From Clostridiales bacterium (GTDB lineage: Bacteria > Bacillota > Clostridia > Oscillospirales > QAMX01), in assembly GCA_012514045.1 (NCBI GenBank), contig JAAZBA010000059.1, forward strand, positions 1-33,825: DNA of 33,825 nucleotides, written 5' to 3'. The stretch's first letter is position 1; the number at the start of each line of letters is the position of its first letter. Under the pieces are notes generated by a model that did no database searches, had not been told where the DNA came from, and worked only from the letters and a program-made list of their open reading frames with translations. The translations under genes were made by a program, and so were the position numbers. This document shows, one piece after another, positions 1 through 33,825 of this stretch.

Positions 1-2
1 AT

Positions 3-710
3 GAAGTAGCTAACATTGTCATAGAAGAAAAGATTGAAGTTGTCACCACAGGTGCGGGAAACCCTTCCAAATATATAAAGGAATGGCTTACAGCAGGCAT
101 CAAGGTAATCCCTGTTGTCGCTTCTGTTGCCATGGCGAAGTTGATGACACGCCTCGGCGCGTCCGCACTGATTGCGGAAGGCGGCGAAAGCGGCGGTCAC
201 GTCGGTGAACTTACTACTATGGTTCTTGTTCCGCAGATCTGTGACGCTACCGCTCTGCCTGTTATTGCGGCAGGAGGTATTGCAGACGGCAGAGGTGTTG
301 CAGCGGTATTTATGCTCGGCGCCCGGGGCGTGCAGATGGGTACCCGCTTTTTAAGCGCAAATGAATGCGCTATTCATCCTAACTATAAAGAAAAAATTTT
401 GAAAGCAACTGACCTTTGCACGATTGTGACAGGAAAACGCTTAGGTCACCCTGTCCGCAGCCTCAGAACACCGTTCTCAAGGGAGTATTCCCAAGCGGAG
501 TATGGCGGTATGCCGGACGAGAAATTGGAAGCGTTAGCAGCCGGCGCGTTAAGGCTTGCCGTTCAGGAAGGCGACAACGAAAAGGGCTGTTTCCTCTCCG
601 GGCAGATCGCCGCGATGGTTAAAAAGGAACAGCCTGCCGCGGAAATAGTCAAGGAAGTCATGGGAGAAGCGGAAGCTATCCTTATGAGGGCGTTACAATG
701 GGTAAAATAG
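3..710 (+). CDS. fabK: Enoyl-[ACP] reductase II, FMN-dependent (FabK); 5' end lies outside the window
   Basis: The frame is open from nt 3 (EVANIVIEEKIEVVTTGAGNPSKY...) and runs into listed ORF 132..710, so the Met at 132 is internal. VVTTGAGNP, IAEGGESGGHVG and AAGGIADGRG blocks are FabK/nitronate-monooxygenase TIM-barrel signatures. The position directly upstream of fabD-fabG-fabF matches the streptococcal/clostridial FASII operon order. Confidence 0.85.
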   Translation, partial: EVANIVIEEKIEVVTTGAGNPSKYIKEWLTAGIKVIPVVASVAMAKLMTRLGASALIAEGGESGGHVGELTTMVLVPQICDATALPVIAAGGIADGRGVAAVFMLGARGVQMGTRFLSANECAIHPNYKEKILKATDLCTIVTGKRLGHPVRSLRTPFSREYSQAEYGGMPDEKLEALAAGALRLAVQEGDNEKGCFLSGQIAAMVKKEQPAAEIVKEVMGEAEAILMRALQWVK

Positions 711-1594
711 CATTTGTTTTTTCAGGACAAGGCGACCAGTACCCCGGAATGGGTAAGGATCTGTATAAAAAGAATCCGTCTGCCAAAAAGATTTATGACT
801 TGTGTGACAGGATTCGTCCCGGCACTTCTTCTCAATGCTTTGAAGGAACAGAGGCAGAATTGAAAGAGACAAAGAATACACAGCCCTGTCTTTTCGCGCT
901 GGAGCTGGCTATGGCAAGCGTACTGCTTGAAAAAGAAGTCGTTCCCGATGTTGTCGCGGGTTTTTCACTCGGCGAAGTAGTTGCCGCGACGGTGAGCGGT
1001 GCGTTTGACAATGATACCGGGTTCCGCCTTGTATGCAAACGCGGAGAACTGATGCAGCGTGAGGCTGAAAAGTTTGATACCTCCATGGCTGCGGTTGTGA
1101 AACTTACAGCTGAACAGGTACAGGAATTGTGCGGTAAATACTCTGACGTTTACCCCGTGAATTTTAACTGCCCCGGACAAGTCACCGTTTCCGGCCTTTC
1201 CTCGCAGATGACAGACTTTTTTTCGGATGTAAAAGCGGCCGGCGGCAGAGCAATCCCTCTCAAGGTAAAGGGCGCATTTCATTCGCCGTTTATGAATGAG
1301 ACAGCAAAAATGTTTGCTGAAGAATTGGCGAATACGGAGATAAAAGAAAGAACGATCACGCTTTATTCAAATGTGACGGCTGAACCTTATGGAAATAATG
1401 TTGCAGGTTTATTATCAAATCAGATCTGCAATCCTGTACAGTGGGAGAAAATCATCCGTAATATGATAACTGATGGTGTTGATACCTTTATTGAGATCGG
1501 TCCGGGCAAAACATTGACCAATATAATTAAGAAAATAAACCCTGATGTGAAAGCCGTAAATTTTGCCGAATATCTTGCGGAGGTGGAAGTGTGA
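698..1594 (+). CDS. fabD: Malonyl-CoA:ACP transacylase
   Basis: 298 aa. N-terminal IAFVFSGQGDQYPGMG and the GFSLGE nucleophile elbow are present. The start overlaps the fabK stop by 13 nt. Confidence 0.93.
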   Translation: MGKIAFVFSGQGDQYPGMGKDLYKKNPSAKKIYDLCDRIRPGTSSQCFEGTEAELKETKNTQPCLFALELAMASVLLEKEVVPDVVAGFSLGEVVAATVSGAFDNDTGFRLVCKRGELMQREAEKFDTSMAAVVKLTAEQVQELCGKYSDVYPVNFNCPGQVTVSGLSSQMTDFFSDVKAAGGRAIPLKVKGAFHSPFMNETAKMFAEELANTEIKERTITLYSNVTAEPYGNNVAGLLSNQICNPVQWEKIIRNMITDGVDTFIEIGPGKTLTNIIKKINPDVKAVNFAEYLAEVEV

Positions 1595-2319
1595 TAAGCG
1601 GAAAAACAGCGGTTGTGACCGGAGGCTCCCGCGGTATCGGTGAAGCAATCGTGTATAAGTTGGCGTCTTTAGGCGCGAATGTCGCCGTTATCTACGCCGG
1701 TAATACAGCTGCCGCAGAAAATGTCTGCAATAAGTGCAAGCAGGATTATGGTGTGGAAGCTAAGGCGTACAAGTGCAATGTAGCGGATTTTGAGGCGGTA
1801 AAGGACACTGTAGCAAAGCTCAAAGCCGATTTCGGAACAGCGCAAATCCTTGTAAACAACGCGGGGATTACCCGTGACGGTTTGCTTGCCATGATGAAAG
1901 AAGAGGATTTTGATGCGGTTGTCGATACCAATCTCAAAGGTGCTTTCAATATGATACGCCACATGACCGGTTTGTTTATCAGAAACCGTGAAGGCTGCAT
2001 TATTAACATCACCTCAGTTGCCGGAATTGTAGGCAACGCGGGACAGTGCAATTATTCTGCGTCAAAGGCAGGTCTTATCGGACTTACAAAATCTGTCGCC
2101 AAAGAACTTGCGCCAAAGGGAATTCGCTGCAACGCGGTAGCCCCCGGGTTTATCTCAACGGATATGACGGAAAATCAAACCGACAATCCGCTTTTGAAAA
2201 TGATTCCGCTGGGGAAAATGGGCGGAACGGATGATGTGGCAGAGGCGGTGGCATATCTGACGACCGCAAAATACGTAACCGGTGAAGTGCTACGTGTTGA
2301 CGGCGGTATTGCGATGTAA
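1591..2319 (+). CDS. fabG: 3-oxoacyl-[ACP] reductase (SDR)
   Basis: 242 aa. It carries the TGGSRGIG cofactor motif, NNAGITRD and the YSASKAG catalytic Tyr-x3-Lys. The GTG start sits in a GTGA overlap with the fabD stop, with GGAGGTGG just upstream. Confidence 0.92.
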   Translation: MISGKTAVVTGGSRGIGEAIVYKLASLGANVAVIYAGNTAAAENVCNKCKQDYGVEAKAYKCNVADFEAVKDTVAKLKADFGTAQILVNNAGITRDGLLAMMKEEDFDAVVDTNLKGAFNMIRHMTGLFIRNREGCIINITSVAGIVGNAGQCNYSASKAGLIGLTKSVAKELAPKGIRCNAVAPGFISTDMTENQTDNPLLKMIPLGKMGGTDDVAEAVAYLTTAKYVTGEVLRVDGGIAM

Positions 2320-2330
2320 GGAGAAAAAAT

Positions 2331-3569
2331 ATGAGTGAAAACAGAAGAGTTGTTGTCACCGGAATCGGCGCGATAACTCCGTTAGGAAATAACGATGCAG
2401 AGACATGGGAGGGTTTGAAGAACGGGAAAAACGGTATTGCTCTCATTACACTTTTTGATACAGAAAAATTTAAGGCAAAATTGGCCGCCGAGGTCAAAGG
2501 CTTCGACCCGGCGGAATACTTAGAGGTAAACGATCTGTTTCGTACCGACCGTTATGCGCAGTTCGCTGTAGCTGCCGCGCAGCAGGCTGTGGATAAAAGC
2601 GGCGTGGAAGGCACTGTAGAGCCGGAACGCTTTGCTGTTATATTTGGTACCGGCATCGGCGGTATCGGTACGTTTGAAACAGAACATACGAAGCTTATAG
2701 AGAAAGGCCCGCGTCGTGTGTCTTCGCTGTTTGTGCCTATGATGATCGGCAATATGGCAGCAGGCATGATAGCCATACGTCACGACTGTCGCGGTTCCGC
2801 AATGCCTGCGGTTACTGCCTGCGCTTCCGGCTCAAATGCCATTGGTGAGGCTATGCGTCTTATTCGTCACGGATATGCTGATGCGGTGATCACCGGTGGC
2901 GCGGAAGCAACGGTCGTTCCTACCGCGATTGCGGGTTTTGTAAATATGCAGGCGCTTTCCACCTCCGAAAACCCTGACGAAGCATCGCTGCCTTTCGATA
3001 AGCGCAGAGCCGGATTTGTTATAGGTGAAGGCGCTGTGGCGCTCGTTCTCGAAGAATATGACCACGCGTTAACCCGCGGAGCCAGGATTTTAGGTGAGGT
3101 ATGTGGTTACGGCTCCACCTGTGACGCGTATCACATTACCGCGCCCCACCCCGAGGCTCGCGGCGGCGCTCAGGCGATGATGATTGCAATGAAAGAAGCG
3201 GGATATACCGAAAATGACACTGTGTATATCAATGCGCACGGCACTGGCACACCGATGAATGATGTGATTGAAACGGTAGCTATAAAAAAGGCGCTTGGTG
3301 AGCATAACGCAAGAAAAGCCTTCGTCAGCTCCACAAAATCTATGACCGGACATATGTTGGGCGCCGCAGGCGCGATTGAAGCCTTTGCATGTCTGTTTGC
3401 GCTGAATGAGGGCGTAATCCCTCCCACGATCAATTTGAATGAACAGGACGAGAGTTGTGACCTCAACTATGTCCCGAATACTGCTGTAAAGGCGGGTATT
3501 ACGCTGGCGCTTTCAAACTCTCTTGGATTTGGCGGTCACAACGCTTGTCTCGCTTTCAGAAAGGTGTAA
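2331..3569 (+). CDS. fabF: 3-oxoacyl-[ACP] synthase II
   Basis: 412 aa condensing enzyme with active-site Cys in TACASGSNA and His motifs NAHGTGTP and TGHMLGAAG. An AGGAG RBS lies upstream. Confidence 0.93.
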   Translation: MSENRRVVVTGIGAITPLGNNDAETWEGLKNGKNGIALITLFDTEKFKAKLAAEVKGFDPAEYLEVNDLFRTDRYAQFAVAAAQQAVDKSGVEGTVEPERFAVIFGTGIGGIGTFETEHTKLIEKGPRRVSSLFVPMMIGNMAAGMIAIRHDCRGSAMPAVTACASGSNAIGEAMRLIRHGYADAVITGGAEATVVPTAIAGFVNMQALSTSENPDEASLPFDKRRAGFVIGEGAVALVLEEYDHALTRGARILGEVCGYGSTCDAYHITAPHPEARGGAQAMMIAMKEAGYTENDTVYINAHGTGTPMNDVIETVAIKKALGEHNARKAFVSSTKSMTGHMLGAAGAIEAFACLFALNEGVIPPTINLNEQDESCDLNYVPNTAVKAGITLALSNSLGFGGHNACLAFRKV

Positions 3570-3572
3570 TAG

Positions 3573-4004
3573 ATGAAAGAGACAGATATCCGCAAATATG
3601 CCGAACTGATGAAAGAACTCGGTCTTACCGGGCTTGAGATTACAGATAATGATACAAAAGTCCGTTTGGAGCGCTCTGTTCCGGTATCAGCAAAAGAAAC
3701 ATTATATTCTGTTCCTGAACCTGCCACAAGTTCGCAGGTTGCGCCTGAGCATAAAGACTATATCAGCGTAAAATCTCCCATAGTCGGCGTGTTTTATGCG
3801 GCTCCCGCTGAAAACGCAGATCCGTATGTTACAATCGGCGACAATGTAAAGAAAGGACAGACCCTTTGCATCGTGGAGGCAATGAAACTGATGAATGAAA
3901 TCACTGCCGATGATGAAGGCGTGATATCGAAAGTCTGTGTTACAAACGGTCAGGTCGTGGAATATGGCACGGAACTGTTCCATATCAAGAGGTCAGGGAT
4001 ATGA
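3573..4004 (+). CDS. accB: Biotin carboxyl carrier protein of acetyl-CoA carboxylase
   Basis: 143 aa. The C-terminal biotinyl domain has the EAMKLMNEI biotinylation motif. Confidence 0.92.
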   Translation: MKETDIRKYAELMKELGLTGLEITDNDTKVRLERSVPVSAKETLYSVPEPATSSQVAPEHKDYISVKSPIVGVFYAAPAENADPYVTIGDNVKKGQTLCIVEAMKLMNEITADDEGVISKVCVTNGQVVEYGTELFHIKRSGI

Positions 4005-4417
4005 ACAGAGAAGAGATCATGAGTATATTGCCTCACAGGGATAATATGTTTTTGCTTGATGATGTGGTAAACGAAGACGGTACGGCTGTCGGGCATTATA
4101 CCGTCAGAGGTGATGAATTTTTCTTAAAAGGCCATTTTCCTGACAACCCCATCGTTCCCGGGGTGATACTCTGTGAGATTCTGGCTCAGTCCGCCTGTGT
4201 GCTGATGCAGGACGCTATGAGCGAAGGAAAGCTGCCGGTTTATACAGGACTTAACAATGTAAAATTCCGTTCTCCCGTAAAACCGGGGGACACGGTTGAA
4301 ACACGCTGCACTATCAAGCGCGCAAAACACCCCTTTTATTTTGCGGAAGGTACCGCCACAGTGGAGGGAAGGCTTTGCGTATCCGCTGAATTTTCCTTTG
4401 CAATTACAGGAGCGTAG
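4001..4417 (+). CDS. fabZ: 3-hydroxyacyl-[ACP] dehydratase
   Basis: 138 aa hotdog protein with the HFPDNPIVPGVILCEILAQ active-site block. ATGA stop/start overlap with accB. Confidence 0.92.
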   Translation: MNREEIMSILPHRDNMFLLDDVVNEDGTAVGHYTVRGDEFFLKGHFPDNPIVPGVILCEILAQSACVLMQDAMSEGKLPVYTGLNNVKFRSPVKPGDTVETRCTIKRAKHPFYFAEGTATVEGRLCVSAEFSFAITGA

Positions 4418-4420
4418 ATT

Positions 4421-5728
4421 ATGTTTTCAAAAATACTGATCGCCAACCGCGGCGAAATCGCTGTACGCATTATCAGGGCTTGCAAAGAAATGGGCGTCGC
4501 TACGGTGGCTGTATATTCCGAGGCGGATAAAAATGCCCTGCACGTGGCGCTTGCCGATCAGAGATATTGTATCGGCGGTCCGGAAGCTTCTGAGAGCTAT
4601 CTGAATGAAAATCAAATAATCAGCGCCGCTATTATAGCGGACGCGCAAGCGATTCACCCCGGTTACGGGTTTCTTTCTGAAAACGCACATTTTTCAAGGC
4701 TTTGCAGAAAGAACGGATTGGTATTTATCGGCCCTGATTCCGAAAGCATGGAGCGCCTGGGCGATAAAGCAACCTTAAAAGAACTTATCCGCGATGCGGG
4801 ACTATCTGTGATTCCGGGTACAAAAGCGATGACGTCTGTGGAGGAAGCGAAGCGGGCGGCAGAGAGAATCGGATACCCGGTAATGCTTAAAGCCTGCGCC
4901 GGCGGAGGCGGTCGAGGTATACGCCTGATCCACTCTGAAGACGAATTGGATAATGCTTACCATCAGGCGACGAGTGAAGCGCTCAGCGCTTTCGGTGACG
5001 GAAGCGTATATCTTGAAAAATACATCTTCCCGGCAAGACATGTGGAATTGCAAATTCTTGCTGATGAACATGGAAACGCCGTATGTCTTGGAGACCGAGA
5101 TTGTTCTATCCAAAGAAGAAACCAAAAACTGTTGGAAGAGACCCCCTCTCCCGCCGTAAATGATGAGCAGCGAAAGAAAATTATGGAGCTTGCCGTAGCT
5201 GCCGTAAAAAAGATAGGTTACGTAGGCGCGGGCACTCTTGAGTTTTTACTTGACCGTGACGGCAGATTTTGGTTTATGGAAATGAATGTCCGGCTGCAGG
5301 TAGAGCACTGCGTAACGGAAATGCTGACAGGTTATGACCTTGTGAAATGGCAGATTCGTATCGCGGCGGGCGTACCTTTGAACTTTGCACAAAAGGATAT
5401 CCACATCAAAGGCTCCGCTATCGAATGCCGTATCAATGCGGGAAGCTGCGGAACTCTGAATATGCTTCATGTTCCCGGCGGTCCCTCCGTGCGGTTCGAT
5501 ACATGCCTGATTAAAGGCACTGTTGTTACGCCATATTACGATTCTCTGCTGGGAAAACTCATCGTGTATGCGAAGACAAGAGAAGAAACACTGCGAAAAA
5601 TGCGGGCGTCGCTTTGCGAATTGGTGATTGACGGAATACCGACTAATATTGAAGAACAACTGCGGATTGTGGAGGATGAACGCTTCACATCCGGCAACTA
5701 TGATTTAACTTTTATGGGAAACAGGTGA
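4421..5728 (+). CDS. accC: Biotin carboxylase subunit of acetyl-CoA carboxylase
   Basis: 435 aa. N-terminal KILIANRGEIAVRIIRACKEMG, ATP-grasp glycine loop KACAGGGGRGIR and the EMNVRLQVEH block are present. Confidence 0.93.
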   Translation: MFSKILIANRGEIAVRIIRACKEMGVATVAVYSEADKNALHVALADQRYCIGGPEASESYLNENQIISAAIIADAQAIHPGYGFLSENAHFSRLCRKNGLVFIGPDSESMERLGDKATLKELIRDAGLSVIPGTKAMTSVEEAKRAAERIGYPVMLKACAGGGGRGIRLIHSEDELDNAYHQATSEALSAFGDGSVYLEKYIFPARHVELQILADEHGNAVCLGDRDCSIQRRNQKLLEETPSPAVNDEQRKKIMELAVAAVKKIGYVGAGTLEFLLDRDGRFWFMEMNVRLQVEHCVTEMLTGYDLVKWQIRIAAGVPLNFAQKDIHIKGSAIECRINAGSCGTLNMLHVPGGPSVRFDTCLIKGTVVTPYYDSLLGKLIVYAKTREETLRKMRASLCELVIDGIPTNIEEQLRIVEDERFTSGNYDLTFMGNR

Positions 5729-5732
5729 TGAA

Positions 5733-6593
5733 ATGGCATTGATAAACTTTTTGAAACCGAGAAACCAATTGGAAGAAGGCGGCCGTACTGCTGCCCCTGT
5801 GCAGCGTGATGCCGGTGAACCTGAAAAGAAATGCCCGAATTGCCGTAAAGATATTCCTGTGAGCCGCCTTTGGGCGAATAATCTTGTCTGCCCCTGCGGC
5901 TATCATTTCCGAATGAAAGCGCGTCAGCGTATCCATATGATCGCGGACAAAAACAGTTTTCACGAAATGTATTCAAATGTGAAAGCGGATGATCCGCTGA
6001 ACTTTCCCGGATATAAAGACAAGGTTGAGACAGTCCGTGTTGCAAGCGGTGAGGAAGAAGCAGTTATATGCGGTACGGCAATGATAGGCAGGCAAAAATG
6101 CTGTCTGTTCGTCATGGAGTCATATTTTATGATGGGTAGTATGGGCAGCGCTGTAGGTGAGAAAATTACAATGCTCTTTGAGTATGCCGTGTATCATCGC
6201 CTGCCGGTAGTCGGCTTTACCGTATCAGGCGGTGCCCGCATGCAGGAAGGTTTATTGTCCTTAATGCAGATGGCAAAAACGAGCGCCGCAGTCAAACGCC
6301 ACAGTGACGCGGGACTACTGTATATTGCCGTGCTTACCGATCCGACAACCGGCGGCGTGACTGCCAGCTTTGCTATGGAAGCTGATATTATTTTGGCTGA
6401 GCCCGGCGCGACTGTGGGGTTTGCAGGCGCGAGAGTAATTGAGCAAACGACAAAAAAATCCCTCCCCGATGGTTTTCAAAAGTCGGAATTTGTAATGAAG
6501 CATGGGTTTATTGACAGTATCATACCCCGTTCCAATCAAAAGAAGTGCTTGACTGAACTTCTTAAAATGCACGATGGGAGGGCGATTATATGA
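5733..6593 (+). CDS. accD: Acetyl-CoA carboxylase carboxyltransferase beta subunit
   Basis: 286 aa. It has an N-terminal Cys4 zinc ribbon (CPNC...CPCG) followed by a crotonase-like carboxyltransferase domain (SGGARMQEG). Confidence 0.92.
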
Positions 6594-7381
6594 TCGATAC
6601 GGCATACGAACGTGTCAAGCTTGCCCGTGATAACAAACGACCGACCGGGCTTGACTATATCAAAAATATTTTCAAAGATTTTATAGAGTTCCACGGAGAT
6701 CGCCGTTTTGCGGATGATCCTGCCATTGTGGGGGGTGTCGCGAGGCTGAATAATTATCCTGTAACCGTGATTGCCATCGAAAAAGGCAATACAGCAAAGG
6801 AACGCGCTTATCGCAATTTCGGAGCTCCGCAGCCGGAGGGATACCGGAAAGCCTTGCGCTTGATGAAACAGGCGGAAAAGTTCGGCAGACCGATCATTTG
6901 CTTCATTGATACTTCCGGCGCCTATTGCGGAGTGGGAGCTGAGGAACGGGGACAGGGTCAGGCGATCGCAGAGAACCTTATGGAAATGTCAACCCTCAGT
7001 GTTCCTATAATATCTATTCTGGTTGGGGAAGGCGGAAGCGGCGGCGCGTTGGCTCTTGCTGTGGCTGACCGTGTCTGGATGCTTCAAAACGCCGTTTATT
7101 CCGTTATCTCCCCCGAAGGCTGCGCGAGTATTCTGTGGAAAGACTCTGCCAAAGCCGAAACCGCGGCAGAGAGTTTAAAACTAACGGCAGAGGACGCTAA
7201 AAGTCTCGGCGTGATTGAACGTATTCTTTCCGAAAATGAAATCGGGAAAAAGGAATTTTATGATCGCATACGTGTTCTTCTGACAGAGGAACTAAAAATA
7301 CTGATAAAGGATATTGACTTGATTCAAAACCGTTATGACAGATTCCGCAAAATCGGTGTCAGTGCGGTCAATAAGGATTAA
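6590..7381 (+). CDS. accA: Acetyl-CoA carboxylase carboxyltransferase alpha subunit (short N-terminus)
   Basis: 263 aa with [22 protein letters not shown] and [10 protein letters not shown] blocks. ATGA overlap with accD. Confidence 0.9.
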
Positions 7382-7383
7382 AT

Positions 7384-9018
7384 ATGAGTGTATATCAAAA
7401 CTTTTGCCATGAGATTACCGACGAAAACGGCAATCTGAAAAAACTGATTTTAGACTATCCGGATAATTTTAACTTTGGTTATGATGTTGTCGACAGAATA
7501 GCAGAAGAAACGCCTGATAAAAGAGCGCTTGTATGGTGTAATGCCGGGGATGAAGAACATATCTTCACTTTTTCCGATATAAAGAAGTACAGCAACCAGA
7601 TGGCGAATGTGTTTCGTGCCGCAGGCATCGGTCACGGCGACCGTGTGATGCTGATATTGAAACGTCATTACGAATATTGGTTCGCGGCGATTGCTCTGCA
7701 TAAGCTGGGCGCGATAATGATACCTGCCACTCATATGCTGACGGTAAGTGACTTTGTCTATCGCCTTAATGCTTTAGAAGCAAAAGCAATTGTATGCACC
7801 GTACAAAGCGAAGTGCCGGAAAAAATCCTGGAGGCTCTGAAACAGACAAAAATGTCCGTAAAACTGTGGTGTGTACAGGAAAATACCGATGGATTTGAAA
7901 ACATGACTGCTGAAATGGAAAGCGCAAGCGAAGAATTGGAGCGCATACCTACGTTGGCAACAGATCCGATGGTAATGTATTTTACCTCCGGCACTACCGG
8001 CGATCCAAAAGGCGTGATCCACGAACACAGCTATCCACTGGCCCATATTGTGACGGCGAAATACTGGCAGCAGGCAGAAGATAACGGGCTTCATTTCACA
8101 GTCGCAGAAACCGGCTGGGCAAAAGCCTCATGGGGAAAAATGTATGGACAATGGCTCGTCGGCAGCGCGGTTATGGTTTTCGACTTTGACAGCTTTGAGC
8201 CGAAGCAGCTCACGCATATTATCAACAAATACGGCGTAACGTCCTTCTGCGCGCCGCCTACTGTTTACCGTTATCTTGTGCGAAAAGGCATTCCCGATAT
8301 GCCGACTCTCAAACACGCTACAACCGCGGGTGAAATGTTAGCTCCCGAAGTGTTCCGCAAGTTTACGAAATGCACGGGACTTACGCTTCGTGAAGGCTAT
8401 GGGCAAACAGAAACCACTCTTCTGATGGCAAACTTCAAAGGCTATGATGCAGTCGAAGGCTCTATGGGAATCCTTTCACCCTTTTACAATATCGAGCTTC
8501 GCGGGACAGATGATCAACCTGTCGGCATCGGTGAAGTTGGCGAAGTTGTCATCATTCCTGATGAAACAGGCAAACAGACAGGTATATTTACATCATATCT
8601 TGACAACGAAGAACAGTATAAATATGTGTGGCGTGACGGCGTGTATCACACAGGCGATGCGGCATATATGGATGAAAACGGAAGGTATTGGTTCCACGGT
8701 CGATTCGATGATATTATCAAGACCGGAGGTTTTCGCGTCGGTCCTTACGAAGTGGAGAATGTTCTGATGGAGCATCCGGCAGTAATGGAGTGCAGCGTTG
8801 TCGGCGTACCGGATTCACTCAGAGGTCAGGCAATAAAGGCGGTTGTTGTCCCCGGCGCGGGATATACCCCTTCTACGGAGCTTGAATTGGAGATAAAAAA
8901 TTTCTGCAATCAAAAGCTTGCTGAATACAAGTGGATCCGTCTGATTAAGTTTGTAGAGGAAATGCCTAAAACCATCAGCGGAAAGATTCAAAAGACTGTA
9001 CTGCGCAGTCAAAATTAG
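7384..9018 (+). CDS. AMP-forming acyl-CoA ligase, short/medium-chain (ACSM/MbcS-like) type
   Basis: 544 aa. It has the adenylation core motifs YFTSGTTGDPKG, GYGQTE and YHTGD..GRFDD, plus a C-terminal SGKIQK lysine. The ATG lies 2 nt after the accA stop, so the gene is co-transcribed with the FASII/ACC genes. Confidence 0.85.
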   Translation: MSVYQNFCHEITDENGNLKKLILDYPDNFNFGYDVVDRIAEETPDKRALVWCNAGDEEHIFTFSDIKKYSNQMANVFRAAGIGHGDRVMLILKRHYEYWFAAIALHKLGAIMIPATHMLTVSDFVYRLNALEAKAIVCTVQSEVPEKILEALKQTKMSVKLWCVQENTDGFENMTAEMESASEELERIPTLATDPMVMYFTSGTTGDPKGVIHEHSYPLAHIVTAKYWQQAEDNGLHFTVAETGWAKASWGKMYGQWLVGSAVMVFDFDSFEPKQLTHIINKYGVTSFCAPPTVYRYLVRKGIPDMPTLKHATTAGEMLAPEVFRKFTKCTGLTLREGYGQTETTLLMANFKGYDAVEGSMGILSPFYNIELRGTDDQPVGIGEVGEVVIIPDETGKQTGIFTSYLDNEEQYKYVWRDGVYHTGDAAYMDENGRYWFHGRFDDIIKTGGFRVGPYEVENVLMEHPAVMECSVVGVPDSLRGQAIKAVVVPGAGYTPSTELELEIKNFCNQKLAEYKWIRLIKFVEEMPKTISGKIQKTVLRSQN

Positions 9019-9204
9019 GTGAATGATATAAAGATAATGAGTAAACGATATGTATCTGGGCGACAAGCAGGAGAAAAGCATAATTGTTTGGCAAAGAGAC
9101 GTGTATATCAGTGTTTTTCAAGAAACGGAACAGGCGTTTGCTTTTGCCGCGGGTAAATAAATTTACAGTATTTAAAATAATATCAAAATTTCATCATATC
9201 TTGG

Positions 9205-9213
9205 TGTTATAAT
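9205..9213 (+). promoter_or_regulatory. Candidate extended -10 promoter (TGtTATAAT) for the PAS regulator gene
   Basis: TGTTATAAT lies about 60 nt upstream of ATG 9275 in an AT-rich spacer. I see no good -35 element. Confidence 0.35.
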
Positions 9214-9274
9214 AAAAGATAGATTTATATTCAATCCCGTCGGCAGATAGCAATATTCTGCAAAAGGAGTTACC

Positions 9275-11278
9275 ATGGACAATATGCTGAACAATATGAA
9301 GGAAATACTCAGCCGTCAAGTCAGCGGTTTTCATCAATATGTGTTGACCGATCCTGTTCACCTGAGCTATGTCAGCCGTAATCTTTGTGAGATGATCGGT
9401 GTTCGTAAAGAAGAACTGCTGGATGACAGCAGCGATCGGTACGCACTGTTTGTGCATCCCGCTGATCGGAAGAAATATTCGGATTTTATAGAAAGACTTG
9501 CATGTAAAGATCAGACTCTTACCGAAGAGTATCGTCTCATAAAGAAAGACGGCACTGTAATTTGGGTAAGGGATATTGCTGCGTCTAAAAAGACATACAA
9601 GGGCATCCCTGTCGGCACTTCTGTTCTGACAGACATAACCGACCTGAAAAACGAAAATGACGATCTGCGGTTTTTAAATGAGACTATTCCCTGCGGTTTT
9701 TTGAAATACACCTGTGAGAAGCAGCCGAGAATAACCTATATCAATCAAAAAATGATCGATATACTGCGTCTTCCGGAGACAAGGGACGGAGAACTGGATT
9801 ATCTGGAAATGTATAAGAGCAACATTTTTCTGATGATTCCGATGGAGGAACGAAGAAGATTTTCAAAGTATCTTAACCGTGTTTATTCTTCGGAAACTCC
9901 CATTGCCGGAGAGATAGCTGTGCTTCGCTGTGACGGTACCCGTGCCTATTTATTCGGATGGGTTACAAAAGGCGTTAATGAACAAGGCGAAGCGGAGTTC
10001 CAAAGCGTTTGTATGGATATTACAGAACGATATCAAATGAGAAAGACGAGCGAAACTAAGCGTTATCTGAAAGCACTTACTGATGTCTACGATATGATTT
10101 TTGAATTTAATTTGGATGCTAACACCGTGAAATGCTTGCATAGCGATGAAAAATCATATTTTAAGAGATTTGAGGATATCGCGATGCAGATCGAAGATGC
10201 GCTGGAGAGATGGCTTCTTGTTTCGATTGCTCCCGAAAACCAGGACAATGTTCGCGGCTTTTTTAAGGATTTTTGCCAGAAAAGGCTTTACGAGGCTGAT
10301 TCGAAGCCGCCGCAAATAACCTACAGCGCGCTTTCCACTGATGGGACTATCAGAAATTATACAGGAGTTTTCATTAAAGTTGATGAATCGGTAAGTTTCT
10401 ATTGCTGCCGTAAAATGCAGGACGCTTCTAATACGGAAGCGCTGAAAAGCGAAAACGACCAGCTAAAAGAAGACATGCGGGATTTGGTTATGCGGTTTTC
10501 CGATGGTATCGCCGCTTTTGAGGTGTCGCCGAAAGGGCTGGTGAGGCCGCTGTACGCCAGCGAAAATGTGTGTGAGTTTTTCGGTTATACGAAAGAGGAA
10601 TGGCTTCCACTGACAACACGCTTTACACCTTTGGAAAATTTCGTAGCGTACAGCGAAGTAGCATATGAGGATTTTGCTGAGCTTCTCAGGAAAGGCGAGG
10701 CTGAGTTTTCCTATTTTGACGTTAAAACGGAAGCAGAGCGTAAAATCAAAGCCATCTGCTCACAAAGAGAGCAGAGCGGCGCATCTTCCAGGTACGTTAT
10801 GCTTTATGCCATAGAAGACACTGAGTCCGAAGAGAATAAGGTATTGCCTGAGAATAGCACCGTTTCTATTCGCACATTCGGGTACTTTGATGTGTTCGTC
10901 GGCGATAAGCCGATCGCGTTCCGCAACAAAAAATCAAAAGAGCTTTTGGCGCTTCTCGTCGATCGCAGAGGCGGATATGTTACATCTGAAGAGGCTATCG
11001 GGTTTTTGTGGGAAAATGAACCCGCCAACGCCATGACACTTTCCAGATATCGCAAGGTTGCGCTGCGATTGAAGAACACATTGGAAGAATATGGTATTCC
11101 GGACATTATTGAATCAGTTGACGGCAAACGTCGTATTGTAATGGAGGAAGTCCAATGCGATCTGTTCAATTATCTTTCCGGAAAAGAAGAATTCTCTCAG
11201 CTTTTCAAGGGTAGTTACCTGACAAATTACAGCTGGGGAGAAACAACTCTGGGAGAGCTGATGAGCAATCAGAAATAG
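9275..11278 (+). CDS. Multi-PAS one-component transcriptional regulator with C-terminal SARP/OmpR-type winged-helix (BTAD-like) DNA-binding domain
   Basis: 667 aa. There are at least three PAS-like modules (for example YVSRNLCEMIGVRKEELL...YRLIKKDGTVIWVRD..LTDITDLK, then ITYINQKMIDIL...LRCDGTRAYLFGWV..CMDITERY, then LYASENVCEFFGYTKEEW). The C-terminus is IRTFGYFDVFVGDKPIAFRNKKSKELLALLVDRRGGYVTSEEAIGFLW...LSRYRKVALRLKNTL...VQCDLFNYL, which is the SARP-type wHTH pattern. Confidence 0.7.
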   Translation: MDNMLNNMKEILSRQVSGFHQYVLTDPVHLSYVSRNLCEMIGVRKEELLDDSSDRYALFVHPADRKKYSDFIERLACKDQTLTEEYRLIKKDGTVIWVRDIAASKKTYKGIPVGTSVLTDITDLKNENDDLRFLNETIPCGFLKYTCEKQPRITYINQKMIDILRLPETRDGELDYLEMYKSNIFLMIPMEERRRFSKYLNRVYSSETPIAGEIAVLRCDGTRAYLFGWVTKGVNEQGEAEFQSVCMDITERYQMRKTSETKRYLKALTDVYDMIFEFNLDANTVKCLHSDEKSYFKRFEDIAMQIEDALERWLLVSIAPENQDNVRGFFKDFCQKRLYEADSKPPQITYSALSTDGTIRNYTGVFIKVDESVSFYCCRKMQDASNTEALKSENDQLKEDMRDLVMRFSDGIAAFEVSPKGLVRPLYASENVCEFFGYTKEEWLPLTTRFTPLENFVAYSEVAYEDFAELLRKGEAEFSYFDVKTEAERKIKAICSQREQSGASSRYVMLYAIEDTESEENKVLPENSTVSIRTFGYFDVFVGDKPIAFRNKKSKELLALLVDRRGGYVTSEEAIGFLWENEPANAMTLSRYRKVALRLKNTLEEYGIPDIIESVDGKRRIVMEEVQCDLFNYLSGKEEFSQLFKGSYLTNYSWGETTLGELMSNQK

Positions 11279-11287
11279 AGGATTGAT

Positions 11288-11695
11288 ATGAGCAAGTACA
11301 TCCATAAGGTCAATTATTATGAGACCGATAAAATGGGGATAACCCACCATTCAAATTATATTCGCTTTATGGAAGAGGCAAGATTGAATTTTTTGTCTGA
11401 AATAGGTTATCCGATGACACGTCTAGAGGCCGAAGGCATCACTTCGCCTGTGGTATCGGTAAGCTGTGAGTATAAGTACACCACCACCTATAGCGATGAA
11501 ATTGAGATTGAGGTAAGCGTAGCTGGGTACAATGGAGTAAAACTGACACTTTTCTACGAAATGAGGAACAAACAGAATGATGTATTGATAGCAACCGCTT
11601 CATCTGTTAATTGCTTTATTGATGAAAATGGAAAACCGATCGCATTGAGAAAATATGTTCCCGATTTTGATGATATATTAAAAACAATAGATTGA
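11288..11695 (+). CDS. Acyl-CoA thioesterase, 4HBT/YbgC-type hotdog fold
   Basis: 135 aa. N-terminal VNYYETDKMGITHHSNYIRFMEEAR carries the catalytic Asp context of 4HBT-class thioesterases. The gene starts 9 nt after the regulator stop. Confidence 0.8.
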   Translation: MSKYIHKVNYYETDKMGITHHSNYIRFMEEARLNFLSEIGYPMTRLEAEGITSPVVSVSCEYKYTTTYSDEIEIEVSVAGYNGVKLTLFYEMRNKQNDVLIATASSVNCFIDENGKPIALRKYVPDFDDILKTID

Positions 11696-11710
11696 CCGTA
11701 TAAATAAAAA

Positions 11711-11750
11711 AGAAAGCGATACATTTTAAGTTATCGCTTTCTTTTGTTTT
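11711..11750. terminator. Bidirectional rho-independent terminator shared by the convergent + and - operons
   Basis: The stem is AGAAAGCGATA (11711-11721) / TATCGCTTTCT (11732-11742) with a 10-nt loop. An A-run lies 5' and TTTGTTTTT lies 3', so a U-tract follows the hairpin on either strand. Confidence 0.85.
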
Positions 11751-11779
11751 TAAATATTTGATTTTATAAAGAATCCTTT

Positions 11780-13363
11780 TTACTTAAGTCCGGATAGCAT
11801 TGACAGAGTCTCTTCAACGAGTCTCTGTCCCCCCTCAGGAGAAACTGCGTTGCAGAACACGCTGGCGGAATAGCCCTTGCCGGCGACACCGCGCTCTGTT
11901 GCGAGGTATGACCCGCTGCCTCTGCCATCCGGCTGACCACAGAGCTGCACGATAAAAGTCTGCGCAAAGGGGCTTCTCGCCTGAATGCGGTGCATGAAGT
12001 CCATATACAGCTCGAACTGACTTGTCGCGAAGGCTATGTTGCCGACCTTTACGGCGTGAACTTCGGCGGAAAACGTTGGCTTAATTTTCGAAGCTTCATA
12101 TCTCTGCGCTATGCGGACAAAACGGTTGCGCTTCGATTTTAGAATGGAGTTGTAGTCAAGATTTTCTTTCGCGCTGCCTATGTCGAATTTGAACGGCTCC
12201 TTCTTGAGCTGCTCTATACTTTCAAGCGCGGTATTGTACTGTTCCTCACTTATATCACGTCTCTCAAGCTCCAGAGTGCGAACTTCGTGCGCAAGCGCCG
12301 CGCCGTAATCTATGTCGTTCTTCGCCCAGCTGTATATCTCCTCAACCGCAAAGCATACCCGCTCGGCTATATCCCTGCGCGCAAGCTCCTCGACACGTCC
12401 GGTTACGTCATCTACACCATACTTGAGCATAAAACGTCTGTTCTGCGCTTTTTTATAGTGTAGTATACGCGGCGACAGATCACCGCCGGCGGCGCACTGA
12501 GCGAGGATAGGGATGTTCCCGAGCTTTTCACGCACGGCTTTTTTCACATCGTGCCAGTAGTCGGCGCTTATAAGCTGGCTGTATTCGCTTTCTGAGCACT
12601 GGGAGGGGCAGGGGATATTGATGACCGCGCCTGTCAGTTTCTTTTCGGTATCGAAAGCAAACATTACGTTTACGGTGTGGTCTGCGCCGGCCTCGTAGTG
12701 GCTGAATTGTTCGTCATCTGTGTTTCCGTACATGACTGCGTGACCGTGCACAGCGGTGAGCGAATTGAGCTCTACTCCGGGACGCTTGGAATAGTCGTCA
12801 AAATAGACAGTTCTGCGGCTGTGCGCGACGACAGCATAGCCGTAACCATAGGCGATGCCCGTCTCGCGGCGCGTTTCGTAGGCTTCAATTATAGCGTCTG
12901 ACACTTGCTCCGCGACATAGTCTCTATATTCATCGCTCGACGATATTTGCATTCCCGGGCGCGGGACATCCATAAAGGACTGAGGGATATACGTTTCCAA
13001 TTCTTTTTTGAGCTGTTCCTCGGAAAATCGCTCAATCAGCGTCTCATCGAGCTTACCGCCGTCGTAATAATGGCTAGCGGCATTGTGGGAATGGGTCATG
13101 AAGGCGATTATTTTGCTCTCTGTCAGCTGTGGACACTTATTTACCGCTTTTCCACGGATTTCATCTGTGATCCACTTGCGCATACTCGTGCCGTCTATCG
13201 AAACAAAAACAGTGACGTCTCCTCCATTCTCAAGCACGAGCGCCGTCGTTGTCAGCGGATCCACAACGCCTTCGGATATTCTCATATTGTGATGTCCGGG
13301 GATATGGGACGGACCCTTCGGAGTGATGTCGCGCTCCGCCCAGCCTGCTTTCAGTTTTCCCAT
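11780..13363 (-). CDS. Ceramidase-like putative metallohydrolase, tandem paralog 1 (last gene of operon; subclade A)
   Basis: 527 aa with no signal peptide. It shares the family blocks GWAERDITP, THSH, HSRRTVYFDD, HGHAVMYG, HYEAGADH, NIPCPSQ, ADYWHD, GDLSPR, RRDIAERV, FELYMDFMHRIQARSPF and GSYLATERG..GKGYSAS. The CDS is certain but the family name is tentative. Confidence 0.6.
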   Translation of the reverse strand: MGKLKAGWAERDITPKGPSHIPGHHNMRISEGVVDPLTTTALVLENGGDVTVFVSIDGTSMRKWITDEIRGKAVNKCPQLTESKIIAFMTHSHNAASHYYDGGKLDETLIERFSEEQLKKELETYIPQSFMDVPRPGMQISSSDEYRDYVAEQVSDAIIEAYETRRETGIAYGYGYAVVAHSRRTVYFDDYSKRPGVELNSLTAVHGHAVMYGNTDDEQFSHYEAGADHTVNVMFAFDTEKKLTGAVINIPCPSQCSESEYSQLISADYWHDVKKAVREKLGNIPILAQCAAGGDLSPRILHYKKAQNRRFMLKYGVDDVTGRVEELARRDIAERVCFAVEEIYSWAKNDIDYGAALAHEVRTLELERRDISEEQYNTALESIEQLKKEPFKFDIGSAKENLDYNSILKSKRNRFVRIAQRYEASKIKPTFSAEVHAVKVGNIAFATSQFELYMDFMHRIQARSPFAQTFIVQLCGQPDGRGSGSYLATERGVAGKGYSASVFCNAVSPEGGQRLVEETLSMLSGLK

Positions 13364-13406
13364 ACTGTTATGATCCTTTCGCTGTATTATGCGAGGTTAT
13401 TACATG

Positions 13407-13436
13407 CAGCCACCCGAACTTCTATCCGGGCGGCTG
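13407..13436 (-). other. Intercistronic stem-loop between paralogs 2 and 1
   Basis: On the minus-strand RNA, CAGCCGCCCG / CGGGUGGCUG form a 10-bp stem (one G-U pair) with a 10-nt loop and no U-tract. Confidence 0.4.
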
Positions 13437-13451
13437 TGGATTGATTATTCT

Positions 13452-15056
13452 TTAGTCGCTGAGTTTGCGCAACTCTTCAAGAGTTTTTTCGACAAGCTCC
13501 TGACCGCCCTCGTATGAGACAACGTTACAGAACCTCGACGCGGAATACCCTTTGCCCTCATTGGCGCGCTCGGTGCACAGATAAGATCCGGAGTTTGCCA
13601 AGGGCTGCGCGCACAACTGAACAATAAAAGTCTGGCGGAAGGGACTTCTCGCCTGGATACGGTGCATGAAGTCCATATAGAGCTCAAACTGATTCGAGGC
13701 GAATGCGATGTCGCCGATGCGAATAATATGAACCTCGGTGCTGTGCTTGTCGCTCTGCTTCTGGCTTTCGTAGCGAAGCATCAAAGCCTTGTTGCGAAGC
13801 GCCTGAGACGGTCCGACAGAACGCTGCTCAAGCTGCTCTATCTCGTCACCTTCAATTTTCTCGGGTTTCATGTTCATATACATCTCGTAATCGCTTTTGG
13901 AAATCTCGTACTCCTCATCGGTGATCATTCTGCGTGAAAGCTCAAACGTCTTAACAGTGTGCTTTACCGGCGCATCGTAGACAATGGCTTTCTTAGCCCA
14001 CGCCAGCGCCTCGTCAAAGGCATACGCGACTCTCTCGGCAATATCGCGGCGAGCGTACAGCTCGCGGTTGATGTTTTCAGGCTGAGAATCGTCGTAAATG
14101 CCCTCATATTTGAGGCGGAAGCGGCGGTCCTGAGCCTTCCTGTAGTGCATAATACGCGGAGAAAGGTCTCCGCTGGCGGCAGCCTGACCGATCAGCGGAA
14201 TGTCACCGTATCTCGCGTGGATTTCGCGGCGGATATCCGTCCAGTAGTCGGCGGTGACGCCGCGCAAGCCCTCGGTATTCTGGGAAGGGCACGGAATATT
14301 GACGACAGCTCCCGTCAAATTGCCCTTTGTGTCGAAGGTATAGAGGAGGTTGACCGTATGGTCGGCGCCCGCCTCATAGTGACTGAACTGCTCGTCATTT
14401 GGATTGCCGTACATCATCGCGTGGCCGTGAAGCGCAGTGGCGGCGTTTAGCTTTACGCCAGGACGCTTTGAAATATCGTCGAAGTAGACTGTTCTGCGGC
14501 TGTGAGAGACGACAGCGAAGCCGTAAGCCGCGGAAATGCCGCCCTCGGCGCGGTTGGCATACGCCTCACAGATGGCGTCAGACGCCTGCTCGGTGAGAAA
14601 ATCGCGGTAATCGTCGCCGCTCATGACATCGAGTCCGCCCAGATCCACATAACTGCGAAGCGACATTATCTCGGTGCGTTCGCGCTCTTTTTCAAGCTGC
14701 TCCCGTGTGTAGCCGAGCTTCATTAGGCGGTCCAGGTTCAGCTTCTCCCTCGTGTCGTGGCGCTGGTCAGGACCGGTGTGCGCGTGAGTGGAGTTTGCGA
14801 GTATCTTCCACACGTCGATTTCGGGGTTCTTCTCCATGACTTTCGCGCGAATCTCGTCGATTACGAAAGGCATGAGCGACATACAGTCGACAGACAGGAA
14901 TATAGCCGTATCGTCACCGCCGTCGACGACGAGGGCGGTACAGCTTATCGGGTCGTATACGCCTCTCGAGAAGCGGTAAACAATATGTCCGGGCAAGTCA
15001 GTGAGCTTATCGACGGTTATGTCGCGCCTCGCCCATCCGATTTTAAGAGTTCCCAT
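13452..15056 (-). CDS. Ceramidase-like putative metallohydrolase, tandem paralog 2 (subclade B)
   Basis: 534 aa with the same invariant blocks. It carries the subclade-B insert after THAHTGP (..KLNLDRLMKLGYTREQL..). AAGGAG RBS 8 nt upstream. Confidence 0.6.
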   Translation of the reverse strand: MGTLKIGWARRDITVDKLTDLPGHIVYRFSRGVYDPISCTALVVDGGDDTAIFLSVDCMSLMPFVIDEIRAKVMEKNPEIDVWKILANSTHAHTGPDQRHDTREKLNLDRLMKLGYTREQLEKERERTEIMSLRSYVDLGGLDVMSGDDYRDFLTEQASDAICEAYANRAEGGISAAYGFAVVSHSRRTVYFDDISKRPGVKLNAATALHGHAMMYGNPNDEQFSHYEAGADHTVNLLYTFDTKGNLTGAVVNIPCPSQNTEGLRGVTADYWTDIRREIHARYGDIPLIGQAAASGDLSPRIMHYRKAQDRRFRLKYEGIYDDSQPENINRELYARRDIAERVAYAFDEALAWAKKAIVYDAPVKHTVKTFELSRRMITDEEYEISKSDYEMYMNMKPEKIEGDEIEQLEQRSVGPSQALRNKALMLRYESQKQSDKHSTEVHIIRIGDIAFASNQFELYMDFMHRIQARSPFRQTFIVQLCAQPLANSGSYLCTERANEGKGYSASRFCNVVSYEGGQELVEKTLEELRKLSD

Positions 15057-15095
15057 ATTGAAGTCTCCTTAGCTTTGTGACTTAGTTGTTTAGAC

Positions 15096-16706
15096 TTAAT
15101 TCTCGTGTATTTTGTTTAGCATTTCGAGTGTGCCCTCGACAAGATCCTGTCCTCCTTTTACAGAGGCGAGGTTATCGTACATGCTGGTGGAATAGCCCTT
15201 GTTCTCGAACGCTCTCTGAGTGCATATATATGTTTCTCCCCCTCTGAGCGTCATTCCGCAAAGCTGCACGACGAAGGTCTGTCCGAAGGGGCTTCTCGCC
15301 TGAATGCGGTGCATGAAGTCCATATACAGCTCAAATGTGTTCGTGGCAAACGCCATATCATCAACACGGACGGCGTGAACTTCGGCGGCAACCTTTTTGT
15401 CGGGCGACTGATTGTTATATCGGTGGATAACATGCTTTAGTCTTATGATGGACGCGGGGTAATTTGAGAGCTCGACGAGTCTGAAGTATGGATCGTCGCT
15501 GGTCGCGGTCTGCTCACGCTGCTCGTAGTCGGCAAGCATATCGACGGCGAGCTTGTATTCCTCGTCAGTGATAAGTCTCGGGTCGAGCTGAAGAAGTTTC
15601 GTCTCGTGCTTCAGAGTAATGTCGCGGCGGATGTCCTTCTTCGCCCAGGAAAGCACCTCGTCAAACGCCCAGCAGATCCTCTCCGCTATGTCACGGCGGT
15701 TTTTAAGCTCTCTGTTCTGTATCTCATTCTGCTGCGGGTCGGTTTCCTCGCCGAATTTGAGGTTGAGACGGCGGTCAAACGCCTTTTTGTAGTGCATCAT
15801 GTGGGGCGACAGGTCGCCGGCGGCAGCGCACTGGGGCAGTATAGGAATGTTGCCGTATTTCGCTCTCAGCTCGCGCTTTACATCGCACCAGTAGTCGGCG
15901 GTGAGCATATTCATGCCTTCGGAGCACTGGGAAGGGCAGGGCACGTTGATTACCGCGCCATTCAGCTTGTCGTTTTCATCGAAGGTAAAGAGAATATTAA
16001 CAAAATGGTCGGCTCCCGCCTCGTAATGGCTGAACTGGGGATCCGTTGTGTCGCCGTACATCATGGCGTGGCCGTGGACAGCGGTTCTCGCGTTGCGCTC
16101 GACACCCGGGCGCTTGGAAAGATCGTCAAAATAGACGGCGCGGCGGCTGTGACCGACAACGGCGTAGCCGTAGCCGTAGGAGAAACCGCCATACTTGCGG
16201 TTGGCGTAAGCTTCGCATATCGCGTCTGATGCGAGATCGGTGAAATATTCGCGGGAGTCATCTCCGTCGCCTATCTCGATGTCACCGTTGTCGACGTAAT
16301 TAAAGAGCGACGCCCCTTCCTCATACTCCGCGACAGCCCTGATCGTCTCCTCTGAGTAGCCAAGCTTACAAAGGCGCTCTATGTTAAGTTTTCCCGGAAT
16401 TTCGTGGTCATAGCTGGGGCCGGTGTGGGCGTGGGTGGTGTTTGCGATGATTTTCCACACATCTATCTCGGGATTTTTCTCGAGAACTTTGGCGCGTATT
16501 TCATCAAGGGCAAAGGCGCGCAGCGCCATACCGTCGACGGAGAGGAAAATCGCGATATCCTCACCGTTTTCGAGGACGAGCGCTGTCGTCGTCAACGGGT
16601 CATGAACGCCGTCGCGGGGAAAGTGGTAAGCGAGATGACCGGGGAGGTTTATCATCTTTCTGTAGGTGATGTCTCTTTCTGCCCAGCCGATTTTAAGTTT
16701 TCCCAT
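15096..16706 (-). CDS. Ceramidase-like putative metallohydrolase, tandem paralog 3 (subclade B)
   Basis: 536 aa with the same invariant blocks. After THAHTGP comes ..KLNIERLCKLGYSEETI.., as in paralog 2. Confidence 0.6.
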   Translation of the reverse strand: MGKLKIGWAERDITYRKMINLPGHLAYHFPRDGVHDPLTTTALVLENGEDIAIFLSVDGMALRAFALDEIRAKVLEKNPEIDVWKIIANTTHAHTGPSYDHEIPGKLNIERLCKLGYSEETIRAVAEYEEGASLFNYVDNGDIEIGDGDDSREYFTDLASDAICEAYANRKYGGFSYGYGYAVVGHSRRAVYFDDLSKRPGVERNARTAVHGHAMMYGDTTDPQFSHYEAGADHFVNILFTFDENDKLNGAVINVPCPSQCSEGMNMLTADYWCDVKRELRAKYGNIPILPQCAAAGDLSPHMMHYKKAFDRRLNLKFGEETDPQQNEIQNRELKNRRDIAERICWAFDEVLSWAKKDIRRDITLKHETKLLQLDPRLITDEEYKLAVDMLADYEQREQTATSDDPYFRLVELSNYPASIIRLKHVIHRYNNQSPDKKVAAEVHAVRVDDMAFATNTFELYMDFMHRIQARSPFGQTFVVQLCGMTLRGGETYICTQRAFENKGYSTSMYDNLASVKGGQDLVEGTLEMLNKIHEN

Positions 16707-16775
16707 ACCGTTTCCTTTCTTTTTTTAACGCTTTCTCTCCCCGGAGGAAGGGAAGCGATGAGAATAATATATTTA

Positions 16776-18368
16776 TCAGTCAGCCAGTTCGTTTAGGATA
16801 TCAAGCGTTCTGTTGACCATTTCCTGGCCTCCCTCACAGGAGACGAGGTTGCAGAACATGGAAGCGGAGTAACCTCTTCCTTCACGAGCGCGCTCGGTAC
16901 ACAGGTAGGAACCGCCTTCCATGCCGGGCTGACCGGCAATCTGTACGATGAAGGTCTGCTCAAAGGGGCTTCTTGCCTGAATGCGGTGCATATAATCCAT
17001 ATAAAGCTCGAAGCGGTTGGAGGCAAAAGCGATATCACCGATCCTGATGACGTGCATCTCCATCGGGAATTTCTTCTCTGTCTTCTGGTTTTTGTAGCGG
17101 TCTATTATTTTGCTGAAACGGTTGCGTTTGGACTTAAGGACGGAGTTGTTGTTGAGATTATGTCTTGCAGTTTCGAGGTCATAGCGATAATCTTCCTTGG
17201 CAAGCTCTTCGAGCTGCTGCAGAGAGTACTCATATTCCTCGTCTGTAATCATTCTCTTTGAAAGCTCGACGGTTTCAACGACGTGCGCGAGCTTTACGTC
17301 TTTCTTTATGTCCTTCTTAGCCCAGGAAAGAACCTCATCGAACGCCCACGCGACGCGCTCACCTATCTCAAGGCGCTCAATGTTCTCGCAATTGCCTTTG
17401 AGTTCTTCGGAGGTCTTGTCGTACTTGAGCGTGAACTTGTGGACTCTGGCATCTAGGTAGTACTGCTGATGGGGAGAAAGATCACCGCCGGCGGCGCACT
17501 GACCGAGTATTTTGATATCATCGCCGTACTTCGCGCGGATTTCTCTCTTTATGTCATGCCAGTAGTCTGCGGTGAGGTTAAGGTAGCATTGGCTTTCGGA
17601 CGCCTGCGACGGGCAGGGGATGTTGATTATTGCGCCGGTGAGCTTGTCTGCAGCGTCGAATGTGAACATGATGTTTATAAACGGATCGTCGCCTGCCTCA
17701 AAGTGGCTGAAGTTGTCGTCGTTGGTGTTGCCGTACATGACAGCGTGACCGTGGACAGCGGTAAGAGAGTTGAGCTCGACGTCCGGGCGTTTGGAATAGT
17801 CGTCGAAGTAGACGGTTCTGCGGCTTCTCGCGACGATGGCATAACCGTAGCCGTAACCGATACCGCCTTCTGCGCGCTTCTCATACGCCTCACAGATGGC
17901 TTCGGAGGCGCTCTGAGCGAGGAACTCGCGGTACTTGTCGCTTGACTCGATCTCCATGCCGGGGCGCGGCACATCCATGTAACTATTGGGGATGTACGAT
18001 GCCAGCATCGCCTTAAGCTGCTCGTCGGTGTACTGATCCTTGATATATTCGGAAAGCTCGCCTCCATCGTAGTAATGGCTCGGCGCCTCATGCGTATGGG
18101 TGGCGTTGGCAAGAATCTTCATTACGGGGATTTCGGGGTTTATTTTCGCGACTCTGCCGCGGATTTCGTCGAGCAGGAAGCAGCGGATAACGACGCAGTC
18201 GATGGAGAGGAATATCGCCATATCATCGCCGGAGTCGACAACGAGCGCTGTTGTCGTGATGGGGTCCATGACGCCGACAGAGATTCTCATATTGAAGTGT
18301 CCGGGTATAAAATGCGGTCCCGAGGGCGTAACATCGCGTTCCGCCCAGCCTATTTTAATAGTACCCAT
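16776..18368 (-). CDS. Ceramidase-like paralog 4 (subclade A), lacking two otherwise invariant histidines
   Basis: 530 aa with the family blocks present. However it has ARSRRTVYFDD instead of HSRR, HFEAGDDPF instead of EAGADH, and LEIGERV instead of RRDIAERV. Its GGAGG RBS lies inside the 3' end of paralog 5, with a 4-nt gap between the genes. Confidence 0.6.
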   Translation of the reverse strand: MGTIKIGWAERDVTPSGPHFIPGHFNMRISVGVMDPITTTALVVDSGDDMAIFLSIDCVVIRCFLLDEIRGRVAKINPEIPVMKILANATHTHEAPSHYYDGGELSEYIKDQYTDEQLKAMLASYIPNSYMDVPRPGMEIESSDKYREFLAQSASEAICEAYEKRAEGGIGYGYGYAIVARSRRTVYFDDYSKRPDVELNSLTAVHGHAVMYGNTNDDNFSHFEAGDDPFINIMFTFDAADKLTGAIINIPCPSQASESQCYLNLTADYWHDIKREIRAKYGDDIKILGQCAAGGDLSPHQQYYLDARVHKFTLKYDKTSEELKGNCENIERLEIGERVAWAFDEVLSWAKKDIKKDVKLAHVVETVELSKRMITDEEYEYSLQQLEELAKEDYRYDLETARHNLNNNSVLKSKRNRFSKIIDRYKNQKTEKKFPMEMHVIRIGDIAFASNRFELYMDYMHRIQARSPFEQTFIVQIAGQPGMEGGSYLCTERAREGRGYSASMFCNLVSCEGGQEMVNRTLDILNELAD

Positions 18369-18372
18369 TTTT

Positions 18373-19977
18373 TTAGTCCTCCACAGCTAATTTATTTAAG
18401 ATTTCAAGCGTTTCTTCTACGAGCTCCTGACCGCCCTCAGCGGAAACAAGATTGCAGAACATGGATGCGGAATAGCCCTTGCCTTCCACACCACGCTTGG
18501 TGGCGAGATAGGAGCCGCCGCCCATACCGGGCTGGCCGGCAAGTTGAACGATGAAGGTCTGTTCGAAGGGACTTCTCGCCTGAATACGGTGCATATAGTC
18601 CATATACAGCTCGAAACGGTTCGAAGCGAAGGCGATGTCGCCGATTCTGATAACGTGCATCTCCATCGGGAGCTTTGGGTTCTCTTTCTGTGTCTCGTAG
18701 CGCTTGATGACGCCCAGATAGCGGTTTCTCTGTCCCTTGAGGTTGGAATTGCGCTCAAGATTGAGACGCGGAGAACCGTGATCAAAGCTGTACGGAATGT
18801 CCTTTATAGCGTCAAGCTGGGCTTTACAGAATTCGTATTCCTCGTCGGTTATGATCCTGCGGCTCAGCTCAACTGTCTTTACCACATGCGTAATAGGAGC
18901 CTCTTTGCGGATGTCATTTTTTGCCCAGGCGAGAGTTTCCTCGAAAGCGAAGGCGACTCTCTCGGCTATATCGCGGCGCTCAAGAGCCTCGACATTCTTC
19001 GGGATATCCTCCTCGGTGAACTCATCGCCGTACTTGAGCGCGAAGCGGCGCAGGCGGGCTTGCTTGTACATGAGAAGATGGGGAGACAGGTCACCGCCGG
19101 CGGCGCACTGTCCGAGAATCATGATGTCCTCGCCGAATTTTGCGCGTACCGCTTTTCTTATGTCGTGCCAGTAGTCTGCTGTCAGTCTTATGCGGGACTC
19201 GCCTTCAGAATTCTGTGAAGGGCAGGGGATATTGATGATGGCGCCGGTCAGCTTGTCGTTTGCGTCAAAGGTGAACATGAGGTTGACAAAGTGGTCGGCT
19301 CCCGCCTCAAAGTGGCTGAACTGGTCATCATTGGTGTTGCCGTACATGACCGCGTGACCGTGGAGAGAGGTCAGCGGGTTGAGGACGGTCGTGGGGCGCT
19401 TGCCGAAGTCATCAAAATAGACGGTTCTGCGGCTGTGCGAAACGACAGCGTAGCTGTAGCCATAGCTGATTCCCGCTTCGGCACGCTTCTCATACGCTTC
19501 GCAGATAGCCTCAGCGGCTTTGTCGGAAAGAAAATCGCGGTACTTATCGCTGGAGCCGAACTCCATACCATCTCTCGGAACGCCCATGAGGGAGGTGGGG
19601 ATGTAGTCATCGAGCATCTTCTGAAGCTCTTCAGGCGTGTACTGCTCCTTGATGGTCTCGTCTATCTCGCCGCCGTCGTAGTAGTGGCTGGGCGCTGTGT
19701 GCTGATGCATGGCGGACGCCAGAATTTTCATAACAGGGATAGCGGGGTTCTTGCGGCGAACTTTGCCGCGGATCTCGTCGAGCAGAAAACAGCGGATAAC
19801 AACAAGATCCATCGACAGGAATATGGCGATGTCGTTGTCGTCCTCTACAACGAGCGCGGTAGTTGTGATGGGGTCAATTATTTTCTCGGAGATACGCATC
19901 TCAAATGTACCGGGGATGTATACGGGACAATCCGGCGTCACATCGCGCTGAGCCCAGCCGATTCTAAGCTTTCCCAT
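18373..19977 (-). CDS. Ceramidase-like putative metallohydrolase, tandem paralog 5 (first of the five in the operon; subclade A)
   Basis: 534 aa with the same invariant blocks (MHQH for the H-x-H). By eye it is closest to paralog 4. Confidence 0.6.
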   Translation of the reverse strand: MGKLRIGWAQRDVTPDCPVYIPGTFEMRISEKIIDPITTTALVVEDDNDIAIFLSMDLVVIRCFLLDEIRGKVRRKNPAIPVMKILASAMHQHTAPSHYYDGGEIDETIKEQYTPEELQKMLDDYIPTSLMGVPRDGMEFGSSDKYRDFLSDKAAEAICEAYEKRAEAGISYGYSYAVVSHSRRTVYFDDFGKRPTTVLNPLTSLHGHAVMYGNTNDDQFSHFEAGADHFVNLMFTFDANDKLTGAIINIPCPSQNSEGESRIRLTADYWHDIRKAVRAKFGEDIMILGQCAAGGDLSPHLLMYKQARLRRFALKYGDEFTEEDIPKNVEALERRDIAERVAFAFEETLAWAKNDIRKEAPITHVVKTVELSRRIITDEEYEFCKAQLDAIKDIPYSFDHGSPRLNLERNSNLKGQRNRYLGVIKRYETQKENPKLPMEMHVIRIGDIAFASNRFELYMDYMHRIQARSPFEQTFIVQLAGQPGMGGGSYLATKRGVEGKGYSASMFCNLVSAEGGQELVEETLEILNKLAVED

Positions 19978-20022
19978 AATAAATTACCTCTTTCTTTCGT
20001 CATTATTTGTAAGGATATGGAA

Positions 20023-20069
20023 ACTGAGCCGCAGTTATGATGTTGCAAACATAATGATTACGGCTCAGT
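20023..20069 (-). other. Intercistronic stem-loop between the oxidoreductase pair and the five paralogs
   Basis: ACTGAGCCG (20023-20031) pairs with CGGCTCAGT (20061-20069) as a 9-bp stem around a 29-nt partly self-complementary loop. On the minus strand it is followed by only a weak U-tract (UUCCAUAU). Confidence 0.4.
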
Positions 20070-20082
20070 ATTTTACTATTAT

Positions 20083-21165
20083 TTAGTTGATGCGCGGGAC
20101 ATCAAGCCATACATGGCCCTGTACGGCGGCCTCATGGGCGATAAGTCCGGGGATTGTAAGCTCCATCGCCACGTCGACAGTCGTATACGGCTCCTTGCCG
20201 TACTGGACATAATCGAGGAACGCCTGAGAGATAAAGTAGTCGCTCGAGCCATGTCCGCCGGCAGCGAAAAGCGGCGCGTCAACAGCGGTCTGGTTTGAGA
20301 TGATGGGAATGGTGTTGCTGTATTTTGGATCGCTGCCCTCGAAGTAACGGCGGCCTTCGCCCTCGAAGCTGTGACGGGAAGCCTCGAGAGAGCCCTTCGT
20401 ACCGTAGATGTTGTAGGTTACAAGGCTGGGCTCACGCGGGGTGACCTGGCTGCGGCAAATTTTGACGATTCTGCCCTGCTTTGTTTCAAACAGCGCGACC
20501 TGCATATCGATAGTGGACGGCCACAGACCTTCCTGGATAGTGTTTTTGTTGCCCCAGGCGGTAGCCTTGGTTATGTAGTCACCGTTGCCGATAAGGAACA
20601 TTATCGGACCGAGGCAATGGGTGCAGTAGTGTATCGGCGGACGGTAGGTACGCCAGAATGTCTCACCGGTCTCGTTGTCGATGAGAAGATTTCTGATGTC
20701 ATGGATGTACTCACCCTCAGCGTAATGGATGTTTCCGATCTTGCCTGCGTCGATGTACTTCTTCCACTGCTGGATATAATCGTAATAGATATAGTTCTCG
20801 GCGAGCATATACTTCGCCGTTGAGCGTTTTGCGGCATCATAGATTGCCTGGCAGCCTTCGATGGTGTTCGAAGCTGTAACTTCGCTGAATACATGTTTGC
20901 CTGCGTCGAGAGCCTTTACGGTCTGCTCGGCGTGGAAGGGGATAGGTGTTCCGACAACGACGGCGTCTATGTCGGCATTGAGAAATTCATCGAAATCTGT
21001 AAAACACTGGTTATCGGCAAGATTGCAGTCCTTGGAAGACTGCTCAAGGCTCGTCTCGTTGAGGTCGCAGATAGCGGTTATCTCAGAGCGATCGCCTCTG
21101 CCGAAATTCTTCATATAATTGCCGCCGCGGCGAATGCCGACTACGCCAACCTTCAATTTATCCAT
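20083..21165 (-). CDS. Gfo/Idh/MocA-family NAD(P)-dependent oxidoreductase, paralog 1
   Basis: 360 aa. The N-terminal Rossmann segment is LKVGVVGIRRGGNY...ITAICDL...DAVVVGTPIPFHAEQTVKALDAGKHVFSEV. The C-terminal alpha/beta domain carries the EGEYIHD block. GAGGAGG RBS. Confidence 0.8.
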   Translation of the reverse strand: MDKLKVGVVGIRRGGNYMKNFGRGDRSEITAICDLNETSLEQSSKDCNLADNQCFTDFDEFLNADIDAVVVGTPIPFHAEQTVKALDAGKHVFSEVTASNTIEGCQAIYDAAKRSTAKYMLAENYIYYDYIQQWKKYIDAGKIGNIHYAEGEYIHDIRNLLIDNETGETFWRTYRPPIHYCTHCLGPIMFLIGNGDYITKATAWGNKNTIQEGLWPSTIDMQVALFETKQGRIVKICRSQVTPREPSLVTYNIYGTKGSLEASRHSFEGEGRRYFEGSDPKYSNTIPIISNQTAVDAPLFAAGGHGSSDYFISQAFLDYVQYGKEPYTTVDVAMELTIPGLIAHEAAVQGHVWLDVPRIN

Positions 21166-21200
21166 AGTTTATGCTTCCTCCTCTTTTAATACTTCCGTTC

Positions 21201-22283
21201 TCAGTCAGTGAAATGCGGAACATCGAGCCATACGTTGCCCTGTACGGCAGCCTCGTGGGCGATAAGTCCGGGAAGAGTAATCTCCATGGCGCGGTCGACA
21301 GTCGTCGGAGGAGTCTTGTCGAACTGGATGAAATCAAGAAACGCCTCGGAAAGATAGTAGTCGCTTGTTCCGTGACCGCCCTTGGCGTAATCGGGAGCCT
21401 CGATCTCGGTCTGATAGCAGTTAATGAGCTTGCCTCTGTGGGTATCCTCGCCCTCAAAGTAACGGGAGCCGACGGTCTCGCCGCCGTGACGGGTGTTCTC
21501 GAGGAAGCCCTTGGTACCGTAAACACTGTAGTAAACGGTGTGCGGCTCGGGACGCGGGGTGACCTGGCTGCGGCAAATCTTAATGCCTCTGCCTTTCTTC
21601 GTCTCAAATAGCGCGACCTGCATATCGATGGTGGAGGGCCACAGACCTTCCTGGATGGTGTTCTTGTTGCCGCTGGCGGTAGCCTTGACGATGTAGTCGT
21701 CATCGCCTATGAGGTACATAAGCGGGCCGAGGCAGTGGGTGCAGTAATGTATCGGCGGTCGATATTTACGCCAGAAGGTCTCACCGGAATCGGTGTTAAT
21801 AAGAAGATTTCTGATGTCGTGGATGTACTCGGCTTCGGCATAGTGGATGTTTCCAATCTTGCCAGCGTCGATATACTTCTTCCACTCCTTGATGAAATGG
21901 AAATAGATGTAGTTTTCCGCGAGCATATACTTAGCCTTGGAGCGCTTCGCGGCGTCATAGATAGCTTTGCAGCCCTCTACGGTGTTGGCAGCGGTGACCT
22001 CGCTGAGGACGTGCTTGCCAGCGTCGAGAGCCTTTACACTTTGTTCGGCATGGAAAGGAATGGGTGTTCCGACAACTACGATATCAACATCGGTGTTGAT
22101 AAACGCATCGTAATCAGTGAACACCTGATTGTCTGAGAGATTAAGATCCTTGGAGACCGCCTCGAGTCTCTTCTCGTCGAGGTCGCAGATAGCGGTGACC
22201 TCGGTGCGCGCGTTCCTGGCATACTTCATCATGTAGGAACCGCCGCGGCTGACGCCAACCACGCCTACCTTCAACTTGCCCAT
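21201..22283 (-). CDS. Gfo/Idh/MocA-family NAD(P)-dependent oxidoreductase, paralog 2 (first gene of operon)
   Basis: 360 aa and collinear with paralog 1 over its full length, with long identical peptide runs such as VVVGTPIPFHAEQ, KYMLAENYIY, WKKYIDAGKIGNIHYAE, PPIHYCTHCLGP and IQEGLWPSTIDMQVALFETK. AGGAGG RBS. Confidence 0.8.
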   Translation of the reverse strand: MGKLKVGVVGVSRGGSYMMKYARNARTEVTAICDLDEKRLEAVSKDLNLSDNQVFTDYDAFINTDVDIVVVGTPIPFHAEQSVKALDAGKHVLSEVTAANTVEGCKAIYDAAKRSKAKYMLAENYIYFHFIKEWKKYIDAGKIGNIHYAEAEYIHDIRNLLINTDSGETFWRKYRPPIHYCTHCLGPLMYLIGDDDYIVKATASGNKNTIQEGLWPSTIDMQVALFETKKGRGIKICRSQVTPRPEPHTVYYSVYGTKGFLENTRHGGETVGSRYFEGEDTHRGKLINCYQTEIEAPDYAKGGHGTSDYYLSEAFLDFIQFDKTPPTTVDRAMEITLPGLIAHEAAVQGNVWLDVPHFTD

Positions 22284-22358
22284 ACTTGCTTTCTCCTCCT
22301 TGTAAATATAGGGTTTATTTTACCATAGGAAAATATGTGTATATCGTCCTTACATTGC

Positions 22359-22387
22359 ATTGTATCATCTGCCGATGACGGTGTAAA
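22359..22387 (-). promoter_or_regulatory. Sigma-A-type promoter of the oxidoreductase/paralog operon
   Basis: On the minus strand it reads TTTACA (22387-22382), a 17-nt spacer, then TGaTACAAT (-10 hexamer at 22364-22359). It lies about 75 nt upstream of ATG 22283. Confidence 0.65.
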
Positions 22388-22450
22388 CAGTAAACAAGGC
22401 ACTTTAACTGTATTTTACGGACTAATGACAATGAAAGAATAATTTTCACG

Positions 22451-22480
22451 CTTGATAAAACGGACAAAGAGTGAAAAAAA
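22451..22480 (-). promoter_or_regulatory. Locus motif copy A1 (putative operator/activator site)
   Basis: On the minus strand it reads TTTTTTTCACTCTTTGTCCGTTTTATCAAG. This is 25/30 identical to 25051-25080 on the + strand. It lies 63 nt upstream of the -35 hexamer. A weaker second copy lies at 22408-22437 (CTTTCATTGTCATTAGTCCGTAAAATACAG). Confidence 0.55.
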
Positions 22481-22490
22481 GGAACGAATT

Positions 22491-24620
22491 CTATTTTCTG
22501 TATTGACCCGGAGCCACGCCAAAAACTTTCTTAAAAGCCTTATAGAAGGTGTTTGCGGAGTTGAAACCGCACTTGGCGGCAATGTTCGCGACCGATTCTC
22601 CGGTGTTCGTCAGAAGCTCCAGCGCTTTCTCCATCCTTAGATGCTCAAGGTACTCGGAGAAGCCGTATCCGGTGAAGTCCTTCACGATTCTGCCGACCTG
22701 CTTGGTGGAGATAGAGAACTTGTCGGCGATAAGCCCGGCGTACAGATCGGGATTCTGAAAGTTTTCCTCGATATATGTCACAAGGCTTTCCTTGTAGCTT
22801 TTAGCGCTGACAGATTTTTTCGTGCTGCCCGAAAGCTCCAGGCAGATATCCCCAAGTCTGGAAAACTGCTCGGCGGCGGGACGCAGATCATCGTATATAG
22901 GAAGAAATACATCGCGCTCACGTCTCTGCTCGTAGACCAGCATCGCGGGAACGCTTCGCAGAGCATAGTAGAAACTCTTTATCGTTTCAATATCTTCTCC
23001 CGCCGTCGCAACAGCCTGCGTTATTACCTCAAAAATTCTTTCGACCTCGCTGAGGTTATTCCTTTTTATCGCGGCATTGAGTGAATTGATGACAGGGGCG
23101 ATTGCCTCGTCTGACGGTGTCGTTTCGGAGCTGTCCCTCGGTTCAAGATAGCGAAGTGTACCGGGCGCATCGGGAGCGTACGCCTGTGTCTGCAGAAATA
23201 CACGCCGCACATTTACAGCGCCCGTGAACACTTCGGACACAACCACACGCAAATTTTCGTAGGGACTTATGAGCCTGTCAAATTCAGCGTTTTTTTCTGC
23301 TTCGAAAAGCGCGGCAAGACAGTTGGAGTTAATTCGGACGACCGTTATATCATCGCTGTCAAGCATAGGCATAAGACTTTCCGCCGTTAAACCGCTTGTA
23401 TCTGTATTGATTATGGCAAGGCGGGAGGGACGATCGAACATATTATCCGACCGTATAGCGGCTTCATACGCGCCGCCTAGCATGGCGTTGAGAAGCGTAC
23501 TTGAGCGAAGACAGCGTCCCGTCTCACGAAGCGAGGAGCGCAGTTCGTTGTTTGATATGGTGAGCTCCGCCGACACGCGGCGCAGGAAATCGAATTCATC
23601 GATACTGTTGCGCATCGTGTAGTCGCCGCGGCTTTCCTTTACAAGCCTGTATATGGGACGGTACGTGTAGAACGAGAGCACCAATACCATAAATACTCCG
23701 ACGAGCAGCATAACAATAATATATGTGAAAATAATGCGTTTTAGAGGCGCCGCCTCCTCTATGAAATAATCATCGGGAATACTGACGCTGATTTTTGCTT
23801 TAGCTACGGGTATATCATATGTATATACCGAAAACCGCTCCGTTCCCGCTGCCCCATAGGAGGTAAGCACGCTGCCGGAGTAATCTGTGACAGTGATATA
23901 CGAGTCTTCAGGGAGGTTTTCAAAGCCAAAAAGCTTCTCTAACTTTGACATCGGATATAAGGCGCAGAAGGTGGCAGTGCCGCGGTTCGGGCGCGTGACA
24001 AAAGTAAGGCAATCGACCTCTGCCACATTGTCAAGATATGCGTTTTTAATCGGCGATTGGGGTAAAAAACCCTGAGTCTCTGAGCGGGAAATCACAAGCG
24101 AGCTCATCTCGGCGCCTGTTTTCCCGCGATAGACCATAAATTTCCCGAAGAATTCGTTTCGGTCCATGTAGATGGAATTTAGGGATATTACCTTGGAATT
24201 GTTGTGAAAGAGTATAAATAGCTCCTTGACGCCTTCGATGCTTGAAGCGCAGCTTGCAAGCTGTCTTCTAACGTTGATTAGGCTGTAAATGTCCTGCGAT
24301 GTAAAGCGTTCGTCGGTAAGGGAACGAAGCATAAGAAAATCACCCGGAGGTATGGAATTATTGATGTTCATCACAGTTTCCAGCGACATTGTGAAACGCT
24401 CTGCGCCCGTGTCCAGTATAAGCTCGCAGTCGTGACGCGCTTCGCGGTCAACAACCTTTATCGCCGTTCTGTATATCGGTACGGAGAAGACAATGATGAT
24501 GGAAAGGACAATGAAATATAAGACAATGTAACGATACAGGACTGACTTTCCGCGTCCATGGCGGGGTTTTACGATACTATTGTCTGTATTTTCAATATCT
24601 TCGCTGATTTTTCGAGGCAT
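22491..24620 (-). CDS. Membrane-spanning AraC/XylS-family one-component regulator (TM - extracytoplasmic sensor domain - TM - cytoplasmic linker - HTH_AraC)
   Basis: 709 aa with two hydrophobic segments (YIVLYFIVLSIIIVFSVPIY and IIFTYIIVMLLVGVFMVLVLSFY) bracketing about 270 aa. The C-terminus is a canonical double-HTH AraC domain (LIADKFSISTKQVGRIVKDFTG...IAAKCGFNSANTFYKAFKKVFGVAPGQYR). GGGAG RBS 8 nt upstream. Confidence 0.8.
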   Translation of the reverse strand: MPRKISEDIENTDNSIVKPRHGRGKSVLYRYIVLYFIVLSIIIVFSVPIYRTAIKVVDREARHDCELILDTGAERFTMSLETVMNINNSIPPGDFLMLRSLTDERFTSQDIYSLINVRRQLASCASSIEGVKELFILFHNNSKVISLNSIYMDRNEFFGKFMVYRGKTGAEMSSLVISRSETQGFLPQSPIKNAYLDNVAEVDCLTFVTRPNRGTATFCALYPMSKLEKLFGFENLPEDSYITVTDYSGSVLTSYGAAGTERFSVYTYDIPVAKAKISVSIPDDYFIEEAAPLKRIIFTYIIVMLLVGVFMVLVLSFYTYRPIYRLVKESRGDYTMRNSIDEFDFLRRVSAELTISNNELRSSLRETGRCLRSSTLLNAMLGGAYEAAIRSDNMFDRPSRLAIINTDTSGLTAESLMPMLDSDDITVVRINSNCLAALFEAEKNAEFDRLISPYENLRVVVSEVFTGAVNVRRVFLQTQAYAPDAPGTLRYLEPRDSSETTPSDEAIAPVINSLNAAIKRNNLSEVERIFEVITQAVATAGEDIETIKSFYYALRSVPAMLVYEQRRERDVFLPIYDDLRPAAEQFSRLGDICLELSGSTKKSVSAKSYKESLVTYIEENFQNPDLYAGLIADKFSISTKQVGRIVKDFTGYGFSEYLEHLRMEKALELLTNTGESVANIAAKCGFNSANTFYKAFKKVFGVAPGQYRK

Positions 24621-24664
24621 ATCGCAATCTCCCTTCCATCAGTTTTGAAACGGTTTATTAAATA

Positions 24665-24693
24665 ATTATACCATGTAATTTGAAGATTTTGAA
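24665..24693 (-). promoter_or_regulatory. Candidate promoter of the AraC-family regulator gene
   Basis: On the minus strand it reads TTCAAA (24693-24688), a 17-nt spacer, then TGgTATAAT (-10 hexamer at 24670-24665). Confidence 0.5.
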
Positions 24694-24722
24694 GTCTTTT
24701 TTTTAATAAATTTTCCTAAAAG

Positions 24723-24744
24723 TCATTATTTTCCGTTTTGTCAC
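24723..24744 (+). promoter_or_regulatory. Locus motif copy C (degenerate), upstream of the regulator promoter
   Basis: TCATTATTTTCCGTTTTGTCAC compared with the B1 core TCATTGTTTGTCCGTTTAATCAAC. It shares the TCATT..TTT..CCGTTT..TCA skeleton with one indel. Confidence 0.35.
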
Positions 24745-25050
24745 TCTCTGATTTGGGATATATACACTAAAAACTCAAGCATAAAGAGCTATACCGATTG
24801 CCCCGAGATAACATGGACTGCTTACACGAGATATGAAGGGGCAAGCGGGACTACTGTTATCGCCTGTTTCCTTAAACAAACAGTTCGCCCGGTAGAGAAT
24901 TGCTCTCCAATCAAACAATTTAAGCCACAGCCGCTGAATAAGACGCACCTGCATAGTCCGTGAGTCGTTGTCTTCGATTTGGGACAATGTTCAACGTGCT
25001 CTTAATACTTCCTGCCAAAGATTTCCTTATTTGTTCAACATAGATTTTCT

Positions 25051-25080
25051 GTTTTTTCATTGTTTGTCCGTTTAATCAAC
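25051..25080 (+). promoter_or_regulatory. Locus motif copy B1 (putative operator/activator site)
   Basis: GTTTTTTCATTGTTTGTCCGTTTAATCAAC is 25/30 identical to copy A1. It has the same orientation relative to its downstream operon and the same 63-nt distance to the -35 hexamer. Confidence 0.55.
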
Positions 25081-25143
25081 AGGCGAATCCACACAATCTT
25101 CACACAATGTCTCAACAGTAACGATATATGGCGCTATTTCATG

Positions 25144-25172
25144 TTTACTTTTGGGCAAAATGTCGATATAAT
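25144..25172 (+). promoter_or_regulatory. Sigma-A-type promoter of the ABC importer operon
   Basis: TTTACT (25144-25149), a 17-nt spacer, then TATAAT (25167-25172). It lies about 150 nt upstream of ATG 25323. Confidence 0.65.
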
Positions 25173-25322
25173 CATTATATAACCTAACGGACACGGCTGC
25201 CGGCGCATATGAGGGATTGGCGCAGTCTACAATTGACACAAGCTGTGTGTGATTATGTTTCGCCGTTCCCGAAATACAAGACCTGCAATTCCGTGTACGA
25301 ATATAATAAAGGAGTATATCCC

Positions 25323-27215
25323 ATGAAAAAGCGCATCTTAGCTCTCTTTCTCGCTGTCCTGCTGATTATCGGCATATTTGCCGGCTGCTCCGCCGGAGAC
25401 AAGAGCGGAGACACCGCCACTGACGCAAAGGCGGAAACCACCACCGACGCAAAGAAGGAAACTACCGACAAGAAAGAAACTACAGACACGAAGAAGGAGA
25501 CTACCGACAAGAAGAAAGAGGAAAAAACTGATAAAAAGAAAGAGGAGACTGCCGCCGCTCCCGAGGATGACAGCCTTGTCACTCCTAACGGCGAGTTCCC
25601 CATCGTTAAGGAAGAGACCGGTCTTACTCTCCTCATCTCCCCCAATGCCACTGTTACCGACTATGACGATAACGACTATCGTCACTATGTCAAGGAGCGC
25701 ACCGGCGTTGACGTAACCATAGTGCTCACGCCCGCCGAGAACGGTGTTCAGAACGTTGAGCTGCGTGTTGCTTCCGGTGAGGAGCTTGAGGATCTGGTCT
25801 GCGTAAACCTCAGCGCTGTTTCGAGAAACGCCATGTATAACGACGGTATTGTCCTGGGACTCGACGAGCTCTTCGAGACGTACAGCCACTGGTGGTACAT
25901 CATGGCTGAAGAGTATTGTACCGAGCGTGAGAGAGCCTACATGAACTCCCTTACCCGCGGCTTTGACGGCACAATGATCACATGGCCGCTCTATTATGCC
26001 GATCCCTCCAACGAGTTCAATCCCGGCGATACCCTCTACATTATGAATGACTGGGTCGAGAAGCTCGGCATCGAGATTCCTGACACCACCGACAAGTTTT
26101 ATGACGTTCTCGTCCGCATCCGCGATGAGGATCCAAACGAAAACGGCAAGAAGGATGAGATTCCGTTCCTGTCTCTCGGTCAGAGAGGTCCCCTTGTCCT
26201 GATTAACAGCTTTGTATACTGCGGCAGCACCCTTGTCAACGCCACCGACGGTCAGCTCTGGACCCCATTCAACACAGACGAATACCGAGAAGCTATCAGA
26301 TATCTTCGCAAGCTCGCTGTTGATGAGCTCCTCAGTGTTACATCTTTTACACTTGATGATAATCAGTTCAAGTCCATCATGAATATAGAGGATTCCGGAG
26401 AGCCTCCTTATGTTGGCGTCTACTCCCACCATCCGACGCTCGCCTTTGACGATGCTTCAGGCCGCCGTCTCGGCTTCACCCCGATTTACCCGATCAAGGG
26501 TCCGGAAGGCGTCGCTTACGCTATCTGCAGACCGAACGCGCAGGACTATTTTATGTCCATCACCAAGTACTGCGAGCATCCAGAAGTCGCCGCGAGACTT
26601 CTTGACTCTTTCTGCGAAGAGGATATGATGCTCTGGTCCCGCTGGGGAGTTGTCGACCGCGACTGGATTGACCTCCGTGAGGAAGAGGGCTGGGATTGCC
26701 GTTACGCCGACCTGGGCTACGAAGCCAAGTTCGTCGTCCTTAACAACCCCTATGGCTCCTCCAACAACATCATCTGGAAGTGGGACCGCGCCACATCCCT
26801 CCCGCCCGCGCTCATGGGCGCCCAGGGTATAGTTACCGAGGAGAATAAGAACGTCACCCTGACCGACGGGTCTACTGCCGAGCTCAAACCGACCACTGAG
26901 TATTCCCTCAGATCTGCCAAACTCGTTGCACAGAAGTCCAAGGACATCCCGGAAGAGATCGTCGGCAGGCTCATGTACACCGAGGAAGAGGATCTCGCCA
27001 TCGCCGATATCGCCAGCTCTCTTGGCACATTCATATCTGAGTCCAGAGTTCGCTTCATCACAGGCGAGCTTGACATCGAGAAGGATTGGGACGCTTACGT
27101 AAAGCAGCTTGATGACATCGGTCTCGAAGAGTACATCAAGGTCACCCAGATTGCATATACAAGGCAGAAAGAGGCAGGCGGAGGCACTGCCGCCGGAGCC
27201 GGTATCAAGAAATAA
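25323..27215 (+). CDS. Extracellular solute-binding lipoprotein of a carbohydrate ABC importer (large LplA-like SBP)
   Basis: 630 aa counted from ATG 25323, which has a GGAG RBS 8 nt upstream. MKKRILALFLAVLLIIGIFAGC is a lipoprotein signal with lipobox Cys22. A K/E/T-rich tether precedes a ~550-aa SBP body. The listed start at 25209 has no RBS and would precede the signal peptide. Confidence 0.85.
   Translation: MKKRILALFLAVLLIIGIFAGCSAGDKSGDTATDAKAETTTDAKKETTDKKETTDTKKETTDKKKEEKTDKKKEETAAAPEDDSLVTPNGEFPIVKEETGLTLLISPNATVTDYDDNDYRHYVKERTGVDVTIVLTPAENGVQNVELRVASGEELEDLVCVNLSAVSRNAMYNDGIVLGLDELFETYSHWWYIMAEEYCTERERAYMNSLTRGFDGTMITWPLYYADPSNEFNPGDTLYIMNDWVEKLGIEIPDTTDKFYDVLVRIRDEDPNENGKKDEIPFLSLGQRGPLVLINSFVYCGSTLVNATDGQLWTPFNTDEYREAIRYLRKLAVDELLSVTSFTLDDNQFKSIMNIEDSGEPPYVGVYSHHPTLAFDDASGRRLGFTPIYPIKGPEGVAYAICRPNAQDYFMSITKYCEHPEVAARLLDSFCEEDMMLWSRWGVVDRDWIDLREEEGWDCRYADLGYEAKFVVLNNPYGSSNNIIWKWDRATSLPPALMGAQGIVTEENKNVTLTDGSTAELKPTTEYSLRSAKLVAQKSKDIPEEIVGRLMYTEEEDLAIADIASSLGTFISESRVRFITGELDIEKDWDAYVKQLDDIGLEEYIKVTQIAYTRQKEAGGGTAAGAGIKK
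25413..25550 (+). repeat. Imperfect tandem coding repeat giving a (D/T)-K-K-E-T-T-D low-complexity tether in the SBP
   Basis: The peptide is TATDAKAETTTDAKKETTDKKETTDTKKETTDKKKEEKTDKKKEET. The underlying DNA repeats units like ACCGAC(A/G)..AAGAA(A/G)GA(A/G)ACTAC. Confidence 0.7.
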
Positions 27216-27267
27216 TCGTAATCGCAATAACCTGACTCTGCTTAAGCTTTAAGTTATGCTATGTTTA

Positions 27268-27299
27268 CCGCGGGCGGACTCGCGCGAGTCCGCCCGCGG
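27268..27299 (+). other. Perfect GC-rich intercistronic hairpin between the SBP and permease genes
   Basis: CCGCGGGCGGACTCG-CG-CGAGTCCGCCCGCGG forms 15-bp perfect arms with no U-tract after it (GTGCATACAAC). Confidence 0.75.
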
Positions 27300-27344
27300 G
27301 TGCATACAACAAATTTGCTCTAACGGCCGAAAGGGGAAATGCTC

Positions 27345-28331
27345 ATGGCAAAGGCAGCCGAAGAGAAGGCTAAAGCCGTTACCACCGTAAACAGCAAAAA
27401 GGGGGAAAAGTTCCGCCGTTTTCTTCTGGATTCAAAGAAAACGTGGCAGCTTTACCTTTTCTGTGTTATACCGCTCGCTTATCTTCTCATATTCAACTAC
27501 TATCCAATGTTCGGCGTTCAGATTGCCTTTAAGAGCTACACCGCTTCCAAGGGCATTTGGGGCAGCCAATGGGTAGGACTCAAGCACTTCAAGACATTCT
27601 TTACTTCCTATCAGTTCTCCCGCACAATCATCAACACGCTTCGTATTTCTGTTTATTCCCTGTTGACCGGCTTTCCGCTGGCTATAGTTTTTGCGCTGAT
27701 GCTCAATCTCGTCCGCAACGCGCGCATCAAGAAGTGGATTCAGACCATCACCTATGTTCCTCACTTCATTTCCACGATAGTTATCGTCGGCATTATCTTC
27801 CAGCTCTTCAACCCCGTTACCGGCGTCTATGGCTATATCTACCGTATCTTTAACCCGGGCGAATATCCCGTAGACTTGTTTACAAAGGCTGATGTCTTCC
27901 CGCATATGTATATATGGTCAGGAATCTGGCAGCAGCTGGGCTGGAGCTCAATAATTTACATCGCGGCGCTCGCCGGCGTCGATCCGGAGCTTCACGAAGC
28001 GGCAGAGATAGACGGCGCCAACAGATGGCAGCGCATTTGGACGATAGACCTGCCTGCGATACTCCCGACGGCGTCAATCATGCTTATCCTTCGTTTCGGC
28101 TCCATCATGAGTGTCGGTTATGAAAAGGTCTACCTTATGCAGAATGACCTCAACCTTGTCAAGTCTGAGGTTATATCCACATACATTTACAAGGTCGGTC
28201 TTAAGTCTGCTACTACTTTCTCGTACGGTACCGCCATCGGTCTTTTCAACTCCGTTATAAACTGTACGCTGCTGGTATTGGTTAACTGGATCGCCGGAAG
28301 ATTCGGTGAAGGAGGTACAAGTCTATGGTAA
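27345..28331 (+). CDS. Carbohydrate ABC transporter permease (LplB/MalF-like)
   Basis: About 328 aa with six hydrophobic segments and the EAA loop EAAEIDGANRWQRIWTIDLPAILP. ATG 27345 is spaced 8 nt from an AGGGG RBS, whereas the listed ATG 27339 is too close to it. Confidence 0.85.
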   Translation: MAKAAEEKAKAVTTVNSKKGEKFRRFLLDSKKTWQLYLFCVIPLAYLLIFNYYPMFGVQIAFKSYTASKGIWGSQWVGLKHFKTFFTSYQFSRTIINTLRISVYSLLTGFPLAIVFALMLNLVRNARIKKWIQTITYVPHFISTIVIVGIIFQLFNPVTGVYGYIYRIFNPGEYPVDLFTKADVFPHMYIWSGIWQQLGWSSIIYIAALAGVDPELHEAAEIDGANRWQRIWTIDLPAILPTASIMLILRFGSIMSVGYEKVYLMQNDLNLVKSEVISTYIYKVGLKSATTFSYGTAIGLFNSVINCTLLVLVNWIAGRFGEGGTSLW

Positions 28332-29254
28332 GCACAAAAACCGCCGAAAAGGCTATACTCAAGAGAAACAGGATAAAGGATCCTTGGCAGGATAAGCTGC
28401 TTTATGCCATCGTCGGTATTTTCTTCGCTGTATTTGTTATTCTCGTACTCTATCCTATCATATTCGTCATATCCGCGTCCTTTTCCTCTGGCGCCGCGCT
28501 GAACGCCGGTCAGGTAATACTTTGGCCTGTCGATCCTGGTCTGCACGGTTATGAGGCGGTTTTCTCTCATAAGTACGTCCTTTCCGGTTACCGCAATACG
28601 ATATTCTATACCATCGTCGGTACCGCCATCGGCGTATCCGTTACGTTTACCGCCGCTTATCCGCTTACGAGGAGAGACTTCCCCGCGAGACGTTTTATGA
28701 TGGTTCTGTGCACTATAACGATGTTCTTCGGCGGCGGTCTCGTTCCGTTTTACATCCTCATGGTCAACCTAAAGTTCATAAATACCATTTGGGCGATGCT
28801 TATACCGGGAGCGCTGAGCGTTTACAACATGATTCTCGTCCGCACGAACATCATGTCAAATATACCGAATGAGCTGCTGGAGGCGGCACAGATCGATGGA
28901 TGCAGTGACACACGCTATTTCTTCGAAATAGTTCTTCCGCTTTCGAAGGCTGTTATCGCTGTTATTACGCTTTACACCGCTGTCGGTCACTGGAACAGCT
29001 ACTTTAACGCGATGATATTCCTCCGTGATAAGAATCTCTTTCCGCTGCAGCTGATCCTGCGTGAGATTCTCGTTTCTTCTCGTATCGACCTGAGCGAAAT
29101 CGAGGACGCTGACCTTCTGGCTGCGCTTGTAGGTCTCGAAAACCTGCTCAAGTATTCGCTTATAGTCGTCTCTTCCGTGCCGATTATATGTGTCTATCCG
29201 TTTATTCAAAAGTACTTTATCAAGGGCGTTATGATCGGCTCCCTCAAGGGCTGA
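28325..29254 (+). CDS. Carbohydrate ABC transporter permease (LplC/MalG-like)
   Basis: 309 aa with the EAA loop EAAQIDGCSDTRYFFEIVLPLSKAV. GAAGGAGG RBS, with a 7-nt overlap onto the upstream permease gene. Confidence 0.88.
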   Translation: MVSTKTAEKAILKRNRIKDPWQDKLLYAIVGIFFAVFVILVLYPIIFVISASFSSGAALNAGQVILWPVDPGLHGYEAVFSHKYVLSGYRNTIFYTIVGTAIGVSVTFTAAYPLTRRDFPARRFMMVLCTITMFFGGGLVPFYILMVNLKFINTIWAMLIPGALSVYNMILVRTNIMSNIPNELLEAAQIDGCSDTRYFFEIVLPLSKAVIAVITLYTAVGHWNSYFNAMIFLRDKNLFPLQLILREILVSSRIDLSEIEDADLLAALVGLENLLKYSLIVVSSVPIICVYPFIQKYFIKGVMIGSLKG

Positions 29255-29280
29255 TTTGCAGATATATCCTTTTGTAAGAT

Positions 29281-29317
29281 AAAGGGCAAACTATATAAAG
29301 GTTTGCCCTTTGTTTTT
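29281..29317 (+). terminator. Rho-independent terminator (probably leaky) after the permease genes
   Basis: The stem is AAAGGGCAAAC (29281-29291) / GTTTGCCCTTT (29301-29311) with a 9-nt loop, followed by GTTTTT. The next gene starts only 30 nt downstream. Confidence 0.7.
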
Positions 29318-29346
29318 AACCGAAAAACAGAAAGGAATGTACAAAT

Positions 29347-30432
29347 ATGGGTTCTCAGTGGTCAAAAAGCCGCGCCGCGGAGTGGTATGACAGCGTAGGC
29401 TGGCTGCGTGGTTGTAATTATATGCCGGCGAACTGCGCCAACCGTATAGATATGTGGCAAAATCTTGGTCTCGAGGAGCACACGGCTTGGGCGGCGGAGG
29501 AACTTGCTCTCGCTCACCGGCTCGGCTTCAACAGCGTGCGTCTGATCCTCGAATTCACTGTCTGGAGAGAGGAACACGACACTTTTTTCGACAATGTTGA
29601 CCGCTATCTCGCGCTGTGCGATGAAAACAAAATTAACGTCATGCTCACTGTCGGCAACGACTGCGTTACCCCCAAGACAGAGCACTGGCGCGAGGAACAT
29701 GTAGGCGTCCAGCCCTGCGACTGGGGATATCACGGCGGCAAAAAGTATTCCCCTCATCAGAGTCATGACCTCGTCGGCTTTCATGTGCTCGACGCGCCTG
29801 AGACGAGGGATCTTTACTTCGACTTTGTGCGTGAGTCGATCGAGCGCTACCGCAACGACAGTCGTGTTGTGATGTGGGATCTATACAATGAGCCCGGAAA
29901 CGTCAACCGCGGAGACATGACATTAAAAAATCTTCCGATTATGTTCGAAATCGCGCGCGGCATCGATCCGATACAGCCGCTGACAGTAGGCATCTATAAC
30001 GGGAGAAACACAGCATCATGCAACGAGTTCTGTTTTAAGAATGAGGATGTGATAAGCTATCACTGCTACGGTACGATTGAGGAAAATGTGAGATATATTC
30101 GAGAACTTAAATCTTTCGAGCGGCCGATTATCAACTCCGAATGGCTCGCACGTCCCATAGGCTCGACGATTCAGGACCTATTTCCTTTCTTCTACGCTCA
30201 GAACGTCTCATGCTATATGTGGGGATTCGTCGCGGGGCGATATCAGACTTACGAGCCATATAACGCCACGTGGGAGCGCTACGAGCGCGGCGAACTCCGT
30301 GATTTTGACTTCCGTCTGTGGTATCATGATCTGTACAGACCGTCACACCGCCCGTACGACCCGAAGGAGACAGAGCTTATTCGTCGCATATGTGACCTTG
30401 CGGACGACGATATGAAGAAAAAGAAAACCTGA
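29347..30432 (+). CDS. Cytoplasmic clan GH-A (GH5-like) glycoside hydrolase
   Basis: 361 aa with no signal peptide. It has a (beta/alpha)8 pattern: GCNYMP, GFNSVRL, the WDLYNEPGN acid/base NEP motif and a candidate nucleophile in PIINSEW. Confidence 0.65.
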   Translation: MGSQWSKSRAAEWYDSVGWLRGCNYMPANCANRIDMWQNLGLEEHTAWAAEELALAHRLGFNSVRLILEFTVWREEHDTFFDNVDRYLALCDENKINVMLTVGNDCVTPKTEHWREEHVGVQPCDWGYHGGKKYSPHQSHDLVGFHVLDAPETRDLYFDFVRESIERYRNDSRVVMWDLYNEPGNVNRGDMTLKNLPIMFEIARGIDPIQPLTVGIYNGRNTASCNEFCFKNEDVISYHCYGTIEENVRYIRELKSFERPIINSEWLARPIGSTIQDLFPFFYAQNVSCYMWGFVAGRYQTYEPYNATWERYERGELRDFDFRLWYHDLYRPSHRPYDPKETELIRRICDLADDDMKKKKT

Positions 30433-30486
30433 GCGCATCTCTACATATAAAAATCCTCTGTGTAAGCAGAGAATCAGACTACTGAC

Positions 30487-30517
30487 AAAGCCTATCTTAA
30501 AAAATAAGATAGGCTTT
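30487..30517. terminator. Hairpin between convergent genes (possible bidirectional terminator)
   Basis: AAAGCCTATCTTA / TAAGATAGGCTTT form a 13-bp stem with a 5-nt A loop. The flanking U-tracts are short. Confidence 0.5.
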
Positions 30518-30696
30518 AAATATGGTAATTGTCCTTATATTTTACATAGCAGAGGGAAAAGTTATTGTTTGGGAATTCTTGAAACTCTCCGCATTCTACA
30601 ATACCGGAGATTCGTGTGATTCCGCTTGCGTACCTGTATACGATGGGAATTATCTTGGGCATGAACTCAATATAAAATCTAATAGCTGACACCTGT

Positions 30697-31767
30697 TTAT
30701 CTTGCAGTCAAAAGTTTTTCAGCCGTTTCGCGGTCTTTGGCGGAAAACCGAAGTCTTGAATAAGGTGTGCAGCGGAACGCATTTAATACCGAAAGAAATT
30801 CCGGCACACCGTCAATGACCATAATACCGCGCCCGCTTTCGGTGATACGACGGTAAATATCGATCCAATGTCCCGCGGTAGGTTTACCGGCGCCGTAGAC
30901 CCACTGGACGGCGTTCAGTTTTTCAAGGGACAAGATAGCGTCCAAGTGTGGAAGTTGGCCGACTCCGTCAAGATGATAAATCGTATATCCGAGTTTTTCG
31001 GTGTCACGCCGCAGAGTCGGCAGCACAAATTCCGAAAACATTTGTGGACTTATCATGTATGAGAAGTCACATTGAAGTATATATGACGGAACTGACGACA
31101 ATAGTCCTGACCAATTCGTATAACCGTTCTGAGGCGCGAGAACCGCGGCAAAATCGTTGTATGCCGCATACCATACCTGTTCAAGCTCAGATATGAGCCT
31201 AAACACTTCATCCGGCTCGTCGATCAGTGCATAAAGCAGCCGTTCACTGCCGATAAGAGAAGATGCGACGTCGAGTATTCCTCCAAGATCCGGTATACCC
31301 AACATGACACAGCCGTTCCAGCGGTCAAGCCCGGCTTTGTAAATTGCTTTGATACGTTCTGCCCACGGATGCGTCGGATTATATTCGGCGTGAATCTCGG
31401 AGAGCGGCTTTTCGTCATTGCCATCAGGAGGGGAAAACCAAACCGTTCCTGTGGAATTATCAGCTTTGCCTCCGCAGAAAGCGGCGAGTACTCCGGGCCC
31501 AAAGGCGCTGAGATCTACGAAGGGAAATCCGTCGCCAATAAACTCGCAGGTTGAGAGCTGCCGATCAAGCAGCTCTATAACTTCTTCCGGCGAGCGGGAA
31601 AAGTCATCGTAATTTTCCATAGTAAGCGGATTTTCAAGAGGTTTGTCAGAGGGGTATGCGTCGTAAAGCGTTATTGAAAGCAGCGGCCGATTCAATTTGC
31701 CTTCAAACCAGCTGTCGTGCGCTGCACGAACACGCTCCATCCGTGATTTATCAAAATGAACTCCCAT
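30697..31767 (-). CDS. Hypothetical cytoplasmic protein (possibly URO-D/MtaA-like TIM-barrel; unverified)
   Basis: 356 aa counted from ATG 31767, which has a GGAG RBS 6 nt upstream. The listed GTG at 31806 lies upstream of the predicted -10 element, so it is rejected. I recognise no diagnostic motif. Confidence 0.5.
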   Translation of the reverse strand: MGVHFDKSRMERVRAAHDSWFEGKLNRPLLSITLYDAYPSDKPLENPLTMENYDDFSRSPEEVIELLDRQLSTCEFIGDGFPFVDLSAFGPGVLAAFCGGKADNSTGTVWFSPPDGNDEKPLSEIHAEYNPTHPWAERIKAIYKAGLDRWNGCVMLGIPDLGGILDVASSLIGSERLLYALIDEPDEVFRLISELEQVWYAAYNDFAAVLAPQNGYTNWSGLLSSVPSYILQCDFSYMISPQMFSEFVLPTLRRDTEKLGYTIYHLDGVGQLPHLDAILSLEKLNAVQWVYGAGKPTAGHWIDIYRRITESGRGIMVIDGVPEFLSVLNAFRCTPYSRLRFSAKDRETAEKLLTAR

Positions 31768-31796
31768 AGCAATCTCCAAACATCTCGTTTTAAAAG

Positions 31797-31825
31797 ATAG
31801 TATCACAGAGAAATCAGAACGTCAA
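31797..31825 (-). promoter_or_regulatory. Sigma-A-type promoter of the 356-aa orphan gene
   Basis: On the minus strand it reads TTGACG (31825-31820), a 17-nt spacer, then TGaTACTAT (-10 hexamer at 31802-31797). Confidence 0.55.
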
Positions 31826-31969
31826 GGATTTTCCGCTTTTCAGTGAAGAATGTTTATTTGGAATTGCGCTTACGCTTCCTTGGCATTATTCTATGAAATC
31901 ATATATTAGATGCAAACAGAACATGTTATTGTAAGATAGTTGATATTTATTAAGTTATGTAAGGTTAGC

Positions 31970-31998
31970 TTGACATGGAGGCGCTTTTATGATAGAAT
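31970..31998 (+). promoter_or_regulatory. Near-consensus promoter of the XRE/membrane-protein pair
   Basis: TTGACA (31970-31975), a 17-nt spacer, then TGaTAGAAT (-10 hexamer at 31993-31998). Confidence 0.7.
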
Positions 31999-32036
31999 AA
32001 TATGTAAGGTAAACCTGACATAAAGGGCGTGATTAT

Positions 32037-32243
32037 TTGAAGAATAGGGTACGGGAAATGCGCGAAAAAGCATTACTGACGCAAAAAGAACTGAGCGAAA
32101 AAGTGGGCGTTTCGCGGCAAGCAATCAATGCTATTGAAACGGGGAAATTTGCGCCCTCCATATGGCTTGCGTATGACCTGGCAAAATATTTTGAAATGAG
32201 CATTGAAGAGTTGTTTGATTTCGAAGGGAGCGAAAGAAAATGA
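32037..32243 (+). CDS. XRE-family (Cro/CI, YozG-like) HTH transcriptional regulator
   Basis: 68 aa with a TTG start. MKNRVREMREKALLTQKELSEKVGVSRQAINAIETGKFAPSIWLAYDLAKYF is the canonical short XRE HTH. Confidence 0.85.
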   Translation: MKNRVREMREKALLTQKELSEKVGVSRQAINAIETGKFAPSIWLAYDLAKYFEMSIEELFDFEGSERK

Positions 32244-32698
32244 GGATCATGCGGAAACCTGTAACAAACGCAGTTTTTATAGCGGTAATATCTGTTTTTT
32301 ATGCGACAGTGTTTATCATTATCTCCGGACATATTGAATTCGAACGTATGCTTAATCATAAACAAACACTAAACAGCGCTTTTTGGAATGAATGGAGCGT
32401 GTTTTTGAAAGAGGGGAACATGAAATATATTGGGTTAATATACCTTATACTGGCAGCAGCCGTTGTATTTCTGTCTTTGATGAGAAGAAAAAATTATGAT
32501 GAATATCAAATCAGTATTTTAGCCAAAAGTTTTATCACCGCCGGAACCGTTATGGTTTTTCTTTTTCCATTGGCGCTTCTCCTGGTTTTAAGCGATCCCA
32601 ATTACTCCATTGAAACTATAATGTTCCTCGTCGTTGCCCATTGGTCAGCTTTTTTGATTGCAGACCTGTTCCTTGTTATCAGGTGGTGTAAGAGTTGA
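32240..32698 (+). CDS. Small integral membrane protein partnered with the XRE regulator
   Basis: 152 aa with four hydrophobic segments. ATGA overlap with the XRE stop. Confidence 0.7.
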   Translation: MRIMRKPVTNAVFIAVISVFYATVFIIISGHIEFERMLNHKQTLNSAFWNEWSVFLKEGNMKYIGLIYLILAAAVVFLSLMRRKNYDEYQISILAKSFITAGTVMVFLFPLALLLVLSDPNYSIETIMFLVVAHWSAFLIADLFLVIRWCKS

Positions 32699-32771
32699 AA
32701 CTAATTGAAAAGCCAGCAAAAGTGTGATAAAATCAAAATAACTTGACGAAATTACACATGAGTGCTTGTTT

Positions 32772-33341
32772 TCACAACTGCCTTTCATACATATCTTCCG
32801 GCGTATTGCTGATGAACCCGTATTTCGATGAAATCTCGGACGTAGCCGCTTCTAACTTCGCGTTGTTGCGGGCTTCGTATTTTGTGGTGCTTTTCTTCTA
32901 GACAAAGTTATACTTATTGGCATTGGCTTCTATTTTGGTTCCGTTTACGAAGAGATGCTCAAACTTTATCTCGCCAATCTCTTTCAGCTCTTCGACAATC
33001 TGAAAGAACAGCTCCTCCGCACACTGAGACAGCCTCTGAGTGCGGAATCTGGCGAATTCATGGTGGTTTGGCGCAGCTGCTCCGTTCAGCAGCCATATGA
33101 AATTGATATCCCGTCTACAAGCTGAAGCGATATCTCGTGACGAATAGATGTTTTCCATATTTGCGTAAACATATATCTTAAGCATGGTTGACGGCGCTGT
33201 CGCAGGCTTCCGACCGAGTTCGCTATATGCTCTCATTAGCGGGGTCAAGTTCATCTCTTCAATCATCTGGTCTAAGAGCCGAACACTGTCATCTGCGGGA
33301 ATAATCTTTTCTGCGAAGCGTTCGTCAATAAACAGTTGCAC
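32772..33341 (-). pseudogene. IS1182/IS5-like transposase remnant (N-terminal DUF772-type region only; in-frame stop; DDE half missing)
   Basis: The 147-aa ORF ends ...FVNGTKIEANANKYNFV then TAG at 32898-32900. The same frame continues KKSTTKYEARNNAKLEAATSEISSKYGF... to 32772. Intact relatives have Trp at the stop position (..FVWKK..) and a further ~300 aa. Confidence 0.6.
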
Positions 33342-33407
33342 ATTCCGGGCTCATATGCAATAATATGTCCCGGTGATGTTGTTTTTCACACATTAGTATT
33401 ACCACAA

Positions 33408-33466
33408 AAAAGAAGCCTTGCCGACTGTTTTTTGCAGTTCTTACTGCTACAGTACCAAGGCTTCTT
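33408..33466. terminator. Long-loop hairpin flanked by A/T runs; possible terminator of the BNR gene
   Basis: AAAGAAGCCTTG (33408-33419) pairs with CAAGGCTTCTTT (33455-33466). The 35-nt loop contains small sub-hairpins. T-runs follow the hairpin on both strands. Confidence 0.45.
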
Positions 33467-33533
33467 TCTTTTTTTTGGGAGCACTATTTTACGACAGCCC
33501 CGCATAGGAATTTTCGTGTCTACTAACTATTGA

Positions 33534-33825
33534 CTACTTCAGTACAAACGGACGAGGCCATTGGCATGATATAAGTTCTGTCACATAGCGCCAGCTTTCG
33601 CCGCCATCTGAAGACTTGAATACGAGTCCCATATCCTCCGCTCCACCGAATATATCTGTACAGGCCAAAAGGTCGCCTGGCGGAAGTTTTGTTATCGTCG
33701 GACTTCCTATAAACGAACCAGCGTAATCAAGAGCTGTATCCAGCGGGTGTATATAGTTTATAATCGTACTGGGCACAGCTCCAGTCCGTACAAGACGCTG
33801 TGTGCTCTCGCCATCCATACCCACG
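33534..33825 (-). CDS. C-terminal end of a BNR/Asp-box repeat protein (sialidase-like beta-propeller); 5' part outside the window
   Basis: The ORF is open to the window edge. It has the Asp-box SSDGGESW (S-x-D-x-G-x-x-W). The listed Met is a GTG at the very edge, so it is not a real start. Confidence 0.55.
   Translation of the reverse strand, partial: VGMDGESTQRLVRTGAVPSTIINYIHPLDTALDYAGSFIGSPTITKLPPGDLLACTDIFGGAEDMGLVFKSSDGGESWRYVTELISCQWPRPFVLK

Follow-up and report, generated by a model that had tools for sequence, protein, structure and literature searches.

The window, by which we mean the whole stretch of 33,825 nucleotides analysed here, from a Clostridia bacterium, anaerobic and uncultured, harbours an array of seven co-directional minus-strand genes, running from position 22283 to position 11780 and separated by intergenic gaps of 35, 105, 4, 69, 39 and 88 nt. 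Two Gfo/Idh/MocA NAD(P)-dependent sugar oxidoreductases come first, the cytoplasmic product of gfo1 (21201-22283, 360 aa) and that of its paralogue gfo2 (20083-21165, 360 aa). They are followed by five intact genes paralogous to one another: cerA (18373-19977, 534 aa, a ceramidase-fold hydrolase consisting of the catalytic domain only), cerB (16776-18368, 530 aa, 68% identical to cerA), cerC (15096-16706, 536 aa, the most divergent copy), cerD (13452-15056, 534 aa, which groups with cerC) and cerE (11780-13363, 527 aa). The coordinates of these reading frames, their strand and their gaps of 4-105 nt are exactly those of the first-pass annotation, and, as it had proposed, no signal peptide or transmembrane segment is predicted in any of the seven proteins. 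An independent assembly (L142, Logan SRR13001970) agrees with the window at 99.88% identity over 6.5 kb, with gene order unchanged, so that the array is not a misassembly.

Both control signals announced earlier, a promoter upstream and a terminator downstream, are seen as a promoter-like site and a hairpin with a T-tract. The former (22359-22387, minus strand), a match to consensus only, has TTTACA and TACAAT 17 nt apart and an extended TG; the gfo1 start codon, an ATG preceded by an AGGAGG ribosome-binding site, follows 76 nt downstream. The latter (11711-11750, minus strand) was read directly from the sequence: its 13-bp stem, AAAGAAAGCGATA ... TATCGCTTTCTTT, encloses a loop of 10 nt, which explains why it was missed by an automatic scanner limited to loops of 8 nt. 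This hairpin is likely, to judge from its sequence, to be the intrinsic terminator of the operon; a thioesterase gene converges on it, ending at 11695, and it may therefore terminate transcription from both sides. The scanner found no terminator-like site on the minus strand in the gaps inside the operon, and we infer that the seven genes are transcribed as one unit.

The sensor and the importer that had been noted next to the operon are indeed there. An AraC-family regulator (22491-24620, minus strand, 709 aa), which probably acts as the sensor-regulator of the locus, has about 240 extracytoplasmic residues, forming a domain, between two transmembrane helices (about residues 24-46 and 289-312), and HTH_18 at its C-terminus. 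Divergent from the operon lies an ABC sugar importer (25209-29254, plus strand), comprising a lipoprotein solute-binding protein and two permeases (27339-28331 and 28325-29254, plus strand). The binding protein, which likely starts at M39 (position 25323) and displays the lipobox FAGC, has 5xs8/5gub as its nearest PDB matches (E=2e-21), with FusA and AlgQ1/2 also found. The importer operon closes with a gene for a cytoplasmic TIM-barrel glycosidase resembling clan GH-A (29347-30432, plus strand, 361 aa) with weak GH2_C and GH5 matches. Two further loci, L002 and L083, are syntenic in layout with that of the window: there too the Gfo genes and those of the cerA-cerE family stand in one operon flanked by the importer trio, and in L002 the regulator has kept its position.

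Along their whole length the five paralogues share 50-68% identity with one another, far above chance. CerC, on a long branch, is 50-57% identical to the other four copies, and no orthologue of it above 50% identity was found anywhere searched. Among 65 positions conserved in the family, 2 to 6 are broken in each copy, cerC having 6, and the catalytic set H91, H93, R183, E456, Y490 and Y502 is intact in all five, cerC included. The sequence blocks previously described as invariant are real and shared, but several are only nearly so, as witnessed by RLEIGERV and HFEAGDDP in cerB and ETYICT...GYSTS in cerC. Tandem arrays of divergent members also occur elsewhere (L005, L007, L055, L057, L068, L076), and in L083 the copies were amplified independently.

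What are these proteins? None of the five has a match in Pfam or NCBIfam, PF04734 being absent even at E<=1. Using the AlphaFold2 model of CerA (pLDDT 90), Foldseek returned neutral ceramidases as the only credible matches, with E between 1.8e-19 (2zws) and 4e-17 and a TM score of 0.6. A family profile built from 67 sequences (30-68% identity) retrieved 2zws (E=9.7e-13) and 4wgk (E=1.3e-9) from the PDB, and PF04734 is matched weakly by 45 of these 67 sequences. When the family was aligned by hhalign with Pfam-positive Ceramidase_alk proteins encoded by neighbouring genes, the probability was 100% (E=1.9e-57). The ceramidase C-terminal domain is missing from all five. The paralogues are altered and very remote relatives of neutral ceramidase in the PF04734 superfamily, and this only at the level of fold and profile: the label "ceramidase-like" given to them at first holds for the fold and for profile homology (2zws at about 1e-12), not for a PF04734 match of the five proteins themselves. 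The family is bacterial and very large (4,296 clusters at 50% identity). We found no paper on a characterised member, and database sources name the proteins "hypothetical", which bears out the first-pass remark that they are essentially uncharacterised.

The catalytic set is invariant across the 67 family sequences and 130 cluster representatives. In the profile alignment it pairs with H194, H196, E540, Y579, Y591 and the NRS arginine of the human enzyme, whose published catalytic residues are His196, Arg257, Tyr579 and Tyr591 (PMC6952831). The H-x-H motif at 91/93, already singled out from the sequence, is part of this set, aligned with H194/H196. The other histidines proposed to bind metal are not conserved in the family: those of HGH and EAGADH occur in only 6-38 of the 67 sequences, and the "His-rich block" some 110 residues downstream (HGHA) falls within an insertion peculiar to this lineage and does not correspond to the second zinc-binding histidine of ceramidases. 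That histidine, the fourth in the canonical ligand set, has in the family given way to proline, as part of (C)-P-(S/A)-Q, and the metal site therefore differs from the one in true ceramidases; with this ligand missing and the neighbouring cysteine present in only about 80% of cluster representatives, metal content, and even metal dependence, is uncertain.

This replacement suggests a changed chemistry. It can be read as a sign that the paralogues are metal hydrolases which use the ceramidase scaffold on non-amide bonds of sugars, be it an O-acyl ester, an N-sulfate (sulfamate), an O-sulfate, a phosphoester or a lactone. A zinc, tyrosine and arginine site of such a kind could suit esters, sulfamates and phosphoesters too, and, to go by the title of PDB entry 4wgk, phosphate is bound at the zinc of the human enzyme. 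Against this stand the invariance of all the residues implicated in amide hydrolysis by ceramidases and the absence of any esterase-type or sulfatase-type motif from the paralogues.

As ceramidases are the sole characterised homologues, one may also think of lipid amidases, acting on ceramide, glycosphingolipids or other N-acyl lipids and delivering fatty acids to an AMP-binding ligase (7384-9018) and a 4HBT thioesterase (11288-11695) which, with a fab/acc cluster, lie directly upstream in window coordinates. These genes, however, lie on the opposite strand, convergent on the operon terminator, and the cluster consists of ordinary housekeeping genes of fatty-acid synthesis. Moreover, the paralogues are cytoplasmic and devoid of the C-terminal domain, the importer is of the sugar type, and the partners of the family at 80 loci are sugar enzymes rather than lipid enzymes. 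We regard a lipid substrate as very improbable, and ceramide itself is almost certainly not the substrate.

In the gene neighbourhoods of these 80 family loci, xylose-isomerase-like TIM barrels recur in 14, a fucose-isomerase-like protein in 13, Gfo proteins in 12, a GH5-like protein of 660 residues in 11 and DegT aminotransferases in 9, with FGGY kinases and GH3, GH28, GH38 and GH39 enzymes also present. A module organized as AraC, then DegT, one to three family genes, one or two TIM barrels and sometimes Gfo recurs in Bacillota and Lentisphaerota. The DegT and TIM-barrel sugar isomerase/dehydratase-like partners point to amine or amide chemistry; an aminotransferase adjoining an enzyme of amidase fold is what a route of deacylation followed by transamination would need. 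DegT is limited to 9 of 80 loci, which counts against an amine route, and the window has neither an aminotransferase nor a TIM-barrel partner, so that this route may not apply there. In L060 and L070 the DegT-family-TIM module includes an arylsulfatase gene, which speaks for the non-amide bonds considered above. So does the abundance of the family, highest in Lentisphaerota, Kiritimatiellia and Planctomycetota, which are degraders of sulfated, heavily decorated glycans; the neighbouring aminotransferases, on the other hand, make most sense if a free amine is released. On balance we take action on non-amide bonds to be unlikely.

The place of the two oxidoreductases must now be considered. They are 73% identical and pass the Pfam thresholds of PF01408 and PF02894 (67 and 34 bits for Gfo1) as well as the cut-off of PF21252 (Glyco_hydro_109_C), while Gfo1 reaches no NCBIfam equivalog. 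The best PDB matches of Gfo1 are DgpA (7xr9, E=2e-15) and GH109 (E=3e-14), levoglucosan dehydrogenase being also among the nearest; the assignment to Gfo/Idh/MocA made at the outset was right. It had come with the idea that Gfo oxidises a glycoside at C3 and that the paralogues then cleave the 3-keto-glycoside, in a non-hydrolytic or keto-dependent way. The shared operon in the window, L002 and L083, the PF21252 matches and the identity of the nearest solved Gfo relatives favour this, DgpABC being an established route of the kind (PMC10539306). Yet the DgpA and GH109 matches are weak and extend mostly over the N-terminal Rossmann domain, and no more than 12 of the 80 loci have Gfo genes nearby, so that the idea fails the refutation test set with it at the outset. 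The tandem pair, kept as a unit in L002, L083, L140 and L141, is found in the last two (orthologues 60-75% identical, in a GH2/Opp/GH28 locus) without any family member. Where oxidation and cleavage are known to be coupled in this way, a xylose-isomerase-like TIM barrel acts as the cleaving enzyme; none is present in the window, and in 14 of 80 family loci such barrels are separate genes, the cleaving role being already filled there. As the family furthermore retains the full amidase catalytic set, we find coupled oxidation and cleavage distinctly improbable.

We can therefore understand CerA to CerE, tentatively and with a probability of about 0.45, as metal-dependent enzymes that take N-acyl groups off imported amino-sugar substrates. 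The locus would be a cytoplasmic catabolic operon for a sugar-derived substrate, sensed by the membrane-spanning AraC-type protein and taken in by the importer with its lipoprotein binding protein. By analogy with ceramidase, H91, E456 and Y490 would hold a metal ion that activates water, H93 would act as general base, and R183/R184, Y490 and Y502 would stabilise the tetrahedral intermediate, removing an N-acyl or closely related carbonyl-linked group from amino-sugar mono- or oligosaccharides. Most likely the five copies would handle different but related substrates, and the Gfo pair would oxidise or reduce the sugar skeleton, before or after deacylation, most likely without making the bond that the paralogues cleave.

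Compared with neutral ceramidase (PaCD of P. aeruginosa, 2zws and 2zxc; human ASAH2, 4wgk; PF04734, Ceramidase_alk), the paralogues share the catalytic-domain fold and, at aligned positions, H-x-H, the N-R-S/R-R arginine, the glutamate and tyrosine ligands and the second catalytic tyrosine; the attack of a metal-activated water on a carbonyl would be common to both. They differ in sequence, with 11-14% identity only, in the change from histidine to proline in (C)P(S/A)Q, in lacking the C-terminal beta-sandwich domain and a signal peptide, which makes them cytoplasmic, and in the setting of their genes, in sugar-catabolic operons and often in tandem arrays. Closer are short bacterial Ceramidase_alk proteins of about 430 residues, above the Pfam threshold and uncharacterised too, which adjoin the family in L002, L083, L034, L060 and L075. 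Full-length homologues of the family, cytoplasmic and reduced to the catalytic domain, they belong to the same operons and have H-x-H, R-R, E, Y and Y in common with it; they keep the canonical histidine ligand (A-L-H-A-N), however, and are without the insertions of the 500-535-residue family. The oxidise-then-cleave routes (deglycosylation of C-glycosides by DgpA/DgpBC, degradation of levoglucosan by LgdA/LgdB and the pathway over 3-keto-glycosides of Bacteroides BT2156-2160) place, as here, a Gfo/Idh/MocA protein in a sugar-catabolic operon, but a xylose-isomerase-like TIM-barrel lyase is missing from the window, and the association of Gfo with the ceramidase fold is facultative both ways; to our knowledge, this fold has never been implicated in such routes. 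The nearest analogues in proposed role would be N-deacetylases of sugars, among them NagA (CE9), LmbE-type (CE14) and NodB-type (CE4) enzymes, in cytoplasmic metal-dependent N-deacylation ahead of amino-sugar catabolism; since the paralogues are related to them neither in fold nor in catalytic residues, theirs would be, if the proposal is true, a new fold for the N-deacylation of sugars.

The five tandem ceramidase-fold genes, cerA to cerE, and the two Gfo/Idh/MocA genes that precede them, gfo1 and gfo2, would be read as a single transcript, as far as can be judged from the layout of the locus. All seven lie on the minus strand, in the order gfo1 (21201-22283, 360 aa), gfo2 (20083-21165, 360 aa), cerA (18373-19977, 534 aa), cerB (16776-18368, 530 aa), cerC (15096-16706, 536 aa), cerD (13452-15056, 534 aa) and cerE (11780-13363, 527 aa), exactly where the first-pass annotation had placed seven co-directional reading frames. 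The gaps between them measure 35, 105, 4, 69, 39 and 88 nt, and a scan of these gaps for terminator-like sites returned none. The promoter and the terminator that had been proposed are recovered as well, the former as a consensus match on the minus strand (TTTACA-17-TACAAT with an extended TG, 22387-22359) and the latter as a 13-bp hairpin with a T-run behind it, visible in the sequence of the same strand (11750-11711), while an AGGAGG ribosome-binding site stands 5′ of the first ATG of the operon, that of gfo1. Three weaker promoter-like matches occur at 19976-20105 (minus strand), within or beside the 105-nt gap that separates gfo2 from cerA, so that transcription of the five paralogues might have an additional, internal start. 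Antisense 'shadow' reading frames of up to 249 aa, scattered over 12905-20040 on the plus strand (19291-20040 for example), are treated as artefacts, fully overlapped with the real genes. It is worth stressing that the five-copy array is real, because an independent assembly of the locus (L142, from Logan SRR13001970) reproduces the gene order of the window at 99.88% identity over 6.5 kb. An exact-sequence search of the assembly index matched neither cerA nor cerC; the identical protein P0001 leads to L142.

What are these five proteins? They are 50-68% identical to one another over their full length, and they match nothing in Pfam and NCBIfam, the Ceramidase_alk model PF04734 (gathering score 32.1 bits) being absent even at E<=1. 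The same model is weakly matched, at E<=0.01, by 45 of 67 members of the wider family, with a best value of E=3.5e-11. An AlphaFold2 model of cerA, built with 37 homologues as input, reached a pLDDT of 90 and a pTM of 0.92; compared with the PDB using Foldseek, it retrieved the neutral ceramidases of Pseudomonas aeruginosa (PaCD; 2zws, 2zxc) and of human (ASAH2; 4wgk) at E 1.8e-19 to 4.3e-17, with probability 1.0, TM 0.6 and 11-14% identity, and the next match was noise (E=2e-3, TM 0.12). Significance against the PDB at the profile level needed 67 diverse representatives (30-68% identity), which gave E=9.7e-13 for 2zws and E=1.3e-9 for 4wgk, as a profile made from the five sequences reached 2zws at E=0.13 only. 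Finally, proteins of 430 aa that are neighbours of family members in two other loci, L002 and L083, exceed the Pfam threshold for Ceramidase_alk, and hhalign aligned them with the family at a probability of 100% (E=1.9e-57, 429 columns). These matches of fold, profile, Pfam model and alignment together make the family a divergent, deep-branching part of the ceramidase superfamily, and the window's own subclade has drifted to below Pfam detectability.

The putative catalytic centre is where kinship and departure are best seen. Seven residues, H91, H93, R183, G295, E456, Y490 and Y502, are invariant both in the 67 family sequences and in 130 full-length cluster representatives. HMMER alignments, with an offset of +98 for the 4wgk chain, equate H91 with human H194, H93 with H196, E456 with E540, Y490 with Y579 and Y502 with Y591, and place R183/R184 on the arginine of the N-R-S motif of PaCD. 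Human H194 and E540 are zinc ligands. His196, Arg257, Tyr579 and Tyr591 have been published as catalytic residues of human neutral ceramidase (PMC6952831). All five paralogues of the window keep H91, H93, R183, R184, C252, P253, Q255, E258, E224, D228, G295, D296, E456, Y490 and Y502. The second zinc-binding histidine of the ceramidases, His204 in the F-P-V-H-S-T motif of PaCD, is the point of departure: HMMER, MAFFT and hhalign all put P253, part of a (C)P(S/A)Q motif, in its place. Both F-P-V-H-S-T and the A-L-H-A-N motif of a Pfam-positive short group keep this histidine, whereas the family has (C)-P-(S/A)-Q, and none of the 130 representatives has a histidine at 252 or 253. Cys252 was considered as an obligatory substitute ligand and rejected, being present in only some 80% of the representatives (S, T, A, Y, F or M in the remainder); Gln255, found in nearly all of them, is better conserved. 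The histidines of the HGHA and H(Y/F)EAGADH blocks, which had been put forward as metal ligands, are poorly conserved, with H206 present in 6 of 67 sequences, H208 in 20, H222 in 31 and H229 in 38, and both blocks were discarded in this role; HGHA sits within an insertion missing from most family members.

The family is large and widely spread. An exhaustive profile search over clusters at 50% identity retrieved 4,296 of them at E<=1e-3, 1,337 at E<=1e-10 and 417 at E<=1e-30; a word-indexed search found at least 1,671 relatives, named 'hypothetical protein' nearly throughout, and no characterised member came to light in the literature searched for bacterial enzymes of the ceramidase fold with a part in sugar metabolism. 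Matches in genomes amount to 286 loci, 80 of which underlie our neighbourhood counts; their source metagenome-assembled genomes belong to Lentisphaerota, Verrucomicrobiota/Kiritimatiellia, Clostridia, Planctomycetota and Latescibacterota, and the habitats are digesters, rumen and sediments. The company kept by these genes is that of sugar and amino-sugar catabolism. DegT aminotransferases are immediate neighbours on the same strand in 8 of 88 cases, together with xylose-isomerase-like TIM barrels, further Ceramidase_alk proteins, FGGY kinases, MFS and ABC sugar transporters and glycosidases of families GH3, GH28, GH38 and GH39. Counted as partners over the 80 loci, TIM barrels are present in 14, a protein resembling fucose isomerase in 13, a GH5-like one of 660 aa in 11 and DegT in 9. 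A module recurs, in which an AraC-type regulator is followed by DegT, one to three family genes, one or two TIM barrels and sometimes a Gfo gene; it is found in Bacillota (L015, L032) and in Lentisphaerota (L034, L047, L056, L060, L063, L070, L075). An aminotransferase placed beside an enzyme with an amidase fold fits the release of a free amine.

Several other neighbours deserve mention. In the same module, an arylsulfatase gene lies between the family members and the TIM-barrel gene at L060 (12895-14346), with a homologue at L070; the L060 protein scores 499 bits against the NCBIfam model PRK13759 (cut-off 481), and the two genomes are from Victivallales. The protein of about 660 aa, which lies beside family genes in 11 of 80 loci (L057, 3243-5225, and homologues), has no Pfam match; its N-terminal part weakly resembles GH5 mannanases (PDB 3pz9, E=2.6e-4), and it is probably an unclassified glycosidase. 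A nucleotidyltransferase of the AadA_C type, akin to aminoglycoside adenylyltransferases, is encoded directly 3′ of the family genes at L002 (11711-12463) and L083 (9641-10399), hence in both operons syntenic with that of the window, from which it is missing; that an enzyme acting on aminoglycosides lies beside genes of the amino-sugar type may not be chance alone.

We take the context and the conserved residues as a basis for the reading that is best supported: the products of the five paralogues would be metal-dependent hydrolases of the cytoplasm, N-deacylases most likely, whose substrates contain amino sugars and are imported, with the Gfo pair performing a separate redox step. We hold this tentatively, at a probability of about 45%. 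The first-pass annotation had favoured another mechanism, in which the Gfo enzymes oxidise glycosides that the five paralogues then cleave. The assignment of gfo1 and gfo2 itself stands, as both proteins exceed the Pfam cut-offs for the N-terminal NAD(P)-binding Rossmann domain PF01408 (60 and 67 bits) and for the C-terminal alpha/beta domain PF02894 (33 and 34 bits). The two share 73% identity, and neither reaches an NCBIfam equivalog (41-68 bits against cut-offs of 355-750). Characterised candidates used for comparison were IolG, levoglucosan dehydrogenase, the glycoside 3-dehydrogenases BT2158/2159 and UDP-GlcNAc 3-dehydrogenase; the closest solved structures are DgpA, GH109 enzymes and levoglucosan dehydrogenase (E 1e-13 to 1e-15). 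The GH109-type C-terminal model PF21252 is matched at 36 and 35 bits (cut-off 27), overlapping the generic Gfo C-domain matches, and the GH109 structure 6t2b, although aligned over residues 1-359, gives no better than E=3e-14.

Linkage was examined from both sides. By tblastn, 5 of 80 loci have a gene closely related to the Gfo genes of the window no more than 10 kb from a family member; for Gfo/Idh/MocA genes of any kind, sought by iterative HMM search, the figure is 12 of 80. The layout of the window, a divergent operon of solute-binding protein and two permeases followed by AraC, Gfo, Gfo and the family genes, recurs at L002 with a single family copy and at L083 with three; association of the window's type is confined to these three, with a looser form in a few other loci. 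Conversely, orthologues of the Gfo pair, 60-75% identical, exist in two Oscillospiraceae genomes (L140 and L141) among GH2, Opp-type ABC, GDPD, MFS and GH28 genes, with no family member. The association is thus facultative in both directions, and the idea that a conserved link to Gfo genes characterises the family was rejected. The oxidise-then-cleave mechanism finds no support in these data. Another reading would be that the (C)P(S/A)Q branch, whose altered metal site lacks the second histidine, gained a non-amide chemistry, cleaving keto-activated glycosides made by the Gfo enzymes or else N-sulfo or N-glycosyl linkages, the tandem arrays being panels of specificities; we consider this unlikely. 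The tandem Gfo pair is kept as a two-gene unit in the absence of the family (L140, 8001-10187; L141, 8001-10201), and this conservation suggests that gfo1 and gfo2 orthologues work together, possibly as a heteromer.

In the known oxidise-then-cleave routes, DgpABC, LgdAB and BT2156-60, the cleaving partner is a xylose-isomerase-like TIM barrel, and it is this partner that defines these systems. There, the TIM-barrel lyase or deglycosidase is encoded beside the oxidoreductase, whereas the window lacks such a gene: among the window proteins scanned, none matched PF01261. A route of the DgpABC type has been described (PMC10539306).

The surroundings of the operon fit it with a regulator and an importer of its own. 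The AraC-family regulator (22491-24620, minus strand) has two transmembrane helices around an extracytoplasmic domain of some 240 aa that has no Pfam match and could be an uncharacterised ligand-sensing domain. The solute-binding protein (25209-27215, plus strand) is a lipoprotein, with M39 opening a lipoprotein signal peptide of lipobox FAGC, so that its true start is probably M39, the frame having been called 38 codons early; a low-complexity linker rich in Thr, Lys and Glu follows and accounts for spurious Pfam matches to New_glue, ETRAMP and SpoIIIAH. Its nearest structures are binders of acidic oligosaccharides or fructo-oligosaccharides, too distant (E ~1e-21, over part of the protein only) for the ligand to be named from them. 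The importer operon ends with a cytoplasmic GH-A-like TIM-barrel protein. Farther away, a protein of 369 aa, also cytoplasmic (30697-31806, minus strand), matches nothing in Pfam or the PDB; a homologue 31% identical to it lies inside a family array of Clostridia (L007, 17693-18793), and as this is 1 locus of 80 it was rejected as a recurrent partner. A DUF772 transposase fragment (32898-33341, minus strand) sits close to the contig end, about 1 kb past the locus, and an Rfam scan of the window revealed no regulatory RNA. On the other flank, all on the plus strand, a complete-looking housekeeping cluster for fatty acid synthesis (132-9018: FabK-like NMO, FabD, FabG, FabF, AccB, FabZ, AccC, AccD, AccA, then an AMP-binding acyl-CoA-ligase-like gene) is followed by a PAS protein of 667 aa (9275-11278), matched by PAS in its N-terminal 120 residues or so, the remaining 540 or so having no Pfam match, and by a 4HBT thioesterase (11288-11695) that converges on the operon terminator. 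We regard the genes of this flank as unrelated to the operon.

Amplification within the family has happened more than once. In a neighbour-joining tree, the five copies of the window and the three of L083 group together in a subclade whose members are about 530 aa long and have an insertion at residues 100-135. The L083 copies, 79-87% identical to one another, arose by an amplification separate from that of the window. Arrays that mix divergent subgroups are frequent in Clostridia (L005, L007, L055, L057, L068, L076). In the window, cerC and cerD are on long branches, and no orthologue of cerC above 50% identity was found in the genome and metagenome collections searched. With key residues kept, only 2-6 of 65 family-conserved positions broken per copy, and 50-68% identity between copies, the five genes look active, old and diverged, and specialisation towards different substrates would fit them better than recent amplification for dosage.

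The stakes of an assignment are considerable. The family has no characterised member and no solved structure, the window's subclade has no usable Pfam or NCBIfam model, and an activity found for it would annotate thousands of 'hypothetical proteins'. Its genes are repeatedly amplified in tandem within sugar-utilisation loci, as is usual for enzyme classes that deal with chemically diverse substrates. Were the proteins N-deacylases, they would bring a new fold among carbohydrate de-N-acylases and clarify a possible route for unusual amino sugars, in which these are deacylated, transaminated, isomerised and reduced; were the non-amide chemistry to prove true, anaerobes that degrade glycans would have a new catabolic route, with an undescribed class of carbohydrate-active enzymes. 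The window is a good entry point, with five intact, diverged copies in a compact operon that has its own regulator and importer.

The description of the five paralogues as ceramidase-like can therefore be kept at the level of fold and profile, and dropped at that of Pfam membership, of the second histidine ligand, of the C-terminal domain and of secretion. The modelled cerA shares with PaCD and ASAH2 the fold of the catalytic domain, and the alignments place in the family the catalytic set of neutral ceramidase (H-x-H, which supplies a zinc ligand and the general base, the Arg of the active site, Glu and Tyr as ligands, and a second Tyr). Neutral ceramidases, at 630-690 aa, carry a C-terminal beta-sandwich domain, whereas cerA to cerE stop at 527-536 aa without it: a terminal helix (residues 513-532 in the cerA model) comes directly after the catalytic core, and no C-terminal Pfam match is present in the five. 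Neutral ceramidase, which hydrolyses ceramide, is a secreted or ecto-enzyme; the paralogues of the window, as the first-pass annotation had rightly noted, have neither signal peptide nor transmembrane helix, and their conserved core begins at residue 2.
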